This document shows, one piece after another, positions 1 to 64,000 of a stretch of DNA of 64,000 bases. Under the pieces are notes generated by a model. It was not told where the DNA came from. It saw nothing but the letters and a program-made list of their open reading frames with translations, and did no database searches. How positions within the stretch are numbered: position 1 is the first letter of the stretch; each line of letters starts with the position of its first letter. The translations under genes were made by a program, and so were the position numbers. Origin of the DNA: Thermoproteota archaeon (GTDB taxonomy: Archaea > Thermoproteota > Thermoprotei_A > EX4484-217-1); the NCBI GenBank assembly GCA_029258915.1, contig JAPDJU010000012.1, positions 53,149-117,148 on the forward strand. Direction: 5' to 3'.

Positions 1-627
1 AAGAAAGCTATTGAAGCAGGTGCTGACGGGATCTCTGCTATAAACTCTTTTGGCCCAGTACTCGCTCTAGACCTAAGCACACCATTGCCAGACTATATGC
101 TTAAAGGACTACCTGTTATGGGTGGACCTGACGGTACAGGATGGCTTTCAGGATCAGCTCTAAAATACTTGGCCTTAAAAATAGTTTTTGACCTGTATAA
201 GGCTATGCCCAATGTTCCAATGTTAGGTGTTGGAGGTATTTCTACCGGGCGTGACGCTATGGAAATGATTATGGTAGGAGCTAATGCTGTTCAAGTATGT
301 ACAGCAGCGATACTTTACGGGCTAAACATATTTAGCAAAATAGTTAAACAGCTAAAGGCCCTTATGGAGAAAATGGGTTTCGATAGCATTAAAGAACTTA
401 GAGGATATACTCACAAAATATGGAAGAAAAGATATATTAGATATATTTCAACGCCTCCAAAATATTATCCTGAAAAATGTACTGGATGTAAGTTATGTGA
501 AATAAGCTGTCCATATGATGCAATAGTTGTTGTTAACGGTAAAGCAGTACTTTACAAGGACAAATGTTTTGGATGTGGAGTTTGTGTCACAAGATGTAGA
601 TTTGGAGCTCTAGAAATAGAATGGTAA
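1..627 (+). CDS. Dihydroorotate/dihydropyrimidine dehydrogenase-like flavoprotein with C-terminal 2x[4Fe-4S] domain (PreA-like), 5' truncated by the window
   Basis: Frame 1 is open from base 1 (KKAIEAGADGISAINSFGP). FMN barrel motifs G-x-SG, GVGGI and GANAVQVCTA. C-terminal CxxCxxCxxxCP and CxxCxxCxxxC ferredoxin motifs. Confidence 0.85.
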   Translation, partial: KKAIEAGADGISAINSFGPVLALDLSTPLPDYMLKGLPVMGGPDGTGWLSGSALKYLALKIVFDLYKAMPNVPMLGVGGISTGRDAMEMIMVGANAVQVCTAAILYGLNIFSKIVKQLKALMEKMGFDSIKELRGYTHKIWKKRYIRYISTPPKYYPEKCTGCKLCEISCPYDAIVVVNGKAVLYKDKCFGCGVCVTRCRFGALEIEW

Positions 628-710
628 AATAAATTATTTTTCTTTTAACCATAGTTCTTTTAAAAACCTTATTTATATTAAATAATATTTTAAAGTTCTA
701 GGTTTAGCCA

Positions 711-764
711 ATGAATAAACTATTATTGCCTGAAGGAACTAAAGTCTTACTCTTAGGTAATGAG
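711..764 (+). pseudogene. 5' remnant (18 codons) of an indolepyruvate:ferredoxin oxidoreductase alpha-subunit-like gene, cut by the IS
   Basis: ATG at 711 reads MNKLLLPEGTKVLLLGNE, matching the IorA-type N-terminus (...LLLGNEAIARG). It stops abruptly at the GC-rich IS end. Confidence 0.6.
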
Positions 765-912
765 GGTTCCTACCTACGTAGGCATTTATAGACCTACGTA
801 GATGTTCATCGCCCCTTGTCTTCCCTGTGCCCTCCTACGGAGGTCTACCTCCCTCGGCGAACATGGGTGCATCGAGCCTCATAGACCTCGCTGCTTCATC
901 AGTCTCAATACC
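765..912 (-). ncRNA. Candidate structured omega-RNA/end-derived RNA scaffold transcribed away from tnpB
   Basis: GC-rich non-coding tract with hairpins (CCTCC-TAC-GGAGG 831-843; palindrome CCTACGTAGG 773-782). The minus strand carries TGATGA/CGATGA box-C-like words. Minus-strand TATA (TTATATAG 943-936) lies about 25 nt upstream. Confidence 0.45.
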
Positions 913-935
913 TGAATGTTCAAATAAGCGTTGTT

Positions 936-945
936 CTATATAAGT
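936..945. promoter_or_regulatory. Probable bidirectional TATA box
   Basis: CTATATAAG lies about 20-27 nt upstream of ATG 964 on the plus strand and about 25 nt upstream of the GC-rich tract on the minus strand. Confidence 0.45.
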
Positions 946-963
946 ATTTTGGTGTTTAGAAGT

Positions 964-1116
964 ATGGGTATAATCCACGTTAAGATAGACGATAGGTTAG
1001 AGCTGGAGTTTAGAAAGAGAGTTCTAGAAGTCAAGGGGGTTAAGAAGAGGGCATTAACGGAGGCGGTCGAGGAGGCGATAAGGCTGTGGCTAGAAAAACA
1101 CAGAGGGAATACGTAG
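964..1116 (+). CDS. Small ribbon-helix-helix DNA-binding protein inside the IS
   Basis: MGIIHVKIDDRLELEFRK...ALTEAVEEAIRLWL: alternating beta strand followed by two helices. ATG 964 is preferred over TTG 931. Confidence 0.7.
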   Translation: MGIIHVKIDDRLELEFRKRVLEVKGVKKRALTEAVEEAIRLWLEKHRGNT

Positions 1117-2113
1117 CCGTAAATGGAAAGTTGCTGATTACGGACAAGGTAGCTGAAGGGAAGTTGCTACATGCTATGAGGCTGTTCAGAGATGCCGTTA
1201 AAATGGCTCACCACCTGATTAAGGTGAGGCTGGATTGGAATAATGCTGAGAGGAGGTTAACTTCATACATTTCTAATGCACATTATGCCCATTCGGCGTA
1301 GCAAAAGGCTAAACTATGGGGGAAGCGACCTTACCTGAGATTGAGGAAGAAGATTCTTTTCAGCGTCGGCAAAACGGCTGAAAAAGGAAATAGAAACATC
1401 AGGCTAATCCCGTCAGATAAGTGCTTCATTATTAGGATAAAGATCCCACATGCCGATGGAAAGCATGAATGGATTTATGCCAAAGCCATATTCGGTGAGA
1501 GGTACCTACCGCTACTAAAAGAATTATCTGGTGAGAATATCAGTTATGGAGACGAGATAGGGGAAGATTACAGAATCCACGTATATGTACCAGTTGAGTT
1601 GTACTGTAAGCATTTGGGCAAGAAGATAGAGAGGAGAGGTAGGTCTTCCCACATCGCTGGATTTGACTTGAACAGCGACAGGATAAATATGGTCATAATC
1701 AACGATAGTGGAGAGTTGCTGGACGTTAAGGTAAAACACTTCCCAGAGGTTACTCAACATGGCTTCCCCAAGGAGAAAGCTAGAGATATTAGGCTTAAAG
1801 CCCTGTCGGAGCTAATAGATTATGCATGCTATCATAATGTTGAGTATTTTGTATTTGAGAGATTAGGGAAGAGAAAGAAAAAGAAGACTAGTAACAGAAA
1901 TGTTAATAGAAAGCTAAGTAAGTTTCCTAAGAAGCAATTGCTTACTCATGCTAAGGTAATGGTAATGAAAAGGGTAAGAAGTTTTGCGAGGTAAACCCAG
2001 CGTACTCATCTCAAGATGCTGAATTAATAGCTAAAAAACTAAGACTCGATACTCATACAACATCAGCATACATACTAGCATATAGATACCTAAAGTCTAC
2101 AAACCCCTATTAA
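1086..2113 (+). pseudogene. tnpB: TnpB-like RuvC nuclease, disrupted by an in-frame TAG (1299-1301) and a frameshift near 1970-1990
   Basis: ORFs 1086-1301 and 1341-1994 are in the same frame. RuvC-I is GFDLNSDRINMVII and RuvC-II is VFERL. The shifted frame gives EVNPAYSS...LDTHTTSAYILA (RuvC-III), ending TAA 2111-2113. Confidence 0.85.
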
Positions 2114-2154
2114 TACCTATAAAAAATGAACAGTTACGCTAGGCCATACCAGCG

Positions 2155-2859
2155 GGGTTTAAAAATGGCAGAGATTTGAGGCTTAGACTACGATTATTGG
2201 TGCTAAGTTTTGGTCTGAGCATTCGAGGAAAAGAATAGAGAACACTCTTGGCATTGAAGCTTATAATAACTGCGGATTAGCTGAAGCTTGTGGACCTGAG
2301 ATTGCGGTTGAAACACCTGAACATAAGGGATTAATGCATGTTTGGCAGATCGCTTCTACATAGAAGTTATTGATCCTAAAACAGGTGAAAATGTTGATGA
2401 GAGAGGGAGGAGAACTAGTAATAACAACATTGCAGAGAGAAGCCATGCCCCTAATAAGATGTAGGACAGGCGATATAGTTAAACTGATAGTCTATGTTTG
2501 CGGCTTAAGACCGGGTCATCCTTTAATCTCCTGAATTAAGGGCAGAGTAGATGATATGGTTAAAGTTAAAGGTGTAGGATTATACCCTGAAAGCGTGGAA
2601 AGAATAGTTATGAAATATCATGAACTGTGACCTGACTATCTAATAATGTTAACAGGTTACGACAGAGTAAAAGTGCTTGCAGAGGCAAAGAAGAATATAA
2701 CGCAAAAGAGAATAAGTGGCATAGTGGAGGAAATTAGGAGAAAGTTAAAAAGAAGAAATATTCATTAGAATAAGTGTTAAAGTAGTTAAACAAGGTAAAA
2801 TAGACGAAATTAGAGGAGCAGGTAAGGTAAAAAGGATTCTAGACTTAAGGAAGTTATAA
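2155..2859 (+). pseudogene. paaK: Phenylacetate-CoA ligase, 3' half, with frameshifts and stops
   Basis: Pieced translation: IIGAKFWSEHSRKRIE..AYNNCGLAEACGP..YIEVIDPKTGE..GELVITTLQREAMPLIRCRTGD..KGRVDDMVKVKGV..GKVKRILDLRKL*. These are hallmark PaaK motifs. Confidence 0.85.
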
Positions 2860-2865
2860 TGCAAG

Positions 2866-3297
2866 GTGTTTTTCATGGCGAGAAGAAAATACGGATTATT
2901 AACTGAAGAACAATATGAAGTACTTAAACTTAGAATTCAAGGGCTTACACAAAAGAAAATAGCTGAAATACTTAAAACATCAAGGGAAAATGTTGCCGTA
3001 GTTGAGAGAAGAGCTAAAAGAAACATAAGGCTAGCTGAAGAAACACTAAAAGCGTACAAAGAACTCTTGGCTATAACTAAAGTTGAAATTAAGGAAGGAA
3101 CACACTTAGTTGACGTACCAAGGATAGTTATCAACGCAGCAGATAAGGTAGGTGTGAAATTAAGAGCTAACTTTACCCGAATATATGATGAAATAAGGTT
3201 TAAAGCAGGAGAATGTGTAAAAGGCACCCATGTGGTTAAACCTATAGTAATTCTCATATATAGAAACGGGGATGTTGAAGTTTTAAAATGCTATTAG
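2866..3297 (+). CDS. tfx: Tfx family DNA-binding protein
   Basis: LTEEQYEVLKLRIQGLTQKKIAEILKTSRENVAVVERRA HTH, followed by the typical Tfx C-terminal domain. Confidence 0.85.
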   Translation: MFFMARRKYGLLTEEQYEVLKLRIQGLTQKKIAEILKTSRENVAVVERRAKRNIRLAEETLKAYKELLAITKVEIKEGTHLVDVPRIVINAADKVGVKLRANFTRIYDEIRFKAGECVKGTHVVKPIVILIYRNGDVEVLKCY

Positions 3298-4016
3298 ATT
3301 TCTTCAGAGACACACCATCTTTTAAGCTTCAAAATCTTAGCTGCACCAGCGCATGTAACACCATAAAGTATGGTTTTTTCCTTGAACGGCATGATTTCAT
3401 GTAAGGTATCATTAACTATCATACTACCTGTCGCTAACACTATGTCTGCCCATGAAGAAACTTCGACATTTCTTAAATAGCTTTCCACCAAGATCCCGAA
3501 TTTTATTTTTCCAATATTCTTTTCACACATATCCGTAACTCTAACCTTAAAGTACTTAGACAGTGTTTTTACAAGAGCCGGTTGATACCCTATGATACCT
3601 ACTTTAGGTTTACCGTAAATCTGTCTAATATATTCTGCGAGTTTTTCAGCACATATCCATGGACCGCTGTTTCTACAGTGTCTCGTATTTTTAATTAAAC
3701 CTAAATACTTCATTACCGCGTTTAGTGAGGCTATAAATAATGCTCTTTCCTTATTTGATGTTAAACTTAGATTAATAATATCCCTTAGCCTACCATAGAA
3801 GTTCGAAGGTTCATCAGTAAAGGCTTGTCCTACATCATCTCTAAACACTGCTTCAACAAGGACTTCCTCTCCTCTAACGAGAGCAAACTCTTTATCTAAA
3901 AGTTTTCCTATAGCCTCTTCCTTACTTAAAGGCCTGATCTTAATTGCTATGTTTTCTTCTTCTAAACCATGCTTTCTAATTATTTCACCAAACGTTCTAC
4001 GTAAAACATTGAACAT
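3294..4016 (-). CDS. DUF364/Rossmann-like domain protein (putative metal/pterin binding)
   Basis: GQAFTD, ERALFIASLNAV, KVGIIGYQP, ADIVLATGSMIVNDT and YGVTCAG motifs. Confidence 0.75.
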   Translation of the reverse strand: MFNVLRRTFGEIIRKHGLEEENIAIKIRPLSKEEAIGKLLDKEFALVRGEEVLVEAVFRDDVGQAFTDEPSNFYGRLRDIINLSLTSNKERALFIASLNAVMKYLGLIKNTRHCRNSGPWICAEKLAEYIRQIYGKPKVGIIGYQPALVKTLSKYFKVRVTDMCEKNIGKIKFGILVESYLRNVEVSSWADIVLATGSMIVNDTLHEIMPFKEKTILYGVTCAGAAKILKLKRWCVSEEI

Positions 4017-4042
4017 TACATTAGTACCTCTTCAAGGAAAAA

Positions 4043-4297
4043 CTACCTAGCACCTGTCTCTTTAACTATCCTGTCAACTATTTTCTCTAAACTTAAGGCT
4101 TCCTTTACAGTATTGAATTTAATGAGAAAAATTTTGTCTCCATATAAAACTCTAAATACATCATATGCTTTACCAGACCCTTTTGGAGAATTAAACCTGT
4201 ATATGTCCAGTAATTTTATTTCATGTTTCTTAAGCTCTGTTCTTATTTTTTCCACTAATTTAACCATAACTACAACACCTTCGACATCTGATGCCAT
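4043..4297 (-). CDS. Hypothetical protein
   Basis: 84-aa ORF co-oriented with the DUF364 gene, with typical composition. Confidence 0.55.
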   Translation of the reverse strand: MASDVEGVVVMVKLVEKIRTELKKHEIKLLDIYRFNSPKGSGKAYDVFRVLYGDKIFLIKFNTVKEALSLEKIVDRIVKETGAR

Positions 4298-4392
4298 TAT
4301 ACTGTAAACTGATTTTTAAACATATTTTAAAGTAGCTTCCTTAAGTTTAATGCATAGCATATTTAACCAACTTAAATATAGGTTATAGTTAG

Positions 4393-5391
4393 ATGATAGC
4401 TATGAAGGAAATTTATAGGAAATGGTATGAGCAAGTAATTAAGGAGTTAGAAGTAATGAATGGTATAAGATGGAGAAAGCTGGGAAAAACGCCGAGAGCC
4501 ATATTAATCTCAGGCATGGGTGGCTCGGGTATTGTTGGAGACTACGTTCAAACATTAGCCAGTAAGAGGGTTGAAGTACCTATTTTCGTAGTTAAAGATT
4601 ATAAAATACCGATGTGGGTTAGCAGTGATGATCTTACCATAGTAATTAGCTACTCTGGAAATACAAGAGAAACCATAAGATGTTACCGAGAAGCATTAAA
4701 GGCTAGAGCACAAGTAGTTGTTATAACTTCTAATGGTCTTCTTAAAGAATACGCCAAGAAGGATAATATACCGTTAATACCAGTAATTCAGGGTCTTGTA
4801 CCTAGAGCTTCACTACCTTCAATGCTTATTGCATGCTTATATGTTTTAGAGAAATTCGGCCTACCCGTAGTAAGTAGGGATGAAATTCATGAATCCATAC
4901 ATGTTTTAAAGGAAATTCACGAAAATGAATTACTAAGTATAGCTGATAAAATCATTGGTAAAATCCCTGTAATTATAACGGTGACCGACTATTCTCCACT
5001 TGCCTGGAGGTTTAAAAATGAGCTTAATGAGAATTCAAAAATGCCGGCTAAAGTTGAAATTATACCGGAATGGGCACATAACGATATTGTAGGATGGGAA
5101 GCACCATATAATATAGAAAAATATATTGTACTAATGCTGAAACCTAGGATACCTACTGACGAATTATCTTTGCAAATGCTGAACTATGCTAAAAAATACT
5201 TTGAAAAACAAGGTTTAAACGTTATTGGAATAGAGATTGCTGGCAAATCGCTACTAGCCCAACTACTATATGGTAGTTTAATTGCGGGACTAATTTCAGT
5301 AATTGTCGCTGAAAAAAGAGGTATAAGTCCTATAACAACGGAAAGCATTAACGAATATAAGAACTACATTGTAAAATATTTTACCATATGA
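4393..5391 (+). CDS. Bifunctional phosphoglucose/phosphomannose isomerase
   Basis: SIS motifs GMGGSG and SYSGNTRET, PRAS, and C-terminal NENSK and PEWAHN. Confidence 0.92.
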   Translation: MIAMKEIYRKWYEQVIKELEVMNGIRWRKLGKTPRAILISGMGGSGIVGDYVQTLASKRVEVPIFVVKDYKIPMWVSSDDLTIVISYSGNTRETIRCYREALKARAQVVVITSNGLLKEYAKKDNIPLIPVIQGLVPRASLPSMLIACLYVLEKFGLPVVSRDEIHESIHVLKEIHENELLSIADKIIGKIPVIITVTDYSPLAWRFKNELNENSKMPAKVEIIPEWAHNDIVGWEAPYNIEKYIVLMLKPRIPTDELSLQMLNYAKKYFEKQGLNVIGIEIAGKSLLAQLLYGSLIAGLISVIVAEKRGISPITTESINEYKNYIVKYFTI

Positions 5392-5423
5392 TTTTTTATT
5401 GTTAATTAAGTTAAAAAATTGTT

Positions 5424-6305
5424 TTACTTGATATATTTCCTTAATTCCTCAACAACTCTCATGAATTTCTTTACTCTGCTAACGTCTACAGGGTTTTGGG
5501 TTATACCATTTACTTTAAAATAAGTTCCTACAATAGCTCCGTCAGCATGTTTTAAAAACATCTTAACATTGCTTAAGTTTACACCACTACCTAAGATTAC
5601 TGGCCTTTCCGGAACCGCTTTTTTAACTTCAACAACGTCTTCTACTTTAGGTGGCACGCCTGTCATAGTACCTGATACTATAAGTGCGTCTGCCATATAG
5701 AAATCACACCATATTGCATGAGTTCTTAAGTTTATTCCTGGAAACATTACTGCATGTTTCTTACATACATCAGTAAAAATTCTAATATCCTCAGCATAAA
5801 GCATTTTCCTTACTCTTAAAAGTTCAGCTGCACATCCGTGATCAAATTCTCCAGTATCCCAAACTAAAGCCCCCGTCAAAAGACATACTCTTATGAACCT
5901 AGCTCCAGCAGCTTTAGCAATGGCTAAAGTAACTCTACCACCATTGTGAATAACATTAATACCTACAGGTACATTTGAAAACTTAACTACCTCTCTAGCA
6001 GCTACGGCTTGAACAGCAATTTCCTCTGGAGGAACATCTTTACCTACATAGTACGGTAAATCCCACATATTCTCGACAATAAGACCGTCAACACCACCCT
6101 CAATAAGTGCTGAAGCCTCCTTTAAAGCAAAATCAATAACGTTGTCTATTGGCTCACCTTCATATGCTGGTGCCCCTGGAAGAGGAAGTAAATGAACCAT
6201 ACCTATTATGGGCTTACTAACACCGAAAAGTTCTTCTAAAGAACTTAATCTCTTGCTATAGAATCTATTAGCCCATTTAACCTTAAACTTAGACATGCTG
6301 TTCAC
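5424..6305 (-). CDS. BtpA/SgcQ family TIM-barrel protein
   Basis: IGMVHLLPLPGAP, GVDGLIVEN, DVCKKHA and DGAIVGT motifs. Confidence 0.9.
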   Translation of the reverse strand: MNSMSKFKVKWANRFYSKRLSSLEELFGVSKPIIGMVHLLPLPGAPAYEGEPIDNVIDFALKEASALIEGGVDGLIVENMWDLPYYVGKDVPPEEIAVQAVAAREVVKFSNVPVGINVIHNGGRVTLAIAKAAGARFIRVCLLTGALVWDTGEFDHGCAAELLRVRKMLYAEDIRIFTDVCKKHAVMFPGINLRTHAIWCDFYMADALIVSGTMTGVPPKVEDVVEVKKAVPERPVILGSGVNLSNVKMFLKHADGAIVGTYFKVNGITQNPVDVSRVKKFMRVVEELRKYIK

Positions 6306-6479
6306 CTATGAATACTAAGAAGACATGGGGAATATAAATATCGAACAATAAAGCAATTACATAAGGTTAAAATCAACCTAGAATTATGGCTCAATATGAG
6401 CCAGCAGCTTATAAATAAAATATGCCATACACGCTGTTATTGGCACCTACACCATACAATATGGTGCTCATGCATATAA

Positions 6480-6508
6480 AGGTATAACTCTATATACTAG
6501 TTATACCT
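6480..6508. promoter_or_regulatory. Perfect 10-bp inverted repeat upstream of the RHH/protease pair (candidate operator)
   Basis: AGGTATAACT-N9-AGTTATACCT, next to a TATA-like CATATAAA and 23 nt before the start at 6532. Confidence 0.6.
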
Positions 6509-6531
6509 AGTATACTATATGGTGCATACAC

Positions 6532-6927
6532 TTGAGGAATGTTATTGTTGTTAAAAATGTTGATAAGAATTTATATAGGAGATTGAAAAGTACTGCCTCT
6601 CTTAAAGGCTATACTATTGGTGAAGCGTTAAATGAAGCCATTAAACTATGGTTAATGTTAAATGAGGCGATAAGTAGAGATTATTTAGACTATTTAACGT
6701 GTAGAGAAAGAAGCGAAGAAAAGCTTAAAGAGATCAATGAAAAATATTGTAAGAAATGTAAAGGAAAGTACGTAGTTGTTTGCGATGGTATTTTCATTGG
6801 AATATTTGATAATGAGAAAGAAGCGTTAAATAGTGCATGCAAATCTAAGGCAAGAGAATGTATCGTAGCTAAGTTGGGCGAACCCATTAAAGAAGAGAAA
6901 GTGGAATTTGGCATGGGTGTTCTCTAA
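6532..6927 (+). CDS. RHH-like N-terminus fused to a DUF5678-like domain
   Basis: VIVVKNVDKNLYRRLK..A..KGYTIGEALNEAIKLWL (RHH-like), then KGKYVVVCDG..GIFDNEKEAL (DUF5678-like). Confidence 0.6.
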   Translation: MRNVIVVKNVDKNLYRRLKSTASLKGYTIGEALNEAIKLWLMLNEAISRDYLDYLTCRERSEEKLKEINEKYCKKCKGKYVVVCDGIFIGIFDNEKEALNSACKSKARECIVAKLGEPIKEEKVEFGMGVL

Positions 6928-7308
6928 TTGAAGTTCAAGTACAATGAAAATGTTAAGCCTCCAATACCTAAGATGAAGGTTAAAATATGGACTCCGAAAA
7001 TAAAGGACTACGAATTAGAATTAGTGGTAGATACAGGTTTTAGTGGTGGCATACTTATACCTTATCGCCTATATGATGAATTAAAGTTAGCCTTAGTTGA
7101 AGTGCCAAGTAGGTACTTTGGAATCTTACCTGTAGGAATACCTATAATGCTACATACGGCTCTAACGGAGGCAAGCATAGAAAAGCTTAAATTCAAAGTA
7201 CACGTTCATTCACATCCATTAATAAATAAGAAGCTAGCTGGAAGAGAATTACTAAACCAATTGAAAATACTACTTAACGGGCCGAAAAGAGAGCTAGAAA
7301 TTCTATAA
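6928..7308 (+). CDS. Clan AA (retropepsin-like) aspartic protease, AF_0612-like
   Basis: LVVDTGFSG catalytic motif and C-terminal LAGRELL. The gene abuts the upstream gene. Confidence 0.85.
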   Translation: MKFKYNENVKPPIPKMKVKIWTPKIKDYELELVVDTGFSGGILIPYRLYDELKLALVEVPSRYFGILPVGIPIMLHTALTEASIEKLKFKVHVHSHPLINKKLAGRELLNQLKILLNGPKRELEIL

Positions 7309-8250
7309 GGTTTCAGCTAAACTCTCGTAACCATATGCTCTTAAGAACTTCTTTAATTCATAAAGTCTAGGCAGATATCTTGCACCATGTCCTTGACACT
7401 TCCATGCTGCTAAAGCACTAGCAAGAATTAAAGCTTCTCTAAAGGATAAACGCTTAAGAAACCCTGCGATAAACCCTGCGTCAAAAGCGTCCCCTGCACC
7501 TGTTGTATCAATAACCTTTACATTGAATGTCGGTACTTTTACTTTGAACCTCGAAGTTATCGCTTCAGCTCCTTTCTTGCCCATTTTAACAACTATGATT
7601 TCTGAATATTTTTCTAGAAAAGTCTCGATATCGCTTTTACTATCCCTAAATAGTATCTTGAACTCTTTAAGGTTTAGAAACGTACAAGAGATTTTCCCGA
7701 TAATTTTTGAAAGCTTTGAAGCACCGTAATTGGCGAGGGGTTCGCAAATATCAATAAATATCTTAACGTTACTTCTCCTAGCTAAGCTAATAACCTCGAG
7801 TGCGGCACTTCTTTGTGGTTCTTCTAGAAGTGCATAACCTGAAATGAAAACTATCTTCGAGGAAATAACGTAGTCCTTCTTAACGTCTTTAGGGCTTAAG
7901 AGTTTATTTGCTCCTCTAAAACCCATTATTGTTCTCTCACCATCTCCTGTAACAGCAATAGACATTATGCCTGAAAACTCGTCTTTCCAGATGATGCTAG
8001 ATAAGTCAATATTTTCCTTAATAAGCTCATCATATAGGAACTTACCTACAATGTCCTTACCTAAAGTGCCAACAAAACCTACTTTAAATCCTAACCTAGC
8101 TAAAGCAGTAGCAACATTTGCTGCTGCTCCACCTGAAGAAATAACCATTTTTGAAGCAGTAGACTCACTACCTAAACTTGGAAGAGTATCTACGTAGTAT
8201 AGTATGTCTAAGTTTATGTCGCCTAAACATATTACGTCAAATTTTTTCAA
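7303..8250 (-). CDS. PfkB/ribokinase family carbohydrate or nucleoside kinase
   Basis: GGAAANVA, VKMGKKGA and DTTGAGDAF signatures. Confidence 0.93.
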   Translation of the reverse strand: MKKFDVICLGDINLDILYYVDTLPSLGSESTASKMVISSGGAAANVATALARLGFKVGFVGTLGKDIVGKFLYDELIKENIDLSSIIWKDEFSGIMSIAVTGDGERTIMGFRGANKLLSPKDVKKDYVISSKIVFISGYALLEEPQRSAALEVISLARRSNVKIFIDICEPLANYGASKLSKIIGKISCTFLNLKEFKILFRDSKSDIETFLEKYSEIIVVKMGKKGAEAITSRFKVKVPTFNVKVIDTTGAGDAFDAGFIAGFLKRLSFREALILASALAAWKCQGHGARYLPRLYELKKFLRAYGYESLAETL

Positions 8251-8335
8251 AACAATATACCCTATTAGAATATATTCACCTTAATATTCAAAAAATTCTT
8301 TTTCCTCTAAACATATGGTAAAGTGAGGTTAAAAC

Positions 8336-9580
8336 ATGAGCTTTATTAACCTTGTAGATCGTGCAGTTGAAGAGAACAAGGAATTCTGTGTTAATGTTTT
8401 AAAGAAACTAATTTCAATACCTACAGTTAATCCTCCTGGAGAAAAATATGAGGAAATATCCAATTACCTAGCCGAAGTTCTCGAGAAAATAGGCTTAAAA
8501 GTCAAAGTAATTAAAGTCCCTAAGGATGTTGTGGAAAAGTATTATCCGCAATACGCTGATTATCCCAGGTTTATTGTATTAGCAGAGCTAGGTAAAGGAG
8601 AACCAATAGTACATTTCAGTGGACACTACGATGTCGTCCCTGCAGGTAGTGGCTGGACTAAAAACCCATTCAAACCTACTGTTGAGGAAGGTAAGCTTTA
8701 CGGCCGTGGAGCTTCGGATATGAAAGGAGGTATAGCATCAATAATATTAACTGCAAAAGTAATTTCTGAGCTTAAAGCCGATTTAAAAGGTAAAATAGAA
8801 CTATCATTTACTCCAGATGAAGAGACAGGCGGTCAAACAGGTGTAGGCTATTTAGTTGAACAAGGTATTGTTAAACCAAACTACGCTATTATCGCTGAGC
8901 CCAGCGGTTTAAATAGTATTTGGATCGGTAATAAAGGTGCAGTATGGATTACTGTAGAGGTTTTCGGAAAACAAGCTCACGGAAGTACTCCATGGCTTGG
9001 AGTTAATGCTTTCGAAAAAATGGTTGAACTAGCTCATAGAATGGTTAGGGAGCTTAAACCGAAAATAGAAGCTAAAACAAGTAAATACGATTACGGTGTA
9101 CCTGAAGGTGCAAAAGCAACTATAAACATTGGAGGAGAAGTCAAAGGAGGGGCTAAGGTAAATATTGTTCCAGGATACTTCTCATTCAGTATAGATAGAA
9201 GAACAATACCTGAAGAAACAGCTGATGAGGCAGCAAGAGAAATAGTAGAGTTCATAAACAATGTTACAAAAGAAATACCGGATCTCAAAGTAAATGTTAA
9301 AATAATGTCGAAATTTAATGCAACAGTATCTGAACCGACAACAGAACTAGTAAAAACAGCAGTTGAATCTGTAAAAGAAGTCCTAGGTATAGAACCTAAA
9401 ACAACAGTTTGCATTGGGGGATTAGATACAAGGTATTTCCAAGAAAAAGGAATACAAGCAATAACCTACGGACCCGGCGTCCCATCAACAGCCCACATGG
9501 CAGATGAGTACATTGAAATAGAAGATATGGTTAAGGCAGCTAAAATTTATTGTAGAATAATAGTTGGTCTCCTTAAATAG
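8336..9580 (+). CDS. M20 family metallo-amidohydrolase (ArgE/DapE-like)
   Basis: GHYDVVP, GRGASDMKGG, DEETGG, AEPS and AHMADEY motifs. Confidence 0.9.
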   Translation: MSFINLVDRAVEENKEFCVNVLKKLISIPTVNPPGEKYEEISNYLAEVLEKIGLKVKVIKVPKDVVEKYYPQYADYPRFIVLAELGKGEPIVHFSGHYDVVPAGSGWTKNPFKPTVEEGKLYGRGASDMKGGIASIILTAKVISELKADLKGKIELSFTPDEETGGQTGVGYLVEQGIVKPNYAIIAEPSGLNSIWIGNKGAVWITVEVFGKQAHGSTPWLGVNAFEKMVELAHRMVRELKPKIEAKTSKYDYGVPEGAKATINIGGEVKGGAKVNIVPGYFSFSIDRRTIPEETADEAAREIVEFINNVTKEIPDLKVNVKIMSKFNATVSEPTTELVKTAVESVKEVLGIEPKTTVCIGGLDTRYFQEKGIQAITYGPGVPSTAHMADEYIEIEDMVKAAKIYCRIIVGLLK

Positions 9581-9648
9581 CTCAATTCCTTCTATTTTCG
9601 CCAAACTATTATAAATAGGTAAACGTTATAGTCTTACATTCTGTAGTA

Positions 9649-9674
9649 AGTAACTGGCAGTACCACCAGTTACT
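9649..9674. promoter_or_regulatory. Inverted repeat at the start of the AAA ATPase gene
   Basis: AGTAACTGG-N8-CCAGTTACT immediately before GTG 9676. Confidence 0.5.
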
Positions 9675-9675
9675 G

Positions 9676-10788
9676 GTGATTTTAATGTTATTTGACATAG
9701 CACCTAAAACTAAAAGAGAAGATCTATACGACTTTGAACATGAACTCGGAGAACTTCATAGGTCGATAGAACATAGTAGGTTAATCGCTATTTTAGCGCC
9801 GAGAAGATATGGAAAAAGCAGTTTACTTAAAGTATTTCTAGGTGAAACAAGACATCTCCATATTTTCTTAGATTTAAGGAAAATAGTAATAGACTATGGT
9901 AGAGCCAGTATTAGGGCATTCTATGAATGTTTATCAGATGAACTAACAGGTTTCATATGTAAGTACGAGAATATAGGCGATAAACTCGTAAAAGCACTTA
10001 AACACGTGAAAGGAGTATCGATTTCAGGATTTTCCGTAAGTTTATCTTGGAGTAGAAAGTCAAGAGCAAACATAGCAACTTTATTCGAGAAAGTAAATGA
10101 AATAGCCGAGAAACATAATGTGAAAGTTATCCTAGCTTTAGATGAAGTTCAGGAGTTAAGAAATATAATTAATGTTCCAATGCTACTAGCCTATATTTAT
10201 GATAATTTAAGAAATATAGTTACGATAATCACGGGTTCTGAAGTGGGTTTAGTTTATGATGTGTTGAAACTTGAAGACCCGGAATCACCCCTGTATGGTA
10301 GAGTTGTTAAGGAAATTAGGCTTAGAAAACTAAGCTACACTGAAGCCTACGAGTTCCTAAGGATGGGCTTTAAACAGTTAAACGTAGAGTTTAGCGAGGA
10401 ACTACTAGATAAGATAATAAGCGAAGTGGATGGAATTATTGGATGGCTAACTTACTACGGATGGTTCATAACACAACACAGAGCTATAGACATAGAGGAA
10501 ATTAAGAGAAAAGCGGCAACACAAGCAGCAGTTGAAATCAAAAGATTTCTTGAAAGAAGTAGAAGTAGGGAAAGATACTACAATATACTTAAAGCCATAA
10601 GTTCTGGCATTAAGAGATGGAGCGATATTAAAAGATTTCTAGAGGCCAAGGAGGGTATGGAAATAGACGATTCAACGTTTAATAAATTACTTAAAACACT
10701 AATTAAATTTAGCTTTGTAAGAAAAGCCGATGAAAACTATGCGTTTAACGACCCTCTTTTAGAATATGCGGTAAAATACTTACTATAA
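9676..10788 (+). CDS. Archaeal AAA ATPase (ATPase_2 family) with C-terminal winged helix
   Basis: LFDIAPK, Walker A APRRYGKSS, Walker B LALDEVQ, TGSEVG, SPLYGR, GWLTYYG and DPLL. Confidence 0.9.
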   Translation: MILMLFDIAPKTKREDLYDFEHELGELHRSIEHSRLIAILAPRRYGKSSLLKVFLGETRHLHIFLDLRKIVIDYGRASIRAFYECLSDELTGFICKYENIGDKLVKALKHVKGVSISGFSVSLSWSRKSRANIATLFEKVNEIAEKHNVKVILALDEVQELRNIINVPMLLAYIYDNLRNIVTIITGSEVGLVYDVLKLEDPESPLYGRVVKEIRLRKLSYTEAYEFLRMGFKQLNVEFSEELLDKIISEVDGIIGWLTYYGWFITQHRAIDIEEIKRKAATQAAVEIKRFLERSRSRERYYNILKAISSGIKRWSDIKRFLEAKEGMEIDDSTFNKLLKTLIKFSFVRKADENYAFNDPLLEYAVKYLL

Positions 10789-10931
10789 CGTTTTTAACGC
10801 TAAATTTCTAATACCATGTACATAATGTATTTTACAACATATTCTTGAGGCATTATGAGGAATTTAAGTAAAAAAATATATACTCCTAAATTACTAACCT
10901 TAAAGAAACATGATCTAATGGGTGATAAGTA

Positions 10932-11753
10932 GTGGGTAAAGAACCCACGATATTAGTAACGAACGATGATGGAGTTTATAGCCCTGGTCTTAAGCTACTT
11001 TATGAAGCTGTTAAGGATTTAGGTAGGGTTTTTATTGTTGCTCCAGAAGTTCCTAAAAGTGCTAGTGGTTTAGGGTTAACTCTGCATAAGCCTCTTAGAA
11101 TTATAAAGTTAATATTAGACGATATGGTTGTCTATGCAGTTAACGGTACTCCAAGTGATATTATACATCTATCATTACATGTTATAGCTAAAAAGATAGA
11201 TCTCGTGGTTTCAGGTGTGAACATAGGGGATAATACGAGTATTCAAGTTATTCTTTCATCGGGGACTATTGGTGCTGCTGCGCAAGCTGCTTTAGAAGGA
11301 ATCCCGGCTATAGCCTTTTCTATTGCTGTTCCATCAGCTGAAGAACTAGAAACCAATTTTGAACTTCAAAACTTAATTAAGCGAATAGTTAGAGTCTTTG
11401 TTAAGAAAATTATTGAACGGGGTTATCCTAAAGGCATTGACGTTATTAACGTAAACTTCCCAGCTGAAATGAAAAAGAATGTTAAGGTTAAAATTGCTAA
11501 AGCAGCTAAACTAAGATTCACAGAATATGTTGAAAGAAGAGTTGATCCTAGAGGTAAAGAGTATTATTGGCTTTACGGACATCCTAAAAAACCAGAACCA
11601 AATACCGATATCTACGTTGTCTTTGTTGAAAAGAACATTGCAGTAACGCCTCTGAAGTTGGATTTAAACATTTCAGTAATAAGTGAGGAGTTCATAAGCT
11701 TTGTTAACAATATAGGGTTATTTTTAAGTCATTATTTTAATAACTTCTTATAG
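10932..11753 (+). CDS. surE: 5'/3'-nucleotidase SurE
   Basis: ILVTNDDG, GTPSD, SGVNIGDN and SGTIGAA. Confidence 0.95.
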   Translation: MGKEPTILVTNDDGVYSPGLKLLYEAVKDLGRVFIVAPEVPKSASGLGLTLHKPLRIIKLILDDMVVYAVNGTPSDIIHLSLHVIAKKIDLVVSGVNIGDNTSIQVILSSGTIGAAAQAALEGIPAIAFSIAVPSAEELETNFELQNLIKRIVRVFVKKIIERGYPKGIDVINVNFPAEMKKNVKVKIAKAAKLRFTEYVERRVDPRGKEYYWLYGHPKKPEPNTDIYVVFVEKNIAVTPLKLDLNISVISEEFISFVNNIGLFLSHYFNNFL

Positions 11754-12200
11754 TATTTTTCTAATAGCATATTGGAGCATAGGGTCCGTAATTATATAGC
11801 CTTCTTTAAACTTAACTATAAACCCAATGTCAATAAGGTTTCTTATAAGTTTAATCAGTATTGATGAACTTATTTCCTTAGTTTCTAGCATTTCAAGATT
11901 TCTTTTTACCTTACTCTATGAGCAATAATTTAATGTAATACTATACAAAGATATTCACGTACCGTTGTCTAGCTTGTTCACTTATTTTGAGGAAGTTATT
12001 TAATTTTTCTCATTTAACGTTAAATCAACTATTCTCTTTTTAACACTGCATTTTGAAGCTAAAGTTCCGGAGTATGTTAACTAGCCATTAATGTCATTTA
12101 ACCTATTTACTAAGTCTTTGACAACTTCTACGGGTTGTTTTACGTTTAGCTGTTTAAATCCTTTAATAATGTAGTCTAAGGATTATTCTTCGCTTAAGTT
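11748..12200 (-). pseudogene. C-terminal remnant of a third archaeal AAA ATPase paralog
   Basis: The minus strand reads LSEE*SLDYIIKGFKQLNV...NDING*LTYSG and SKVKRNLEMLETKEISSSILIKLIRNLIDIGFIVK..YIITDPMLQYAIRKIL*. Both align with the C-terminus of 9676-10788. In-frame stops are present. Confidence 0.75.
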
Positions 12201-12375
12201 TTAATCATAACATGAGAATAATTTACTTTATGAGTTATTGAAGCTGCATTGTTTCTCAACTTAAAAGGATTTAAACGCCATTTTAAGTTGCGGAAAAGCA
12301 TTGCTAGTAAATTACGTGTAAAAGTGTTTTCAACTAATTAATAATGTCAGATATTAAAGTCTTCTTATTGCTCTT

Positions 12376-12843
12376 TCATTCTCTTTCTGCAGATAGCGAA
12401 GTTATTATTTCTAATGTTCCAGCAGAGAATATAACTGATACTGGTTCTTTTACGCTTATCTTACTCTTTTCTAATGTTTCTCCGGGTGCTAAGGTGTATG
12501 GAAGAGGGTCTTCTTTAAGAACTTCATATGTTCCATCTTCGTAAAGTATTACTATTCCCGTTATTGTCACTGGTTCCACATAATTATTTGTTATACTTAT
12601 GGTTAAGCGTACTCCTCTATAATTCCATGTTCCTTCAACAGCTTTAGCTATGTTTATTGCCTTAATTCTTACTTCATAAGTTCTTCTTAGTGTTTCTATT
12701 TGTTCTTGTTGGGCTCGTAGTCCAAAGTCTATTAGTATGTATGCAATAATGATAGAGCTCACTATGAATAGAATTGCTATTATGCCTCCGACGGCTTTAC
12801 GTAACTTCTCCTGAGGCTTCAACATAGAAGTATCCTCCAGCAT
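12376..12843 (-). CDS. Archaeal type IV pilin-like protein
   Basis: Class III signal-like RKA|VGGIIAILFIV hydrophobic helix, then a beta-rich domain (ITNNYVEPVTITGI). The true start is probably downstream of the track start. Confidence 0.6.
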   Translation of the reverse strand: MLEDTSMLKPQEKLRKAVGGIIAILFIVSSIIIAYILIDFGLRAQQEQIETLRRTYEVRIKAINIAKAVEGTWNYRGVRLTISITNNYVEPVTITGIVILYEDGTYEVLKEDPLPYTLAPGETLEKSKISVKEPVSVIFSAGTLEIITSLSAERE

Positions 12844-13234
12844 AAACTATTTTAACGTAAACTATGTCTCCTGAATCAAGTGTGATAGGGCTTGTTATGG
12901 AGATTTCTTCTACAGCGTATTTGTCTAGGTTTAATGTTGTTTCGTAAGCTAATGTATCATTTACATATATGGCGTTTACTTCTACAGGAAAGGAACCAGT
13001 AGCTACGACTATACTGATGCTACGTGTGCTTGAATATCCATGAACCAGGAGAATTGTTAATTGCTGCTTTGACCTTATTTCTTCAGCTAATAATTCTTGC
13101 GATATTCTTTGTTGGTAAAATGTTGATTTATAGTAAAGATATAGGTAAAGCGCTGTACCTATGGAAACAACTATTAGGAGAAGCAGCATTGAAGCAACTA
13201 TTTCGCTAATAGATAGCTTAAACTTATTTCTCAT
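12797..13234 (-). CDS. Archaeal type IV pilin-like protein
   Basis: K-L-S|ISEIVASMLLLLIVV class III signal-like N-terminus with Glu at +3. Confidence 0.7.
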   Translation of the reverse strand: MRNKFKLSISEIVASMLLLLIVVSIGTALYLYLYYKSTFYQQRISQELLAEEIRSKQQLTILLVHGYSSTRSISIVVATGSFPVEVNAIYVNDTLAYETTLNLDKYAVEEISITSPITLDSGDIVYVKIVYAGGYFYVEASGEVT

Positions 13235-13536
13235 TATGTTTCCCGTTTCAAGAAGTAACTATGACTACTTCGGGTTTTAAGTTTTAATACGTTACACGTT
13301 TCATTTAAAAACTTTACTCTTCCTGAAACTCTTTATGATATTGAATCTAATAATTCGTGATATTTCTTTCTTCTTAAGCTCTTTAATTTTAGCGCTAAAT
13401 AATTATAATGTTTACAGTATTCTCTGAAGTAAGCATTAGCACTAGGTATATATTTGGTTATATTATTTTTTGAAACATTGTTAGTTAGGCTTATTTTATG
13501 GTTAAAGAAAAGTACGTGCTTTTCCTCATTATTAGG

Positions 13537-15537
13537 TTATTGTATTTTTATGTCCCACTTTATTCCTATGATTTCTTCTTCTTTCCATAGAAATCTTTGC
13601 CAATATTCTTTAGCTGCTTCTACACCTTCTTTGATTAATTTTTCATACCATTTCTCTGCTCCATATTCTTTAGCTGCTAAGGTAAAGTAGTCTATTATTC
13701 TCTTACTTTCCCAGAAAACTGGTTTATAACCTGCTTTCTTATCATATTCTACTATTCTTCTTAAAAGTTCTTTATTGTGTTCATCCATGTTTACCTCTAT
13801 TCCATAGGCTTCTTCTATGAGTTTAGGCAGTATTTTTTCTCCCCATCCTCTATGGAACCTGCATAGTCCTCCTTCTTCAGAGTATAACTCCTTAAAAGCT
13901 CTTCTAATCGCTTTTACTGCTAAATCTTCAGGCTCCATAAATATTCCATGATAGTATGTTAGATATTTCCCTATTATCGGTAATGGCATTATATTTCCAG
14001 GACCCCAATACATTGCCGGTGTTAAGCTTCCATCAGGGCCGAACGGTACGTAGATTGCTATATCTTCGAATTTGAGATTTTCTCTTCTAACGTTTTCTTC
14101 AAACATTTCATCTAATTTTTTAGCTGCTCTTCTAATACCTTCACCAATTACCTTATAAGCTTCTCCTGCTCCAAAAGCTAGCTTCCAAGCTATTGTTTTA
14201 ACAATTTCCGCATTATGTTGAGACAGCTCTTTAACCTTAGTTAAGTCATAGTATAGTTTATGATCAAAGTATGGTTTGCTCTTCAATCCTAAAGCTTCAA
14301 CAGGTATTAGGTTTCTATGAACTGCTTCTAAAATCCATGAAACTGTATTTCCGAATTCTATGGCATCATAACCCATAGCATCTATTACGTCTACTACTTC
14401 AACTGCTACATCTAAGTCTAAAACACCTGTATTAGCTGTACTTGCACAGTATGGTTCATAGTCTATTTTATATCCTTTATACATTTTCTTACAAACAGCA
14501 ACACATGGTTCGTCACATGTCCTCCAAAGTCTCTTAGCAATACTTAACTCATTAAATGGTTTAACATAAACCTCATTAATAACTTCCTTGAAGAACTTCT
14601 TTCTTTCCTCTTCACTCCAATAAATATATGACCAATTAAATGTCGGGTTTAAGCCGTTATAGTATGCATAGTTATTTCCGAATGTACCTCCGGATTTTGT
14701 TTTGGGATCATATCTATACTTTACTGTAGCATTCATTAATACAGTGTTCATAGGGTTACCTAATAGTTTTTGAAATACATTGTTAAGTACTTTAAAGTTT
14801 GAAAGATCCGTTTTCGGAAACTTATGTTTTTTAACGTAGCTTCCTCCATAAACTATAGCTGCAACCTTATGTGCTCTATAAAGTACTGATCCTGGCCCTC
14901 CTCTTGCAGAATACTCTACGGGCTTACCTTTGAAGTTAAAGTCTCTCGAAGCATAAGACATTAGTGCACCATTCCTCGTATATACTGATGCAGGACCTAC
15001 AGTTATTATTCTTACAGGAACTTTACCGTAGAAATCGCTATAGTTGTCTACAATATAGTGTGCCAACGCAAAGCCACCGCATGACTCTTTATACTTCTTA
15101 AATATTTCTATAAGTTTTTCCTCAGCCAAATGTTCAAAACGTATTTTAATTTCTCCTGAAGGCTCAGATTTCATAAGAATTATTGCTGGTTCCTTAGCTT
15201 TACCTTCTATTGCAGCATAGTCTACGCCTAAATATCTGAAAACATATGCTGCGCCGCCCATGCTTGATAGGAAGAAGCCGCCCCATAATGGTGATCTAAA
15301 AGTGAAAACTAGCCTTCTTGTACCTGAAATTTCACTCCAGCTTAAAAGACCTGCCCCGAGACATAGCACATTATGTTCATCAAATATTGAATAATCGTAG
15401 CTCCTATATTTTACAAGATGGCAGTGAAGACCCCAACTCACTGGTCCAATTATGCTTCCATTCGTATCTTCTATGTGAAAAGTTTCTTTTGAAACATTAA
15501 TTACTAAGGCTTTACCTACCATAGTATTGACCTTCAA
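13537..15537 (-). CDS. gor: Glyceraldehyde-3-phosphate:ferredoxin oxidoreductase (W/Mo-pterin AOR family)
   Basis: FRSPLWGG..SSMGGA, ARGGPGSVL, KYRYDPK..GGTFG, CDEPCVAVCKK, DAMGYDAIEFG, MYWGPGN and CRFHRGW are GAPOR-typical motifs. Confidence 0.92.
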   Translation of the reverse strand: MKVNTMVGKALVINVSKETFHIEDTNGSIIGPVSWGLHCHLVKYRSYDYSIFDEHNVLCLGAGLLSWSEISGTRRLVFTFRSPLWGGFFLSSMGGAAYVFRYLGVDYAAIEGKAKEPAIILMKSEPSGEIKIRFEHLAEEKLIEIFKKYKESCGGFALAHYIVDNYSDFYGKVPVRIITVGPASVYTRNGALMSYASRDFNFKGKPVEYSARGGPGSVLYRAHKVAAIVYGGSYVKKHKFPKTDLSNFKVLNNVFQKLLGNPMNTVLMNATVKYRYDPKTKSGGTFGNNYAYYNGLNPTFNWSYIYWSEEERKKFFKEVINEVYVKPFNELSIAKRLWRTCDEPCVAVCKKMYKGYKIDYEPYCASTANTGVLDLDVAVEVVDVIDAMGYDAIEFGNTVSWILEAVHRNLIPVEALGLKSKPYFDHKLYYDLTKVKELSQHNAEIVKTIAWKLAFGAGEAYKVIGEGIRRAAKKLDEMFEENVRRENLKFEDIAIYVPFGPDGSLTPAMYWGPGNIMPLPIIGKYLTYYHGIFMEPEDLAVKAIRRAFKELYSEEGGLCRFHRGWGEKILPKLIEEAYGIEVNMDEHNKELLRRIVEYDKKAGYKPVFWESKRIIDYFTLAAKEYGAEKWYEKLIKEGVEAAKEYWQRFLWKEEEIIGIKWDIKIQ

Positions 15538-15628
15538 AACTTTTTATACTACTTTTATAGCGGCGCTTTATTATGTTTTTCCGAAAAAGACTAAGTAAGT
15601 TTAACTTTAGGTTACCGTATATACTTTA

Positions 15629-16495
15629 GTGGGGTCGTATATGATTGGTCGAAAAACTCTAATCTACTTTTTAACTGCAATATTAATTATGGTGTTGATA
15701 TTGACATACATTACTCTACTCAAAAAACCTACTGAAACTACTATGCAAGTAGAAGCAACTTATTCTCTTAAACCTATACCCTACGTTGAAATTTACGTGC
15801 TAAACGATAACTATGAGTATGATGATTTTCTTAGCGACTGGGGTGTTTCATTCCTCATTAAAACACCTAACAACACTTTCCTATTTGATACTGGTCCAAG
15901 CGCTTACACCTTACTTTACAACGCTGAAAAATTGGGTCTAAATCTAAGTAATGTAGAGTTCATAGTTATTTCCCATAGTCATGGAGACCACACCGGTGGT
16001 TTAGAAGGCCTAGGGCGGATACTTAGAGGAAGAAAAGTTTACATACCTTCAGGTGCAGGTTATGGTTTATCTTCATGGATAGAGAATTTAGGTTTTGAAG
16101 TAGTTAAAGTCAATGAAACAACGGTTATTGCCCCGGGAGCTGCTATCATTGGAGAGCTATATGGTCCACCTTGGGAGCAAGCTCTCGCTATTTACGTTGA
16201 AAATAAGGGGCTCATTATACTTACTGGCTGTAGTCACCCAGGTGTTGAGAATATTGTTGAGAAAGCTACTAAGGAATTAAACATTAAACCATACTTGGTG
16301 ATTGGCGGTTTCCACTTAGCCGGAGCTTCGGAAAGTAGAATAAGAAACACTATAAGTAAACTACTAGCTTTAGGAGTTAAGAAGATATGCCCAATACATT
16401 GTAGCGGAGATAGAATTAGAGAAATTTTAGCTAACAATTACCCCGAAGTTTACGGAGATGGGCATGTAGGTTTAGTTTTGAAAATAAGTAAATAA
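15629..16495 (+). CDS. MBL-fold metallo-hydrolase with N-terminal membrane anchor
   Basis: FLFDTG, SHSHGDHTGG, EQAL, TGCSHPG, GGFHL and HCSG, plus a hydrophobic N-terminal helix. Confidence 0.88.
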   Translation: MGSYMIGRKTLIYFLTAILIMVLILTYITLLKKPTETTMQVEATYSLKPIPYVEIYVLNDNYEYDDFLSDWGVSFLIKTPNNTFLFDTGPSAYTLLYNAEKLGLNLSNVEFIVISHSHGDHTGGLEGLGRILRGRKVYIPSGAGYGLSSWIENLGFEVVKVNETTVIAPGAAIIGELYGPPWEQALAIYVENKGLIILTGCSHPGVENIVEKATKELNIKPYLVIGGFHLAGASESRIRNTISKLLALGVKKICPIHCSGDRIREILANNYPEVYGDGHVGLVLKISK

Positions 16496-16504
16496 GTAAA
16501 AAAG

Positions 16505-16732
16505 CTACCATTTAGCTTGCCTAAACCCTCCTCTCATACCCCACTTTTTTCCTCTTCCTCTACCCTTATCCACTCTTATAATTGTTGGTGCTCCACATTT
16601 AGGACATTGCATTGGCCTAGGGGTTCCGTAAGGGACTGTAAACTGGTATCCGCAGCTTAAACATTTAAAGACCCTATATCCTCCTGGAGGACCATGGTAT
16701 CCCACAGGTTCCGCCTCAAAACTGCGGTCCAC
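16505..16732 (-). CDS. Small zinc-ribbon protein with G/R-rich tail
   Basis: FKCLSCG..VPYGTPRPMQCPKCG followed by GRGRGKKWGMRGG. Confidence 0.75.
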   Translation of the reverse strand: MDRSFEAEPVGYHGPPGGYRVFKCLSCGYQFTVPYGTPRPMQCPKCGAPTIIRVDKGRGRGKKWGMRGGFRQAKW

Positions 16733-17063
16733 TTTTCCTCCGCTTAACTATTTCCCTAAGCTCCTTAATTCGTTCCTCGACACTTTTCAGCTCGTCTTGC
16801 AGGTCTCTTAAGTCTTCCTCTAATGCTTTCTTATAGTCTTCAAGCATTGCTAATTCTTCTTCAGGCGTCATAGGAGGTGGTGGAGGCATAAAGTACGGCA
16901 TCGGTGGGTATGGTGGATACTGTGGTGTTGGCTGCGTTTGCTGTTGTGTCTGTTGCTGCTGCGTAGGCGGCTGATACGGGTAGGGTTGAGGATAATACGG
17001 CATTGGTGGGGGCATGTATCTCCAAAATCTCCTATACCATCTAAACCATGACATACTGTTCAC
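16716..17063 (-). CDS. DUF5320-like protein: P/Y/Q-rich region plus coiled coil
   Basis: PYYPQPYPYQPPTQQQQTQQQ.. then TPEEELAMLEDYKKALEEDL..LKSVEERIKEL. Confidence 0.75.
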   Translation of the reverse strand: MNSMSWFRWYRRFWRYMPPPMPYYPQPYPYQPPTQQQQTQQQTQPTPQYPPYPPMPYFMPPPPPMTPEEELAMLEDYKKALEEDLRDLQDELKSVEERIKELREIVKRRKSGPQF

Positions 17064-17095
17064 CGTGTTATATTGATGCTTCCTTCTATTTCTTC

Positions 17096-17302
17096 CTATT
17101 TAGTAACGGCTTGCTCTAGAGACTTAGTTATTGCTTCGAAAGCTTTTCTCCAAGCATCTAGAGCTACTCTATATGCTTCAATATAAAACATCCAGTAATA
17201 GGGGTATATCATCCACTGAAACGCTGTAGCCATTAGGTACATTGGGTCATAGGGTAGGGGATATGTTGGGGTATATGGTGGATACCAGTACCACCAATAC
17301 AT
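17096..17302 (-). CDS. Small Y/W/P-rich hypothetical protein
   Basis: 68-aa ORF inside a tightly packed operon, with a GGGG SD-like sequence upstream. Confidence 0.7.
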   Translation of the reverse strand: MYWWYWYPPYTPTYPLPYDPMYLMATAFQWMIYPYYWMFYIEAYRVALDAWRKAFEAITKSLEQAVTK

Positions 17303-17308
17303 CCCCTA

Positions 17309-17593
17309 TCACCACCACGGGTAGATTCCAGGATAGGGAAATGAGTAGTATGTTGGGAACCAATAGTATGACGACGGATAGTATGGATATCCATATAGTG
17401 GATAGTACCATCTAAAGCCCCAAGGCCATCCGAAAAGCCACCAGCAAGCTCCTCTACCAAAGTACCATCCAGGTCTTTGCCATGGTGGAAGATAGCTGAA
17501 TGGTCCTCTACCAGGCCATGGCCCTGTCCAACCCCATCTCCAACCTCCTCTACCCCATCCACCTCTCCAACCAAACCATGGTGCCCAAGCCAT
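17309..17593 (-). CDS. Small W/G/Y/P-rich low-complexity protein
   Basis: GWRGGWGRGGW..GPWPGRGPFSYLPPWQRPGW.., with a GGTGA SD upstream. First gene of the operon. Confidence 0.75.
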   Translation of the reverse strand: MAWAPWFGWRGGWGRGGWRWGWTGPWPGRGPFSYLPPWQRPGWYFGRGACWWLFGWPWGFRWYYPLYGYPYYPSSYYWFPTYYSFPYPGIYPWW

Positions 17594-17631
17594 ATTTTCA
17601 CCATTTAAAGTAGAGGTTCTGGGAGAATATA

Positions 17632-17655
17632 AATTTTGTGCATTTGCACAAAATT
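17632..17655. promoter_or_regulatory. Perfect palindromic operator between divergent genes
   Basis: AATTTTGTGCA-TT-TGCACAAAATT (11-bp arms), abutting the minus-strand TATA (TTTATATT) of the small-protein operon. Confidence 0.7.
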
Positions 17656-17712
17656 ATTGAAAAACATAATTTACGGGTAACACTAATTTTCTAGCATAGT
17701 AGAGGAGTATCT

Positions 17713-18915
17713 ATGAAACAGTATGGTGAAACGTGGGCTAGTATTATATTGTTAATTGCTGCCGGCTTTATAGGAACTTTAGGTTTTAGATCATCCATAC
17801 CCGTAATTGCTTTTTTAGGTAGAGACGTTTTACAATTATCAGCATTCCTAGTTTCGTTCTTTTACCCAGGATATATGGTTTCGAGAGCATTATCTTCAAT
17901 AACTCTAGGATATATTGTAGATAGAGCTCCAAGGGTAATATATTTAGTGCCTTTATTTGCTGCTGTTTTCGCGCTAACCATATACTGCTATGTTTACGCA
18001 GATAACTGGGTATTTATAGTACTGCTCCGTATGGTTCAGGGGTTCTTAGGTGGATGTATATGGCCTCTAGTACAATATTTGGTAGCTCAAATTTCACCTC
18101 AAAATCTGAAGGGCAGAATATTATCAGTCTATTTTGCTCTAGGCTCCGCGGGTATTCTTCTAGGTAATGTGGTTTACGCTACAATTGTAGATTATCCTTT
18201 AAGCCGTAAATTAGCTATTTCGACATCGTTTTTCCTAGTAGCAGCGCTGTTTATGCTTACAGCCATATACCTTACTAGGCAAAGGATTGTTTATTATAGG
18301 CGAAGAGAGCAGAGAAGCAGGATTAGTTTTGAACGTCCAGTACTTTATGTCGTCTTTTCAGGTTTCCTCTTAGCTTTATGTGTTGCTTTTGCATTTGGAG
18401 ACATAGTTTATATTTATGTTTCAGAAGTGCTATCATTAACGAGATCTGATACTGCTTTACTTTTAGCTTTTTGTAGCGGTTTAAGTATTTGCTTTAGCTA
18501 CATTATAAGCTGGTTTGCAGATAGGGGGTATGAAAGAGAAACACTAGCCTTAACTTACATTCTGGTAGCTGCTTCCATACCGCTAATATCTATCGGAAGC
18601 ATATACATACTTCCATTAGGCTTGACCTTAGCTCTAATATCTATTAGAGTTTTTCATCCTCTTTCAAGGAGGTACATAGCTTTACATTGCTCAATGCCGG
18701 CCACAGGGATTGGAGCCGTAAATATGGCTACGAATCTGGGAATATCCCTGGGGCTAATAGTTTTCAGTAGAACATATGATTATCTTGAAAATATTAGAAC
18801 AATATTTTTAGGTTTAAAAATAAATTACGCGCCATATGTGCTTCTAATATTTGCTATTCTACTAATAGTACTCGCGATTAAACTTTTAACAGCTAAGAGG
18901 ATAGGAAATGTTTAG
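17713..18915 (+). CDS. MFS transporter
   Basis: About 12 hydrophobic segments, GYIVDR, LLRMVQG and WFADRG motifs. Confidence 0.88.
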   Translation: MKQYGETWASIILLIAAGFIGTLGFRSSIPVIAFLGRDVLQLSAFLVSFFYPGYMVSRALSSITLGYIVDRAPRVIYLVPLFAAVFALTIYCYVYADNWVFIVLLRMVQGFLGGCIWPLVQYLVAQISPQNLKGRILSVYFALGSAGILLGNVVYATIVDYPLSRKLAISTSFFLVAALFMLTAIYLTRQRIVYYRRREQRSRISFERPVLYVVFSGFLLALCVAFAFGDIVYIYVSEVLSLTRSDTALLLAFCSGLSICFSYIISWFADRGYERETLALTYILVAASIPLISIGSIYILPLGLTLALISIRVFHPLSRRYIALHCSMPATGIGAVNMATNLGISLGLIVFSRTYDYLENIRTIFLGLKINYAPYVLLIFAILLIVLAIKLLTAKRIGNV

Positions 18916-18961
18916 CGAAGAATTAATTATTTTTAAGAGATTAAGACGTAATTAATAGTAA

Positions 18962-19285
18962 TTAACCTACTATCATTATTGGTCTTCTCTCTATAATAGC
19001 TTGCACTAGTTTTCTACGTCCACTACTTAAAGTCCTCCATAAAGTCCCTCTAGAAACACCCATTCTCTTAGCGGCTTCCTCTTGAGTAAGTCCCTCGAAA
19101 TAAACGAGCCTCATAGCTTCAACTTCATCAGGTGTAAGCTTTAGAGGCTCATTATTTATGGGATTACCTGCTTCGTCAAAAGGTATAAACGTTAGCTTAA
19201 ATGGAGGAAAGCCTATTGTTCTAGGCTTAGGTGGTCTGCCTGGACCTCTTCTACACCATCCCCAGCGCCAACCTCTGCGGTGCAT
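18962..19285 (-). CDS. DUF134 (UPF0251) HTH DNA-binding protein
   Basis: GRPPKPR..LTPDEVEAMRLVYFEGLTQEEAAKRMGVSRGTLWR..GRRKL. The start is taken at ATG 19285. Confidence 0.9.
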   Translation of the reverse strand: MHRRGWRWGWCRRGPGRPPKPRTIGFPPFKLTFIPFDEAGNPINNEPLKLTPDEVEAMRLVYFEGLTQEEAAKRMGVSRGTLWRTLSSGRRKLVQAIIERRPIMIVG

Positions 19286-19460
19286 GATAAAAACCCCATT
19301 CAAGGTATAACATTGTTTAAGCACATATTAATATTTGGGGGAGCTATTGAAGCTTAAGCTTTAAATAAGCATTACAGACCCTAATCTACTTATAATGCTG
19401 AGAATTTAATCATGTATTTTAGGTATTGTTTAAACTTTTCTAAGTAAACTATTTCTCAGG

Positions 19461-20852
19461 GTGAGCTATTTTATGGTGAATTTCGACATTCTAATAAAGA
19501 ACGGTTTAGTTGTCACAATGGATTCTAAAAGAAGAGTTATTGAGAAAGGATATGTCGCTATTGTTGGCGACAGAATTGCCGAAGTCGGTAAAGATTCTTT
19601 GGATAAGTCTGCTGAGAAAGTTATTGATGCTAAAGGAGCTATTGTAATGCCGGGAATTATATGTGGTCACACACACCTATACGGTATTTTGCTTAGAGGC
19701 TCTCCATGGTTCGCCAAAATAGAACCTCCAACAGACTTCATCCAGAACCTTCATCGTATATGGTGGGCTATGGATGAAATAATGAACTACGATGATGCCT
19801 ATGCTAGCGCATTAGCAGCATCCTTTGAAATGATGAAGTCTGGTGTAACACTTTTTGCAGACACGTTTTCAGGACCTAATGCTATTGAAGGTGTTCTAGA
19901 TAGAATAGAGGAAGCTGTTAAAAAAGTGGGTATTAGGGGAATTATAGCTTTTGAGGCAACTGAAAGGCATAGTAAAGAAGAGGGCGAAAGGGGGATAAAA
20001 GAAAACATTAGATTTATTGAGAGAGTTAGAAGGGAGAAAGACCCATTAGTCACAGGGATGATAAGTATTCATGCATCATTTACTGTTACAAACTGGTTAC
20101 TAAAGTGGGCTAGAGAACTAGCCAATAAGTATGAAGTACCTATAACACTACATACATCAGAGGGTCTAGTAGACCCGTACCATAACCTTGAAAGATATGG
20201 TATGAGGACTTTCGAAAGATTATATAGGGTAGGTCTTCTAGGACCTGATGTTGTAGCTGTTCATGCTGTCCATGTTATTGATGATGAGTTAAAACTTATA
20301 GCTAAGACAGGAACAAAAATAGCACATAATCCACTAAGTAATATGCTTAATGCCGTAGGAGCACCGCCAATACATAAAATGTTAGAAATGGGTATAACAG
20401 TAACAATAGGTAATGATGGATACATTTTTGATCCCTTCGAAAACATTAGAGGAGCATATTTGCTAGCTAAAGTAGCATTCAGAGATCCAAGACTAATAAC
20501 GCCTTTAGAAGCAATAGAAATGGCAACAATAAACGGGGCAAAAGCTTATGGATTAGAAGATAAGCTTGGATCCTTAGAGCCAGGTAAGAGAGCAGACATA
20601 ATAATTGTAATGCCTGAACTCATGCCAACGCCGTTAAATGCAGAAACAGTTTACGGACACTTAGTAAATACCATAGATGGCGATGATGTAAAAACGGTAA
20701 TAGTTAACGGAAAGATCATTATGGAAAACAGGAAATCATTAACAATATCTGAAGAAGAAGTAAATAAGATATCACAAGAAATTGCAGCAAAATTCTGGAA
20801 AAGACTACTAAGCAAGGGAGAACACCAGTTAGACATAGTTAGACTGGAGTAA
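19461..20852 (+). CDS. ssnA: SsnA-like amidohydrolase (purine ring opening)
   Basis: CGHTHLYG, PPTDFIQNL..IWWAMD, FEATER..GIKENIRFI, HASFTV, HTSEG and HNPLSNM follow the SsnA pattern. Confidence 0.75.
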   Translation: MSYFMVNFDILIKNGLVVTMDSKRRVIEKGYVAIVGDRIAEVGKDSLDKSAEKVIDAKGAIVMPGIICGHTHLYGILLRGSPWFAKIEPPTDFIQNLHRIWWAMDEIMNYDDAYASALAASFEMMKSGVTLFADTFSGPNAIEGVLDRIEEAVKKVGIRGIIAFEATERHSKEEGERGIKENIRFIERVRREKDPLVTGMISIHASFTVTNWLLKWARELANKYEVPITLHTSEGLVDPYHNLERYGMRTFERLYRVGLLGPDVVAVHAVHVIDDELKLIAKTGTKIAHNPLSNMLNAVGAPPIHKMLEMGITVTIGNDGYIFDPFENIRGAYLLAKVAFRDPRLITPLEAIEMATINGAKAYGLEDKLGSLEPGKRADIIIVMPELMPTPLNAETVYGHLVNTIDGDDVKTVIVNGKIIMENRKSLTISEEEVNKISQEIAAKFWKRLLSKGEHQLDIVRLE

Positions 20853-20960
20853 GAAAAATAGTTAAATGAAAACTTATTTTTTACATTTTCATACATTACT
20901 TTGGCTTTTCTAAGGAAAAGTAGAAATATTTTTCCTAATTTTATATTAACGGTGTTAATA

Positions 20961-21230
20961 GTGAAGGTACGTGTAGGATTTTATGGTAGAGCCAGAGACA
21001 TTGTTGGTGAGGATAAAGCTTTCATAGAATTAAACGTTAAAGAAGGAATTTCAGTAAAGGATTTGTTAAATATCGTAGCAGAAAGGGTTAGCGAAAAACT
21101 TGTTAGAAGATTCCTAAACAAAAGTATAATATTAACCATTGTTGTAAACGGTACTCCTATTAATGACTTAAATTATAAACTTACGAATAATTCTATGGTA
21201 ACATTTATACCGCCAAGCCAAGGAGGGTAA
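20961..21230 (+). CDS. MoaD/SAMP ubiquitin-like sulfur carrier
   Basis: VKVRVGFYG..VNG..FIPPSQGG with C-terminal di-glycine. GTG 20961 is the preferred start. Confidence 0.85.
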   Translation: MKVRVGFYGRARDIVGEDKAFIELNVKEGISVKDLLNIVAERVSEKLVRRFLNKSIILTIVVNGTPINDLNYKLTNNSMVTFIPPSQGG

Positions 21231-21274
21231 AGATCATATTAGTATGTTTTGAAAATCTCTAAGCTTATTTCTCA

Positions 21275-21484
21275 CTAGCCACCAGAAGCCACAGGCATAA
21301 TTATATATTCCCCATTCTCTTCAAGTATATCATCTTCTACGAGTGGGAGTTCATCTTTAAGTACAATAACATCCTCAACAGTATGGCCTAGTTTATGAAT
21401 TAAATCTATTACCCTAGCATTGTCATCTAATGTTATCTCTAAAACTTTGTTTTCTCTTAGAAGTTTGGCTTTAACTTTGATCAT
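21275..21484 (-). CDS. ThiS/TtuB-like ubiquitin-like sulfur carrier
   Basis: Ends in PVASGG. The ATG overlaps the ttuA stop (ATGA). Confidence 0.85.
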   Translation of the reverse strand: MIKVKAKLLRENKVLEITLDDNARVIDLIHKLGHTVEDVIVLKDELPLVEDDILEENGEYIIMPVASGG

Positions 21485-22428
21485 TTCTTTAACACCTTCT
21501 CCATAGCTGATTTTATTTTGCAGAAAGAACATATTTTACCTGTAGTTGGCATACCACATATCTTACATTCTTTAAACTTTTTCTCACTTAAGTAATGTGA
21601 GTAAAGTATTGGATTTATTTTTTCAAGAAACATTCTAGCAAATGTTATTTTAAGCCCTGGAACATTTTCTTCAAGGACATTGCTCGTTTTTCTTATATAT
21701 TCATGAAATGTTCTTAGCCTGGCATATGGGCATACATTGTAGTTAAACGGTAATTTTCTGAGCATAGCGTATAGTAATGTTTCTTTCTCTGAAATATAGG
21801 CCAACGGTTTCACCTTAGCTACAAATTTAAATTCGGAAGGACTATAAATCGATATCTTGGCTAAATTATCTACTCTACCAGAATATAGGCTAGAGAAAAT
21901 GTAGTAAACCATGTCATCTAAGTTGTGGCCTGTGGCTATGGCATTAGCTCCTATTTCTAAAGCATACTTATTCATAATGTATCTCTTGATTGTTCCGCAA
22001 ATACTGCATATAGGTTTTTTGATGCCTGCTTTCCTTCTATATTTAGCAATATCATCTATTGAAAATCCATATTTATTTTTAAGTTCTATGACCTTATACT
22101 TAATATTAAGCATTTCATAGTTTTTTAGAGCTTTTTCAACGCTTTCAACAGAATACTTTCTAATACCCAAATCTATAGTTAAGCCTATGATTTCGAAGTT
22201 AAATTCCTTAGAAACTTTATGGAGCAAATGCAAAAGTGTAACACTATCCTTACCTCCTGAAACAGCTACAACAACTTTATCCATGTTTTTAAATAACTTG
22301 TTCTTAGAAATTATTTTGCTAAACCTTTTCTCTACATACTCTACGAAGTGTTTAGAGCATAAACTAAGTTTGGCATATCTAAGCTTAGTAATAGCTTTAT
22401 TACTGCAAAAACTACACTTAACGGACAT
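21481..22428 (-). CDS. ttuA: tRNA 2-thiolation enzyme TtuA/NcsA (TIGR00269-like)
   Basis: N-terminal CxxC..CxxH, PP-loop SGGKDS, CSICG, GHNLDD and C-terminal CxxC..CxxC. Confidence 0.9.
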   Translation of the reverse strand: MSVKCSFCSNKAITKLRYAKLSLCSKHFVEYVEKRFSKIISKNKLFKNMDKVVVAVSGGKDSVTLLHLLHKVSKEFNFEIIGLTIDLGIRKYSVESVEKALKNYEMLNIKYKVIELKNKYGFSIDDIAKYRRKAGIKKPICSICGTIKRYIMNKYALEIGANAIATGHNLDDMVYYIFSSLYSGRVDNLAKISIYSPSEFKFVAKVKPLAYISEKETLLYAMLRKLPFNYNVCPYARLRTFHEYIRKTSNVLEENVPGLKITFARMFLEKINPILYSHYLSEKKFKECKICGMPTTGKICSFCKIKSAMEKVLKK

Positions 22429-22646
22429 TTCTAAATACCTTTCTTCTAATCAAGAACCTTTCTAAGGGACTTAACTTAAATATTTAAAGTATTATGATAT
22501 AAGGATTCTCTAAAATTTAATGATTTCTTATGTACTCCAACATATTTGTTGCATATATTCTCTTATTTCATATGTAAATAAGTATGTTTTACATAAATTT
22601 TAATATGATAAAATATATTTATTTTACACCAGTTATGGTGTAGTAT

Positions 22647-23603
22647 ATGAGGAAGGTTGTGTTATTATCTCTTGTATTAGCCATATTGCTAATACTTGCA
22701 TGTCCTACTTTGTTGTTTAGTACTAAGTCTTCGGTTAATATGGCTGTCGAATTTAACAATCATGCTTCTGCTGTTTGGATTGCTTTAGAAAAGGGTTATT
22801 TTAACGATGAAGGAGTAGATGTTAAAACTCTAGAAACTTTTATAACAGGTCTTGAACTTTCGGCAGCGTTAGATAGAGGAGATATTCAAGTTGCATGGGC
22901 GTGCTTAGGTCCTTTAGTTATAGCTTATTCTAAAGGTGTTCCTATAAAGATCGTAGCTATGGCGCATGCTCATGGTTACGTTTTAGTGGCTAAACCAGAA
23001 TTGGAGACTATTTATGACTTGGAAAATAAAACTATTGCTTGTTGTGGAAAGGGCTCTCCAGTCTATTTACTAGTAAAGTTAGTAATTGAAAGATATGGTT
23101 TAAAGAATGTAAAAATAGTTTACATGAAACCTCCTATAGCTATGGCTTCTTTAATTTCAGGGAAAATAGATGCCGCAGCGTTACCTGAACACTATGCTTC
23201 ATTAGTTATTAGTAAAGGTTTTAAACTGCTAGTTAGAAGTCAGGATCTTTGGGGTAAATGGCCTGGCAGTTTCTTAGCTGTTAGAGAAGAATTGTTAAAG
23301 AAAAACCCTGAGCTTGTTAAGAAACTAATTAAGGTTACTATTAGAGCCACAGCGTTCATAAATGAAAACATAAGCGAAGCCGCTAAGATAGTTTCTTCTA
23401 AACTTAAGATACCTTATGAAGTGTGTTTAAAGTCTATGGAAAACCTAGAGTACTCTAATACCGTAGATGTTTTAGAGATTCAAAAATACCTGGACCTGAT
23501 GTACAAGTATGGCTGCATAGACAGAAGAATAAATGCCAACGAAATCTTAGATTTAACCATACTAAACGAAGTTATTTCTAAAACGAATAAAACTTCCTCC
23601 TAG
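22647..23603 (+). CDS. ABC substrate-binding protein, SsuA/NitT/NMT1 type
   Basis: Signal helix, ALEKGYF..EG, GDIQVA and GKIDAAALPE. Confidence 0.85.
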   Translation: MRKVVLLSLVLAILLILACPTLLFSTKSSVNMAVEFNNHASAVWIALEKGYFNDEGVDVKTLETFITGLELSAALDRGDIQVAWACLGPLVIAYSKGVPIKIVAMAHAHGYVLVAKPELETIYDLENKTIACCGKGSPVYLLVKLVIERYGLKNVKIVYMKPPIAMASLISGKIDAAALPEHYASLVISKGFKLLVRSQDLWGKWPGSFLAVREELLKKNPELVKKLIKVTIRATAFINENISEAAKIVSSKLKIPYEVCLKSMENLEYSNTVDVLEIQKYLDLMYKYGCIDRRINANEILDLTILNEVISKTNKTSS

Positions 23604-23614
23604 GTGGAAAAACA

Positions 23615-24397
23615 ATGTTTATTAGCGGACATAGTTCTGTAAAGGTTTTAGAAAGAACAGTCTCATATATTTTGATAGCGTTAGCGACATGTTTATGGGA
23701 GCTTATATCTAGATCTGGAGTAGTATCTATAGCTCTTTTTCCTCCACCTTCAACGGTTTTCTTTAAGTTGTATTTAATGGTTGTTTCTGGTATTTTGTTG
23801 CAGGAATATTTTACTACCCTATATCGTGTTTTAGTAGGTTTTCTTTCAGGTGCAATATTGGGCATGGTATTTGGTGTTTTAATTGCTTATTCACGTATTG
23901 CATCAAGTACTCTTTATCCTATAATAGCTATGTTTTCAGTAACGCCTACTTTGGCTTTAGTGCCTCTATTAATAATCTGGATTGGGTTAAATGATATGTT
24001 AGCCATAGCAGCTGTATTTCTATGCTCATTTATACCCTTAGCTTACAATACTATTTCAGGTATTAGACATATAGATCCTGAAGTTGTTGATGTTGCCAAA
24101 ACCCTTGGGGCATCAAGATTAGAACTTTTAGCTAAAATACTGCTTCCACAGGCTCTTCCATCAATATTTTCTGCTTTAAAACTTGAAGCAGCTATGGCAT
24201 GGAAAACATGTTTTGTAGCAGAGTTTATAGCTTTAAGCTCAGGTTTAGGAAGACTAATGATAGAAGCATTAAATACTCTTAGTGTTGACGAAATGATAGC
24301 GCTGCTTTTTATTTTAGCTTTATCATCATATGGTTTTGTTAGGTTTTTTGAAGAACTTGAAAAAAGCTTCTTAGCAAAATGGGGATATAGGGTGTAG
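23615..24397 (+). CDS. ABC permease, SsuC/NitT type
   Basis: LWELISR..FPPPSTV, TLYRVLVG and EAA-like AKTLGAS. Confidence 0.88.
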   Translation: MFISGHSSVKVLERTVSYILIALATCLWELISRSGVVSIALFPPPSTVFFKLYLMVVSGILLQEYFTTLYRVLVGFLSGAILGMVFGVLIAYSRIASSTLYPIIAMFSVTPTLALVPLLIIWIGLNDMLAIAAVFLCSFIPLAYNTISGIRHIDPEVVDVAKTLGASRLELLAKILLPQALPSIFSALKLEAAMAWKTCFVAEFIALSSGLGRLMIEALNTLSVDEMIALLFILALSSYGFVRFFEELEKSFLAKWGYRV

Positions 24398-24402
24398 AAT
24401 CT

Positions 24403-25440
24403 ATGACAGAGATAGAGATAGTTAACGTTAGAAACTATGCTCTTAAAAACGTTAATCTGGAATTCAAAGATAAAGAGTTCAGTATAATTTTAGGGCCAAG
24501 CGGTGCTGGTAAAACAACACTGCTTAAAGTAATTGCCGGAGTTGTAAAGTATAAAGGCCATGTGTATTTTAACGGTAAATGTGTTGATAATGTGTTTCCA
24601 GGAGAACGTAAAGTTGGCTATGTTCCTCAAAGCCTTGCACTTTTCAATCACATGACTGTATGGGATAATGTAGCTTTCGGGCTTAAAGTAAGAGGAATAA
24701 GCGAAAAAATAGTGCATGAAAAAGTAGGATACACACTTAAGCTAATGGACATTTATCACCTACGTAATAAATATCCTTTAAAACTAAGTGGGGGTGAACG
24801 TCAGAGAGTTGCTATAGCAAGAGCATTAGCTATAGAACCTGAAATACTTTTACTTGATGAGCCATTTTCTAACTTGCATGTTAGCTTAAAACTAGAGTTA
24901 CTTTCTAAAATTATTAGTATAAGCAAGGAAAAGGGACTTAATGTAATAATTGCTACCCATAACCTGGATTACACCGAAATGCTTAATGAAAGAACAGTAG
25001 TACTGAATGATGGAAAAGTAGTTTATGATGGTTTGTTTAAAGATCTTCTATTAGGAAAGGAAATTTTAGACATACTCCCTATAGTCTCGTTACATGTAGA
25101 CAGTATAGAACCTTTAACTAATGGGTTATCTTTAGCTAGAATAGGTAACCTTAAAATAATAGTTCCTTGGGAAAGAGAAAGCAATAACGTAAGAGCGATT
25201 ATAATACCTTCAGATAAAATAGTTCTGTCTAATATTCCTCAAAGAGTACAGGCAAATACGTATCCTGCTCTAGTAAGAGATATACACATGGTAAATAGCT
25301 GGGTAAATTTATCATTAGAAATTAAAGATATGCTTTTAGAAATCAAAGTTCCATATAGTAGTATTAGAGGGTTTAAGAACCTTAAGAAGGGAGCAATAGT
25401 TTACATCAAATTCCCTATAAGGCATATTAGAGTAATATAG
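24403..25440 (+). CDS. ABC ATP-binding protein with C-terminal TOBE-like region
   Basis: GPSGAGKT, LSGGERQR, LLLDEP and a long beta-rich C-terminus. Confidence 0.9.
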   Translation: MTEIEIVNVRNYALKNVNLEFKDKEFSIILGPSGAGKTTLLKVIAGVVKYKGHVYFNGKCVDNVFPGERKVGYVPQSLALFNHMTVWDNVAFGLKVRGISEKIVHEKVGYTLKLMDIYHLRNKYPLKLSGGERQRVAIARALAIEPEILLLDEPFSNLHVSLKLELLSKIISISKEKGLNVIIATHNLDYTEMLNERTVVLNDGKVVYDGLFKDLLLGKEILDILPIVSLHVDSIEPLTNGLSLARIGNLKIIVPWERESNNVRAIIIPSDKIVLSNIPQRVQANTYPALVRDIHMVNSWVNLSLEIKDMLLEIKVPYSSIRGFKNLKKGAIVYIKFPIRHIRVI

Positions 25441-25474
25441 TTTTATAGTTAAAGTAATCAGAGGTATGTCCTTA

Positions 25475-26515
25475 TTATTTTTTCTTAAGCTTCTTAATGA
25501 TTTTCTCAAACTCTATGGTCTTACTTGGTTTTTCAGGCAATAATCCTTTAGGTTTAAACATTAATATTAGTATTAAGATTATTCCGAAAAATATGTAGCT
25601 TAAATAATTAACATCAAATGGAGCTACTATGTAATGTTTATATTGCATTATAAGCCTTTCGGTTAAAACATAGATAAAAGAGCCTAGTGCAGCACCTATG
25701 TTATTTCCTACTCCACCTATAATTATCATAACCCATATTATGAATGTTCTTAACGGCATAAAGTCGTCTGCATGAACCGATCTTACATAAAGAGCATAAA
25801 GTACTCCAGCAATACCAGCTATAGCTGAACCTAAAACTAAGATTTTCGTTCTAACCTTTACTACGTCTTTACCATAAGATTCAGCTGCTATCTCATTATC
25901 TCTAATAGCCCTAATGAGCCTGCCTAAAGGTGATCTAGTAAGTTTCTCAACAAAACCCCATGTAGATAAAGCAATACCCAGCATTATGAATACTTGAACA
26001 AATTCCTTAACATTTACAGGGATCCATGCAAAAACATCAGGTACGGAAACACCTAAAGTACCGCAAATCAGTGGGTCATAGTTCCTAGCAACAATCCTCA
26101 ACAGTTCACCAGAAGCTAAAAGAGTTATTCCCAAATACGTTTCTTTAAGTCTTATAGCAGGGTATGAAGCTACGTAACCTAATAATCCTCCTACAATACA
26201 TCCAGCTAATAGCATTGTAACAAATATTAACACTGAAAGCAGCGGGTTTTCTGCAAGGTACTTAGTTACTTCTGAAGCATAAAGAACATTAAAACTGCAA
26301 TAATTTTCAGACGATAAACCTATAATGATTAGTAATAGTCTTGTAATTACTGCTCCAGTTATAAAAGCTCCTCCAGCAAAGAACAATACTTTTCCGAAAT
26401 TAGGGATTCCAGTATAGCCGTACTCTAAATTAAGGCTTATAGATAACATAAGGTATATTGAAAAGAAAGCTGTAAGATCTATTACGAAACGTATTGGATC
26501 AGCAATACCTATCAT
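25475..26515 (-). CDS. livM: Branched-chain amino acid ABC permease
   Basis: GYTGIPNFG, SPLGRLIRAIRDNEIAA and IIGGVGN. Confidence 0.88.
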   Translation of the reverse strand: MIGIADPIRFVIDLTAFFSIYLMLSISLNLEYGYTGIPNFGKVLFFAGGAFITGAVITRLLLIIIGLSSENYCSFNVLYASEVTKYLAENPLLSVLIFVTMLLAGCIVGGLLGYVASYPAIRLKETYLGITLLASGELLRIVARNYDPLICGTLGVSVPDVFAWIPVNVKEFVQVFIMLGIALSTWGFVEKLTRSPLGRLIRAIRDNEIAAESYGKDVVKVRTKILVLGSAIAGIAGVLYALYVRSVHADDFMPLRTFIIWVMIIIGGVGNNIGAALGSFIYVLTERLIMQYKHYIVAPFDVNYLSYIFFGIILILILMFKPKGLLPEKPSKTIEFEKIIKKLKKK

Positions 26516-27471
26516 TGTTTTCTAGTCCTCTTGACGGTTTTTAGCAGTTTAGATATTTTTTCAAGTTTTATTTTTGAAGCTAAACCTTCAGGCACAATAA
26601 GCAAGGTAATTATTAGAATAATAAAAGATATAGCCGGTCTAAAAGCCGTTGAGATATTAAGTGGCGGTTTAGATAAGAAATATATTCCTATGATTTCAGC
26701 GAAACCAACAGCATAACCACCAAGCATTGCACCATATATACTTAAAAATCCTCCTAAAATTGATGATGCAAAGGTTCTCAATAACATGTACCACCCAACT
26801 TCAGGTCCTGCCGTTATTCTGAAAGGTAAGAAAGCTCCTGCTATTCCTGCAAGACCACCAGCTAGAAACCATGATATAGCATATACTTTGTTTACGTTAA
26901 CACCTAAAACTTCAGCTAAATTTGGATTCTCAATAGCAGCCCTCATTGCTATACCAAATTTTGTTTTTGTTAGAAGAATGTAGAATGAAAATATTAAGAA
27001 TATAGATAGTGCTGACGAAATAATAAATAAATAAGGAAGTGATAACGTGCCTAAAGTTATCGTATAGTCTCTAAATAGAAACCCTCTAGAGATGACTTTG
27101 TAAGTTTCTGAAAGTATATCTGCATAGACGTGTAGTGATGATCTTAGGACAACTTCTAAGGCTATTGATGCTATCATTAAACCTATTATCCCTGTACCCC
27201 TATCAGCTAGCGGTTTAAAGATAAATAAATATGATAATAAAGCTATTGTACCTGATATTAGGAATGCGAGTGGAATGCTAAGGTAAGGGCTAATTTTGAG
27301 ATAAGTATACATAAAATACGCAACATAGGTTCCTATAGTTGCCAAATCTCCATGAGCAAAATTAGGTATTCTTAGGGTAATGTAGGTTAAAGTGAGACCT
27401 ACAGCTAACAGTACTAATAGGTTCCCAAATATCATAGCATCTATGAGTAATGTTGTTTCTGCCGTTTTCAA
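26512..27471 (-). CDS. livH: Branched-chain amino acid ABC permease
   Basis: GLTLTY..PNFAHG, TKFGIAMRA and LAEVLGVN. Confidence 0.88.
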   Translation of the reverse strand: MKTAETTLLIDAMIFGNLLVLLAVGLTLTYITLRIPNFAHGDLATIGTYVAYFMYTYLKISPYLSIPLAFLISGTIALLSYLFIFKPLADRGTGIIGLMIASIALEVVLRSSLHVYADILSETYKVISRGFLFRDYTITLGTLSLPYLFIISSALSIFLIFSFYILLTKTKFGIAMRAAIENPNLAEVLGVNVNKVYAISWFLAGGLAGIAGAFLPFRITAGPEVGWYMLLRTFASSILGGFLSIYGAMLGGYAVGFAEIIGIYFLSKPPLNISTAFRPAISFIILIITLLIVPEGLASKIKLEKISKLLKTVKRTRKQ

Positions 27472-27606
27472 CCACCGCGCTATTTAATTGCTGGAAATTT
27501 TTGAAATTTAAATTTTAAATATGTTTCTAATAGGTTTACTAAGGAAACCTATATATAGTTCTTCTTTCAATTCCTATAAACTAAAATACAAAATCTGCAA
27601 TGATAG

Positions 27607-28857
27607 GTGAATAGTGTAATGCAAAAATATCTAGTTTACATAGTAGTTTCATTAATAATCGGTTTAATTGTGGGTTCCGGTGTAACATTTGCTCTCGCAG
27701 GTGTAGCAGCTCCACAACAACCAGCATTACCGTCAGAAGTGCCAATAGGTGCATTACTGCCACTTTCAGGGGTGCTTTCGTCTTTTGGTGAAAAGTGGAA
27801 GCATAGTTTAGAATTAGCTGAAGAAGATATTAACGCATATGTATCTAAGCTTGGTCTAAATGTTAAATTTAAAATATATGTTGAGGATACAAAAACATCT
27901 CCTGAGGGAGCATTAGCAGCTTTACAAACGCTTTCAGCTAAAGGAATAAAGCTTGTTGTAGGTCCTGCTGCAAGCTCAGAAGTTGCAGCTATAAAGTCTC
28001 ATGCTGATGCTAATAAAATAGTTATATTTAGTCCATCTTCAACAGCCCCACAGTTAGCTATAAAGGATGACTACATATTTAGAGCTGTAACATCGGACGT
28101 ATATCAAGGCAAGGCTTTAGCCAGACTAATGTGGGAAAAAGGCGTTAGAAAAGTAGTCATAATGTATAGAGGAGATGACTGGGGTGTAGGATTATTTAAT
28201 GTAGTTAAAGCAAGGTTTGAAGAACTAGGAGGTCAAATAGAAGGAGTAAGATATGATCCTGAAGCACCGGAATTATCCACCGAGGTCAGAAGAGTTTCAG
28301 ACTATGTTAAGGAATTTGGTGCCGACGAAGAAACAGGAGTCCTATTTATATCTTTTGAAGACGATGGATTAAACATATTATCTCTTGCTAAAGAAGACCC
28401 CATTCTAACTAAGGTTAAATGGTTTGGAACAGATGGGATAGCCTATTCAACTAAAATAGCTAAACAAGTAGGTGATGTTGTTGAAAGTCTTGGAGTATTA
28501 GCAACAGTTTATTTACCTGAAGAATCCCCGAAGAAAGAACAGTTTAAGGAAAGATATAAGGAAAGATACGGTATAGAGCCGGATCCATATACTTATAACA
28601 TATATGATGCGGCTTGGATATTGGCATTAGCTGTTCTTGAAGCAGGAAAGTACGATGGTGAGGTTGTCGCTAAAGTTCTTCCAGAAATAGCATCAAGATA
28701 TTTCGGAGTTTCAGGATGGGTTCTTCTCGACAAAACAGGCGATAGAGTAGGAGAGAGATATGTAATAACAACTGTTGTAAGTGAAAATGGAGAGTTTGTT
28801 TGGAAAGATGTAGGCGTATACATAAGTCCTCTTGACAAAGTGGAGTTGTCGACGTAA
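27607..28857 (+). CDS. livK: Branched-chain amino acid ABC substrate-binding protein
   Basis: IGALLPLSG, EDTKTSP, SPSSTAP and YDAAW, with an N-terminal anchor. Confidence 0.85.
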   Translation: MNSVMQKYLVYIVVSLIIGLIVGSGVTFALAGVAAPQQPALPSEVPIGALLPLSGVLSSFGEKWKHSLELAEEDINAYVSKLGLNVKFKIYVEDTKTSPEGALAALQTLSAKGIKLVVGPAASSEVAAIKSHADANKIVIFSPSSTAPQLAIKDDYIFRAVTSDVYQGKALARLMWEKGVRKVVIMYRGDDWGVGLFNVVKARFEELGGQIEGVRYDPEAPELSTEVRRVSDYVKEFGADEETGVLFISFEDDGLNILSLAKEDPILTKVKWFGTDGIAYSTKIAKQVGDVVESLGVLATVYLPEESPKKEQFKERYKERYGIEPDPYTYNIYDAAWILALAVLEAGKYDGEVVAKVLPEIASRYFGVSGWVLLDKTGDRVGERYVITTVVSENGEFVWKDVGVYISPLDKVELST

Positions 28858-28922
28858 AGCAAATATACTATCTCTACATTTTTCATCTATCCCAAAATAC
28901 TGGAAAATAAATGGGATAGGTA

Positions 28923-29681
28923 ATGAGGGATCTGCTAAAAACCGAGAATGTAAAGAAGAAGTTCGGAGGGGTAATAGCACTTAATGGAGTTTCTGCTAGT
29001 GTAAAGAAACGTACTTTAACTATGATTATAGGTCCTAATGGTAGCGGCAAAACAACGTTAATCAACGTGATTTCAGGGATATATAAACCTGATGAAGGTA
29101 AAGTTGAGTATAATGGACTAGATATTACAGGTAAACCACCGCATGAAATATATAAAATGGGGATTGTTAGAACATTCCAAATACCCTTACTATTTACAAA
29201 CTTAACAGTTTTAGAAAACTTACTTGTAGCCGCCAGGATAAATGAGGGTGAAAGATTCTTAAACGCTATTTTTAAAACTAAATGGCTTAAACGAGAGGAA
29301 GAACTCGTAGAAAAAGCCTATAGAATACTTGAACTTTTAAACTTAGACCACCTATGGAATCAACCTGTTTTCAAACTAAGTGGAGGCCAAATGAAGCTTA
29401 TTGAAATAGGAAGAGCATTAATGAGTAATCCACGATTAGTTCTAATGGATGAACCTATTGCAGGTGTCAATCCTAAACTCGCACATGAAATATTTGACCA
29501 CATAGTTCAGTTAAAGAATAAACTGAGTTTATCCTTCTTAATAGTTGAACATAGGTTAGATGTAGCACTTAGATATGTTAACTACGTTTATGCTATGCAC
29601 AGAGGTAAGATAGTGGCTGAAGGAAAACCCGAAGAAGTACTTGAAAACCCTGAAGTTTCAAAAGCTTACTTAGGCGAATAA
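28923..29681 (+). CDS. livG: Branched-chain amino acid ABC ATPase
   Basis: KFGGVIAL, GPNGSGKT, RTFQ and C-terminal AYLGE. Confidence 0.9.
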   Translation: MRDLLKTENVKKKFGGVIALNGVSASVKKRTLTMIIGPNGSGKTTLINVISGIYKPDEGKVEYNGLDITGKPPHEIYKMGIVRTFQIPLLFTNLTVLENLLVAARINEGERFLNAIFKTKWLKREEELVEKAYRILELLNLDHLWNQPVFKLSGGQMKLIEIGRALMSNPRLVLMDEPIAGVNPKLAHEIFDHIVQLKNKLSLSFLIVEHRLDVALRYVNYVYAMHRGKIVAEGKPEEVLENPEVSKAYLGE

Positions 29682-29683
29682 AC

Positions 29684-30397
29684 ATGCCAAGTAGCATAAT
29701 TGCTCTTAACGACGTAAATGCAGGTTATGGGAAATTTCAGGTACTATTCGGAGTATCCATGGCGGCAGATTATAGGGAAATAACAGTTATTGTCGGACCG
29801 AATGGTAGCGGAAAATCAACATTGTTAAGAACTATATTTGGGCTTACGTCAATATACAGTGGTGAAGTAATATTTAAGAATATCAATATAACATCAAAGA
29901 AACCTCATGAAATAGCTAAACTGGGTATAGCCTATTTACCTCAACTTGAAAACGTTTTCCTAAACCTTACAGTCAAGGAGAACATACTATTAGCGACATA
30001 TATTCATGAGGGAGAAACCATGGATATCGAAGAAGCGATAGGCCTTTTTCCGCAGCTTAAAGCATTATTTGAAAGAAAAGCTTCAACGCTAAGTGGTGGA
30101 GAAAGGCAAATGCTAGCAATGACAATGGCCCTCCTTAGAAAACCATCGTTAATGCTTTTAGACGAACCAACGGCAAATATGGCACCTAAAATAGCTAAAT
30201 TAATATTTGAAAAAATAATTGAGCTAAAAGAAAACTATAACATCCCTGTTATTCTCGTTGAGCAAAACGCTAAAAAAGCTCTTGAAATAGGTGATAAAGC
30301 ATATCTCCTTGTAGCTGGAAGAAAAATATTCGAAGGATTACCGCAAGAACTTCTTGAAAAACCCGACCTAACGAAAGTTTATTTGGGTATAGATTAA
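29684..30397 (+). CDS. livF: Branched-chain amino acid ABC ATPase
   Basis: AGYG, GPNGSGKS, LSGGERQML and VEQN. Confidence 0.9.
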   Translation: MPSSIIALNDVNAGYGKFQVLFGVSMAADYREITVIVGPNGSGKSTLLRTIFGLTSIYSGEVIFKNINITSKKPHEIAKLGIAYLPQLENVFLNLTVKENILLATYIHEGETMDIEEAIGLFPQLKALFERKASTLSGGERQMLAMTMALLRKPSLMLLDEPTANMAPKIAKLIFEKIIELKENYNIPVILVEQNAKKALEIGDKAYLLVAGRKIFEGLPQELLEKPDLTKVYLGID

Positions 30398-30457
30398 GAA
30401 TTTAAAAATCGGATTTTATATTTTAAATTTAGAATTTCAGTTAGGTAATGCTATAAC

Positions 30458-31234
30458 ATGGTTACTGCTGAATATAAGGAACGTATAAGAGAACTTTATG
30501 ATAAAATAGCGCCAGAATATGATATATCAAGCAAACTTTACATAACTAGAATTATGGAGCGTTGCGAGGAAAAAGTAATTTATAAAATACTTAGGAATAA
30601 AAGTTTTCCAAAAAGCTTAGATATAGGCTCTGGAACGGGAAGATACATTCCCTTACTTTCCAAAATATCAAAATATATTGTAGCCTTAGACTTCAGCTTA
30701 AACATGCTTCAAATACTAAAGAAAAAACATAGACACTGCAAAAATTTAGACATAATATGTGCAGATGCTGAACATCCTCCCTTTAGAGAGAAAACATTTG
30801 ACTTTATATTTTCAACTTTAACATTTGACCATATACCAAACTTTGAACTCATGCTAGAAGAAATATTTAGATTATTGAAAAACGAGAGAATGTTTATTGT
30901 ATCATCATTTAACGAAAAATTATTAGAAAGATATAGGAGAAATCATGGCATACCGGAAAACACCATAGACTTTGAAACAGAAAATGTACCCAAAACCTAC
31001 ATTTATGAGAAAGGCCATACGCCTGAAGAATTAACTCCTATATTTAAAAAGATAGGATTCAAGAATATAATAGTTATTAGCTGCTGCTTATGGCCGGTAC
31101 TTTTAAGCATACTACCTAAGGGAATTAGAAGTAAAGTGCTAAGAGTATATGGTCCATTAATAGATAAGGTGCTTCGTTTATTCCGCTCGTTTAGAGAAAA
31201 CGCTCTTCTCTATATTTACCTGGTTAAAGCTTAA
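30458..31234 (+). CDS. Class I SAM-dependent methyltransferase
   Basis: LDIGSGTG, LDFSLNML, ADAEHPPF and FDFIFS. Confidence 0.88.
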   Translation: MVTAEYKERIRELYDKIAPEYDISSKLYITRIMERCEEKVIYKILRNKSFPKSLDIGSGTGRYIPLLSKISKYIVALDFSLNMLQILKKKHRHCKNLDIICADAEHPPFREKTFDFIFSTLTFDHIPNFELMLEEIFRLLKNERMFIVSSFNEKLLERYRRNHGIPENTIDFETENVPKTYIYEKGHTPEELTPIFKKIGFKNIIVISCCLWPVLLSILPKGIRSKVLRVYGPLIDKVLRLFRSFRENALLYIYLVKA

Positions 31235-31277
31235 AGACTGGTTTCCTATAATACAAGTTATGGTATAAGAATGCGGT

Positions 31278-32324
31278 TTGATAGTAATGTATAAGAAAAT
31301 AGCTATTGTTGGTGCAGGTTCTGCTGGTGCTTTTCTGGCTTCCCTCCTTTCTCAAGCTGGAGCAAATGTTAATATCTATGAGAAATCTAGGAAAATAGGA
31401 TGTTTTTGTGCTTGGGGAACTATAGAATCTGAGCTTAAAAACTTACTTAAATATGTTGGTTTAAACTTTGAAGACTACATTTTATCTAAAGTTAAGAGAA
31501 TTATTGTTGACGATATAGAACTTAAGGTAACAAACCTCGTAACTTTCAATAAACCTAAGCTAATATATGATCTAATTAAAGGTTTAAGGGTTTTAAGAGT
31601 AGAAGCAACTAAGGAGATTGCTGGAAAATACGACTTAGTAATAGATGCTACAGGTTATAAAAGAAGCCTTTTACCAAAACTGAAGAATGATCTCTTAACA
31701 CCAACTATTGAATATGTTATTAGAACCAAAGACCTTGATGAAAATACGATATACATTAAGTTCGGTAAAATAGGTTATGCGTGGATATTTCCTATGGGTG
31801 ATGGTTATTGGCATATAGGCGCAGGAGATATCATAGTTAATCCTATATTGCTTGTTAAGAAAATATTTAAGAAATTCAATATTAAGGGTAAGGTAACATG
31901 TTCATGTGAAAGCTATATACGGTCTAAACCTCCAGCATATTGTAAGCCCATGGTTTACCGTAATATAGTTGGATGCGGTGAAAGTGTGGGTACAGTTTTC
32001 CCAATAACTGGTGAGGGAATAGCTCACTCCATGAAATGTTCTTTAATCCTCTTTAACCACATATTAAATGATGGATATTTGAAAAAATATGAAGAAGCTG
32101 TTATAAAGGAGTTTAAATGGTTTAACTCCATATTTAAACTTACATGGCTCTTAACTGGGTCCAGATTTAAACTTGTTTTACCTCTTTTGAAAAGCTCGCT
32201 GTCAATATTAAAATACGCTAAAAGATTTGGTGCTAAACCAGCTGCTGTTGTCAGAGCACTAGCTAAATTATTATTAAGAAGAAAAAATTTAGCTAAATAT
32301 GAATTATTGGAAGCTCCTTTATAG
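31278..32324 (+). CDS. Geranylgeranyl-reductase-like FAD oxidoreductase
   Basis: IVGAGSAG, IDATG, GYAWIFP and GESVG..PITGEGI. Confidence 0.8.
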   Translation: MIVMYKKIAIVGAGSAGAFLASLLSQAGANVNIYEKSRKIGCFCAWGTIESELKNLLKYVGLNFEDYILSKVKRIIVDDIELKVTNLVTFNKPKLIYDLIKGLRVLRVEATKEIAGKYDLVIDATGYKRSLLPKLKNDLLTPTIEYVIRTKDLDENTIYIKFGKIGYAWIFPMGDGYWHIGAGDIIVNPILLVKKIFKKFNIKGKVTCSCESYIRSKPPAYCKPMVYRNIVGCGESVGTVFPITGEGIAHSMKCSLILFNHILNDGYLKKYEEAVIKEFKWFNSIFKLTWLLTGSRFKLVLPLLKSSLSILKYAKRFGAKPAAVVRALAKLLLRRKNLAKYELLEAPL

Positions 32325-32748
32325 ATCTCATGACAAGTGATGTACTTGTCGATAAGACGCCTTCTATTTGCCCTAAAATGTCCAGTATTCTAGCTAATCC
32401 CTCATTGTCTGTGGCATAAACTTTAGCTACCGCAGAATATTCTCCTGTAATATCATATAGTTCTACTACTTCCTTAATTTTAGAAATTTTTTCTAAAGCT
32501 TCATTATGCTTTTTAGGATCAGTCTTAATAAACACATAGGCTCTAATATTAAAACCTAATTTAGCAGGATCAACTATAGCAATAATGGATTTAATGTACC
32601 CTAGTTCCTTTAACCTTTTTACTCTAAGATGAACAGTTGAGGGACTAACATCGACTTCTTTAGCTATTTCAGCATATGTTAAATCAGCGTTCTTTTGTAA
32701 TATATTCAGAATTCTCTTATCAAGGTCATCGATAATATATTTAGCCAA
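32293..32748 (-). CDS. Lrp/AsnC family transcriptional regulator
   Basis: IDDLDKRILNILQKNA..EIAKEV..VHLRVKRL..G.I and YDITGEY. Confidence 0.92.
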   Translation of the reverse strand: MAKYIIDDLDKRILNILQKNADLTYAEIAKEVDVSPSTVHLRVKRLKELGYIKSIIAIVDPAKLGFNIRAYVFIKTDPKKHNEALEKISKIKEVVELYDITGEYSAVAKVYATDNEGLARILDILGQIEGVLSTSTSLVMRSIKELPIIHI

Positions 32749-32939
32749 ATCTAACCACCAAGTAGAAAATTTGCAATACTAATAAATATAATTTCTCAAA
32801 ATATTGAAAATAGAAAATTAGAAAAATAGTTGATTCTATTTTTAATAGATTAACTTAACTATTGGCAAAAGTAGTTAAGAATACTTTAAATACACCTTAA
32901 AATAAATGAAATATTGTTCGAAACACTATGGTGTAGCTT

Positions 32940-33512
32940 ATGCAGTATTTGAGTACTTGGAAAATAATGTTTCCTGTCATACTCTTAGTTATAGGAATTA
33001 TTATAGGATTGCTTATAGGCTATATGCTGCTAACTCAATGTTACGGTGCTTTAAATGAAACATTAGATAGCGTAAAGGAGATTACTGAAGAATATGAAAA
33101 ACTAGGCTATAGTTATAAACTATCATTGATTCTTGACGCTATAGAGCTTGCTCAATGGAATTCTCTATCAGCTGCTCATACATTAAGCCTTAAGCTTATC
33201 ATGCAGGAAATTAATGTAACCCCATATGATGTAAAACCTGAACTTTACGTTTTAAGAGTAAAGGAAATACTGAGTGATAGAATAAACATGTTTAAAAACG
33301 TAAAACCACCAGAACATGTGAAAGAAGAACATCTAAAGATACTAGTGCTGCTAAATCAGCTAAGTGATGAAGTTGAAGACCTATACAAAGTTTCTATAAA
33401 GGTAACTTTAGAACCAGAAGATATAAGCGACGCTAAGAAAATTGTAAATGAAATACTTGACATCACAGGGGAAATAAGAAAAGAAATAGAATATATAACT
33501 TCTAATCTCTAA
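32940..33512 (+). CDS. Membrane-anchored helical hypothetical protein
   Basis: N-terminal transmembrane helix followed by an acidic helical domain. Confidence 0.65.
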   Translation: MQYLSTWKIMFPVILLVIGIIIGLLIGYMLLTQCYGALNETLDSVKEITEEYEKLGYSYKLSLILDAIELAQWNSLSAAHTLSLKLIMQEINVTPYDVKPELYVLRVKEILSDRINMFKNVKPPEHVKEEHLKILVLLNQLSDEVEDLYKVSIKVTLEPEDISDAKKIVNEILDITGEIRKEIEYITSNL

Positions 33513-33547
33513 ATTAACAGCTAAGTTTTCAATAAAAATATTTAAGA

Positions 33548-34621
33548 TTATGTTTTAGGTTCTCCCATGGTCATGGACATAACTGCCTTCTGCACATGTA
33601 GCCTATTTTCTGCTTCTTCAAAGTACAGAGATTTCTTGTATGCATCTAAAACTTCATCTGTTACTTCCTGACCTCTATCTGCTGGTCCACAGTGCATGTA
33701 ATATGGTTTTCCAGTTTCTTCTAGAAGATCTAATGTTACTATCCAGTTCTTGAACTTATTTTGATATGCTTTAGCTCCTTCCTTATCTACAACTTCATTA
33801 TATGGTGGGAAAAACCTTCTGGGACTCCATGCTTTCGGATATACGAACGTAGCCCCTTCAAAAGCTTCCTTCATATCGTGAGTTACTGTTAGGCTTCCAC
33901 CGTACTGGTCAACTAGTTCCTTGGCTTTCCTCATTACTTCATCCATTAGCTCAAATCCTGGTGGATGAGCTATAACAACTTCTGCTCCAAACATGGCAGC
34001 AATTAATGTTACACTTTGAGGTACAGCTAAAGGTTTAAGCCCGCCAGAATACGCATAGCTTACTACAAACTTTTTGCCTCTTAAATCTTTAGGCCATCCA
34101 AGAGCTTCTAAAGCTGCCATAATGTCCGCTAGCGCTTGGAACGGATGATATACATCATCTTCCATGTTAAGTACCGGTATTGTAGCCCATTTAGCAAACT
34201 CGTTAATAACCCTGTGACCTCTGCCAATAATCCACTTTGCTGCATCACCGTATATTCTAATAGCTATTGCGTTACCATACCTGCTAAGAACTCTTGCAAC
34301 ATCACCAATAGCCTCTGTTTTGTAGGGTATCATATCTTCAGGCAGAGTTGGTGTGTAGACATCTTGTGGGCTAAGGAAGTGTGCATGGCCGCCTAGCTGG
34401 AACATGCCTGCTTCAAAACTATTTCTTGTCCTCAACGATCTGTTATAGAATAGCATAAACAATGTTTTACCTTGTAAATAGGGTGTTGGCATACCCTTAG
34501 AAAACTTCTCTTTAAGATCTTTAGCTGCCTCAATAACCTTTTTTACTTCCTCTTGTGTATAGTCTATGTTCTTTAGCCAATCTCTACCTTTAAAATATCC
34601 CACATACCAGGGTGTGCTCAA
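33548..34621 (-). CDS. YgeW-like (knotted-type) carbamoyltransferase, paralog 2
   Basis: RSLRTR carbamoyl-P motif, HPFQ, YAYSGGLKPLAVPQS (compare YgeW WAYSPSYGKPLSVPQG), YPKAW and HCGP. TTG start with GAGGTGA SD. Confidence 0.85.
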   Translation of the reverse strand: MSTPWYVGYFKGRDWLKNIDYTQEEVKKVIEAAKDLKEKFSKGMPTPYLQGKTLFMLFYNRSLRTRNSFEAGMFQLGGHAHFLSPQDVYTPTLPEDMIPYKTEAIGDVARVLSRYGNAIAIRIYGDAAKWIIGRGHRVINEFAKWATIPVLNMEDDVYHPFQALADIMAALEALGWPKDLRGKKFVVSYAYSGGLKPLAVPQSVTLIAAMFGAEVVIAHPPGFELMDEVMRKAKELVDQYGGSLTVTHDMKEAFEGATFVYPKAWSPRRFFPPYNEVVDKEGAKAYQNKFKNWIVTLDLLEETGKPYYMHCGPADRGQEVTDEVLDAYKKSLYFEEAENRLHVQKAVMSMTMGEPKT

Positions 34622-34813
34622 AGCTTTTCACCTCGGAGGGGACACTAAGGTATAGTATTTAAGAGTATTAAAATTCTATTATAAACCTAAACATAACTTC
34701 TAAATTAGAAACGGTAACGTATTTTTAAATGGTTTATAATAAAAAAGGAGGCCATGGAATACATGGTTAAGTAAGAAAATAAAGTCTATTACAGTTATTC
34801 TTTCTTCTTACCT

Positions 34814-35857
34814 CTAAACTAAGCCACCCATGGTTAATACGAGGATAGCGGCTTTAGTGAATAAATTGTTTTCTGCCTGTTCGTAAATTACAGATCTCGA
34901 AGAGTCCATTACAGCATCGTCTGCTTCATAGTCTCTAAGGACTGGAAGCACATGAGTTATTATGCCATGGTCGTCCATTAAATCAAGGTCTTCAACTTTA
35001 AGCCTCCAGTCACGATATTTCTTATATATCTCTAACTCCTCCTTACCGAAAGCTGCAGCTCCAAGTTCAGCAAGTTTTCTTGAACACCAGCTTCTTGGAA
35101 ATACAACATGGGCTCCTTGAAGTGCTTCCCTATAGTCGTTAACAAATTCTACTGAGCCTCCGCTTTCTTTAGCATTTTGTTTAGCCCATTCAATATATTT
35201 TTCTGGAAGCTCAAAGCCTGGTGGATGAGCTATAACAACATCCATACCGAACCTTGTTGCTATAAGCATGTCCGCGTTAATACTGCAATATCCTCTGATT
35301 ATTGGAGCATAAGCCCACATAATAACGAATTTTTTACCTTCCACATTACCTAGTTTTTCCTCTACAGTCATAATGTCTCCAAGTGCTTGGGTTGGATGTT
35401 CCTGATCATCAGCCATGTTAATAACTGGTACTCTTGCATGTTTAGCAAATTCTCTGATAACTTTATGTCCTTCACCATACTTATAGTCTATTGCCTTGTC
35501 TAAAATTCTAATACCTACACCATTGCCAAATATTTCGTACATTTTAGCGAGGTCTTTTAGTGCTTCACCCTCCTTAACTCTAGTCATTCTAGCTTCAACA
35601 TACTGTGCGTGACCTCCAAGCAGTGTCATTGCCGTTTCAAAAGCAGCCCTAGTTCTAGTTGATGGCGCATAAAATAACATTATGAAAGTTTTCTTTTCAA
35701 GATAATTAGGTAACCCCTTGGCCCCTCTGTAATAATACAGTCTTTTAAGTTCTTGAGCCAGTTCGATAGCCGCCCTTAGTTCCTCTATAGTCCATTCTTG
35801 CGTAGTTACTAGGTCTTTACCAACAAGATCTGAAATTGTAGATTTAAGGAAAACCAT
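34814..35857 (-). CDS. YgeW-like carbamoyltransferase, paralog 1
   Basis: PSTRTR, HPTQ, MWAYAP, TRFGMDVVIAHPPGFEL, FPRSW and HVLP. Confidence 0.85.
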   Translation of the reverse strand: MVFLKSTISDLVGKDLVTTQEWTIEELRAAIELAQELKRLYYYRGAKGLPNYLEKKTFIMLFYAPSTRTRAAFETAMTLLGGHAQYVEARMTRVKEGEALKDLAKMYEIFGNGVGIRILDKAIDYKYGEGHKVIREFAKHARVPVINMADDQEHPTQALGDIMTVEEKLGNVEGKKFVIMWAYAPIIRGYCSINADMLIATRFGMDVVIAHPPGFELPEKYIEWAKQNAKESGGSVEFVNDYREALQGAHVVFPRSWCSRKLAELGAAAFGKEELEIYKKYRDWRLKVEDLDLMDDHGIITHVLPVLRDYEADDAVMDSSRSVIYEQAENNLFTKAAILVLTMGGLV

Positions 35858-36020
35858 TTTTCGGAAACACCTCTAATAAATAGATAGTATTAAAAACTTT
35901 ATAGGTATCGTAAGTTAGCTTGTTTGCCTTAGTATACGAGAATTCGCTGAGATATCTCAATGGGTAAGCAAAGGAGAGAAAACACATGGAAAAATTGGTT
36001 TTCATGAAGTAGTATAATTC

Positions 36021-37283
36021 TTAAGCATAACGCTCTCTTAAAGTTTTTTCGAAATCTTCAAGTTTAGGCTCTATTTTCGGTGCATCACCACTTACTTTCT
36101 TAACTATATCGGGATCCTTTAGACCATGCCCGGTTATCAGTACCACTACAGTATCTCCTCTATCTATAGTTCTCTCCTCCAGCAACTTCATGTACCCTGC
36201 TAAACTAGCTACACCCGAGGGCTCGGCAAATATTCCTTCGTACTTTGCAAGCATTTTCATAGCCTTAAGTATGAGTTCATCACTTACCTCTTCGGCTACA
36301 CCATTTGTTTCATGTAGCGCCTTTAAACCTCCATCATGATCCCAAGGATACGGATCTTCGAGACCTGTAGCTATTGTTTCAGGTTTAGGCCAAGGCTTTA
36401 CCTTAAATGCTTCAGCTTTCTCATTCCACGCTCTAACGAAAGGCGGATTTCCTGTAGACTGAATTGCAGCTAATTTAGGTAAGTTATCAATAAATCCTAG
36501 TTCCTTAAAGTCTCTAAACCCTTTCCAAACACTTGTAAGTAATGCAGCAGCACCTACAGGCACTATAACCCAGTCGGGAATATTCCAATTTAGCTGTTCA
36601 ACTACTTCATATGATATTGTTTTTGGCCCCTCAATTTGATACGGGTTGAAAGGTCCGAAGCTTGGACTAGGATACCATCCATACTTTTCATAAGTTAGCT
36701 TCATCATTTTCACCGTAGGATCTTCTTTGCCAAGTCCTTTAACTCTGAATACTTTAGCACCATAGAATAATAATTGTGCAACCTTACCGTAACCTGCTTC
36801 TTCAATTACAAAAGCATATGTTTCTAGGCCTGCTTTAGCACTGTAAGCAGCTAACGCTGCTGCAGCATTACCGCTCGAAGCAGTAACTGTAACTTTATAG
36901 CCGAACTCAACAGCCATACTAACTGCAACAGACATACCACGGTCTTTAAAGCTTCCAGTAGGATTTCTTGTCTCATCCTTTAAGTACAGGTTTTTAACCC
37001 TAAGTTCTTCAGCAAGCCTTTTCGCCTTAATTAGAGGTGTTCCCCCTTCACCTAAAGTTACTATGTTCTTATCTTCGCTTACAGGCATTAACTCCCTATA
37101 CCGCCACATGTAAAATCTTCTTTTCTCAAGAATATGCTTTGAAAACACTTCCTTTACTTTCTTATAATCGTAATATATGTCTAACCTACCTAAGTCCTTG
37201 TTTTCGCAAACAATAGGTTTCTGATCTAAGTAGTAGACTTTACCACATCTGCTGCATTTCAAGTATTTAACGTAGGAAACCAT
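36021..37283 (-). CDS. Threonine-synthase-like fold-type II PLP enzyme
   Basis: LGEGGTPL, NPTGSFKDRG, ASSGNA, EGPKT, EGIFAEPS and TGHGLKD. Confidence 0.88.
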   Translation of the reverse strand: MVSYVKYLKCSRCGKVYYLDQKPIVCENKDLGRLDIYYDYKKVKEVFSKHILEKRRFYMWRYRELMPVSEDKNIVTLGEGGTPLIKAKRLAEELRVKNLYLKDETRNPTGSFKDRGMSVAVSMAVEFGYKVTVTASSGNAAAALAAYSAKAGLETYAFVIEEAGYGKVAQLLFYGAKVFRVKGLGKEDPTVKMMKLTYEKYGWYPSPSFGPFNPYQIEGPKTISYEVVEQLNWNIPDWVIVPVGAAALLTSVWKGFRDFKELGFIDNLPKLAAIQSTGNPPFVRAWNEKAEAFKVKPWPKPETIATGLEDPYPWDHDGGLKALHETNGVAEEVSDELILKAMKMLAKYEGIFAEPSGVASLAGYMKLLEERTIDRGDTVVVLITGHGLKDPDIVKKVSGDAPKIEPKLEDFEKTLRERYA

Positions 37284-37459
37284 ATTTTACCCCAATATAG
37301 TAAACAAGCCGATGCTTATTATAATTGTTTTTAAAGGAATAATTAAATATAGACTGAAGAGGACCTGGTTAGAGGTTTTGCTGCATATTTAAATGAATAC
37401 TTATATACATCTTTATTTGAAACTATTTATTATACAAAATTCTTAGAGGATGTAAAATC

Positions 37460-38410
37460 ATGAGCGAGAATAAGGGTTTAGTTACAATAGCTTTAGGAGG
37501 CAATGCCTTCCTTCAAAAGGGTCAAAAAGGAACAGTTGAGGAACAGTGGGATAATGTTGTTAAAGCTATGAAGCAAGTAGCCGACATTATAGAAAGAGGT
37601 TATAGAGTGATTTTAACTCACGGTAATGGACCTCAAGTAGGTAATATTTTGGAGTGGATGGATGCTTTAAGGGAGAAAATACCGCCATTAACAATGGATT
37701 TTGCTAATGCAATGACTCAGGGATGGATAGGTTACATGATTCAGCAAGCACTAACAAATGAGCTTAGAAGAAGAGGTATAAATAGACATGTAGTTACCGT
37801 AGTAAACCGTGTTCTCGTAAGGAAGGATGACCCAGCATTCCAAAATCCAACAAAATATGTTGGTCCATATTACGATGAGGAAACTGCTAAGAGAATTGCT
37901 AGGGAGAAAGGGTGGGCTATGAAACCTGACCCTAGAGGTGGATGGAGAAGAGTTGTTCCATCACCCGACCCTGTAGGTAATGTAGAAATAGAAGCAATAA
38001 GAACTCTACTTATAAACGGATTCATAGTCGTAGCTTCAGGTGGTGGTGGAATACCAGTAATTGAAGAAAATAGAGAAATTAAGGGTGTTGAAGCAGTTAT
38101 TGATAAAGACCTTGCAGGTGAAAGGCTGGCTTCTCTTGTTAGAGCAGATTATTTCGTAATAGTAACAGATGTTGAAGGAGTCTACTTGCACTTTAGAACT
38201 CCGCAGCAAAAGCTTTTAAGAAAATTAACTATTAGTGAAGCAGAAAAACTATACAGAGAAGGCCACTTCCCCCCTGGAAGCATGGGTCCTAAAGTATTAG
38301 CAGCAATAAGGTTCATAAAGAATGGAGGGGAAAAAGCAGCAATAGGCCACCTATATAAGGCACTAGATATTTTAGAAGGAAGAGCAGGAACAACCATAGT
38401 ACCTGATTAG
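37460..38410 (+). CDS. arcC: Carbamate kinase
   Basis: [34 protein letters not shown] and GSMGPK. Confidence 0.96.
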
Positions 38411-38588
38411 CTATTCCTTTTTAACTATTTTAAAATAAAAACGTTTAAACAATTTTTAACTTTAAATACCCGATTACAAAAACCACTAGAAAAACAAAAT
38501 ATGCATTTTTATGGGATTGTTGGAAAGATTTTTATAGACGCATATGAGACTTTTCTATAGTCCCACTGTGTTTTGACCTGTACTTTGG

Positions 38589-40172
38589 GTGTTTTTGTTG
38601 AGCGAAGAGAAGCCATCGGCAGTGTTGATGAAAGAAATTACTAAGAGGTTCCCTGGCGTAGTTGCCTTAGACAATGTAACATTCGAGGTAAGGCGAGGTG
38701 AAATACATGGTCTTCTTGGAGAAAACGGTGCTGGAAAAACAACATTAATGAACATACTTTACGGCGTATATAGGGCTGACGAGGGAGAAATACTTATTAA
38801 CGGTAAGAGAGTCTCTATAAAATCTCCTAAAGACGCTATAAAGCTTGGAATAGGTATGGTTCCCCAACATTTCAAACTTGTTATGGCACATTCTGTTGTT
38901 GAGAATGTTATTTTAGGGTTGAAGGAGTTCGGATTAGTACTTAATCTTAAGGAAGCTTCTAGGAAAATTAGGGAATTAGCTGAACGATACGGTTTTAGAA
39001 TAGACCCTAAAGCTAAAATATGGCAACTATCTATGGGTGAAAGACAGTATGTGGAGCTTCTCAAAGCATTAATAAGAAACGCGAACATACTTATTCTCGA
39101 CGAACCTACAACAGTTCTTACACCTCAAGAAACAAGAGAGCTATTTAAAACTCTCAAGAAAATGAAAGAAGAAGGGAGATCAATAATATTTATAACACAT
39201 AAACTTGAGGAAGCATTAACAGTTTGCGATAGAATAACGGTCCTTAGAAGAGGACATGTAATAGGAACGGTTACCCCCCAGGAAGTTACGGAAGCAGACT
39301 TAGCAAAAATGATGGTTGGTAGGGAAGTTCTTTTCAGAATTAAGAGAGAACATAGAAAAGTTATTATTGAAACTCCAATACTTAAAGTTGAAAACTTAAA
39401 TGTTTTAAGCGATAAAGGTGTTTTAGCCGTAAAGAACGTTTCTTTCGAAGTTTATCCGGGTGAAATTTTCGGTATTGCAGGTATTGCTGGAAGCGGTCAA
39501 GAAGAGCTTGCAGAAGCTATTGCTGGTCTAAGAAAACCTTTAAGAGGTAAAATAATAATCGAGGGACAGGATGTAACCGAAGCCTCACCTAAAAAAATTT
39601 TTGAACTAGGTGTTGCATACATTCCAGAGGATAGAATTGGCGTTGGAATATTACCTAACTTAACAGTTTGGGAGAACATAGTTTTAAGACATCATAGATA
39701 TCCGCCTATGGCCAAGAATGTGTTCTTATTAGATTTCAATGAAATATACGGGTTCGTGAATAGGAGAATTAAAGAACTTAACGTAATAACATCAAGCATT
39801 TTTGCCCCTGCAAAAACACTTTCAGGTGGAAACATACAAAGACTCATCTTAGCTAGAGAGCTAGCTGAAAATCCCCGGAGAAAAACTAAACTTATAATTG
39901 CAGTTTATCCTACAAGAGGTCTTGACGTTGGAGCAACAGAATATGTTAGAAAAGTGCTTTTACGGCAAAGAGATAAAGGTATAGCTGTTCTTTTAATATC
40001 TGAAGACCTTGAAGAAATACTTATGTTAAGCGATAGAATAGCTGTAATCCATAATGGAGAAATTATGGGTATAGTTTCAGCCGAAGAAGCAAACATCGAA
40101 GAAATAGGGTTAATGATGGGTGGAGTGCTAAAGAAAACTTCTCAAAAGGTTAAAGAAAACCCTAAAACCTAA
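38589..40172 (+). CDS. Nucleoside/sugar-type ABC ATPase with two ABC domains
   Basis: KRFPGVVA, GENGAGKT, ILDEPT, LSGGNIQR and PTRGLDVGA. Confidence 0.92.
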   Translation: MFLLSEEKPSAVLMKEITKRFPGVVALDNVTFEVRRGEIHGLLGENGAGKTTLMNILYGVYRADEGEILINGKRVSIKSPKDAIKLGIGMVPQHFKLVMAHSVVENVILGLKEFGLVLNLKEASRKIRELAERYGFRIDPKAKIWQLSMGERQYVELLKALIRNANILILDEPTTVLTPQETRELFKTLKKMKEEGRSIIFITHKLEEALTVCDRITVLRRGHVIGTVTPQEVTEADLAKMMVGREVLFRIKREHRKVIIETPILKVENLNVLSDKGVLAVKNVSFEVYPGEIFGIAGIAGSGQEELAEAIAGLRKPLRGKIIIEGQDVTEASPKKIFELGVAYIPEDRIGVGILPNLTVWENIVLRHHRYPPMAKNVFLLDFNEIYGFVNRRIKELNVITSSIFAPAKTLSGGNIQRLILARELAENPRRKTKLIIAVYPTRGLDVGATEYVRKVLLRQRDKGIAVLLISEDLEEILMLSDRIAVIHNGEIMGIVSAEEANIEEIGLMMGGVLKKTSQKVKENPKT

Positions 40173-40189
40173 TCTCCATGCAGGTGTAA

Positions 40190-41353
40190 ATGATGGCTAT
40201 CAGGATCCCTGGAACAAAATATGCTGTGAAAGTTGAAAAAAGACTCATCGTAAGAAGAGAAATACCAGCAATAGTATCTATAGCATCAGCGATAGCCGGT
40301 ATTCTTTTAGGCGGTCTCATCTTTATAGCAGTAGGTATTTCGCCTATAGATGTTTATTCAAGAATAGGGAGAATAGCAATAAGTCCTACAGCACTTATGG
40401 GAGCTATCGAAATAGCTTTACCTATAATGTTTACATCCATGGCTTTAGTGCTCCCCTTTAGAATGGCGTTTTATAACATTGGTGGTGAAGGTCAGTTTGA
40501 AGTAGGAGCAATAGCTGCAATGATACCTGTAATATTTTATTGGAGCGGTATGGACCTACCGCAGTTTTTATATCTACCTATAATGTTTATGTTAGCATTC
40601 ATAGCTGGCGGTTTCTGGGGCCTTTTACCAGCATTCTTAAGAGCTAAATGGAGGGTAAACGAAATACTAGTGACATTAATGCTTAACACTATTTCACTAC
40701 AGTTAATATGGTGGCTTACAACGCCTGGAGGCCCATGGAATGAAGCAAATCCTGCATTTAAGGAAAGATATTTAGCTTATCTAAAAGAGTTAGGTGTCCA
40801 TTTAATACCAGGCTTTAAAGGAACACCTGTAATCCCTGAGTTTGCTAGGCTGCCTAGAATACCTGGTACATTAGTTAATTCAGGGATATTGGTGGCTATT
40901 ATTATAGCGGCAATACTGTACTTTATATGTACAAAAACGTTGCTAGGATATGAAGTTAGAGTTGTTGGTGATAGTGAGCGAGGAGCTATGTATGCTGGGA
41001 TAAATTATTTGAAATTAGTTTTAATAGTAATGTTCATAAGCGGAGGTCTTGCAGGGCTAGGAGGTTTTATAGGTATTACAGCGTTTCTACCTAAGCTATC
41101 GCCTGAAATAGGTGTTGCAGGTTACGGTTACGCTGGGATAATTGTTGCATGGCTTGCAAGGTTAAACCCAATAGCCTGTCTTCTTGTTTCATTTTTCTTT
41201 GGAATATTGACAAAGTCCGCTGATCTGTTACAGCAGGAACTAAAGATTTCAAGGTTTATTGCTGTAGGTTTTGAAGGACTGATATTCATACTCTTAGTCT
41301 TGGGCGATTTCTTTGTACACTACAAGGTAAGATTAATTAAAGTTAGGAGGTAA
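40190..41353 (+). CDS. Nucleoside-type ABC permease
   Basis: YNIGGEGQ, VNEILVTLMLN and SGGLAGL..GYGYAGI. Confidence 0.9.
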   Translation: MMAIRIPGTKYAVKVEKRLIVRREIPAIVSIASAIAGILLGGLIFIAVGISPIDVYSRIGRIAISPTALMGAIEIALPIMFTSMALVLPFRMAFYNIGGEGQFEVGAIAAMIPVIFYWSGMDLPQFLYLPIMFMLAFIAGGFWGLLPAFLRAKWRVNEILVTLMLNTISLQLIWWLTTPGGPWNEANPAFKERYLAYLKELGVHLIPGFKGTPVIPEFARLPRIPGTLVNSGILVAIIIAAILYFICTKTLLGYEVRVVGDSERGAMYAGINYLKLVLIVMFISGGLAGLGGFIGITAFLPKLSPEIGVAGYGYAGIIVAWLARLNPIACLLVSFFFGILTKSADLLQQELKISRFIAVGFEGLIFILLVLGDFFVHYKVRLIKVRR

Positions 41354-41358
41354 GTGCG

Positions 41359-42318
41359 ATGGTAGAACTAACTATGATAAATCAATTTCTAATAGGTGCA
41401 TTAACTGTCGGTACAATATACCTCATAGCAACGCTTGGTGAAGTCCTTGCAGAACGCTCCGGGATAGTCAACTTAGGGCTTGAAGGGCTTATGGAAGTCG
41501 GTGCCACGGTAGGTATTATAGTGGCTATTTTCACGGAGAATCCATGGCTAGGTTTTCTAACAGCATTCATTACTGCAGCTATTATCTCAGTTATACATGC
41601 TTTTGCATGTATAACACTAAAACTTAATCAGTTTGCAAGCGGGTTAGCATTATATATTTTCGGATTGGGTATCGGTATAACGTTTAGGGGATACGCTAGG
41701 GACGTAATGTTAGGGCCGAAAGAATTAATGAAAATACCTAAAATAAGACTATATCCTGTAAAAATACCGTTGCTAGGCGATTTACCCGTTATAGGTGCAT
41801 TATTTAGCTTAAATGTCATGGCTTATTTTGCAGTTATCTTAAGTATAGTGTTCTGGTTTATACTTTTCAGAACGAGAATAGGCTTAGACATTAGGTCTGT
41901 TGGAGAAAATCCTGCAGCAGCTGATGCGGCTGGAATAAATGTTTTTAGACTAAGATACATAGCGGTGATAATTGGCGGAGGTATGGCTGGTTTATCAGGT
42001 GCATATCTTATGCTAGCACATACGCCGCAGATTATGGGTGCTCCAATAATATTAGGAAGAGGATGGATAGCAATAGCGCTGGTAATATTCTCCTTCTGGA
42101 ATCCTTTAAGAGCACTTTTAGGTGCTTATTTATTTGGAGGTTTAGAAATAGCATATTTCTGGCTTCAAGGGATTGAAATATTTAAAGGAGTAATTCCACT
42201 ACTTAAAGCAGTACCTCACGTGTCAGCAATAATACTATTAACCATTATGTCCATTGAAGCGCTTAGAAGAAGAATAGGTGCCCCAGAAGCCCTCGGGAAA
42301 CCGTATTCTAGAGAATGA
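41359..42318 (+). CDS. Nucleoside-type ABC permease
   Basis: ERSGIVNLGLEG, GENPAAADAAG, GRGWIAIA and APEALGKPY. Confidence 0.9.
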   Translation: MVELTMINQFLIGALTVGTIYLIATLGEVLAERSGIVNLGLEGLMEVGATVGIIVAIFTENPWLGFLTAFITAAIISVIHAFACITLKLNQFASGLALYIFGLGIGITFRGYARDVMLGPKELMKIPKIRLYPVKIPLLGDLPVIGALFSLNVMAYFAVILSIVFWFILFRTRIGLDIRSVGENPAAADAAGINVFRLRYIAVIIGGGMAGLSGAYLMLAHTPQIMGAPIILGRGWIAIALVIFSFWNPLRALLGAYLFGGLEIAYFWLQGIEIFKGVIPLLKAVPHVSAIILLTIMSIEALRRRIGAPEALGKPYSRE

Positions 42319-42469
42319 GAGCACTTTTTATACGGCTAATTAAAAATATAGAATATTCCTTATGCTAACTCTGCTTGAGAATTTTACAACAACCCCTTTT
42401 GTAAAGATTTATAAGCTCATATGCAGAGTTTATGTTAGGGACTTCAAGCTCTAAATAGGTGTTTTATAC

Positions 42470-43828
42470 ATGGGTGAAGTCACTAGAAGAGACTTCCTTA
42501 AGGGGCTTATAGGAGGTCTCGTTGTAGGAGCAGCATTAGGTCTGGGAGGAGGTTATGCAGCAGCACCTAAAGGTGTAGTTACAGAGACAGTAACGAGAAC
42601 AGAAACAGTAACTGAAACAGTAACAGCGTCTCCCTCGCCGAGTCCTCCACCACCCGCTAAGAAAATTAAAGCAGGATTTATTTACGTAGGGCCGATAGGA
42701 GATTATGGATGGACATATGCACATAATTCTGGAAGACTTTACGTTGAAAAACAATTTGGAGGAACTGTGGAAACCGTATATATTGAAAGCGTTCCAGAAG
42801 CCGAAGCCTTACCTAAAATAGAGTCTTTAATTGCTGAAGGATGTAAGGTAATATTTACTACAAGCTTCGGCTTTATGGACCCAACACTTGAAGCTGCAAA
42901 GAAATATCCCGACGTATGGTTCTGGCATTGCTCCGGCTATAAACGATGGGATAATATGGGAACTTACTTCGCAGAACTATATCAACCATACTACTTATGC
43001 GGTTTAGTTGCTGGAGCCATATCACAAACGCTTAAGTTCGGCTATGTTGCAGCTTATCCTATACCTGAAGTTGTAAGACACATTAACAGCTGGGTTCTAG
43101 GAATATGGGAAGGATTATGGCGTAGATATAAACGTGGAGATCTAAGCTTAGATGATTTAAAGAAAGTAGAAGTACATGTTAAATGGTTGTACTCATGGTA
43201 TGATCCGCCAGCTGCAACCGATGCTGCGAGAAGCATGGTTGAAATGTACGATGCTGACGTACTAGCTTTTACAGAAGACTCGCCGGCAACATTACAGGTT
43301 GCTGAAGAATATCAGAAAGCAGGAAAGAAAGTTTGGAGCTATAGCCACTATAGTAACATGAGAGATTATGGTCCAACAGCCCATTTAATAGGACAATTAG
43401 TCGACTGGGGTTTAATGTACGAATACATTTTAGCATACTATCTTGCAGGGGTAGCTAGAAGTATGGACCTATGGTGGCTAATGGGTGATGGAGGAGATAT
43501 TAGAGAGGGATGGAGAAAGGGTAAAGGAGCCGCGTTCATATGGCTTGATGAATGGGGAGACTTGAAAGCAGAGCTTGCAGCTAAAGGAGTACCAGACTGG
43601 GCAATAGATCTACTACTTAAAAGAGAAACATTAATGAAAGAAAGATACTGGGATCCATGGAGTGGAAGCTTCTGGGCACCAATATTCAAGGAATTGACAG
43701 GCAAAGAAGGAATAGTTGACAGAGAAGGGAATGTAAGAATAAAGCCGGGAGAAGTAGCAGACCATGACCTATTATGGAGTATCGACTGGTTTGTATGGGG
43801 TCTAGCAGAACCTGTACCTAAGGGCTAA
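42470..43828 (+). CDS. BMP family (purine/nucleoside) substrate-binding protein with Tat signal and T/S/P linker
   Basis: TRRDFLK twin-arginine signal, VTETVTRTETVTETVTASPSPSPPPP linker, GFIYVGPIGDYGWTYAH, TSFGFM and IPEVVRHIN. Confidence 0.9.
   Translation: MGEVTRRDFLKGLIGGLVVGAALGLGGGYAAAPKGVVTETVTRTETVTETVTASPSPSPPPPAKKIKAGFIYVGPIGDYGWTYAHNSGRLYVEKQFGGTVETVYIESVPEAEALPKIESLIAEGCKVIFTTSFGFMDPTLEAAKKYPDVWFWHCSGYKRWDNMGTYFAELYQPYYLCGLVAGAISQTLKFGYVAAYPIPEVVRHINSWVLGIWEGLWRRYKRGDLSLDDLKKVEVHVKWLYSWYDPPAATDAARSMVEMYDADVLAFTEDSPATLQVAEEYQKAGKKVWSYSHYSNMRDYGPTAHLIGQLVDWGLMYEYILAYYLAGVARSMDLWWLMGDGGDIREGWRKGKGAAFIWLDEWGDLKAELAAKGVPDWAIDLLLKRETLMKERYWDPWSGSFWAPIFKELTGKEGIVDREGNVRIKPGEVADHDLLWSIDWFVWGLAEPVPKG
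42581..42626 (+). repeat. Short degenerate tandem repeat encoding the Thr-rich linker
   Basis: Repeated GA(A/G)ACAGTAAC units encode TETVT repeats. Confidence 0.6.
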
Positions 43829-43940
43829 AAAATAAAAACAATTTTTTCCCTTAATTTAAATTCCTGCTGAAGTTTTAAACTAAAGTTTATATATTTACTC
43901 TAAACATTATGCAATAGGGTATCTGAGAGGTAAAAATATA

Positions 43941-44225
43941 ATGGTTATTACACAGTGGGAATGGTTAGTAATTTTAGTATTCTTAGCGATACTCATCCTA
44001 TGGGGTCCTCAGAAGCTTCCTCAATTAGCTAGAGCCATAGGTCAGGCTAAGAGGGAATTCGAAAAGGCATCTAAAGGAATTGAGGAAGAGTTAAAACCTA
44101 AGGATAAAGAAGCAGTAGTAGATGAAAAGATAGTAGACTTAGCAAAAAGCTTAGGAATATCTACAGAAGGTAAAACTAGAGAGCAAATACTTAAAGAAAT
44201 CATGGAGAAAATGAAGAAAAAATAA
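43941..44225 (+). CDS. tatA: Twin-arginine translocase TatA
   Basis: EW..IL....LWGPQKLPQLARAIGQAKREFEKA. Confidence 0.92.
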   Translation: MVITQWEWLVILVFLAILILWGPQKLPQLARAIGQAKREFEKASKGIEEELKPKDKEAVVDEKIVDLAKSLGISTEGKTREQILKEIMEKMKKK

Positions 44226-44285
44226 AACAATACAGTATAGTAAAGGACTTAAAAAATAATAGAGAACTGTTTAGTCTAATAGTTA

Positions 44286-45197
44286 GTGATAATCATGGCT
44301 TCTGATGAAGAATTCGTTTTAACTAGAATGAGTATGGAGGAGCATCTTAAAGAGTTAAGATATAGGGTAAAGATATCGCTAATATCTGTGGCCGCAATAA
44401 CGTTAGCTTTAATGGTAGTACCTGCTGATCCAAATTTTTTAAGCAACCCATTTATTTTTTATAAGCCCTTAGTTTCAGTCATCCTTGATTACATAAGGGT
44501 TTACACATTACCTGAAGAAGTAGAGCTTGTAGGTATAAGGTTTTTAGCTCCAATAGAGCTATATCTTTTTTCATCTTTGATACTAGGAGTTATACTGAGC
44601 ATGCCAATAATAGCTTATGAAGCATATAAGTTCATAGACCCAGCACTTTATTCTCACGAGAAGAAGCTAATATATCCGTTTACACTTGCATTTACAACAT
44701 TATTTACTGTAGGGGCTCTTTTTGGATTATTCCTGGTTATACCGTTTCTATTAAAAGCATCCTTACTATTTTACGGAATTGTAGGAGCAGCACCATTGGT
44801 TTATGTGACAGATTTCTATAGCTTAGTACTGTACACAACGCTTCTTTCGGGACTTGCCTTTACATTCCCAGCTGTTTTTATTCTTTTAGTGAGATTAGGG
44901 TTTATAGATACATCAATAATAGAGGGTAAAAGATTACCATTCTACTTCGCAATATTCGTACTGACAGCAATAATAACACCAGATGGAGGCCCAATAGCGG
45001 ACTTCATTCTATTCTTACCAATAATCATACTGATGGAAATAGCGGTAAAAATAGCTAAGAAATATGAGAAAGAAAGGCAAATACCGAAAAGAAGCATATT
45101 TACAAAAGTAGTAGAGCCAATAAAATGCCCATACTGCGGACAAACAATACCGGGAAATACAACATTCTGCCCAAAATGCGGAAAATCAATAAGGTAA
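44286..45197 (+). CDS. tatC: Twin-arginine translocase TatC with C-terminal zinc ribbon
   Basis: EHLKELRYR, FIDPALYSHEK and AIITPD, then CPYCG..FCPKCG. Confidence 0.9.
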   Translation: MIIMASDEEFVLTRMSMEEHLKELRYRVKISLISVAAITLALMVVPADPNFLSNPFIFYKPLVSVILDYIRVYTLPEEVELVGIRFLAPIELYLFSSLILGVILSMPIIAYEAYKFIDPALYSHEKKLIYPFTLAFTTLFTVGALFGLFLVIPFLLKASLLFYGIVGAAPLVYVTDFYSLVLYTTLLSGLAFTFPAVFILLVRLGFIDTSIIEGKRLPFYFAIFVLTAIITPDGGPIADFILFLPIIILMEIAVKIAKKYEKERQIPKRSIFTKVVEPIKCPYCGQTIPGNTTFCPKCGKSIR

Positions 45198-45423
45198 TCT
45201 AAAGAAAATTCAACTTTGTTTTATTGTAGAACATGTAAGCTATAATTACTTCATTGGATGCTGTCGAATTTGAGGAGTTAAGGTAGTTGAGATTAGAGAT
45301 TGGAAAAGGAATGAAGTATATTAGGTTAGCTAAAGTACTTAATATTAATATGAAGCTTGTAATGCAGAGTCTGCCAGCAAGGTTAAGTCTTTACCTAGTA
45401 GTGTAGTTGATTGTTTTAAAGCC

Positions 45424-45642
45424 TTGCATAAGCTTATTGATGTTTTAAGTGGCGCACTACTTCATATTAAGAGCGGTAGGGTGGATGATGCAAGAGTAAC
45501 TTTGAGTAAGATCGGGTTGAAACAGTATAGGAGGCTTATTGAGAGTTTAGGTGATGAAAACATTGTTAAGGGGTATGGTAACATTGTTTTTCTTGCTAAA
45601 CAGCGTGAAACCTATTTAAGTGCCTTGGAGAGTCATGTTTAA
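45424..45642 (+). pseudogene. Probable gene remnant (3' fragment of an unidentified gene)
   Basis: Coding-like 72-aa ORF with a TTG start. The preceding 45250-45420 is coding-like but broken by stops. Confidence 0.3.
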
Positions 45643-45744
45643 AACTTAAAAGTATGTTGAAAGAGCTAGTTAATAAACTACTTTAGAATACTTTCTAATT
45701 TTTCTCTGAAATCTACTGAACATTACGGTTAGCTAAAAAAGTTT

Positions 45745-45768
45745 ATAGGTTACAGGGGTGTAACTTAT
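45745..45768. promoter_or_regulatory. Inverted repeat covering the SD and start of the second AAA ATPase
   Basis: ATAGGTTACA-GGGG-TGTAACTTAT (9 of 10 arm positions match). Confidence 0.5.
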
Positions 45769-46858
45769 GCTTTTCGATCCTAGACCTAAGGAGTGTAGAG
45801 CTGAATTATTTAATAGAGAGAAGGAGCTTAAGGTTCTTTCAAGATATATGGTTTCTGGTTCTCCTATTATTTTATGTTTAGGTATAAGGAGGGTGGGGAA
45901 AACATCGGTTTTAAAAGTGTTTCTTAGTGAAAGCAATCGCCCTTACATATACGTTGATGCTAGAAGGTTATCTGAGTTTGGGTATTCTAAGCAGGGTTTT
46001 TACAGGTTACTTTCGGAGGAGTTTACTAGAATCGGAGGCAGATTTGCTTTAATTACCGAGTATTTAAAGAATATAAAAGGAGTTAGCATAGCTGGTTACG
46101 GAGTGGAATTTAATTGGAAAAATAGGGAACTGTCTTTTTCATCTATTCTTACAAAAATGAATGAATATGCTGAAGACGGTAAGACAACATTTATTGTCGC
46201 TATCGATGAAGCTCAGGATCTTAGGTTCCTAAGAGGATATAGGAGGATAGATTTAGCACAAATTTTAGCATATAGTTATGATAATTTGAAGAGGGTAAAG
46301 TTTATTTTAGCAGGTTCTGAAGTAGGTCTACTATATAAATTTCTCGGATTTAATAGTCCTGCAAGCCCACTTTATGGTAGAGTAAGAGATGAAGTTGTAA
46401 TTGAAAGATTTAACAGAGAAAAATCAGTTAAGTTTTTAGAGGCAGGGTTTAAGGAAGCTAATGTAAAAGTGTCGAAGAACATAATTGAAAATGTTGTTGA
46501 AGTTCTTGACGGTATCCCTGGCTGGTTAACGTATTTCGGGTATAAGTTTATACAGTCAAGACGGTTAAATATGCTTGATCAGATAATTAGAGAAGCAGAG
46601 AATATAGCCTTAAATGAACTTAGGAAACTCAGAACATTCTCTCCTCTCTACATTCATATATTAAGAGCAGTATCATTAGGCTTTAACCGTTGGAGCACTA
46701 TTAGAAAAACCGTTGAAGCATGGACGGGAAGACATGTTCCATCAAAAACCTTGTACAGTCTTCTAAACAACCTAGTAGACATGAGCATATTAGCTAAGGT
46801 AAATGGCAAATACGTATTCCTCGATCCAATATATAGGAGAGCATCTAAAACCCTTTAA
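45767..46858 (+). CDS. Archaeal AAA ATPase (ATPase_2 family) with C-terminal winged helix
   Basis: MLFDPRPK, GIRRVGKTS, IDEAQ, GSEVG, SPLYGR, GWLTYFG and DPIY. Confidence 0.9.
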   Translation: MLFDPRPKECRAELFNREKELKVLSRYMVSGSPIILCLGIRRVGKTSVLKVFLSESNRPYIYVDARRLSEFGYSKQGFYRLLSEEFTRIGGRFALITEYLKNIKGVSIAGYGVEFNWKNRELSFSSILTKMNEYAEDGKTTFIVAIDEAQDLRFLRGYRRIDLAQILAYSYDNLKRVKFILAGSEVGLLYKFLGFNSPASPLYGRVRDEVVIERFNREKSVKFLEAGFKEANVKVSKNIIENVVEVLDGIPGWLTYFGYKFIQSRRLNMLDQIIREAENIALNELRKLRTFSPLYIHILRAVSLGFNRWSTIRKTVEAWTGRHVPSKTLYSLLNNLVDMSILAKVNGKYVFLDPIYRRASKTL

Positions 46859-46944
46859 CAAAAATAGGGAACACGGAAGCCAGGTGTAAAAAGTATGAGT
46901 AATACTTTACGCTTACTTAGCTCCATGATGTTTCACTCAAACAC

Positions 46945-48339
46945 TTACTCCACGGGCCAATGTATTATTGGCTTTATTCCCGTTCTTTCCACTACTTCAT
47001 GTCCTCTCTTCTCTGCTTTCTCAAGGATTTTCTCTTCACTTACTGTTAGTATTTTCCTGTTCTCCATTACTATTTTTCCGTCTATTATTACTGTTTCTAC
47101 GTCTTGCCCTTGAGCTGCGTAGACTAAGTGAGTTACAGGGTTTAGCATTGGTATTAGGTGTGGTTTCCAGTAGTCTATGATTATTATATCTGCTTTCTTA
47201 CCTACTTCTATTGACCCTATTTCCCTATCTAATCCTAGAGCTTTTGCACCATTTATTGTCGCCATTTCTATTACTTGTTCGGCTGTTATTGCTTTAGGAT
47301 CTCCATTTATTAGCGCTTGACCTAGTGCTGCTATTTTCATCTCCTCAACCATGTCGTAATTATCATTGCTTGGCCCTCCATCGCATCCTAATCCTACATT
47401 TACTCCTTCTCTAAGCATTTTAGCTACTGGTGTTAGCCCTGAGCCAAGCTTCATGTTACATGATGGGTTGTGGGCTACATGGGTTCCTGTTTTTGCAAGC
47501 AATTTTATTTCCTCATCAGTAACCCAAACTACATGTATTAAAACAACATTGGACCCAAGCATTCCTATGTAATTACAGAACTCTACTGGCCTCATTCTAA
47601 ACTCTTTCTTAAAATATCCTAGATCCTCCTTAGCTTCTGCTAAATGCATTGTTATCCCTATTTTCAGCTCTTTCGCCTTAGCTACTATTTCACGGTATGT
47701 TTCAATAGTGACAGCTCCAGGGGTTCTAGGTGCAAACCATACAAATATTCTACCATGTTTACCATGCCATTTCTGATACATGTGTAAAACCTCTTTCATA
47801 CCATACTCTTTAGTTTCAATAAGTCCTGAATGAATAATGCTTTTCTCTAAAGCATAACCAGGTGTGTCCATTACGTGTCTTCCGAGAACGCCTCTCATAC
47901 CTATTTGTTCAAGTGCTTCAGCAATACCTTCCATACCATATCTTCCTGAAAGACCTGCTTCAAGAAACGTTGTTGTCCCTGATTTCAGCATTTCAACCAT
48001 ACATAGTAGCGCACTTGTTTTACCATCTTCTTTAGTATAGTTTCCTTGAAGAGGCCAAACATAGTCTTTAAGCCAAGGTATTAACTTAACATACTGTGCC
48101 ATACCTCTAATCATAGCTTGAGCCATATGTACATGGAGATCTATAAGACCTGGCATAACTATTTTTCTTGAAGCGTCAATTACAATATCTGAATATTCCT
48201 TATATTCTCTGTCAAGTTTTTCCCTCTTACCAACAGCAACTATTCTATTGCCTTCGATAGCTATTGCTCCATCCCTGATAATCCTTCTATTTTTATCTAC
48301 TGTAATAAACCAGCCCCCTCTAATGTAAATATCCGCCAT
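46945..48339 (-). CDS. Amidohydrolase, nucleobase/nucleoside deaminase family (MTA/SAH or guanine-derivative type)
   Basis: DLHVH, HLAE, HNPSCNMKLGSG, GCDGGPSND and ATINGAKALG. Confidence 0.85.
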   Translation of the reverse strand: MADIYIRGGWFITVDKNRRIIRDGAIAIEGNRIVAVGKREKLDREYKEYSDIVIDASRKIVMPGLIDLHVHMAQAMIRGMAQYVKLIPWLKDYVWPLQGNYTKEDGKTSALLCMVEMLKSGTTTFLEAGLSGRYGMEGIAEALEQIGMRGVLGRHVMDTPGYALEKSIIHSGLIETKEYGMKEVLHMYQKWHGKHGRIFVWFAPRTPGAVTIETYREIVAKAKELKIGITMHLAEAKEDLGYFKKEFRMRPVEFCNYIGMLGSNVVLIHVVWVTDEEIKLLAKTGTHVAHNPSCNMKLGSGLTPVAKMLREGVNVGLGCDGGPSNDNYDMVEEMKIAALGQALINGDPKAITAEQVIEMATINGAKALGLDREIGSIEVGKKADIIIIDYWKPHLIPMLNPVTHLVYAAQGQDVETVIIDGKIVMENRKILTVSEEKILEKAEKRGHEVVERTGIKPIIHWPVE

Positions 48340-48660
48340 AATAAGAGACCACCAAGTAAAATAATTTAAGAAACATATGTAAAAGTAATGGTTAATTTAA
48401 ATTTCTAAAAGTAATATTTCATATCTTTGACTTCATAACTGTATTTATTATTTCATTAACACTTACTTTATTACCTAAGATTTAAGTAGAGCTTTTTAAC
48501 AACACAAGGTTCTCTTGGTGTTGAGGTTTAAACACGTCATTAAAAACTATATACTTTACACGCTGTGTTATGGTAATTTAGGGATGTGTATAAAGCTAAT
48601 ATAGTTGATAACATATTTAGTCTACAAAAAGGTTGTTCAAAACTTAATTTCTAAACCAAG

Positions 48661-50460
48661 GTGTATTACATAATGTATATTAGTGAACTTAATGCTGGGA
48701 TTATGCGGGAACTTGTTTTAACAGCTTTAGGTAAATTAAAAGCTGATTTAGTTTTGAAAAATGCTTCTCTAGTTAACGTTTACACTTCTGAAGTTATTGA
48801 AAACATAAGTATTGGTATAAAAAATGGTAGAATCGCATATGTTGGTGAAAACATTAAACATTTAATAGGTTCTTCAACTCAGGTTATTGATGTTAAAGGA
48901 ATGTATGTTACCCCTGGTTTCATGGATTCTCATATTCATATTGAAAGTAGTATGTTAACTCCATTAGGATTTTCTGAAGCCGTACTACCTCATGGTACAA
49001 CAGCTGTTTTCGTGGATCCTCATGAAATAGCTAATGTTCTGGGTGTTAAAGGTGTTGAGTTTTTCATTAAAGAAGCATTGGAAGCCCCAATCAGAATTTT
49101 TATAAATGTTCCATCATGTGTTCCATCAACACCGGAGGATACCACTGGAGCCATCTTAGGATATAAGGAAGTTGAACATTTGCTTAAAAACCCGTATACC
49201 ATAGGGTTAGCTGAGGTAATGGATTTCTATGGTGTTTTAGCTTTAAGAGAAGATATTATTAGGAAAATTGAAGCTGCACATAAGTTAGGTAAGGTCGTGG
49301 ACGGACATGCACCAAGCCTTTCAGGTAAGTATCTTCAAGCATATATCGCTGCAGGAATATCCTCAGACCATGAGAGTATAAAAGCTGAAGAAGTTATTGA
49401 AAAAGCTAGGTTAGGAATGTATGTTATGCTTAGAGAAGGCAGTGCATGGAGAGATTTAGCTAAAACTGTAAAAGCAATTACTGAGGGAAAGATAGATACA
49501 CGAATGCTACTTTTAGCAAGTGATGATAGGAATCCTTATAATATAGTTCATGAAGGTCATATGGACTATCTTATTAGAAAAATTATTAGCCTCGGTGTAG
49601 ATCCTATTAAAGCTATTCAAATGGCAACGTTGAACATAGCTTTAAGGTTTAAAGTGGATGACCATTTAGGGGGAATAGCGCCGGGCAAATTAGCTGATAT
49701 GGTTGTTCTAGATAGTTTAGATAAGGTTAATGTAAAAATGGTTTTCATAGATGGTAAACTTTTAGCTAAAGAAGGTAAGCCATTATGGCATGTACCTGAA
49801 GGTTACAAAGCGCCTAAACACCTTTATGAAACAATTAATATTAAAAGAAAAATTTCTCCTGAAGACTTCAAAATAAAAGCTCCAATAGTAGAAGGCTCTG
49901 TTAAAGTTAAGGTTATAGGTATAGTTCCTGAAAAAGCTGTAACTAAAAAACTTATAATGAATATACATGTTAAAAACGGGTATGTGCTGTCTGAAATTAA
50001 AAGAGATATTTTAAAAATTGCAATGATTGAAAGGTATAGCGGTAATGGACGTGTAGGTGTGGGGTTAGTTCACGGATTCGGATTTAAATATGGAGCATTA
50101 GCCTCATCAATAGCTCACGATAGCCATAACATATTAATTGTCGGTGTAAGTGAAAAAGACATGGCAACTGCTGCTAATAAGGTAATAGAAATCGGTGGTG
50201 GAATAGTCTTCGCCGCCGACGGGAAAATAAGAGCAGCTGTAGAACTTCCTATTGCAGGCATTTTAAGTGACAAACCTGTGAAAGAAGTTGTAGAAGAATT
50301 AGAGAAACTAACTTTAGAAACAAAGAAAGCCGGCTCTAAACTTAGTGAACCATACATGACGCTTTCAATTTTAGGTTTAATTGTTATTCCAGAGTTAAGA
50401 ATAACTGATAAAGGATTATTTGATGTGGTAAATAATAAATTTACAAGTTTATTTGCATAA
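48661..50460 (+). CDS. ade: Adenine deaminase
   Basis: DSHIHIESS, DPHEIANV, PSCVP, DGHAP, SDHE, REGS, SDD and AHDSHN. Confidence 0.95.
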   Translation: MYYIMYISELNAGIMRELVLTALGKLKADLVLKNASLVNVYTSEVIENISIGIKNGRIAYVGENIKHLIGSSTQVIDVKGMYVTPGFMDSHIHIESSMLTPLGFSEAVLPHGTTAVFVDPHEIANVLGVKGVEFFIKEALEAPIRIFINVPSCVPSTPEDTTGAILGYKEVEHLLKNPYTIGLAEVMDFYGVLALREDIIRKIEAAHKLGKVVDGHAPSLSGKYLQAYIAAGISSDHESIKAEEVIEKARLGMYVMLREGSAWRDLAKTVKAITEGKIDTRMLLLASDDRNPYNIVHEGHMDYLIRKIISLGVDPIKAIQMATLNIALRFKVDDHLGGIAPGKLADMVVLDSLDKVNVKMVFIDGKLLAKEGKPLWHVPEGYKAPKHLYETINIKRKISPEDFKIKAPIVEGSVKVKVIGIVPEKAVTKKLIMNIHVKNGYVLSEIKRDILKIAMIERYSGNGRVGVGLVHGFGFKYGALASSIAHDSHNILIVGVSEKDMATAANKVIEIGGGIVFAADGKIRAAVELPIAGILSDKPVKEVVEELEKLTLETKKAGSKLSEPYMTLSILGLIVIPELRITDKGLFDVVNNKFTSLFA

Positions 50461-50474
50461 ACGGTGGTTAATCT

Positions 50475-51833
50475 ATGCTATTAGACTTAAAAATAGTTAA
50501 TGCTAAAATAGCTACTATTAGCGGTATTTACGAAGGGGCCATAGGTGTTTCTAAGGGTAAGATAAAAGCTATAGTTAAGAACGGAGATGTGTTGAAAGCT
50601 GAAAAACAAATAGATGCTAAAGGAAAACTTATTTTGCCAGGAGCTATAGACGTCCATGCACACATATATGACCCTAAATTTGTTCATAGAGAAGATTTTG
50701 AACATGGAACATTAGCTGCTATTTTTGGAGGAGTAACTACGGTTATAATTATGCCTTTAGACACTCACATAGACAATGTTAACATACTTAAGCACTATAT
50801 TGAGGTTGGTGAAAGAGAATCTTACACGGATTTCTCAATTCAAGGAGGCTTCGTTAAATCAGATAACATTTCCAATGTTGAAGAATTAGCTAAAAATGGT
50901 GTTAAAGCATTTAAAATGTTCACATGTAAACCATATATGGCTTCAGATTACGTATTTATTAGAATGCTTGAGTTAACTAGGAAACTGGACATTTTAATTA
51001 CAGTTCATGCTGAAGATGAAGCTATTTTAGAGCACAGTATTAGAAAGGCTTTAGAAACTGGACGGAAAGACCCAATAATACATCATATTTCAAGACCTCC
51101 TTTAGCTGAAAAAGCAGCTATAGAAAAACTTCTTACATACCTTGAATATATAAGTGGAAACATGCATTTATGCCATATTACGACAAGCTATGCTGTAAAA
51201 GCTATTGAAGAAGGGAAAAGGAAAGGATTAAACATATCTGCCGAAGTATGTACACATCATCTATTATTTACATATAATGATGCTGAAAAATGGGGTCCCT
51301 ATTTAAAAATGAACCCGCCGCTAAGATCAAGAGAACATGTAGAAGCCTTATGGAAGGGACTACAAAATGGAGTAATAGATACTGTAACCACAGATCATGC
51401 ACCAGGAAGCAGGGATGAAAAGGAAGTAGGATGGGAAGATATATGGAGGGCATGGGGTGGCGTTGCTGGAGTAGAAACTTTATTGCCAATAATGTTTACC
51501 TATGGTTTTAAGCGTAATATTTTAAGCTTAGAAGATATTATAAGGCTCTTATCTTTTAATCCCGCTAAGATATTTGGCTTACAGTTTAAAGGAGATATTA
51601 AGCCAGGTTTAGATGCTGATCTTCTAATAGTAGATCCCGGTTTTGCTAAGAAAGTTAAAGCCGAAGATTTACACTATAAGAATCCGTGGACACCTTATGA
51701 AGGTTTAAATCTTTATGGTTGGCCTGAAGTAGTTATCCTCAGAGGTAATGTTATCATTGAAAACAGTGAGCTTATAGAAGTTAAAGGTTTAGGCAGATTT
51801 ATTAAAGCAGCTAATGCATTTTCGAGAATATGA
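50475..51833 (+). CDS. Cyclic amidohydrolase (allantoinase/hydantoinase-like)
   Basis: DVHAH, GGVTT, AFKMF, VHAE, HLCH, KMNPPLR, TDHAP and AWGG. Confidence 0.85.
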   Translation: MLLDLKIVNAKIATISGIYEGAIGVSKGKIKAIVKNGDVLKAEKQIDAKGKLILPGAIDVHAHIYDPKFVHREDFEHGTLAAIFGGVTTVIIMPLDTHIDNVNILKHYIEVGERESYTDFSIQGGFVKSDNISNVEELAKNGVKAFKMFTCKPYMASDYVFIRMLELTRKLDILITVHAEDEAILEHSIRKALETGRKDPIIHHISRPPLAEKAAIEKLLTYLEYISGNMHLCHITTSYAVKAIEEGKRKGLNISAEVCTHHLLFTYNDAEKWGPYLKMNPPLRSREHVEALWKGLQNGVIDTVTTDHAPGSRDEKEVGWEDIWRAWGGVAGVETLLPIMFTYGFKRNILSLEDIIRLLSFNPAKIFGLQFKGDIKPGLDADLLIVDPGFAKKVKAEDLHYKNPWTPYEGLNLYGWPEVVILRGNVIIENSELIEVKGLGRFIKAANAFSRI

Positions 51834-51896
51834 GATTACTTGATGTGTTTATTAAAAAATATTTTATAGTTTGTTTGCAATTACTAACTGTTTGAG

Positions 51897-53072
51897 GTGT
51901 ATTGTTTAATGTTCTCTATAAGGTTTAGTCTACCAACAAAAATTGTTTTCGAAATAGGTTCTATATCTAGAGTTGGTTATGAGGTTGAAGGTTTAGGCAA
52001 GAAAGCGCTCATCGTTATAACAAGAGGAGGGTCGATGATAAAATTTGGTTACTTAGGTAATGTAAGGTTAAGCCTTGAAGCTAGAGGTATAAAATATGCT
52101 GTATACAATAATATCTCTTCTAATCCTAAAGCCGATGAAGTAGAAAAAGGAGTTGAATTTGCTGAAAAAGAGAAATGTGATTTTATCATAGGCTTAGGAG
52201 GCGGTAGCGCTATAGACGCTGCAAAAGCCATTGCTGCAACCCTTGCTTCAGGAAAACCTTTCATAAAATATCTTAGAAAGGAAAAAGAAATCTCAGCAGC
52301 ATACCCTATAGTAGCAATACCTACAACACATGGTACAGGTAGTGAAGTAGATAAATATGCCGTAGTAACCGATACCGAGAGAAAAGCAAAAATATCAATA
52401 ATTAGCTGCTACATCTATCCTAAGGTAGCAATATTAGATCCTGAAACAACAGTTACCTTACCTCCGCAGTTAACAGCTGCAACAGCTTTTGACGCATTAT
52501 CTCATGCTTTAGAAGCATATGTTAATAGAAGTACAAATAGTCTTGCAAGAATGTTTGCTGCAGAAGCTATCAAAAATATAGCTGAAAATATAGAACATGC
52601 AGTAAAACATGGAGTAAACATAACAATTAGAACTAAACTATTATGGGCAAGTATGTTAGCCGGGTTAGCAATAGACCTTGTAAGAACAGCTTTATGTCAT
52701 GCAATGGAACATCCCCTAAGTGCCTTCTATGGTCATGTACACCACGGTTTAGGATTATCAATACTCTTACCTGCATGGATCAAGTACACTTTAGAATCAG
52801 CTAAGAAAGATTTTGCAGAAATAGCGGAAATTATAGGGTTAAAAACAGAAGAATTAACTATAGAACAAGCAGCACAATCAGTGTATAACTACATTGTAGA
52901 TTTACGTAGAACCATAGGTTTAGACTTTAAACTTAGAGATCTAGGCGTTAAAGTAAAAGATGTAGATGCTATGGTCGAAAACGCCTTCACATATATGAAA
53001 CCCTTAATAGAAAACAATCCAAGAATACCTACAAGAGAGGAAATGAAGAATATCTATATGGAAGCATATTAG
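51897..53072 (+). CDS. Iron-containing alcohol dehydrogenase
   Basis: GLGGGSAIDAAK, PTTHGTGSE, DALSHALE, HAMEH and HGL. Confidence 0.92.
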   Translation: MYCLMFSIRFSLPTKIVFEIGSISRVGYEVEGLGKKALIVITRGGSMIKFGYLGNVRLSLEARGIKYAVYNNISSNPKADEVEKGVEFAEKEKCDFIIGLGGGSAIDAAKAIAATLASGKPFIKYLRKEKEISAAYPIVAIPTTHGTGSEVDKYAVVTDTERKAKISIISCYIYPKVAILDPETTVTLPPQLTAATAFDALSHALEAYVNRSTNSLARMFAAEAIKNIAENIEHAVKHGVNITIRTKLLWASMLAGLAIDLVRTALCHAMEHPLSAFYGHVHHGLGLSILLPAWIKYTLESAKKDFAEIAEIIGLKTEELTIEQAAQSVYNYIVDLRRTIGLDFKLRDLGVKVKDVDAMVENAFTYMKPLIENNPRIPTREEMKNIYMEAY

Positions 53073-53108
53073 TAATGAAAATATCTTCATTTAAGCGAAG
53101 CGGTTTAA

Positions 53109-53858
53109 ATGTATGAACAAAAGTTACTTACAACGAAAGCTACTAAATGGATTGCATTAGCTGGTAGTATTATATCTTCTATCGAAAATGCCTATGAAAT
53201 TCTAAGCATCAATAATACATATGTTGACAGTGTTTTTTATCAGTATGATGAATGGGTTCCCGGAAGCGAAATAGTAATTTCAGTAAGAGAATATGAGGGG
53301 AAAATAAAGGACTTTAAAGAACTACTTAACATTGATGAAAGCCTAGCAAAACCAATACTGACTAGCAGAGCATCACCTAACGCCACATATCACTGGAAGA
53401 CACTGTATAATAGAGTTTTAGAAATTTTCTTCAATAACATTGTGGATTATTTAAAATCAAAAACAATTATAACGAATTCTAAACGCACGGAATACATGTT
53501 AATAGTGTCTAAGAGAGGAGAAGGTGTAATCTTACAGGGAGATGTAAACAAGATAAGAATACCTAGAGTAAAGGCATGGCTAATGGCTCACACTCATCCA
53601 AGCCCTTACAGTTTCTTTTCAGCTAAGGATATTGAGACTACTAGAGATCTTTTTGCAAATCAAGGGCTTTTAAGTGCTGTGGTTACTTCAATATCTACCT
53701 GTGTACTTTATAGATGCAGTGACATGGATGTCAGTGATTATGAAAATCTTATAATTGTAGAACGTAAATTAGCTAAAGGCAAAATAGGTGATGCTCTAAA
53801 GGTAATGGGTAAATTAAAAAATGTCAAACTTATAGTTAAAGGGTTACCGGGTTTATAA
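53109..53858 (+). CDS. Protein with C-terminal JAB/MPN+ (JAMM) metalloprotease-like motif
   Basis: E(YML)...HTHPSPYSFFSAKD matches H-x-H-x7-S-x2-D. Confidence 0.6.
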   Translation: MYEQKLLTTKATKWIALAGSIISSIENAYEILSINNTYVDSVFYQYDEWVPGSEIVISVREYEGKIKDFKELLNIDESLAKPILTSRASPNATYHWKTLYNRVLEIFFNNIVDYLKSKTIITNSKRTEYMLIVSKRGEGVILQGDVNKIRIPRVKAWLMAHTHPSPYSFFSAKDIETTRDLFANQGLLSAVVTSISTCVLYRCSDMDVSDYENLIIVERKLAKGKIGDALKVMGKLKNVKLIVKGLPGL

Positions 53859-54629
53859 TGTGCTTAATGGTATAACTATTAGTCCTGCTTTCGGATGCTT
53901 TAATATTTTAACCTTAACTCCATAAGTTTTAGCGATATTTTCTTCTGTTAGAACATCTTGAGGTTTACCTATTGCTATGATTTTGCCTTCATGTAATAGT
54001 ACGAGTTTATCGGAGAAAATGGATGCTAACCTTAAATCATGCATGGTCATTACAGTCAATATGTTCTTAGTTTTACTTATCCTCCTTAAGATGCTGAGCA
54101 CCTCTAATTGATATTTTAAGTCTAAATGTACTGTAGGTTCATCTACAAGCAGTATTTTTGCTTGATGTGCAATAAGCTTAGCCATAATTATTCTTTGCAA
54201 TTCGCCATCGCTTAATTCCTCCATTTTTCTTTCAACAAGGTGTTTTGCATTAACCATTGTTAATGCTTCTTCAACTACAGCCAGATCTTCTTCAGTTTCC
54301 CATAGTCCTTTAGAATATGGGTATCTGCTTGTAAGTAAGAAATCTAAAACTGTTAAGTTAAAGCCTTTTGGAACTTCAAATAGTGAGTGAGCAAGTATTT
54401 TAGCTAATTCCTTATTGCTAATACTCCATAATTCACGGCCATTTAAGTATATAACTCCTTTATGCGGTTTTAAAAGCTTAGCTATGCATTTTAGAAGTGT
54501 TGTTTTACCCGCACCATTAGGGCCAATAATACCTACCATTTCTCCTTCTCTAAATTCTACTGAGACATTTTTTAATGCTTGTATTGAATCATAGTTAAAA
54601 CTTAAACTTGAAATCTTTATTTTAACCAT
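53853..54629 (-). CDS. Cobalamin/Fe-chelate ABC ATPase
   Basis: GPNGAGKT, LSDGELQR, DEPTVHLD and MHDL. Confidence 0.9.
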   Translation of the reverse strand: MVKIKISSLSFNYDSIQALKNVSVEFREGEMVGIIGPNGAGKTTLLKCIAKLLKPHKGVIYLNGRELWSISNKELAKILAHSLFEVPKGFNLTVLDFLLTSRYPYSKGLWETEEDLAVVEEALTMVNAKHLVERKMEELSDGELQRIIMAKLIAHQAKILLVDEPTVHLDLKYQLEVLSILRRISKTKNILTVMTMHDLRLASIFSDKLVLLHEGKIIAIGKPQDVLTEENIAKTYGVKVKILKHPKAGLIVIPLSTL

Positions 54630-54633
54630 GCTC

Positions 54634-55698
54634 CTAACCTCTCATTTTCTTTAACAGGAGATATATGAAGAATGGTGCACCAATAATGCTCATTAAAGCC
54701 CCTACAGGTAATTCACCTAATCCTAGTTGTATGGAGAAATACCTGACAATAATATCAGAGAAGCATAGAAGAGACCCTCCTATGAGAGCTGATGATGGTA
54801 TAAGAACTCTATGGTCGTTACCTACAATTAGCCTTGAAATATGGGGGACAACTAAACCTATAAACCCTATGAGACCTGAAACAGAAACTGCTACACCTGT
54901 AAGAAACGAAGTAGTTAGTATTGCTATATATCTTAGTACTTTAGGATTATAGCCTAGTTGGGAAGCATGTTCATCACCGAAAATTAGGGTGTTTAGTTTC
55001 TTAGAAATAACTAACGCAATGATAAAACCTACGGTAAATGATGTTGAAACTATGAAAACATGAGTTAAGACAATGTTCGAAAAACTTCCAAGTAGTAATA
55101 TGAGAAATGGTATGTTAAGTTTGAATTGGACAATGAAAGCGAGTAGTTGTGAAACTCCAGCAAACATAGCGGAAACAGCTATTCCAGCAAGAATTAGGCT
55201 TAAAGGTGTACCTCCAAGAAACTCAGAAATAGTCATAGTTACGAGTAATGCTGTTAGAGCTCCAGCAAACGATATTAACATTATGGCTGCAGAAGACATG
55301 TGAATTTTAGGGGAAATTATCAAGGAAATACAGAGAAACATTAAAGCACCCGAAGATAAGCCTAAAAGGAAAGGTTCTGCTAAAGGATTTCTAGTTGTTG
55401 TCTGTATGAGTACACCTGAAACTGCTAAGGAAGAACCAACCAAAATAGCAACCATAGTTCTTGAAAAACGTATACCTAAAACAACTTTCCCTAAAGAGCC
55501 CAAATCATAATTTGTAATACCTAGTTTAGATAGAAGAGCTAGTAAAACATCAATAAAACTTATATGTACAGACCCTACGGATAATGATAAGATAAAGACT
55601 GAAAAAGTAACTACTGTAAGTAAAGCTATTTTAATTACTATACGTTTTAATTTCAACCTATATTTAACATGAAGTCTATCAACACTATTATTTGTCAT
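54634..55698 (-). CDS. FecCD/BtuC family ABC permease
   Basis: RNPLAEPFLLG.SSGA, GLIGFIGLVVPH and GAPFF. Confidence 0.92.
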   Translation of the reverse strand: MTNNSVDRLHVKYRLKLKRIVIKIALLTVVTFSVFILSLSVGSVHISFIDVLLALLSKLGITNYDLGSLGKVVLGIRFSRTMVAILVGSSLAVSGVLIQTTTRNPLAEPFLLGLSSGALMFLCISLIISPKIHMSSAAIMLISFAGALTALLVTMTISEFLGGTPLSLILAGIAVSAMFAGVSQLLAFIVQFKLNIPFLILLLGSFSNIVLTHVFIVSTSFTVGFIIALVISKKLNTLIFGDEHASQLGYNPKVLRYIAILTTSFLTGVAVSVSGLIGFIGLVVPHISRLIVGNDHRVLIPSSALIGGSLLCFSDIIVRYFSIQLGLGELPVGALMSIIGAPFFIYLLLKKMRG

Positions 55699-55706
55699 TA
55701 AAGGTC

Positions 55707-56771
55707 TTAGCCTCCCATAGAGACAACATCGGGTCTTTTTTGTTCACCAAATATGTCTGAGTGAAGAATTTTAGCAAGTAGGAGAACAGCCTTAGCTACT
55801 CTAGGTCCGGGTCTACTTACGATATCATCTGCTTCACCAATTAATACGTAAACTTTGCCATTTTTAACAGCCGATGTTTCTGAAAGTTCAGAATTAACTA
55901 TTTCATTAATTACTGCTTTAGCGTCCTCAGTAGTACCCATGACTAGAGCAATAATCACTTCAGGGTCAGCACTAATTACCTCCTCTAAGCTAAGCTGTAT
56001 CCATCCATAATATTTTTCAGCAATATTTATACCGCCAGCTTTACGTATGATGTCATTAAGGAACTTACCAGAACCTACAGTCCATAATCCTAGTGATGGC
56101 GGACCTAACAGTACAAGAGTTTTCACCTTACCTGCTTCTTTCAGTTTTTCCTCTATGGCAATTAGCTGCACACTTATATTTTGGACAAGCTTTGCACCAT
56201 TATCTTCAACATTAAACACCTTAGTTACCAACATAATATCTAGTAGAATATCTTCTACAGTTGCTGCTGCTCCCCCCCTAATGAAAATCACGTTTAAACC
56301 TAGCTCCTCAAATTTGTCCTTGAACTTCATATGGGCATCGGAATCAGCTATGATAATGTCTGGAGCGAGTGCAACTATTTTTTCTAAATCAGGCGACCAG
56401 AACCCACCTATATCCTCTATAACACCTTTGTCTTTAAGCTCAATAACTTCTGGCGGGTAGTCGGAAAATGAGTCAACAGCGACAACCTTACTTCCCAAGT
56501 TGAGTGAGAAAAGTATTTCAGTTATAGACGGTGATAGCGAGATCACTCTTAGAGGTTCACTGCTTACTACTACTTGCCTACCTAGAGCATCAACAATCGT
56601 TAGAGGATAGATTTTTGGTGGAATTGTTTGAGTTAGAGTCTCGGTGACTGTGGTTGTGTAGGTTATAGTAACTGTAGCTGGAGTTAAAGCATGCCAGTAT
56701 AAGGTTAAGCTTCCTCCTAAGAGCAACACTATGAATATTGCAATAATCACGGATATGTTTTTAAGTCGCAT
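55707..56771 (-). CDS. BtuF-like substrate-binding protein (probably cobalamin)
   Basis: YPLTIVDALGR, RVISLSPSITEILF, SDYPP and SRPGPR, with an N-terminal anchor and Thr-rich linker. Confidence 0.8.
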   Translation of the reverse strand: MRLKNISVIIAIFIVLLLGGSLTLYWHALTPATVTITYTTTVTETLTQTIPPKIYPLTIVDALGRQVVVSSEPLRVISLSPSITEILFSLNLGSKVVAVDSFSDYPPEVIELKDKGVIEDIGGFWSPDLEKIVALAPDIIIADSDAHMKFKDKFEELGLNVIFIRGGAAATVEDILLDIMLVTKVFNVEDNGAKLVQNISVQLIAIEEKLKEAGKVKTLVLLGPPSLGLWTVGSGKFLNDIIRKAGGINIAEKYYGWIQLSLEEVISADPEVIIALVMGTTEDAKAVINEIVNSELSETSAVKNGKVYVLIGEADDIVSRPGPRVAKAVLLLAKILHSDIFGEQKRPDVVSMGG

Positions 56772-56794
56772 ATTTGGATACCCTATCCAAATAT
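56770..56794. promoter_or_regulatory. Perfect 11-bp inverted repeat over the btuF-like start/SD
   Basis: ATATTTGGATA-CCC-TATCCAAATAT. On the minus strand the loop holds GGGT and the arm runs into the ATG. Confidence 0.65.
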
Positions 56795-56877
56795 ATTATA
56801 TTCTGCCTTTAAAAATGTATTTGATTAAAATAGTCAATAATTGCTATATTGTGTAGTGAAGTAGGAACAACAAGTTT

Positions 56878-57870
56878 CTATCTATTTTTATAACAAGGAG
56901 AAGTTGTTTGGTATGTAGAATCATGGTATATTATTCTACCATTAAAGCCCTTTATTACTTCTTTTAGGTTTCTATCTAGATTTACACCCTTATCAAGCAT
57001 AATTAAAGGTTTTAAACCTATATCGTTAACTATAACTAAGAACTTAAAAACATCTAACCTAATGCCTCTATCGCCGTCTATTGATTTTATTTTCTTTACA
57101 GCATACTTTGTACCATTAATAGTCACGGTTACTATTTTATGTTCAATACCTGAAATACCAATAATCCTTTCCTCTTTTAAATTCAGAGTCTTAAGTTTAT
57201 CCTCAGTCCCTTTTGTTAAAAGAACTGCCAATTTAACGTATGTTTTTAAATACATAAGCCCTCTTCTGGAAATTTTAAAAATGCCTTTAACTCTCCTATC
57301 GTAATGAATGGTTTCAACCACAATTAGCTTTTTCTTAACGAGTTCTTCTAAGTATCTGGAAAGTCTAGGAGTATTGGTTCCTAAAATATTTAGCAAACGT
57401 GTTCGAGTTACGCCTTTTACCGAGGATTTAAGAATCTTAGCATAAATATCGTACTTACATACTTGGTTATTGCTAATGCCGGGCGGTATAGAAATATTAT
57501 TATCAAGTTTAACATTGTCTTCTTTTAAAGCCTTTTCTTTCAGTAAATAATCTAAATCCTTAAATGCCTCTAAGACTTCATAACCATATCGTGTTGTATG
57601 AAACATTTTTTTATTAGATGAAGTTTGTTTTAACATTCCCTTATTTAACATGGAGTTAATATATCTATATGCCTGCGTGTAGTTTAAGTTTGACTCACGC
57701 ATAATTTTTGTTATTGAAGCACCTTTAGCGCATGTATTTAATATGCATGTTACTATTTCTAAACGGCTTCTCCTTCTTCCATTATATGATACCATGATAG
57801 AATTGCATCTCACTAAGACCCTATTTACTGGAACATTATTAAATATTCCTAAGCTATAACAGTAAACCAT
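56878..57870 (-). CDS. Tandem winged-helix (HTH_45-like) regulator with an extra C-terminal domain
   Basis: RRSRLEIVTCIL..ITKIMRESNLNY..Y and a second KYDIYAKIL..TRTRL..RYLEEL repeat. Confidence 0.75.
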   Translation of the reverse strand: MVYCYSLGIFNNVPVNRVLVRCNSIMVSYNGRRRSRLEIVTCILNTCAKGASITKIMRESNLNYTQAYRYINSMLNKGMLKQTSSNKKMFHTTRYGYEVLEAFKDLDYLLKEKALKEDNVKLDNNISIPPGISNNQVCKYDIYAKILKSSVKGVTRTRLLNILGTNTPRLSRYLEELVKKKLIVVETIHYDRRVKGIFKISRRGLMYLKTYVKLAVLLTKGTEDKLKTLNLKEERIIGISGIEHKIVTVTINGTKYAVKKIKSIDGDRGIRLDVFKFLVIVNDIGLKPLIMLDKGVNLDRNLKEVIKGFNGRIIYHDSTYQTTSPCYKNR

Positions 57871-57936
57871 AACACGAATTCAATAAAATTTTTACAGACT
57901 TTAATATTTAAATTCTAGTTAGCAGTTTTCTCTAAC

Positions 57937-58938
57937 ATGATGATACCTATGTTTGAGAGAATAGTGTCAAGCCATGTTGGAAGTTTTCCTTTAAAACATA
58001 GCCGTGAAAACATTGTTAGATCGTTTAGAGATATGATCGACGTAGGTATAGATATTCCTCCATTCCCCCAAATGAGAAGCTTTATAGAAATGTATCTTAA
58101 GCCATTAGAGAACGCAGGGCTAATTAAAGCTATTGATCAAAGATATCTTACAAGTGAGAAAGCGTTGTTAAATGCTAAGATGGCTGAAATCGAAATTGAG
58201 GAGGCTACAATAATTTCTAAAGAAGCTGAAAAATTCGATATTCAAATACTTAGAGCTCCAATAACAGGTCCCTTTACATTGGCTTTGAGTATATATTTAA
58301 CTAAAGGCGAGAGCCTTTCGGCGACAGCATTAGCTCGGAAAAATATTGTGCTTACCTTTTTCAAGGAATATGTTAAGTCTATTGTTAAGAAAATGGTTAG
58401 TTTAAATTATAAGTTTATTGTGATAGATGACCCCATGTTGGCTAATGTTATAGGTAAGAGAATTATACTTTATGGATATAGCGAAGAAGAAATAATAGAC
58501 CTTTACAATGAAATATTTAAAGAAGCTGCAGACAGAATTACAGGAATACATGTCTGCGGTAGGCTTTCACCGAAATTAGTGAACATTTTAGCACAAATAA
58601 GTAGGTTAAATGTGCTAAACCATGAGTTTAAAGATAGCCCTGAAAACATGGCAGTTTTTTCTAAAGGACTGTTAGAAAAATATGATAAAATACTTAGCCC
58701 TGGTATAGTTAGTTCAAGGAATTTAGAAATTGAAAGTTTTGAGGAAACATATGGTCTTTTAAGGAATTTAATTAGCAAATTCGGTGATAGGGTAAATATT
58801 GTAACAGCTGATTGCGGATTTAAAGCATTAAAAATGCCAAACATCTCATATGAGAAAGCATATAATGTAGCTATAAGAAAACTTAAGCTCATAGTTGAAG
58901 CTGTAAGTAAAGCAAATAAGGAATTAACACCAGTTTAA
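57937..58938 (+). CDS. Core-domain-only (folate-independent) methionine synthase-like protein
   Basis: HVGSFP, TGPFTLA, IDDP and Zn ligands HVC..E..DCG. At 333 aa it lacks the MetE N-terminal barrel. Confidence 0.8.
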   Translation: MMIPMFERIVSSHVGSFPLKHSRENIVRSFRDMIDVGIDIPPFPQMRSFIEMYLKPLENAGLIKAIDQRYLTSEKALLNAKMAEIEIEEATIISKEAEKFDIQILRAPITGPFTLALSIYLTKGESLSATALARKNIVLTFFKEYVKSIVKKMVSLNYKFIVIDDPMLANVIGKRIILYGYSEEEIIDLYNEIFKEAADRITGIHVCGRLSPKLVNILAQISRLNVLNHEFKDSPENMAVFSKGLLEKYDKILSPGIVSSRNLEIESFEETYGLLRNLISKFGDRVNIVTADCGFKALKMPNISYEKAYNVAIRKLKLIVEAVSKANKELTPV

Positions 58939-58963
58939 CAAACAATGTAGTTAGGTTATTAAC

Positions 58964-59947
58964 ATGAGGGTGAAAGAACAGCTAAGACCATTTACGTTTA
59001 ACCGAGAACAGAAGATGTTTAAGATAGGTAACGTGGTTTTCGGGGGAGCACCTGGTGAAAGACCTGTAGTTCTTGTTGGTAGCCTTTTCTTCTTAGGCGA
59101 TAAAGCAGTTTCAAATCATAAGAAAGGAGTTTTTGATAAAAGTAAGACTAGAGAGAAAATAGATTTCGCTGAGAGAATAGCTGAAGGATATAATTTACAG
59201 TTTGCAATAGATTTAGTGGCGTACTCTCCTAAAGCAGCTGAAAAATATGTACAGTTTGTATGTGAAGTATCTAACGCTCCACTATTTCTTGATGGAATAG
59301 AGGAAGCTGTAAGGATAAGAATGTATAAAATATCTAATGAACTAGGTCTAGTTAGCAGGGTCATAGGAAATGCAATATATGTTCATAGCGGAGATGAAGA
59401 GTTAAAAGCATTAAAAGAAAACAAAATAGAAGCAGCTGTTTTAATGGCCTTTGACATAGCAAACCCTGCTGAAAGTCTAACACCAAATGACAAACTCAGA
59501 ATATTAAATAATGAGCTTTTACCTAAAGCTGAAAAAGCAGGATTAAGAAAACCGCTAGTTGATGTTGTAGTTTTAGACCCTGCATCGATTGCTATGAATG
59601 GACCCGCTATTTTAAAGATAAAGTCGGAGACAGGGTTACCGACCGGATGCGCACCAGCTAATGCGTTAGGTAGTGTTTCTAGGAAAAAATTTGGTGTTGA
59701 AGAGGCAATAGGCATTCATGCTGGTTCAGCTGCTTATCTACAATTTTTCGCATCAGATTTCATATTTTATGGTCCATTAAAAAGAATAAAGGATATAGCG
59801 CCAGCTGTTTCAATTATAGATTCTTATTTAGGCTATTTAGCAAAGCTTGAAGGAGTGAAAATACCTAGAGAACATCCATTCTATAAGGTTCTTAAGAAAG
59901 TACAAAAAGCGTTTACAGGGATAACTGCTTGGCAACCTATAACATAA
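58964..59947 (+). CDS. MtrH-family pterin:corrinoid methyltransferase
   Basis: F..EQK...IGNV.FGGAPGERP.VLVGSLF, GVFDK, PLFLD, PLVD, GLPTGCAPAN and DFIFYGP. Confidence 0.88.
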   Translation: MRVKEQLRPFTFNREQKMFKIGNVVFGGAPGERPVVLVGSLFFLGDKAVSNHKKGVFDKSKTREKIDFAERIAEGYNLQFAIDLVAYSPKAAEKYVQFVCEVSNAPLFLDGIEEAVRIRMYKISNELGLVSRVIGNAIYVHSGDEELKALKENKIEAAVLMAFDIANPAESLTPNDKLRILNNELLPKAEKAGLRKPLVDVVVLDPASIAMNGPAILKIKSETGLPTGCAPANALGSVSRKKFGVEEAIGIHAGSAAYLQFFASDFIFYGPLKRIKDIAPAVSIIDSYLGYLAKLEGVKIPREHPFYKVLKKVQKAFTGITAWQPIT

Positions 59948-60825
59948 GAGTAGTAGTTAATGAAAATAGATTGAAGAAGATAGCTGAAATTATTAGAGAT
60001 ATAGGTTTAAAAACAGTGTATGTTATTGAAGATAATGATCCTCAATTAAAGGCTTTAAAAGTAATCTATGAGAAAACAGGACATATAGGATATACTTGTC
60101 TATTAGCTGTAGCAAATGCGCTTATAAGTTATAAGCTTGCTGTTAAAGGTGAGAAGTATTGGACAGAGTTTTCGAAATACATGGCAAGAACAAGCCCAGA
60201 ATATAAAAGAGTTTTCGAAAACATTAAAGAATTCCTGGTTAAAACTAAGTTAAACGTTTTTGCATTAAATAGTAAAGTTAGTAGGCTTGACAAATTCTTG
60301 AAATCCCCTATAGCTGCTGAAATATATACAAGCCCTCAATTATATAAGCAGGACCTTGAAAAGCTAAGACACAGTATTGCTAAAGCGGTAAGCGCTGATC
60401 CTGACGCTAAAACCATAGTTTTCTCCGTAAAAATGTTCTACTATGCATATTGTTCTTCAACAGGTGAAAGACCAATGGTGCCTTACACAATACCGCTACC
60501 TGTAGATATAAGGATTGCTACTTTAACTATTTCATCAGGCATAATGGATGTGCCTAATATTGAAAGACTGAGAAATAAAGCATTATACTTGCTAGGAAGA
60601 AAAACTAACAATATAAGAAAAGTATGGTTTGAAGTTTCATCGCTGTCTGGAATCCCTTCCCTAAACATAGATTCTTTACTATGGCCTATAGGGGTATTTA
60701 TTACAAAGAATATACCGCAAAACATCTTAATTCATAAAACGTTAGAATATATGAAAAACATGGTTAAAAATGGAAGAGTTCACGTAGTTGAGAACCTTAT
60801 TTTAGAACTTTTAAAGCATCACTAA
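59929..60825 (+). CDS. AGOG-type 8-oxoguanine N-glycosylase/DNA lyase
   Basis: DPQ, ANALISYKL..GEKYW..F, KTIVFSVKM, PVDIR and IPSLNIDSLLW. Confidence 0.88.
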   Translation: MATYNIRVVVNENRLKKIAEIIRDIGLKTVYVIEDNDPQLKALKVIYEKTGHIGYTCLLAVANALISYKLAVKGEKYWTEFSKYMARTSPEYKRVFENIKEFLVKTKLNVFALNSKVSRLDKFLKSPIAAEIYTSPQLYKQDLEKLRHSIAKAVSADPDAKTIVFSVKMFYYAYCSSTGERPMVPYTIPLPVDIRIATLTISSGIMDVPNIERLRNKALYLLGRKTNNIRKVWFEVSSLSGIPSLNIDSLLWPIGVFITKNIPQNILIHKTLEYMKNMVKNGRVHVVENLILELLKHH

Positions 60826-60847
60826 CTAAGCTTGAGATGATAAGAAA

Positions 60848-61657
60848 ATGAAATATAGCAAAGGAAATATAACTGTGGAACTTACTGCATTTCTAATACT
60901 TTGGTTTTTAGGTACAATAGTTTACTTAAGGGTTTTAAGCATAGTATTTACTGAAGTTTATGGGGTTTACGCTGTACCTTACTGGTTATTACTAATAATA
61001 GTGTTTTCTAAGCTATATAACGTAAAATTAAAGGAGCTTGGATTTAAGTATAAAGTAAAGGATTCATGGACTACCATATTTTACCCTATAATATTAAGTT
61101 TATTTTTACCACTAACAATAGCCCTATTTGGTACAATATTTAATGTAGTAGAATTTAATTTGCTTAAGAAAATCAGTTTATCAGAAATAGCATACACATT
61201 CATAGTGTACTTTATTTGGGCTTTTGGAGAAGAAGCTATATTTAGAGGATACATTTTTCATAGAATTTTAATGCAAGGATACAATGTCAAATATGCTATA
61301 TTTGTTAATGCAACTCTATTTACATTAGTTCATGCACTTAACATCGGATTTAATGTAGTAGCTTTCTTTCAACTTCTTATAGGTGGAATTCTTCTCTCGT
61401 TACTTGTTCTTTCTTCAGGATCACTGGTTTCCCCAACACTATTCCATAGTATGTGGAACTATATGTTAACATTGTTAGGTTTTCCTGTAAGTGGCAATAC
61501 TAGATATATACTCTTAAAAGCAAGTACTAAGAACTTTGAATTCATTTTTGGAGGATCGTTTGGACCTGAAGGAGGACTAGCAGGATTAGCTGTTATTATC
61601 TTAGGATTATATATAACTATGACCTTGTTTAAACATAAGGAAATTTTTAAAACTTAG
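60848..61657 (+). CDS. CPBP (Abi/CAAX) intramembrane metalloprotease
   Basis: EEAIFRG, FTLVH, HSMWN and GGSFGPEG. Confidence 0.88.
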   Translation: MKYSKGNITVELTAFLILWFLGTIVYLRVLSIVFTEVYGVYAVPYWLLLIIVFSKLYNVKLKELGFKYKVKDSWTTIFYPIILSLFLPLTIALFGTIFNVVEFNLLKKISLSEIAYTFIVYFIWAFGEEAIFRGYIFHRILMQGYNVKYAIFVNATLFTLVHALNIGFNVVAFFQLLIGGILLSLLVLSSGSLVSPTLFHSMWNYMLTLLGFPVSGNTRYILLKASTKNFEFIFGGSFGPEGGLAGLAVIILGLYITMTLFKHKEIFKT

Positions 61658-62471
61658 TTTCTACTAGTTTGTCACTATTTACATCGTATTCCCACAAACG
61701 TATTTCACCGTTTTTGAAAGCTTCACTGAACTTTCTTTCTTCTTTTAAATAGAAGTCTATAATTGTTGATGACACTATAGCTTTAAACCCGTCTTTACTG
61801 ACATGGTATAATTTATAATAGTTACTATATCTATTTATGGTCTCTCTTTCTGGCACTAAATACTTCATCGCAACGGTTATCAACTTATCTGTATTCATCA
61901 ATATGATTCCTATATTGAAGGCTGTCTTTACGTATTTTATACAGTCTTTTATTACTTTAACGATGTTTTCACCGCCCATATATTTCTTAGCAATAAGCAT
62001 TGAAGCAAGGTAAGAATCAGAGTATGTTTCCATAAGTTCCTCCTTACCTAGAATCTTAGCTATAGTGTTTTTATTTACAGAACCGTTATGTATAAACCAC
62101 ATATAGCCTAGGTTTTCAAGGTTTAAGAAGAATGGCTGTGTTGAGAAAAGGTTTATAGGTTCTTTTCTACTAGCCAACCGTACATGTATCATACCGAAAC
62201 ATGTATCATTTGAAGATAGAGGTTCTAATATGTAACTGTAGTTAGCTATAGGGTCATCATATATTGGTTTAAGAGATTTACCATGAAATATTTGGGCTAC
62301 CCCTTTGTTAAAACATATTATAGAATATCCCCATCCATGGTTATGGCTTTTAAATTTGCTTATACTAGACAAATATGGATCATTCTTACTTGAATTTATA
62401 AATGCTTTAAAGAATTTCTCTAAAGGAGTAAAGCTTCTTCTTTTAGCCTGAAAAATTATGAACCTGCACAT
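61647..62471 (-). CDS. Class II glutamine amidotransferase (YafJ/EgtC-like)
   Basis: N-terminal MCR, HGWG, HVRLAS, HNG and SDS. Confidence 0.88.
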   Translation of the reverse strand: MCRFIIFQAKRRSFTPLEKFFKAFINSSKNDPYLSSISKFKSHNHGWGYSIICFNKGVAQIFHGKSLKPIYDDPIANYSYILEPLSSNDTCFGMIHVRLASRKEPINLFSTQPFFLNLENLGYMWFIHNGSVNKNTIAKILGKEELMETYSDSYLASMLIAKKYMGGENIVKVIKDCIKYVKTAFNIGIILMNTDKLITVAMKYLVPERETINRYSNYYKLYHVSKDGFKAIVSSTIIDFYLKEERKFSEAFKNGEIRLWEYDVNSDKLVETKF

Positions 62472-62531
62472 CAGTTAGTATACGTTAGTTGTTCTGTTTT
62501 AAATAAGTTATGCTTGAATTGCCTCTGAAAG

Positions 62532-62744
62532 TTAGGTATGTTTATTTACTGCTCTACTCCTAGCTTGTTCACCGTTGTGTTTCTCTACTGTTTCTATGAG
62601 CCTTGATACCGTAAAGTATGCGTGTCTAATACTGCATAGATTGCACCATCTTTCGTCGAAACCTGGTTTTCTCATACAACGAGAGCATTCCTCATAAAGC
62701 TGGTTTTTAAATATTTTGAGCATTTCCAAAGTAATGTACGACAT
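62532..62744 (-). CDS. Small CxxC..CxxC hypothetical protein
   Basis: GAGGTG SD before ATG 62744, and CSRC..WCNLC. Confidence 0.6.
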   Translation of the reverse strand: MSYITLEMLKIFKNQLYEECSRCMRKPGFDERWCNLCSIRHAYFTVSRLIETVEKHNGEQARSRAVNKHT

Positions 62745-63012
62745 TGTCTTAGCACCTCTAGGCATTTTATAGTTTTGGCTAAAGTATATTTTAACTCTAA
62801 GGCTTATTACTTCGAACAGTCGAATATTAAAAGCATCCAATCGAAGTTTCACTGTTTTCTAGCTTGTTTTAGATTCATAGTAAAATACTAAACTACAGTT
62901 TAAACAGCGAAGACCAATCTATACATGTAAAGAAATATAAATGAGGTTTATGAGCTAAACATGTTTGAGAAATTAAAAATATGGAAAATTAAATCAAGGA
63001 AAAAATAGTGTT

Positions 63013-64000
63013 TTACTTGGAAATTCTCCTACCCATCATATTCTCTTTAATTAGTACATACGTTGGCGTGAACATTGATCTTAAGAAGTCTTTGGCATAG
63101 TACTTCAATATCTGTGAAGCTGGTACCGAAGCTGGTGGTTTGCCTTTTAGCTCACCTGTAATGTATAAGTGTCTTGTGTAGAAGTCCTTGAGTAGTTTAG
63201 CAGCTACAGGCGACAAGTAGATTACGGCGATAATGTTGGGTATGGTCATTAGACCGTTCATACAGTCGGAGAAGTCCCAGAATGTTTCAAACAGCTCTGG
63301 GCTTACAGCTGCAAACACTATTGGCGGCAGCCATGCAAATCTCCAGAGCCATCTAATTATCTTTTCGGGTATTAATTTTAGCTTATATGACCAGAAGTAC
63401 CACATACATTGTTCTCCGTAGAACTCCCATGTCAACATGGTTGTATATGCGAAGAGACCTAAAGCAACGCCTAGAAGTATTGGCGCATAAATACCATAGG
63501 CTCTATGGAAGGATTCGGCAGCTAACCCAGCTCCTGATAGGTCAGGTCTCTCCCATAGAGCACCTGTTAACTGGTCATGTATAACTGTTATGCTGCATAG
63601 AACTATAGTATCCATGAACACTTCGAATACACCGTAAAATCCTTGTCTACCAGGGTGGTCTGATTCTCCAAAAGCATAAGCTAATGGCGCGCTACCTAGA
63701 CCGGCCTCATTCGAGAACTGACCTCTAGCGAAACCGTATCTTATAGCCGAATACACTGTCCAGCCGGCTAAACCTCCAACAGCGGCTGCAGGTGTAAATG
63801 CGAACCTGAATATGTTTCCAATAACCTCTGGGAATCTGTACCAGTACATTGCGAATATTCCGAGGCCGAATATTATGTACCATGCGCTCATGAATGGTAT
63901 CAGAATGTATGCAGCTTCGGCAATTCTTCTAATGCCGCCTATGACTACTAAAGCTGTGAAGAAGGCCATGATCAGACCTACTGCTAATCTACCATAGAAT
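63013..64000 (-). CDS. Alanine/glycine:cation symporter (AGCS), 5' truncated by the window
   Basis: GGIRRIA, RGQFSNEAGLGS, EVFMDT, LFAYTT and NGLMTIPN. Confidence 0.92.
   Translation of the reverse strand, partial: FYGRLAVGLIMAFFTALVVIGGIRRIAEAAYILIPFMSAWYIIFGLGIFAMYWYRFPEVIGNIFRFAFTPAAAVGGLAGWTVYSAIRYGFARGQFSNEAGLGSAPLAYAFGESDHPGRQGFYGVFEVFMDTIVLCSITVIHDQLTGALWERPDLSGAGLAAESFHRAYGIYAPILLGVALGLFAYTTMLTWEFYGEQCMWYFWSYKLKLIPEKIIRWLWRFAWLPPIVFAAVSPELFETFWDFSDCMNGLMTIPNIIAVIYLSPVAAKLLKDFYTRHLYITGELKGKPPASVPASQILKYYAKDFLRSMFTPTYVLIKENMMGRRISK

Follow-up and report, generated by a model that had tools for sequence, protein, structure and literature searches.

The inserted element and its boundaries

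The stretch analysed here, called the window below, comprises 64,000 nucleotides of a Thermoproteota archaeon contig, and all coordinates refer to it. Comparison with four relatives showed that positions 764–2143 of the window are an inserted element, whose features are collected in Table 1. At the left junction, the homology to G004 and G002 (query 1–763) and that to G001 and G003 (query 710–763) end at the same nucleotide, and the relatives read on across the junction (...GGTAATGA/AGCAATAGC, with the slash at the insertion point) within an intact iorA. The partial iorA ORF reached 600 bits with the NCBIfam model IOR_alpha. The preliminary description of this DNA had placed the left junction at 765, correctly within 1–2 nt, and the sharp end of conservation that it proposed to look for there was found at 763 in all four relatives. 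Its right junction (2157, ~45 nt past the tnpB stop) has to be moved: the family comparison puts the end ...GAACAGTTACGCTAGG(C) at 2141–2144, only 28–31 nt after the stop. In consequence, its argument that too little room is left for a downstream scaffold is strengthened. The window segment 2145–2166, aligned with the relatives' right flank, gave an alignment that begins at the junction and is not significant (21 vs 17.4 ± 3.5). Every feature named for the element in that description is present, with two coordinates corrected, and the layout recurs in ~55 independent loci.

Table 1. Features of the inserted element and its flanks (window coordinates)
Feature	Position	Strand	Basis and remarks
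Putative guide from the flanking DNA, following the scaffold in the predicted transcript, 5'-UCAUUACCUAAGAGUAAGAC	744–763	-	Inferred from RNA orientation
5' remnant of iorA, first ~17 codons, interrupted by the element	711–763	+	Gene intact in relatives
Putative omega-RNA scaffold, also IS607-type right end (RE'), ending ...GUAGGUAGGAACCC	764–917	-	CM R1, fold, family covariation
Terminal scaffold hairpin, 12 bp	772–803	-	Fold and relatives
Degenerate TATA-like box CTTATTTGAA	919–928	-	27 nt before the invariant GAUGA
TATA box CTATATAAG	936–944		20 nt before the RHH ATG (964); would serve a leaderless RHH mRNA (+)
Intact small RHH-type gene, 50 aa	964–1116	+	Stop overlaps tnpB start; RHH_3/RHH_6 matches of relatives weak, below cut-offs
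TnpB-like pseudogene of the RHH/MazE-TnpB clade, without zinc finger	1086–2113	+	Stop 2111–2113
Short left-end-type terminus (LE' in RNA sense)	2114–2143		CCTA/TAGG hairpin, GAACAG motif, junction GG at 2142–2143; family comparison
22 nt between the element and the homology resuming at 2167	2145–2166		

The TnpB-like protein and its small partner

The tnpB-like gene of the window carries two lesions: at 1299–1301 the nonsense codon TAG replaces the Tyr codon of L046 and L050, and a single nucleotide has been lost near 1972/1973. The window copy of tnpB is dead, and the RNA gene and rhh alone appear intact; the copy has no function of its own except, possibly, that of the RNA gene. The AF2 model of an intact paralog (pLDDT 84.8) matched AsCas12f (8j12_A; E 2.3e-10, TMq 0.60) and ISDra2 TnpB (8exa_A; E 2.3e-7) in Foldseek searches, and the predicted structure displays the WED-REC-RuvC fold of TnpB/Cas12f nucleases. 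Residues D197, E261 and H325 do not vary among 19 sequences, and D323 hardly varies; the window reads LDTHTTSAY. The predicted nuclease activity is uncertain because RuvC-III appears to have His in place of the Asp of canonical TnpB. No CxxC pair of a C4 zinc finger lies between NPAYSS and RuvC-III. The NCBIfam scores stayed below the cut-offs (guided_TnpB, 30.3 bits vs 100; TIGR01766, 31.7 vs 32), and Pfam gave no match above its cut-offs for either the window fragments or the intact protein. The Pfam copy searched lacks PF27229, a precomputed label.

In 62 of the 68 loci, the small ORF runs up to the tnpB start. In half of the clade an AbrB fold replaces RHH, and these AbrB-type partners match Pfam MazE_antitoxin (PF04014) with 38.7 bits (cut-off 24.7). 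The small gene had been described as an RHH gene in place of a transposase. It does occupy the position of the transposase gene, but it is no substitute for a transposase.

A conserved structured tract antisense to tnpB

The GC-rich, hairpin-rich tract of ~150 nt, noted earlier at the end opposite the tnpB stop, is borne out by composition and folding statistics. Its GC content is 0.51 (775–924), compared with 0.25 in the flanking intergenic DNA. The RNA of the minus strand of 764–917 folds with -53 kcal/mol (z -2.73; 1 of 200 shuffles as good), and that of the plus strand with -42.2 (z -1.36; 18 of 200). A covariance model, R1, the building of which had been suggested in the preliminary description, scored 125.8 bits on the minus strand at 764–910 of the window and revealed a structure that is conserved and covarying in 55 loci. 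In 15 relatives the mismatches of the terminal hairpin are G.U on the minus strand (19 G.U vs 4 A.C).

The alignment of the 55 CM matches was fitted to the minus-strand model, which biases its covariation and its G.U and A.C counts towards that strand. Pairing holds in 94.8% of the cells vs 64.4% after shuffling and falls to 39–47% when the partner is slid by 1–3 columns, compensatory changes occur in 38 of 40 pairs with a score reached by none of 500 shuffles, and G.U outnumbers A.C by 272 to 38 (124 to 38 without four conserved U.G pairs), being the more frequent in 50 of the 55 sequences and the less frequent in none. Two other comparisons of the strands do not depend on the fitted alignment: the fold antisense to tnpB is the more stable one in 55/55 loci, by 14.4 kcal/mol on average, and had been so in 15/15 sequences before any model existed. 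RNAalifold gave -31.3 for the minus strand vs -23.7 for the plus strand. All full-length R1 matches (E ≤ 1e-3, with tnpB set on the plus strand) lie on the minus strand, upstream of the small gene. In the subfamily of L016, L101, L104 and L108, R1 found no match, and the tract was compared by eye only.

The canonical arrangement would be a guide RNA in sense orientation that overlaps the tnpB 3' end and leaves through the right end at 2143, with the tract acting as a transposase-binding left end or a 5' leader. Such is the standard TnpB layout according to PMC10691335. Moreover, the element read on the plus strand starts after ..GA/GG and ends with ..CTAGG/, resembling an IS607 TAM and right end, and a small CCTA/TAGG hairpin is found at the right end. 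Nevertheless, only the 28–31 nt mentioned above follow the stop, and conservation past it extends for just 30–45 nt across the family. A segment made up of the final 125 nt of tnpB and 40 nt more is less stable when folded in the sense orientation than a GC-matched internal control (-25.9 vs -33.1, 57 loci), with sense being the more stable strand in 12 of the 57; this test, too, is independent of the minus-strand-fitted alignment. The strong covariation belongs to the opposite end and strand, and the gene-less copies described below retain the upstream tract and the TATA box without the tnpB 3' end. We therefore consider the canonical arrangement very improbable here. The finding that the preliminary description had named as fatal to its proposal, a conserved RNA downstream of tnpB in homologs, was thus not made: the conserved structure lies upstream, and the tnpB 3' region folds worse than the control.

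Another explanation is that the tract belongs to an unrelated nested element, or is an independent structured sRNA, for instance one containing a k-turn, that tends to adjoin these genes. This would account for the tract copies that stand alone (within the order, 7 of the 13 R1 matches are without an adjoining tnpB-like match) and for the invariant (R)AUGA motifs, which may resemble k-turn or box C motifs. However, in each of the ~50 family loci with enough upstream sequence, the tract adjoins the small gene at a fixed place and in a fixed orientation, its outer edge is the insertion boundary, and the solo copies also bear the other end of the element. In addition, no Rfam family was matched on either strand (window 1–4000, E ≤ 1). 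The end of an unrelated nested element had been listed beforehand as a way in which the proposal could fail; the fixed placement and the edge at the insertion boundary argue against it, and we regard this explanation as having hardly any likelihood.

Downstream of the scaffold in RNA sense, the first 16 nt of the putative guide (748–763) match, at ≤ 1 mismatch, only their own site in the genome. Likewise, the 16-nt guides of five RNA copies, searched for trans targets at ≤ 1 mismatch, match only their own flanks.

The promoter region

The central TATA box, described earlier as placed to serve both directions, is present, and in the minus sense it lies upstream of the tract, 43–44 nt before GAUGA. 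A clear box occupies the place equivalent to 919–928 in L050, L040, L032 and L003. A scan with home-made consensus words, which gave no score for 16 of the 53 loci, located a TATA-like octamer 36–47 nt upstream of GAUGA (RNA sense) in the other 37. Some loci add a second box at 26–31 nt. In L003, L030, L032, L037, L059 and L060 one box repeats the other in inverted orientation. A search for operators found inverted repeats in this region, but these exceed the shuffled sequences only modestly (mean arm 6.36 vs 5.02; arm ≥ 7 in 21 of 53 loci). Several of these repeats are the two TATA boxes themselves.

IS607-type ends, mobility and gene-less copies

The canonical IS607 elements of the same genome (L109 and L111) end with ...GGGAGGAACGG/ and ...GGCAGAACGG/, and the RNA ends of the intact paralog (L003) and of the window read ...GGTGAACGG/ and ...GGTAGGAACCC/, respectively. 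The terminal motif of the tract, GAACGG, is common to the right ends of the canonical copies; the likeness is confined to the last ~15 nt and was judged by eye, and R1 found no match among the right ends of canonical IS607 elements. The two ends covary across the family: of 24 loci whose RE' ends in CC, 22 have GGC at the opposite terminus, and of 16 loci with GG, 13 have CCC there. According to Zedaveinyte et al. (10.1101/2023.11.20.567912), the core of IS607 elements is GG, their TAM is TGGG and their scaffold ends in ...CGG. The GG subtype of the present family agrees with this, having its core dinucleotide in the target as well as at each junction, an RE ending in ...CGG and a TAM-like NGGG. 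The earlier remark that IS607 elements recombine at GG fits the window, which has GG at 764–765 and 2142–2143. We must also note that the window copy follows the core rule only loosely, since its subtype has the junction dinucleotide CC (RNA sense) rather than the canonical GG, and the uninterrupted target in the relatives reads CT (RNA sense; AG on the plus strand).

A gene-less copy of 253 nt (L123:1495–1747) is flanked as aGGG/...GAAC/GG, and the empty site reads aGGGt in the congeners G005 and G006. Gene-less copies keep the ends, the RNA gene and the TATA box, and lack the tnpB 3' end. For the solo copy L125, the flanks were not found in relatives searched for an empty site, and at the locus of the intact paralog L003 the contigs of the relatives stop short of the site. 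The serine recombinase TnpA is absent from the element; three such genes are present elsewhere in the genome. An IS200/IS605-like route through single-strand hairpins was dropped, partly since the genome (99.7% completeness) has no Y1 transposase.

The pairing of a TnpB-like gene with RHH/MazE was published by Altae-Tran et al. (2023, PNAS, PMC10691335) as branch RIIIr-4. There, the clade was described as non-mobile, a toxin-antitoxin function was proposed on the basis of an AlphaFold co-fold, and the guide RNA was expected in a long 3' untranslated region. As a type II toxin-antitoxin pair, the TnpB nuclease would be the toxin and the RHH or AbrB protein an antitoxin that binds it, with the tract being regulatory DNA or a leader and no transposon involved. 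The overlap of the small gene with the tnpB start, as in toxin-antitoxin operons, the MazE_antitoxin matches above the cut-off, the patchy distribution and the inverted repeats that flank the promoter in some loci are all compatible with such a pair. On the other hand, the ends are defined and shared with IS607, a gene is interrupted, congeners have empty sites and gene-less derivatives exist. An operator for such a pair would also leave unexplained why 150 nt on the opposite strand have a covarying, RNA-like structure. Overall, we find the toxin-antitoxin explanation unlikely. It is not exclusive, as RHH could repress the promoter and also bind TnpB.

Proposed mechanism

The anatomy, conservation, covariation, strand bias, insertion and empty sites seen in the comparisons point to a divergent RNA. 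From the architecture put forward in the preliminary description, a conserved RNA-like tract antisense to tnpB that reads outward over the left junction, with a TATA box upstream, is supported by the comparative data, and RHH is a candidate autoregulator, some loci having inverted repeats that flank the promoter. The element at 764–2143 is probably a decayed, non-autonomous IS607-type transposon of the RHH/MazE-TnpB clade, the guide RNA of which would be an antisense gene of its own.

In our model, the guide (omega) RNA would be a separate gene at the element end distant from the tnpB stop. It may be transcribed from a TATA region that either also serves the rhh/abrB-tnpB operon or adjoins the operon promoter in divergent orientation, and would be read antisense to tnpB, outward over the right-end-type terminus. 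Thus, a scaffold of ~150 nt would be followed at its 3' end by ~20 nt of the flank acting as the guide, in the scaffold-then-guide order of TnpB and Cas12. The layout in RNA sense would be LE' - (tnpB<- rhh<-) - promoter(s) - omegaRNA-> RE' / guide, which is an IS607 element in which the protein genes are inverted and no serine transposase is encoded. Movement would presumably depend on an IS607 serine recombinase acting in trans, for which the genome has three genes. If the RNA and the nuclease pair, as we suppose, they could cut the empty site next to a TAM of NGGG, or NGCC in the window subtype, so that the element is kept or spreads. The small RHH/AbrB protein most likely represses the common promoter region.

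A broader interpretation would make RHH/MazE-TnpB a mobile IS607 offshoot with an independent, divergent guide RNA gene. A single small DNA-binding protein at the common promoter would control both this gene and the nuclease, and gene-less copies would scatter guide genes that one intact nuclease could use in trans. We offer this interpretation tentatively, as a possibility that falls somewhat short of being probable. Should it be true, these loci would naturally occupy an intermediate position linking a transposon-bound omega-RNA to free-standing, multi-guide Cas12 RNA loci.

To our knowledge, all characterised TnpB systems excise the guide RNA from the 3' end of the tnpB transcript. No antisense or upstream guide RNA for TnpB was described in the freely accessible literature searched, and a separate guide-RNA gene pointing the opposite way appears to be an arrangement without earlier description for this known family. 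If the divergent-RNA model is true, the supply of guides is uncoupled from the nuclease mRNA, and the lack of room for a downstream RNA in these loci is explained. RHH/MazE-TnpB would then be a mobile IS607-type element and not an immobile toxin-antitoxin pair with a 3' guide. The model also indicates an RNA, an approximate TAM and a promoter to test with these small thermostable nucleases.

Comparison with known systems

The element combines traits of several systems. As in the RHH/MazE-TnpB branch (PMC10691335), an archaeal TnpB-like gene lies directly downstream of an RHH or AbrB/MazE gene, RuvC-III may have His for Asp, and the hosts are hyperthermophilic Thermoproteota and Euryarchaeota. 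By source name, family members occur in Staphylothermus hellenicus DSM 12710 and Archaeoglobus profundus. Unlike in the published account, the 3' region measures 30–45 nt, the RNA-like structure is upstream and antisense, and the family behaves as a transposon, with IS607-type ends, insertion into iorA, empty sites and gene-less derivatives. With IS607 (10.1101/2023.11.20.567912), it shares the core dinucleotide at both ends and in the empty target, a TAM-like NGGG at one junction and a scaffold ...CGG at the other. It differs from IS607 in having no serine transposase gene, in its protein genes being inverted relative to the ends and the RNA, in an RNA with its own putative promoter instead of one cut from the tnpB transcript, and in the CC rather than GG of the window subtype.

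A guide RNA that is a separate non-coding unit, away from the nuclease 3' end, recalls the omega-RNA of IscB/IsrB and the tracrRNA/CRISPR of Cas12 as presented in PMC10691335. The IscB RNA, however, lies upstream in sense orientation and has a 5'-terminal guide, whereas the RNA proposed here would be antisense, with a 3'-terminal guide, and has no repeat array. Finally, the Arc (RHH) repressor of IS605-family promoters reported by Moon et al. (10.64898/2026.09.24.754181) offers a parallel for a transposon RHH protein that adjoins tnpB and plausibly represses the promoter of its element, although that system is a bacterial IS605 with TnpA.

Organization of the element and its protein family

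The element (window positions 764–2143) comprises, from left to right, a GC-rich tract, a TATA region, an RHH-type ORF and a TnpB-like reading frame. The frame carries two lesions: a TAG codon at 1299–1301, at a position encoding Tyr in the two closest homologs, and the loss of a single base near 1972/1973. The window copy is a relic with a dead nuclease gene; its RNA gene and rhh look intact. Contig C10 of the same genome carries an intact TnpB-like paralog (locus L003; 348 aa) that is 46% identical and shares this layout.

Coordinates of the features of the element (window positions), the gene-less copies and the canonical IS607-type elements
Feature	Location	Strand	Remarks
GC-rich tract	764–917	minus, as RNA	GC 0.51 vs 0.25 in the adjoining spacer
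Degenerate TATA-like box	919–928	minus	27 nt from the GAUGA motif
TATA box CTATATAAG	936–944		within the TATA region between tract and RHH ORF
RHH-type ORF	964–1116	plus	50 codons
TnpB-like reading frame	1086–2113	plus	overlaps the end of the RHH-type ORF
Gene-less copy	C4:36726–36907 (model match); L123:1495–1747 (copy, G000 C4)		73 bits by covariance model
Gene-less copy	C7:33754–33905 (model match); L125:~1400–1690 (copy, G000 C7)		upstream of the window; 48 bits by covariance model
Gene-less copy, weaker match	L109:1408–1547 (G000 C10)		beside a canonical IS607 element
Canonical IS607-type element L109	G000:C10:22500–27500		serine recombinase and zinc-finger TnpB
Canonical IS607-type element L111	G000:C2:58200–63200		serine recombinase and zinc-finger TnpB

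Of 2571 candidates in the protein collection, 232 were relatives of the intact protein at E ≤ 0.001, the named ones being from hyperthermophilic archaea. A genome scan returned 79 loci. All eight genomes of the window's order contain matches, and an RHH-like or AbrB/MazE-like small ORF ended at the tnpB start in 62 of 68 loci. The protein scored under the curated TnpB cut-offs and lacked the zinc finger. Nevertheless, the AlphaFold model of the intact protein (pLDDT 84.8) matched structures of Cas12f and TnpB along its entire length.

The gene pair has already been published as ‘RHH/MazE-TnpB’ (PMC10691335). In that paper, the clade is rated non-mobile, a toxin–antitoxin pair is proposed, and a long 3′ untranslated region is said to be a possible guide source. 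Our literature searches found no further paper on RHH/MazE-TnpB, and in the literature collection searched, no TnpB guide RNA encoded upstream or antisense is described. All 120 homologs listed bear the precomputed Pfam label PF27229.1; therefore, a curated family for this clade may already exist.

A conserved structure antisense to tnpB

The tract, a putative ω-RNA scaffold, occupied the same place at nearly every family locus. RNAalifold of 15 close relatives gave −31.3 kcal/mol for the minus strand vs −23.7 kcal/mol for the plus strand, and all 15 folded better as minus-strand RNA. The window tract itself folded with −53 kcal/mol (z −2.73) on the minus strand and −42.2 kcal/mol (z −1.36) on the plus strand. 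The preliminary description had proposed a covariance model of 765–912 as a check of its antisense guide RNA. Built on a hand-curated minus-strand structure, our covariance model matched the tract in 55 of 57 sources (E ≤ 0.001), always on the strand opposite tnpB and upstream of the small gene, in agreement with that proposal; one divergent subfamily gave no match.

In the 55-sequence alignment, which is fitted to the minus-strand model and on which the pairing, covariation and G·U counts depend, 94.8% of the pairing cells were paired vs 64.4% after shuffling and 39–47% with the partner slid by 1–3 columns. Compensatory changes occurred in 38 of 40 pairs, G·U outnumbered A·C by 272 to 38 (124 to 38 excluding four conserved U·G pairs), and the reverse bias (A·C > G·U) was seen in no sequence. 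Because of this fitting, we also ran model-independent folding, in which 55/55 sequences were more stable antisense, by a mean of 14.4 kcal/mol; with fixed windows, the count was 52/57. By contrast, the canonical ω-RNA position (the 3′-terminal 125 nt of tnpB plus 40 nt), folded in sense, gave −25.9 and was less stable than a GC-matched internal control (−33.1).

On the minus strand of 764–917 (alignment A4), we also observed conserved GA dinucleotides and an (R)AUGA motif that occurs three times with almost no variation. These features may be akin to the k-turn or box C motifs that archaeal L7Ae binds.

Insertion site and IS607-type ends

On the left, the boundary is precise: the homology that the window shares with four related genomes ends at 763, within 1–2 nt of the 765 given in the preliminary description. 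The uninterrupted sequence of these relatives (...GGTAATGA/AGCAATAGC, with the slash at the junction) is part of an intact gene for the alpha subunit of indolepyruvate:ferredoxin oxidoreductase (iorA), of which only the first ~17 codons (711–763) are left in the window. Judged from these alignments, 764–2143 is an insertion. Right-hand homology restarts at 2167, at a point 5.3 kb further along in the relatives G004 and G002, and therefore an adjacent deletion took the right flank that was originally present. Positions 2145–2166 (22 nt) aligned to the relatives' flank without significance. Within-family comparison places the right end at ...GAACAGTTACGCTAGG(C), 2141–2144, and the distance from the tnpB stop, originally given as ~45 nt, is corrected to 28–31 nt.

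Compared with G004 and G002, ~5.3 kb beside the element is absent at window 2145–2880. The next gene, whose homology begins at 2167, is full of stops in the window, and in the congener G006 only ~209 nt separate the outer genes. In this genus, decay seems to affect the entire operon linked to iorA.

No Y1 transposase was found in the genome, which has three serine-recombinase genes; the two of these genes that were examined (L109 and L111) adjoin canonical zinc-finger tnpB genes. These canonical elements end in ...GGGAGGAACGG and ...GGCAGAACGG, and the tract, read antisense, ends in ...GGTGAACGG in the intact paralog and ...GGTAGGAACCC in the window. The terminal GAACGG motif is common to the L109/L111 right ends and the RHH-TnpB elements; the IS607 likeness of the termini is drawn from ~15 nt compared by eye and from junction logic. 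As published (10.1101/2023.11.20.567912), the rule for an IS607-family element is a GG core dinucleotide at both junctions, TGGG serving as target as well as TAM, and a scaffold whose last bases are ...CGG. The two ends covary within the RHH-TnpB family: tracts ending CC were paired with far-end GGC in 22 of 24 loci and those ending GG with far-end CCC in 13 of 16, with nine loci unclassifiable and four without a 3′ end. This places GG at 764–765 and 2142–2143 of the window plus strand. In RNA sense (minus strand), the window subtype does not keep to the canonical GG core.

A non-autonomous element of IS607 type, with the protein genes flipped relative to the ends, fits these data best. In consequence, the ω-RNA would have its own gene, which would be read in the direction leading away from rhh-tnpB and outwards through the right-end-type terminus. 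Such outward transcription would produce the scaffold and then the guide, the order required by TnpB.

One of the two canonical elements has a short RNA-like copy ~150 nt past its right end. The match between L003 and its 96%-identical counterpart in a related genome, L129/L030 (G008:C2:9134–10517), was limited to L003 1371–2753; the two diverge in the final ~25 nt of tnpB and at the right end, as though this terminus had been exchanged.

Gene-less copies

Three copies without rhh or tnpB end in GAACGG and retain, in RNA sense, an upstream TATA box; in two of them the other element end lies just upstream. With the two element ends and an RNA gene with its TATA box, they are MITE-like in make-up. 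The C4 site is empty in the congeners G005 and G006 (...gagaacaGGGttgcc...) and reads ...gagaaaaGGG[253 nt]GGctgtc... when filled. Of the 13 strong RNA matches in the order, 7 had no adjoining tnpB-like match. Each putative 16-nt guide matched only its own flank at ≤ 1 mismatch, as expected for a flank-derived transposon guide.

Promoter geometry

A TATA-like octamer lies 36–47 nt upstream of the invariant GAUGA, a motif near the 5′ end of the tract structure in RNA sense, in 37 of 53 loci, and some loci have a second TATA-like box 26–31 nt upstream of it. The two boxes are inverted copies in several loci (CTTATATA-N8-TATATAAG), each ~26–30 nt from the start of its product. From the window TATA box at 936–944, the distance is 20 nt to the RHH ATG in one direction and 43–44 nt to GAUGA in the other. 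The preliminary description placed a two-way promoter in this central region; the box spacing fits both directions, and on this geometry such a promoter appears plausible.

A possible role of the RHH/AbrB protein is repression of the shared promoter, on the model of Arc in IS605 elements (10.64898/2026.09.24.754181). It could also be the TnpB-binding antitoxin proposed in PMC10691335, or both. In AbrB-type subgroups (L061, L062, L074 and others), the single TATA box is flanked by the arms of a perfect inverted repeat such as CTACAGAAA-N12-TTTCTGTAG, which resembles the operator of a dimeric repressor.

Follow-up and report, generated by a model that had tools for sequence, protein, structure and literature searches.

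A Tightly Coupled Operon of Four Small Genes

The window, by which we mean the whole 64,000-nucleotide stretch of DNA that was analyzed, harbors four packed ORFs on its minus strand, which an earlier reading made from the sequence alone had described as such and which we confirm to be true genes forming one tightly coupled operon: ORF1 (17309..17593; 94 aa), ORF2 (17096..17302; 68 aa), ORF3 (16716..17063; 115 aa, or 112 aa from an ATG at 17054), and ORF4 (16505..16732; 75 aa). ORF1 is preceded by a ribosome-binding site GGTGA (17598-17602) and its stop TGA sits within the GGTGA of ORF2; further downstream, the end of ORF3 overlaps ORF4 by 17 nt, with GGAGG preceding ORF4 and a T6 run located 3' of it. 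Since the GTG at 17063 falls within the GGTGA ribosome-binding site of ORF3 itself, the ATG at 17054 is most likely the start of this gene, and the product read from there begins with MSWFRW, matching the orthologs. The operon was also correctly noted as richer in GC than its surroundings (0.42-0.49 vs 0.357 genome-wide), which is due to its TGG, GGN, CCN, and CGN codons. A search of the window against Rfam returned no match.

All four ORFs are under purifying selection, with pN far below pS in each ortholog comparison made. A check of synteny across archaea, suggested by the sequence-only reading, revealed that the order of the four genes is kept across archaeal families. The low complexity of the sequences, together with a 123-aa ORF overlapping them in another frame of the same strand, could suggest nonfunctional ORFs, either fortuitous products of a GC-rich stretch or remnants. 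This explanation is extremely improbable and already contradicted by the purifying selection acting in the annotated frames, by protein-level conservation across archaeal phyla, and by the synteny, the ribosome-binding sites, and the coupled stops and starts.

Correspondence of ORF1 and ORF3 to the Two Halves of DUF5320

ORF1 has an extreme composition (W 19%, G 18%, P 16%, Y 15%, F 7%, and R 7%; W+Y+F = 41%), W accounting for only 1.1% of the residues in the long ORFs of the genome. It contains seven Arg, no Asp or Glu, and a single Cys (Cys50), which is also the only Cys across ORF1 to ORF3, and has a pI of 9.8. An RG/W-rich start is followed by a core and then by a Y/P/W tail, with no coiled coil. 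The core, GPWPGRGPFSYLPPWQRPGW-x2-GRGACWWL, comprises 30 residues rich in W, P, G, and R, holds Cys50, and is near-invariant. Relatives of ORF1 in the database number 293 at E <= 0.01. The protein is predicted to be disordered, and its AF2 model reached a mean pLDDT of 49.9, so that its fold is not confident.

In ORF3, a W/R/Y N-terminus precedes a P/Q-rich linker (23 P and 13 Q in the whole protein) and a coiled coil, PEEELAMLEDYKKALEEDL...VEERIKEL. Residues 59-94 aligned with DUF5320 (Pfam: PF17253) with an E value of 2.6e-4 and 22.5 bits, under the 27-bit gathering score; among the orthologs, 30 of 36 matched the same profile at E <= 1e-3 (best 4.2e-8), so the DUF5320-like coiled coil that had been claimed for this protein is upheld. 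A Pfam profile search of ORF1 and ORF2 returned no family match. Nevertheless, archaeal proteins that are annotated as PF17253 and end in a coiled coil carry the ORF1 core unchanged as their N-terminus, and 5 of 65 ORF1 relatives matched PF17253. Furthermore, ORF1 and ORF3 are fused as a single chain in five loci, and single-chain proteins with an ORF1-type N-terminal core are known from other archaea. Because the ORF1 core corresponds to the DUF5320 N-terminus and ORF3 to the DUF5320 coiled coil, ORF1 and ORF3 are, judged by their sequences, the two halves of one DUF5320-type protein encoded in separate genes.

DUF5320 proteins are uncharacterized, have about 90-130 aa, and occur in anaerobes. 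ORF3 shares their coiled-coil C-terminal part, the N-terminus of archaeal PF17253 members equals the ORF1 core, and both families adjoin DUF134 genes. Unlike the one-chain DUF5320 proteins, in which a G/R-rich, single-Cys N-terminal motif is joined to a C-terminal coiled coil, here the two parts are distributed over two genes with ORF2 between them, the window's ORF1 bearing a Y/P/W tail in place of the coiled coil and ORF3 bearing an additional W/R/Y head and P/Q linker. Within the window, the DUF5320 Pfam model recognizes ORF3 below its cut-off and does not match ORF1, ORF2, or ORF4. The identity of ORF1 as the N-terminal half of DUF5320 had escaped the sequence-only reading.

The Predicted Helix of ORF2 and the Putative Zinc Ribbon of ORF4

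ORF2, 31% of which is aromatic, belongs to a small stand-alone family with homologs at 40 loci and 45 representatives at E <= 1e-3 among 1.84 billion sequences. Its aromatic/Pro N-terminus is followed by a single long predicted helix (residues 20-67; AF2 mean pLDDT 81.6), in which the first half would be aromatic-hydrophobic and the second amphipathic, and W51 is invariant in the alignment. The possibility of a membrane protein was rejected, the maximum KD19 of 0.78 lying below transmembrane-like values. In the ESM Atlas, unnamed archaeal clusters (0.84-0.85) and a PhaR-like row (0.79) were returned for ORF2, all under the meaningful level.

ORF4 consists of a CxxC-x15-CxxC module and an RG-rich tail, GRGRGKKWGMRGG. 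In an alignment inspected by eye, both knuckles (C24-x2-C27 and C43-x2-C46) are conserved across the family, in keeping with the zinc ribbon with an RG tail that had been proposed and with the Zn_ribbon_8/HVO_2753-like type, whose two CxxC knuckles are spaced by about 15-20 residues. The protein matched Zn_ribbon_8 with an E value of 1.9e-5, below the cut-off, as was its NCBIfam match. In two Methanocellales loci (L083 and L086; phmmer E 7.7e-12 and 8e-10, respectively), the ORF4 module forms the C-terminal end of a DUF134 fusion protein, an arrangement that the sequence-only reading had not noticed; a weak search for other, longer relatives carrying ORF4 found none.

A Conserved Palindrome at the ORF1 Promoter and the Nearby DUF134 Gene

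Upstream of ORF1 lies a 20-bp palindrome (17634..17653; core 17637-17650), TTTTGTGCATTTGCACAAAA, of the form TTTTGTGCA-NN-TGCACAAAA. It abuts a TATA-box-like TTTATAT (17627..17633, minus strand), which precedes the ATG by about 34-40 nt and would serve the ORF1 operon, and it falls within the promoter region shared divergently by ORF1 and an MFS gene. At ORF1-type promoters, 64 of 82 loci carried the palindrome at a level of at least 10/12, in comparison with 14 of 1608 random control windows of 260 nt, about 1% of which thus reached this level. Strong sites (at least 11/12) were located at an ORF1 promoter in 43 of 48 cases, and the 1.6-Mb genome of the window has only four sites of this level. 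Across loci, the palindrome adjoins the TATA box on its upstream side, its downstream side, or both, and the junction ACAAAATTTATAT recurs in many of them. Elsewhere in the same genome, a TauE/SafE-like gene has an 11/12 site in front of it, and an operon of a Cys-rich ORF and a NifX-like gene on contig 1 is preceded at 33 nt by a 10/12 operator-like site, a level that about 1% of the random windows also reach; the promoter of the window's DUF134 gene and the MBL/AFOR intergenic region contain no site of at least 8/12. We regard the palindrome as a conserved putative operator of the operon; it is absent from the observations of the sequence-only reading.

The DUF134 gene in question (Pfam: PF02001; 18962..19324, minus strand; likely start ATG at 19285, MHRRGWRWGW...) encodes a helix-turn-helix protein and lies 1.4 kb upstream of the operon. 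It matched PF02001 above the gathering score (71.9 bits, E 6.6e-20) and also Sigma70_r4_2 (E 3.5e-10), which indicates a helix-turn-helix similar to sigma-70 region 4, and it is the single DUF134 copy in the genome. DUF134 is present in 50 of the 81 other loci, placing the cluster, as had been claimed, in the DUF134/DUF5320 neighborhood of anaerobes. Among 41 related genomes, 11 contain both ORF1 and DUF134, 3 ORF1 only, 1 DUF134 only, and 26 neither; in a sister genus, DUF134 is directly upstream of ORF1, in the place taken by the MFS gene in the window. A motif apparently shared by the N-termini of ORF1 and DUF134 (GWRWGW...GPGR) was evaluated as homology and rejected (hhalign probability 5%, 8 columns), the likeness being compositional.

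Small helix-turn-helix repressors can have a palindromic operator that overlaps the archaeal core promoter. The present locus resembles such systems in that the palindrome borders the TATA box on one or both sides and the helix-turn-helix gene is adjacent or divergent, and it differs from the characterized ones in that we found no published DNA site or regulon for DUF134 in the literature, its binding being deduced. From adjacency, the neighboring DUF134 protein is most likely what binds the palindrome, and it may act as a repressor. The three genomes with ORF1 in which DUF134 was not found also lack a TGTGCA-type palindrome. Some lineages with an adjacent DUF134 lack it as well and show other palindromes, as seen in two loci, and this counts against DUF134 as the binder. 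The literature searched for DUF134, DUF5320, and UPF0251 yielded passing mentions only, and no functional study was found in it.

Iron–Sulfur-Related Genes and Fusions at Related Loci

Three genes flanking the operon had been singled out in the sequence-only reading, and they differ in how far they recur. The MBL-fold hydrolase (15629..16495, plus strand), for which no specific NCBIfam assignment was obtained, is a widely recurrent neighbor with homologs in 22 of 82 loci. The AFOR-family, GAPOR-like tungstopterin oxidoreductase (13537..15537, minus strand; 623 bits against GAPOR_Arch, under the 1300-bit equivalog cut-off) was found in seven loci, which are restricted to this family and its close relatives. 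The MFS transporter (17713..18915, plus strand), which is divergent from ORF1 and shares with it the operator-bearing intergenic region, is lineage-specific and absent from the 40 largest neighbor clusters. Thus, only the first of these associations holds broadly.

By scanning the genes within 5 kb on either side of related loci, we detected NifX-like genes near 45 loci and MinD+Fer4 ATPases near 33, as well as DtxR (9 loci), FeoB (6), EncFtn-like (6), FeoA (5), and NifU_N (4). In seven loci, an ORF3-like coiled coil is fused through GYGWGRGRG to a NifX domain, and in six loci a NifX domain is followed by GMGRG and a DUF5320 coiled coil. Metal binding had been proposed among other activities of the four proteins, and a metal link, to iron–sulfur specifically, is consistent with the conserved neighbors and domain fusions. 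None of ORF1 to ORF4 matched PF02579, and in a weak search no fusion of the ORF1 core to a NifX domain was found, the three longer relatives recovered all lacking NifX. The window's genome encodes two NifX-like (Nitro_FeMo-Co, PF02579) proteins elsewhere, unlinked to the operon, and a search of it for an Orp3/4-type MinD-ferredoxin ATPase, which would have two [4Fe-4S] motifs, returned ferredoxin-domain hits only, the window itself containing no such gene.

Comparison with Known Systems and Possible Functions

In Pyrococcus furiosus, IssA (SipA, PF2025) is a thioferrate iron–sulfur storage protein; its tail, according to the portion of the study available, is Pro-rich and then cationic, aromatic, and Gly-rich, holds the only Cys of the protein, was proposed to bind thioferrate, and is conserved in chemical character only (PMC5524996). 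Like this tail, ORF1 is cationic, aromatic, and Gly/Pro-rich with a single Cys, a likeness in composition only, and NifX/IssA-type domains are the commonest functional neighbors of the module, some of them joined in one protein with ORF3-like coiled coils and RG-rich segments. Unlike IssA, ORF1 to ORF4 have no IPR003731/NifX domain, and unlike the IssA tail as portrayed in that text, the ORF1 core shows conservation at the level of individual residues.

A second relevant system is that of the orange protein (ORP) operons of Desulfovibrio vulgaris Hildenborough, which encode the MinD-ferredoxin ATPases Orp3/4, the NifX-like Orp8, and Orp9, or MrpORP (PMC6345978, PMC8359166), and are driven by sigma-54 and OrpR (PMC8359166). 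In the accessible sections of these papers, the complex is "putatively involved in cell division" and MrpORP is located at one pole (PMC6345978, PMC8359166), and the authors call the role in division unclear (PMC8359166). MinD+Fer4 ATPases (33 related loci) and NifX-like genes (45 related loci), which belong to the families found in the ORP operons, surround the module, both systems being from anaerobes. The differences are that DUF134 is the candidate regulator here instead of sigma-54 and OrpR, that the window's genome has no Orp3/4-type gene, and that the same sections do not mention DUF5320-type proteins (PMC6345978, PMC8359166).

The reading that we favor, tentatively and at slightly less than an even chance, is that the operon constitutes a module, controlled by DUF134, with an accessory or scaffold role in iron–sulfur handling of the IssA/orange-protein type. 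In this reading, the operon encodes a split, aromatic-rich DUF5320 (ORF1 and ORF3), a helical adaptor (ORF2), and a detached DUF134-type zinc ribbon (ORF4), and its transcription would be controlled at the 20-bp palindrome abutting the TATA box, to which DUF134 would bind, perhaps together with ORF4. Assembly of the cationic, aromatic products would probably rely on the coiled coil of ORF3 and the long helix of ORF2, and the assembled proteins might serve as an accessory or scaffold for iron–sulfur storage or trafficking of the NifX-like type, for example by binding or organizing anionic iron–sulfur material, by analogy with what has been proposed for the W/G/R-rich tail of IssA. Several observations weigh against this. 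The near-invariance of the ORF1 core argues for a specific partner and is hard to reconcile with the loose electrostatic binding that was proposed for the IssA tail; the window's genome lacks an Orp3/4-type ATPase and its NifX-like genes are unlinked to the operon; ORF1 to ORF3 hold one Cys between them; and the neighborhood could reflect shared regulation only.

An alternative that we consider fairly unlikely is a purely regulatory module in which DUF5320 (ORF1 and ORF3, bridged by ORF2) would be a co-regulator or anti-repressor of DUF134, ORF4 would be its detached sensor or DNA-clamp zinc ribbon, and the operon would be the feedback arm of a redox or iron switch instead of a structural iron–sulfur component. 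The DUF134-DUF5320 pair is the constant core of the neighborhood and is kept here in a genome without ORP-type ATPases, the palindrome is almost exclusive to the DUF5320 promoter, and ORF4-DUF134 fusions exist in L083 and L086. The near-invariant ORF1 core likewise suggests a single, specific, conserved protein partner, and the lack of a confidently predicted fold for ORF1 on its own would fit a motif that acquires its fold upon binding. However, the N-termini of ORF1 and DUF134 are unrelated by hhalign (probability 5%), three genomes contain ORF1-type genes with no DUF134 found in them, and the repeated fusion partners of the coiled coil are NifX-like iron–sulfur domains, not DNA-binding ones.

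The idea put forward by the sequence-only reading, in which RGG/aromatic microproteins undergo phase separation or amyloid-like assembly and are RNA-binding, here widened to G-quadruplex nucleic acid as a ligand, draws on the RG- and aromatic-rich, cationic nature of ORF1 and the ORF4 tail, on the predicted disorder of ORF1, and on Hadesarchaeon DUF134 and DUF5320 proteins flagged with an RG-type quadruplex-binding motif, a hint that is a motif match only in the part of the publication available (PMC7565180). We judge it quite improbable, since RNA-related genes are not recurrent nearby, where the recurrent neighbors are iron, iron–sulfur, and metal genes, and since low-complexity condensate drivers are rarely conserved residue for residue, unlike the ORF1 core. 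Even less credence is given to a structure associated with cell division or the envelope, conceived by analogy with the Desulfovibrio complex. The published sections link that complex to cell morphology, division, and polar localization (PMC6345978, PMC8359166), and the long ORF2 helix, predicted to be hydrophobic and then amphipathic, could lie on a surface; yet no segment reaches transmembrane hydrophobicity (maximum KD19 0.78), division and envelope genes are not recurrent nearby, and in the text at hand the division role of the ORP complex is itself called unclear by its authors (PMC8359166).

Both DUF134 and DUF5320 occur widely among anaerobic archaea and bacteria, with no published function found, and the locus offers a candidate operator for the DUF134 family. 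Its split architecture places the invariant W/P/G/R motif and the coiled coil in different genes, and the fusions connect the coiled coil with IssA-type iron–sulfur domains and the zinc ribbon with DUF134. If the accessory or scaffold reading of iron–sulfur handling is true, the operon would supply additional parts, together with a regulator, for the systems by which anaerobes store and traffic iron and sulfide, as represented by IssA and ORP. A bolder version, which we hold to be improbable, is that the split DUF5320 forms a protein matrix dedicated to an iron-sulfide (thioferrate-like) phase inside the cell, read out by DUF134 and ORF4. A phasin-like coat or scaffold would arise from the coiled coils of ORF3 and the helices of ORF2, the invariant core of ORF1, with its lone Cys, would serve to cap or nucleate an anionic iron–sulfur polymer, and DUF134 with the Cys4 module of ORF4 would sense the fill state of the store at a pan-archaeal operator. 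Such a matrix would represent an ancient system of iron–sulfur storage and homeostasis, separate from SUF/ISC and ferritin, and could explain the thioferrate-like iron that, as reported in the available portion of another study, still forms in Pyrococcus lacking IssA (PMC8219758).

Organization of the operon

Four tightly packed genes on the minus strand, ORF1 (17309–17593, 94 aa), ORF2 (17096–17302, 68 aa), ORF3 (16716–17063, 115 aa) and ORF4 (16505–16732, 75 aa), were recovered in the ORF listing exactly where the sequence-only reading had placed them. ORF1 is rich in Trp (19%), Gly (18%), Pro (16%), Tyr (15%), Phe and Arg (7% each), with no acidic residue, a single Cys and a pI of 9.8; in the genome's long ORFs, Trp makes up 1.1%. 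ORF3 contains 23 Pro and 13 Gln ahead of a charged helix, and ORF4 exhibits two CxxC pairs (C24/C27 and C43/C46) and an RG-rich tail. The higher GC content previously noted for the operon also held (0.42–0.49 vs. 0.357 genome-wide) and is expected from its TGG, GGN, CCN and CGN codons. The GGTGA upstream of ORF2 contains the TGA stop of ORF1, the ATG at 17054 behind a GGTGA is the start used in the ORF3 orthologs (MSWFRW), ORF4, whose GTG start comes after GGAGG, shares 17 nt with ORF3, and a T6 run is located 3′ of ORF4. These are the junctions of a coupled operon. In pairwise codon comparisons against up to six orthologous loci, the non-synonymous share of all four ORFs (0.09–0.36) was always far below the synonymous share (0.51–0.95). 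The four ORFs are confirmed and are not a product of chance.

Sequence families of the four products

No Pfam match was obtained for ORF1 or ORF2. The database search with ORF1 returned 340 candidates, 293 of which were relatives at E ≤ 0.01, and their alignment revealed a near-invariant core, GPWPGRGPFSYLPPWQRPGW-x2-GRGACWWL, with one conserved Cys. A DUF5320 (PF17253) annotation is attached to many of the relatives, among them bathyarchaeial proteins; these have an N-terminal copy of the core and a C-terminal coiled coil. PF17253 is matched at E ≤ 1e-3 by 30 of 36 ORF3 orthologs and by only 5 of 65 ORF1-type proteins, which bears out the DUF5320-like coiled coil earlier proposed for ORF3, whose own match is sub-threshold (E 2.6e-4, residues 59–94). 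By sequence, ORF3 is the coiled coil of the PF17253-annotated ORF1 relatives; since the ORF1 core is N-terminal in those same proteins, ORF1 and ORF3 represent the split halves of DUF5320. Structure prediction for ORF1 gave no confident fold (mean pLDDT 49.9).

The profile search with ORF2 against 1.84 billion representatives yielded 45 sequences at E ≤ 1e-3, all short, the few longer relatives being over-extended ORF calls, and ORF2 constitutes a separate small family. AlphaFold2 predicted a single long helix (residues 20–67, mean pLDDT 81.6), preceded in the model by an unstructured aromatic/Pro head. One database protein with four QENYKQMTEMWKKGFEGF-like repeats (P0165, 173 aa) gave a weak match (E 2.3e-5) to the profile of ORF2 in its amphipathic part; this likeness may be compositional or may hint at a phasin-like surface-coating helix.

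The matches of ORF4 to zinc ribbons were all sub-threshold, and its family conserves the pattern KF-C-x2-CG...E(V/I)P-G-PKP-x2-CP-x-CGAP together with an RG tail. An otherwise canonical DUF134 protein ends in the ORF4 module in two Methanocellales loci (L083 and L086), a Rosetta-stone link drawn from two related genomes only. In three loci of Methanomethylicia/Nitrososphaerota type (L015, L018 and L040), a PF0610-like protein with winged-helix and rubredoxin-like zinc-ribbon parts recurs about 1.5 kb upstream of ORF1 and matches ORF4 weakly (E 1e-4 to 8e-4).

Distribution and gene neighborhood

Among 41 related genomes, the ORF1 profile was matched in 14, DUF134 in 12 and ORF3 in 11; ORF1 and DUF134 occurred together in 11, ORF1 only in three, DUF134 only in one and neither in 26, counts that come from kin and do not amount to a statistical test. 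A species-level scan with one genome per species gave 310 matches to the pattern. Of these, 250 held up on confirmation, and the 80 loci kept spread through Desulfurococcales, Thermofilales, Bathyarchaeia, Nitrososphaeria, Methanomethylicia/Culexarchaeia, Korarchaeia, Hadarchaeota, Methanocellales, Thermococci and one Asgard MAG. The synteny check across archaea that had been proposed showed recurrent arrangements of this type: leaving out the window's own locus, ORF1-ORF2-ORF3 was conserved in 25 of 81 loci (five also with ORF4), ORF1-ORF3 without ORF2 in 19, ORF3 upstream of ORF1 with or without ORF2 in 11, ORF1-ORF2 only in six, fused ORF1 and ORF3 in five and ORF1 alone in 15, at least three of these loci being duplicate DNA (L085=L004, L087=L002, L012=L007). 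DUF134 was present in 50 of the 81. ORF1 lies directly downstream of DUF134 in the sister genus; the window has a gene for an MFS transporter (17713–18915, plus strand) between the two. An amidohydrolase gene (19461–20852, plus strand) is divergent from the DUF134 gene, and its best match is the SsnA family of putative selenium-metabolism aminohydrolases (387 bits, below the 444-bit cut-off).

Within 5 kb on either side of ORF1 in 82 loci, DUF134 (by BLAST cluster) was found in 52, MinD/CbiA ATPases with 4Fe-4S ferredoxin motifs in 33, an MBL hydrolase of the window's type in 22, DtxR and ABC ATPases in nine each, radical SAM proteins in eight, AFOR in seven, FeoB and EncFtn-like proteins in six each, FeoA in five, and NifU_N and ZnuA in four each; NifX-like genes (PF02579, 66 ORFs) occurred in 45 of 88 loci. 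NifX domains were also found in three kinds of fusion: behind an ORF3-like head, coiled coil and GYGWGRGRG (L088, L041, L026, L043, L023, L011, L051); before GMGRG repeats and a DUF5320 coiled coil (L039, L042, L083, L086, L073, L030); and with an RG-rich N-terminal tail (many loci). The window's own genome has a single DUF134 gene and a single ORF1-type gene; its two NifX-like genes are unlinked.

Relation to known systems and possible roles

Our literature search on DUF5320, DUF134 and UPF0251 found no functional study. Two studied systems are relevant because the NifX-like neighbors connect to them. The Pyrococcus furiosus thioferrate storage protein IssA is described as an IPR003731 domain plus a 70-residue tail, Pro-rich first and then cationic, aromatic and Gly-rich, which holds the sole Cys and is proposed to wrap an anionic polymer (PMC5524996); ORF1 matches this described make-up (Pro/aromatic/Gly-rich, cationic, one Cys) in composition only. 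Cells lacking IssA are reported to still form thioferrate-like iron (PMC8219758), and IssA homologs to increase together with FeoB and DtxR in pyrite-grown Methanococcus voltae (PMC8516115). The Desulfovibrio orange-protein (ORP) complex is described as comprising the MinD-ferredoxin ATPases Orp3/4, the NifX-like Orp8 and MrpORP, with OrpR regulating by redox potential and a role still called unclear (PMC6345978, PMC8359166). Both the ATPase and NifX-like families also lie near ORF1 in related loci, whereas no Orp3/4-type ATPase was found in the window's own genome.

Of the readings considered, the best supported one makes the operon's products accessory or scaffold proteins in Fe-S handling of the IssA/ORP type, with a switch at a palindrome before ORF1 that would most likely be operated by DUF134 with ORF4; we propose it tentatively, its probability falling just short of even. 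Its main rival, that the small proteins would themselves be regulatory partners of DUF134, seems rather unlikely. The near-invariance of the ORF1 core is more in keeping with a specific protein partner than with loose electrostatic contacts. The two readings are mutually compatible. The RNA-binding or condensate-forming proteins suggested by the sequence-only reading appear improbable, the evidence for them consisting of composition and a single published motif match, in which Hadesarchaeal DUF134 and DUF5320 proteins were flagged as possible quadruplex binders (PMC7565180).

A candidate operator at the ORF1 promoter

A perfect 20-bp palindrome, TTTTGTGCATTTGCACAAAA, is located at 17634–17653 in the ORF1/MFS intergenic region and would be the operon's switch under the Fe-S handling reading. 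It runs directly into TTTATAT on the ORF1 strand, this TATA-like box lying about 34–40 nt before the ATG. In 20 of 82 loci, the exact core GTGCA-NN-TGCAC precedes ORF1, and none of these 20 has a copy in any other place. When the 12-position core was scanned between −220 and +40 relative to the start of ORF1, 64 of the 82 loci had at least 10/12 matches, as did only 14 of 1608 random windows of 260 nt drawn from these loci, and 43 of the 48 sites with at least 11/12 matches in 800 kb of loci were at the ORF1 promoter. The layouts seen (palindrome then TATA, TATA then palindrome, or one site on either side of the TATA box) would be the geometry of a factor competing with or contacting TBP/TFB.

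The window's own 1.6-Mb genome contains only four sites with at least 11/12 matches, and three shuffles gave 0, 5 and 3. One is at the ORF1 promoter and one on contig 11; an 11/12 site, TTTTGTGCAACAGCACACAAA, lies on contig 10 (32105–32118, L107), 16 nt before a TauE/SafE sulfite-exporter-like gene, and a perfect 12/12 core on contig 6 (120482–120495, L106), 65 nt after the stop of a zinc-ribbon ORF. The TauE/SafE-like gene is in three consecutive ORFs (62, 94 and 87 aa), suggesting a frameshift or assembly error. The zinc-ribbon ORF (120244–120417) encodes 57 aa with a double CxxC; a gene for a family-2 glycosyltransferase comes next, at a distance of 215 nt. A 10/12 site on contig 1, located 33 nt before a Cys-rich ORF heading a NifX-like operon, is suggestive, but about 1% of random windows reach that level. 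At this locus (L089:1193–1794), the 88-aa ORF has three Cys in its N-terminal part and an Arg-rich tail with WW at its end, gave no Pfam match and overlaps the start of the 115-aa NifX-like gene.

From adjacency, co-occurrence and the ORF4 fusion, DUF134 (18962–19324, minus strand) is the obvious candidate for the operator binder and, with ORF4, would be the likeliest actor at this switch. Against it count the other palindromes carried by two lineages with an adjacent DUF134 and the lack of an operator site in the promoter of the window's DUF134 gene. In three loci of two genomes (L102, L103 and L105; G023 and G009), a DUF5320-type gene is preceded by other palindromes, e.g., TGAAATATATTTCA, rather than TGTGCA-NN-TGCACA, which suggests a joint change of operator and regulator in some lineages.

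What the first reader, a model, noticed from the sequence alone, without database searches (positions are those of the whole stretch)
33548..38410. Tandem YgeW-like carbamoyltransferases + PLP lyase + carbamate kinase: candidate archaeal purine fermentation that conserves ATP from both ureido groups
Seen in the sequence: two divergent carbamoyltransferase paralogs. Both have YgeW-like segments (W/YAY.., (T)xFGxxVVIAHPPGFEL, PxxW) but different active-site variants (STRTR/HVLP versus SLRTR/HCGP; ordinary OTC has HCLP). They are co-oriented with a ThrC-like PLP enzyme and divergent from carbamate kinase and a purine-type ABC importer. Established: in the bacterial 2,8-dioxopurine route, YgeW phosphorolyses one ureido group of 2,3-diureidopropionate to carbamoyl-P (ATP via carbamate kinase), YgeY hydrolyses the second, and DpaL yields pyruvate. 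Inference: here the second transcarbamylase replaces the YgeY hydrolase, so each purine could give two carbamoyl-P and two ATP. A heteromeric enzyme is an alternative.
Basis: partly seen in the sequence, partly recalled or inferred. Interest (0 to 1): 0.85.

Follow-up and report, generated by a model that had tools for sequence, protein, structure and literature searches.

The report
Archaeal purine-fermentation cluster with two transcarbamylases
Two unusual carbamoyltransferase genes beside a carbamate kinase appear to belong to an archaeal version of the recently discovered anaerobic uric-acid/purine breakdown route of gut bacteria, and may let the cell make ATP from both urea-like groups of a purine.

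Summary
Window 33548-38410 encodes two 38%-identical transcarbamylases (TCB, SLRTR/HCGP; TCA, STRTR/HVLP), a ThrC-family PLP enzyme, and a divergent carbamate kinase with a Bmp-type ABC importer.

Neither transcarbamylase reaches any curated family cut-off (OTC, AOTC, PTC, YgeW). In my trees both lie in the AOTC/YgeW clade, outside OTC/PTC.

The same contig also carries an XDH-type Mo enzyme, a UacX-like DHO_dh/Fe-S reductase, an SsnA-like amidohydrolase, a hydantoinase-like enzyme and adenine deaminase. These are the archaeal counterparts of the bacterial 2,8-dioxopurine (reductive uric acid) pathway.

In 151 genomes of the class:
- TCA and TCB co-occur in 35.
- The SsnA-like gene is in exactly those 35.
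- ThrC-like and UacX-like genes are in those 35 plus one incomplete genome.
- DpaL is in none.

This genome does keep a YgeY-family hydrolase, on another contig. However, 18 of the 35 pair-bearing genomes, 8 of them closed, have none.

My reading is a new archaeal variant of a known pathway. "One ureido group per transcarbamylase, two ATP" is plausible but untested.

The parts
33548..34621 (-). TCB: transcarbamylase paralog (SLRTR, HPFQ, HCGP; AOTC-like long 80s loop; Pro-rich loop SPRRFFPPY)
   Evidence: Best PDB sequence hit is AOTC, 190 bits. Monophyletic family, 100/100. Orthologs in 37 of 151 class genomes.
34814..35857 (-). TCA: transcarbamylase paralog (STRTR, HPTQ, HVLP; short 80s loop as in YgeW)
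   Evidence: Best PDB sequence hit is P. furiosus OTC, 193 bits. Monophyletic family, 100/100. Orthologs in 36 of 151 class genomes. 530 related loci in genome contigs.
36021..37283 (-). ThrC-family PLP enzyme with an N-terminal Cys-rich ~58-aa extension; candidate stand-in for diaminopropionate ammonia-lyase
   Evidence: PALP 250.8 bits. NF006050 354 bits vs cut-off 303. Nearest PDB entries are threonine synthases. One of three ThrC paralogs in the genome. Orthologs at 61% identity or more in 36 of 151 genomes, namely the 35 pair-bearing ones plus G020.
37460..38410 (+). Carbamate kinase (ArcC/YqeA type), divergent from the ThrC-like/TCA/TCB genes
   Evidence: TIGR00746 415.8 bits vs 358. 42% identical to E. 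coli YqeA. The single CK of the genome, and present in all 35 pair-bearing genomes.
38589..40172 (+). ABC importer ATPase (two ABC domains)
   Evidence: Linked to TCA in 13 of 80 related loci.
40190..42318 (+). Two ABC permeases (BPD_transp_2): 40190-41353 and 41359-42318
42470..43828 (+). Bmp/PnrA-family substrate-binding protein with a Tat signal (nucleoside/purine-type importer)
   Evidence: PF02608 107 bits. TAT signal TIGR01409.
46945..48339 (-). Amidohydrolase of the deaminase group (best models: 5'-deoxyadenosine deaminase, chlorohydrolase, 8-oxoguanine deaminase); probable purine deaminase
   Evidence: Next to TCA in 19 of 80 related loci.
48661..50460 (+). Adenine deaminase
   Evidence: TIGR01178 590.7 bits vs 472.5
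50475..51833 (+). Cyclic amidohydrolase (hydantoinase/dihydroorotase/allantoinase-like); HyuA analogue
   Evidence: It is the best hit of E. coli HyuA in the genome (170 bits, 27%).
19461..20852 (+). SsnA-like amidohydrolase
   Evidence: Best model is SsnA, NF005540 386.7 bits (cut-off 444). It is the best hit of E. coli SsnA (181 bits). Present in exactly the 35 genomes that hold both TCs.
1..627 (+). C-terminal part of a UacX/PreA-like reductase (DHO_dh plus 2x[4Fe-4S]). The whole gene is G000:C7:52615-53775.
   Evidence: Orthologs in 36 of 151 genomes.
32293..32748 (-). Lrp/AsnC-family regulator flanking the cluster; candidate regulator
   Evidence: Conserved at 75-89% identity next to the cluster in L013, L014, L016 and L017. 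Its role was not tested.

Best explanation
The cluster is the carbamoyl-phosphate/ATP-yielding end of an archaeal variant of the reductive (2,8-dioxopurine, 'yanthine') purine degradation pathway.

Proposed route:
1. Purines or nucleosides enter through the Bmp-type ABC importer.
2. They are deaminated by adenine deaminase and a second deaminase-type amidohydrolase.
3. They are processed by an XDH-family Mo enzyme and a UacX-like DHO_dh/Fe-S reductase.
4. The rings are opened by the SsnA-like and hydantoinase-like amidohydrolases, giving 2,3-diureidopropionate.
5. TCA and TCB, two distinct catabolic transcarbamylases of the AOTC/YgeW clade, phosphorolyse ureido groups to carbamoyl phosphate.
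6. The adjacent carbamate kinase converts carbamoyl phosphate to ATP.
7. The ThrC-like PLP enzyme most likely takes the place of the missing DpaL/YgeX, converting diaminopropionate to pyruvate and ammonia.

Shown here: gene identities at family level, synteny, strict co-inheritance, and absence of DpaL and YgfK.

Inferred: every substrate and every reaction. In particular, it is inferred that TCA and TCB each remove one of the two ureido groups (two ATP per purine), with the YgeY-family hydrolase, where present as in this genome, acting as an alternative hydrolytic route.
For: (1) Counterparts of the E. coli pathway proteins are their best hits in this genome:
- YgeW hits TCA (153 bits) and TCB (147 bits), against ArgF at 80.
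- SsnA hits window 19461-20852 (181 bits).
- HyuA hits window 50475-51833 (170 bits).
- YqeA hits CK (42% identity).
- YgeY hits the C4 M20 gene (150 bits).
- XdhA/XdhD hit the single Mo hydroxylase at C7:48554-50932.
- YgfK has no hit, but a DHO_dh/Fe-S protein is present. That is the enzyme type (UacX) which replaces YgfK in C. difficile according to PMC12507026 (passages read).

(2) Related archaea hold everything in one cluster.
- L090 has ThrC-like, three Mo-enzyme subunits, CysK-like, adenine deaminase, deaminase, TCA, UacX-like, SsnA-like, TCB and hydantoinase within 17 kb.
- L086 has TCA-TCB-CK-SsnA-like-UacX-like-CysK-like-ThrC-like-YgeY-like.
- Among 80 TCA loci, TCB lies within the locus in 38, CK in 33, ThrC-like in 32, UacX-like in 18 and SsnA-like in 17. 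Many loci are contig-limited.

(3) Phyletic pattern in 151 genomes of the class:
- TCA orthologs in 36 and TCB orthologs in 37; both in 35. The three exceptions are 59%, 67% and 89% complete.
- SsnA-like in exactly those 35.
- ThrC-like (61% identity or more) and UacX-like in those 35 plus G020.
- Mo enzyme (65% or more) in 34 of the 35.
- CK in all 35.
- DpaL in 0 of 151.

(4) 18 of the 35 have no YgeY-like gene by protein or by family search. Eight of these are single-contig genomes, so two ureido groups have to be removed there without YgeY.

(5) Trees place TCA and TCB, each monophyletic at 100/100, with AOTC, E. coli YgeW and a Clostridium novyi TC that sits in a dpaL-hydA-ygeY cluster. 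This clade is separate from OTC/PTC (100/97).

(6) The genome has its own ArgF and PyrB and two further ThrC paralogs.
Against: - No activity, expression or metabolite data.
- Most pathway proteins score below the curated cut-offs of their bacterial namesakes: SsnA 387 vs 444, PreA 172 vs 335, XdhA 559 vs 780. Orthology is by best hit and context only.
- This genome has a YgeY-family hydrolase, so a one-transcarbamylase-plus-hydrolase scheme as in bacteria would suffice here.
- In the own genome the genes are spread over about 57 kb of contig C7 and one other contig, not one operon.
- Only one XDH-family enzyme is present, where bacteria use two. How 2,8-dioxopurine would be formed is therefore open.
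- The ThrC-like protein passes NCBI's threonine synthase model, so a plain biosynthetic role is not excluded by sequence.
- Thermoplasmatota genomes have a TCA-like gene next to a YgeY-like gene. In those genomes I found no TCB ortholog, no SsnA-like match at E 1e-60 or better, and only 38-43% identical ThrC-family hits. The TCA family may therefore not be tied to purines everywhere.
- A CysK-like PLP enzyme is also co-inherited and could equally be the DpaL substitute.
- Kin in the sample are not independent (18 of 59 genera).
Confidence: 0.6

Rival explanations
1. TCA and TCB are subunits of one hetero-oligomeric transcarbamylase that removes a single ureido group. The second group is removed hydrolytically, by YgeY or another amidohydrolase, so the yield is one ATP per purine as in E. 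coli.
For: The two co-occur in 35 of 38 genomes that hold either one. They are adjacent in 25 of 38 loci that hold both. Transcarbamylase active sites are shared between neighbouring subunits of the trimer (PMC4581275, passages read). This genome keeps a YgeY-family gene.
Against: The two genes are unlinked in many closed genomes. Examples are G042, at 938850 vs 296632, and G051, 55 kb apart. Where they are adjacent, the spacer is 192 bp, so they are not translationally coupled. Both keep the full carbamoyl-phosphate motifs SxRTR and HPxQ. TCA-like genes occur without TCB in Thermoplasmatota and Baldrarchaeota genomes. 18 of 35 pair-bearing genomes lack YgeY.
Confidence: 0.13
2. The two transcarbamylases serve different branches or substrates rather than the two ureido groups of one molecule. 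For example, one acts on the purine-derived diureidopropionate. The other acts on a ring-opened intermediate before hydantoin cleavage, on pyrimidine-derived beta-ureidopropionate (UacX-like plus hydantoinase could act as a dihydropyrimidine dehydrogenase and dihydropyrimidinase), or on another N-carbamoyl compound.
For: The UacX/PreA-like and hydantoinase-like enzymes belong to families that also act in reductive pyrimidine degradation (PMC4016543 and PMC12507026, passages read). TCA-like plus YgeY-like pairs occur in genomes where I found no SsnA-like match and no close ThrC-like ortholog. The two families have different second-substrate loops: a long AOTC-like 80s loop in TCB only, and a Pro-rich loop in TCB only.
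Against: Within the class sample, TCA, TCB and the SsnA-like gene have the same distribution. The XDH-type enzyme, the adenine deaminase and a purine/nucleoside-type importer also point to purines. A pyrimidine branch would not explain the co-inherited PLP enzyme.
Confidence: 0.17
3. The genes are anabolic or unrelated to purines: variant arginine-pathway transcarbamylases (as annotated, 'ornithine carbamoyltransferase'), a true threonine synthase, and a carbamate kinase acting as carbamoyl-phosphate synthetase.
For: Public records name TCA homologs ornithine carbamoyltransferase. The best profiles are AOTC and OTC. The ThrC-like protein exceeds a threonine synthase cut-off. That carbamate-kinase-like enzymes make carbamoyl phosphate in some hyperthermophiles is my recollection, not from a call.
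Against: All OTC, AOTC and PTC cut-offs are missed. The OTC SMG loop is absent. The trees exclude both from OTC/PTC. The genome has a canonical ArgF and PyrB and two other ThrC paralogs. Distribution and synteny follow the purine-catabolic genes.
Confidence: 0.05

Closest known systems
Bacterial reductive uric acid / 2,8-dioxopurine pathway (E. coli xdhD-ygfM, ygfK, ssnA, hyuA, ygeW, ygeY, ygeX, yqeA). Sources: bioRxiv 10.1101/2025.04.24.650524 and PMC12507026 (passages read); PMC12990295 (first of two parts of the text read).
   Same: The same set of enzyme families: XDH-type Mo enzyme, reductase, SsnA-type and hydantoinase-type amidohydrolases, transcarbamylase, carbamate kinase and, in this genome, a YgeY-family hydrolase. 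The logic of ATP formation through carbamoyl phosphate is also the same.
   Different: - It is in archaea. Both primary papers have 0 occurrences of 'archaea', and the commentary calls the pathway restricted to anaerobic bacteria.
- There are two transcarbamylase families instead of one YgeW, and neither passes the YgeW models.
- There is no DpaL/YgeX. A ThrC-like and a CysK-like PLP enzyme are co-inherited instead.
- YgeY is missing in about half of the carriers.
- This genome has a single XDH-type enzyme.
Clostridioides difficile variant (UacX replaces YgfK, UacY replaces YgeW), PMC12507026
   Same: A DHO_dh-family (PF01180) Fe-S reductase is present in place of YgfK.
   Different: C. difficile drops the transcarbamylase and carbamate kinase for a hydrolase, so it makes no ATP. 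The archaeal variant goes the other way and has two transcarbamylases.
YgeW (YTCase) and N-acetylornithine transcarbamylase: the knotted transcarbamylases (PMC4581275, PMC4016543)
   Same: TCA and TCB fall in the same clade in my trees (100/97). They share the WAY/WTY, AHP and PKxW segments and the extended 120s loop. TCA fits the published YTCase motif set S[LT]RT / HP[TMF]Q / H[AVC]LP.
   Different: They are 347 and 357 aa against 396 aa for YgeW, without YgeW's terminal helices or its 240s-loop insertion. TCB has HCGP instead of HxLP and an AOTC-like long 80s loop. All curated cut-offs are missed.
Ureidoglycine carbamoyltransferase of Rubrobacter xylanophilus (PMC4016543), and L-2,3-diaminopropionate transcarbamylase of viomycin/zwittermicin biosynthesis (named in PMC4581275)
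   Same: Both are precedents: a transcarbamylase that takes the place of an amidohydrolase in purine catabolism next to a carbamate kinase, and the diaminopropionate/albizziin carbamoyl transfer itself.
   Different: UGTCase is a pseudo-ATCase acting on allantoate in the oxidative route. DPTCase is biosynthetic. I fetched neither sequence, so relatedness was not tested here.

Membership tests
YgeW knotted carbamoyltransferase (NCBIfam TIGR03316 / NF005538) | Score above the curated equivalog cut-off | tested here: not met
   TCB 143.4 and 146.8 bits; TCA 139.2 and 145.6 bits; cut-offs 500 and 453
YgeW knotted carbamoyltransferase | Motif set S[LT]RT, HP[TMF]Q, H[AVC]LP (Table 1 of PMC4016543) | tested here: inconclusive
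   TCA (STRT, HPTQ, HVLP) meets all three. TCB (SLRT, HPFQ, HCGP) fails the third.
YgeW knotted carbamoyltransferase | [quoted passage not shown] | tested here: not met
   The alignment shows that YgeW's N-terminal extension, its 240s insertion (about 16 residues) and its C-terminal tail are absent from both TCA and TCB.
YgeW knotted carbamoyltransferase | Groups with YgeW in a phylogeny | tested here: inconclusive
   YgeW is sister to TCA at 97/88 with few references. With AOTC, PTC and the C. novyi TC added, the branch drops to 81/46 and YgeW pairs with the C. novyi TC at 93/89. YgeW is a long branch.
Ornithine carbamoyltransferase (ArgF/ArcB) | Curated cut-off, the DxxxSMG ornithine loop, and grouping with OTCs | tested here: not met
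   TIGR00658 gives 224 and 205 bits vs 280.85. There is no SMG loop. Both are separated from the OTC/PTC clade at 100/97. The genome has its own ArgF.
N-acetylornithine carbamoyltransferase | Curated cut-off of NF003384 | tested here: not met
   263.1 bits (TCB) and 223.1 bits (TCA) vs 288. AOTC is outside both families in the tree.
Knotted transcarbamylase group (AOTC/SOTC/YTC) | Extended 120s loop and proline-rich loop; trefoil knot | tested here: inconclusive
   The extended 120s loop is in both. The Pro-rich loop is in TCB only (SPRRFFPPY); TCA has no proline there. AF2 models (pLDDT 86.5 and 77.7) match AOTC and P. furiosus OTC about equally (TM 0.77-0.83). The knot itself was not examined.
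Reductive uric acid (2,8-dioxopurine) pathway gene set | XDH-family Mo enzyme with FAD partner | tested here: met
   Three subunits at C7:48554-52192. The best models are XdhA/PucD, below cut-off. Its substrate is unknown.
Reductive uric acid (2,8-dioxopurine) pathway gene set | Yanthine reductase: YgfK or UacX (PF01180) | tested here: inconclusive
   No YgfK. A PF01180 plus 2x[4Fe-4S] protein is present and co-inherited. I held no UacX sequence to compare.
Reductive uric acid (2,8-dioxopurine) pathway gene set | SsnA | tested here: inconclusive
   SsnA is the best model for window 19461-20852, but below cut-off (386.7 vs 444; 364.3 vs 455.5). It is the best hit of E. coli SsnA in the genome.
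Reductive uric acid (2,8-dioxopurine) pathway gene set | YgeY hydrolase | tested here: met
   L006:1477-2661 scores 340.5 bits vs 321 on NF009555. It is unlinked, on contig C4. It is found in only 17 of the 35 pair-bearing genomes.
Reductive uric acid (2,8-dioxopurine) pathway gene set | Diaminopropionate ammonia-lyase (DpaL/YgeX) | tested here: not met
   TIGR03528: no match in the own genome and 0 of 151 class genomes at E 1e-30 or better. E. coli YgeX finds nothing in the genome or in the 80 loci.
Threonine synthase (for the PLP enzyme) | Curated cut-off; biosynthetic role | tested here: inconclusive
   NF006050 gives 354.1 bits vs 303, and TIGR00260 gives 234 vs 167, so family membership is met. 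The role is doubtful: it is one of three paralogs and its distribution equals that of the purine module.

The most novel reading that the evidence does not exclude
Hyperthermophilic and other anaerobic archaea (Desulfurococcales, Bathyarchaeia, Caldarchaeales, Korarchaeia) ferment purines by their own version of the 2,8-dioxopurine pathway. In it, both ureido groups of 2,3-diureidopropionate are conserved as carbamoyl phosphate by two dedicated transcarbamylases, TCA and TCB, doubling the ATP yield to two per purine. A ThrC-family enzyme has been recruited as the diaminopropionate lyase. In lineages without YgeY this is the only route.
Probability: 0.4. Interest if true: 0.75.

Novelty: new variant of a known kind. 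Interest (0 to 1): 0.66.

Why it matters
The anaerobic uric-acid pathway was worked out only in 2025 and is described as bacterial.

If my reading is right, it has four consequences:
- The pathway extends to widespread archaeal lineages of hot springs, vents and sediments.
- It gives a concrete function to two transcarbamylase families that public records call 'ornithine carbamoyltransferase'. That label can suggest arginine-deiminase or urea-cycle metabolism in metagenome studies where none may exist.
- It offers natural material for the open question of which ureido group is cleaved first and by which enzyme type.
- It suggests a higher-yield design (two ATP per purine) and a non-orthologous replacement of DpaL.

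Cultured carriers exist, for example a closed Thermogladius genome (L085), so the idea can be tested.

Tried and rejected
- Shared operator motif. I looked for one upstream of 10 module genes by 10-mer counting. It gave only AT-rich words present in at most 6 regions. The control script on genome-wide intergenic regions crashed, so nothing is claimed.
- Fold search. Searches with the two AF2 models do not separate AOTC, OTC and YgeW (TM 0.76-0.83). They say nothing on substrate or knot.
- Canonical 2,8-dioxopurine membership by curated models. YgfK and DpaL are absent. I therefore rejected 'ortholog of the E. coli cluster' in favour of 'variant'.
- Unknown neighbours. The 416-aa gene upstream of the YgeY-like gene, and two unknown ORFs in L086 and L079, are unrelated to each other and not conserved with the module.
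- No complex prediction of TCA with TCB was run. Paralogs of a homotrimeric family would be expected to dock by likeness to solved trimers, so a pass would not have changed my odds.
- No sequencing-run or read-mapping test of expression was made.
- Literature searches found no archaeal description. Searches returned no papers. For some searches I judged by the listings. I read passages of PMC4016543 only; the other papers listed there were not opened.
- Supplementary files of the 2025 papers could not be seen. Their gene-cluster tables could list archaeal hits.

Full report
**What is there**

- TCB, 33548-34621(-), 357 aa.
- TCA, 34814-35857(-), 347 aa.
- A ThrC-family PLP enzyme, 36021-37283(-), 420 aa.
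- A carbamate kinase, 37460-38410(+), across a 176-bp divergent spacer. It scores 415.8 bits on TIGR00746 against a cut-off of 358.

Downstream of the kinase lie an ABC ATPase, two permeases and a Bmp/PnrA-family binding protein with a Tat signal.

The quoted motifs are all present. TCB has SLRTR, HPFQ and HCGP. TCA has STRTR, HPTQ and HVLP. The two proteins are 38% identical.

**What kind of transcarbamylases**

Neither protein reaches any curated NCBIfam cut-off:

| Model | TCB (bits) | TCA (bits) | Cut-off |
|---|---|---|---|
| AOTC | 263 | 223 | 288 |
| OTC | 224 | 205 | 281 |
| PTC | 190 | 188 | 500 |
| YgeW | 143-147 | 139-146 | 453-500 |

Other comparisons:
- Against solved structures by sequence, TCA is nearest to P. 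furiosus OTC (193 bits), then AOTC (166) and YgeW (127). TCB is nearest to AOTC (190), then OTC (179) and YgeW (125).
- AF2 models (pLDDT 86.5 for TCB, 77.7 for TCA) match AOTC and OTC about equally well.
- Within E. coli, YgeW is the closest relative of both (153 and 147 bits, against 96-127 for ArgI).
- TCB also has AOTC's long 80s loop and a proline-rich loop. TCA has YgeW's short 80s loop and fits the published YTCase motif set (PMC4016543 Table 1).
- Both lack YgeW's extensions and its 240s insertion.

I built maximum-likelihood trees from 23 TCA and 12 TCB sequences, chosen from 22 of the 80 loci plus the window's own pair, together with references. In these trees TCA and TCB are each monophyletic (100/100). 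Together with Xanthomonas AOTC, E. coli YgeW and a Clostridium novyi cluster TC, they form a clade separate from OTC/PTC (100/97). The order inside that clade is unresolved (69/12, 81/46). References were limited to what I could fetch: SOTC, DPTCase and UGTCase are missing.

The genome also has a canonical ArgF and PyrB.

**The surroundings**

The window and the 20 kb upstream of it on contig C7 hold these genes:
- A CysK-like PLP enzyme at C7:47520-48548.
- A three-subunit XDH-family Mo enzyme at C7:48554-52192.
- A PreA/UacX-like DHO_dh plus 2x[4Fe-4S] protein at C7:52615-53775, running into window 1-627.
- An SsnA-like amidohydrolase at window 19461-20852.
- A deaminase-type amidohydrolase at 46945-48339.
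- Adenine deaminase at 48661-50460 (590.7 bits vs 472.5).
- A hydantoinase/dihydroorotase-like amidohydrolase at 50475-51833.

E. coli SsnA, HyuA, YqeA, YgeY and XdhA/XdhD each find these genes, or the C4 M20 gene, as their best hit. YgfK and YgeX find nothing, and the curated YgfK and DpaL models find no ortholog.

According to PMC12507026 (passages read), C. difficile replaces YgfK by UacX, a PF01180 enzyme. That is the family of the archaeal reductase.

**Related loci**

A pattern scan of one genome per species found 530 loci encoding a TCA relative, and 80 were kept. By their record titles these come from Desulfurococcales, Bathyarchaeia, Nitrososphaerota (Calditenuaceae), Korarchaeia-type MAGs, Baldrarchaeota and Thermoplasmatota.

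Within these 80 loci, many of which are contig-limited:
- TCB is present in 38, and adjacent to TCA in 25.
- CK is present in 33.
- ThrC-like is present in 32.
- UacX-like is present in 18.
- SsnA-like is present in 17.
- CysK-like is present in 11.
- YgeY-like is present in 4.

L090 carries the whole set within 17 kb. L086 has TCA-TCB-CK-SsnA-like-UacX-like-CysK-like-ThrC-like-YgeY-like in a row.

**Co-inheritance**

I searched 151 genomes of the class, G000 included, covering 59 genera.

| Gene | Genomes of 151 | Relation to the 35 with both TCs |
|---|---|---|
| TCA orthologs (54% identity or more) | 36 | 35 plus G020 |
| TCB orthologs (69% or more) | 37 | 35 plus G023 and G007 |
| SsnA-like | 35 | exactly those 35 |
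| ThrC-like (61% or more) | 36 | 35 plus G020 |
| UacX-like | 36 | 35 plus G020 |
| Mo large subunit (65% or more) | 36 | 34 of the 35, plus G020 and G142 |
| CysK-like (59% or more) | 37 | 34 of the 35, plus G020, G142 and a fragment in G023 |
| Hydantoinase-like | 54 | all 35, plus 19 others |
| CK | 90 | all 35 |
| DpaL | 0 | none |

The genomes with only one TC are G020 (59% complete), G023 (67%) and G007 (89%). These genomes are kin, so the pattern shows a co-inherited module, not a count of independent events.

The module stays together in distribution even where it is scattered in the genome. In G042, TCA and TCB lie about 640 kb apart.

**The YgeY question**

In this genome that is not so. 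L006:1477-2661 on contig C4 passes NCBI's YgeY-family model (340.5 bits vs 321). It sits away from the module, next to an unknown gene.

Across the class sample the YgeY-like gene is bimodal. It scores 262-350 bits in 17 genomes, with a truncated copy in G014. Every other M20 hit is 215 bits or less (in agreement). So 17 of the 35 pair-bearing genomes have it and 18 do not. The 18 include eight single-contig genomes: G019, G041, G042, G044, G059, G064, G069 and G086. In those, both ureido groups must be removed without YgeY, and the two invariably present transcarbamylases are the obvious candidates.

Against a simple replacement story, the pair is just as constant where YgeY is present.

Single-transcarbamylase-plus-YgeY arrangements also exist. 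A TCA-like gene is adjacent to a YgeY-like gene in three Thermoplasmatota-type genomes. There I found no TCB ortholog, no SsnA-like match at E 1e-60 or better, and only 38-43% identical ThrC-family hits. On Clostridium novyi plasmid pCN1 an 'OTC'-annotated TC, 41% identical to TCB, sits in an XdhC-dpaL-hydA-ygeY cluster.

**Mechanism proposed**

Shown: family-level identities, synteny and co-inheritance.

Inferred: the whole chemistry, as follows.
1. Import.
2. Deamination.
3. Mo-enzyme and UacX-like reduction.
4. SsnA-like and hydantoinase-like ring opening to 2,3-diureidopropionate.
5. Phosphorolysis of ureido groups by TCA and TCB.
6. ATP formation by CK.
7. Diaminopropionate to pyruvate by the ThrC-like enzyme (or the CysK-like one).

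The published order of ureido cleavage is itself disputed (PMC12990295), so I cannot say which enzyme takes which group.

The rivals are a TCA/TCB heteromer, separate substrates or branches (including pyrimidine-derived beta-ureidopropionate), and an anabolic role. They are weighed in their own sections.

Unexplained points:
- The own genome has one XDH-family enzyme, where bacteria use two.
- The CysK-like gene travels with the Mo enzyme even in G142, which lacks the rest.

**Novelty**

The two 2025 pathway papers contain no occurrence of 'archaea'. The commentary calls the pathway restricted to anaerobic bacteria. My full-text searches found no archaeal description, but supplements were closed.

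I rate this a new variant of a known kind. It is an archaeal form with a dual transcarbamylase, a UacX-type reductase and no DpaL.

Noticed in passing
G000:C7:47520-48548 (L093:14321-15349), just upstream of the window: A CysK/SbnA-like PLP enzyme (cysKM 325.8 bits vs 344) sits back to back with the XDH-type Mo enzyme. It is co-inherited with it, even in G142, which lacks the transcarbamylases, the SsnA-like gene and the ThrC-like gene. It could be the diaminopropionate-handling enzyme, or it could serve the Mo enzyme, for example in sulfur supply. Unexplained.
   Followed up: partly
L065, L081, L087 (Thermoplasmatota / 'Euryarchaeota UBA287' MAGs): A TCA-like gene lies directly next to a YgeY-like M20 gene (38-39% identical to the own one). 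In these genomes I found no TCB ortholog, no SsnA-like match at E 1e-60 or better, and only 38-43% identical ThrC-family hits. This looks like a possibly different two-gene ureido-compound module.
   Followed up: partly
L099 (Clostridium novyi plasmid pCN1, 96192-107154): The plasmid carries XdhC/CoxI - dpaL - hydA - YgeY-family hydrolase - 'ornithine carbamoyltransferase'. The last gene is 41% identical to TCB and pairs with YgeW in my tree (93/89). It seems to be a short, mis-annotated YgeW-type enzyme of a plasmid-borne uricolytic cluster.
   Followed up: partly
window 18962-19324(-) and 17713-18915(+): A DUF134 HTH protein lies divergent from the SsnA-like gene, with an MFS transporter beside it. 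They are a possible local regulator and a second uptake system.
   Followed up: no
window 9676-10788(+) and 45767-46858(+): Two paralogous 'archaeal ATPase' (PF01637) proteins carry an MCM-type C-terminal winged helix. One sits between the importer/TatC genes and the deaminase genes. Function unknown.
   Followed up: no
window 44286-45197(+): A TatC with a C-terminal zinc-ribbon tail follows the Tat-signal Bmp binding protein.
   Followed up: no
window 22647-30397: Two further ABC import systems lie between the SsnA-like gene and the transcarbamylase cluster. One is NMT1/THI5-type. The other is branched-chain/urea-type with an ANF_receptor binding protein.
   Followed up: no
window 13537-15537(-): An aldehyde:ferredoxin oxidoreductase-family gene (AFOR_N and AFOR_C, 666 aa).
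   Followed up: no
one search hit table: Public records name TCA homologs 'ornithine carbamoyltransferase' in Desulfurococcales, Bathyarchaeia, Thermoprotei and 'Thaumarchaeota' MAGs. On my evidence this is probably a systematic mis-annotation.
   Followed up: partly
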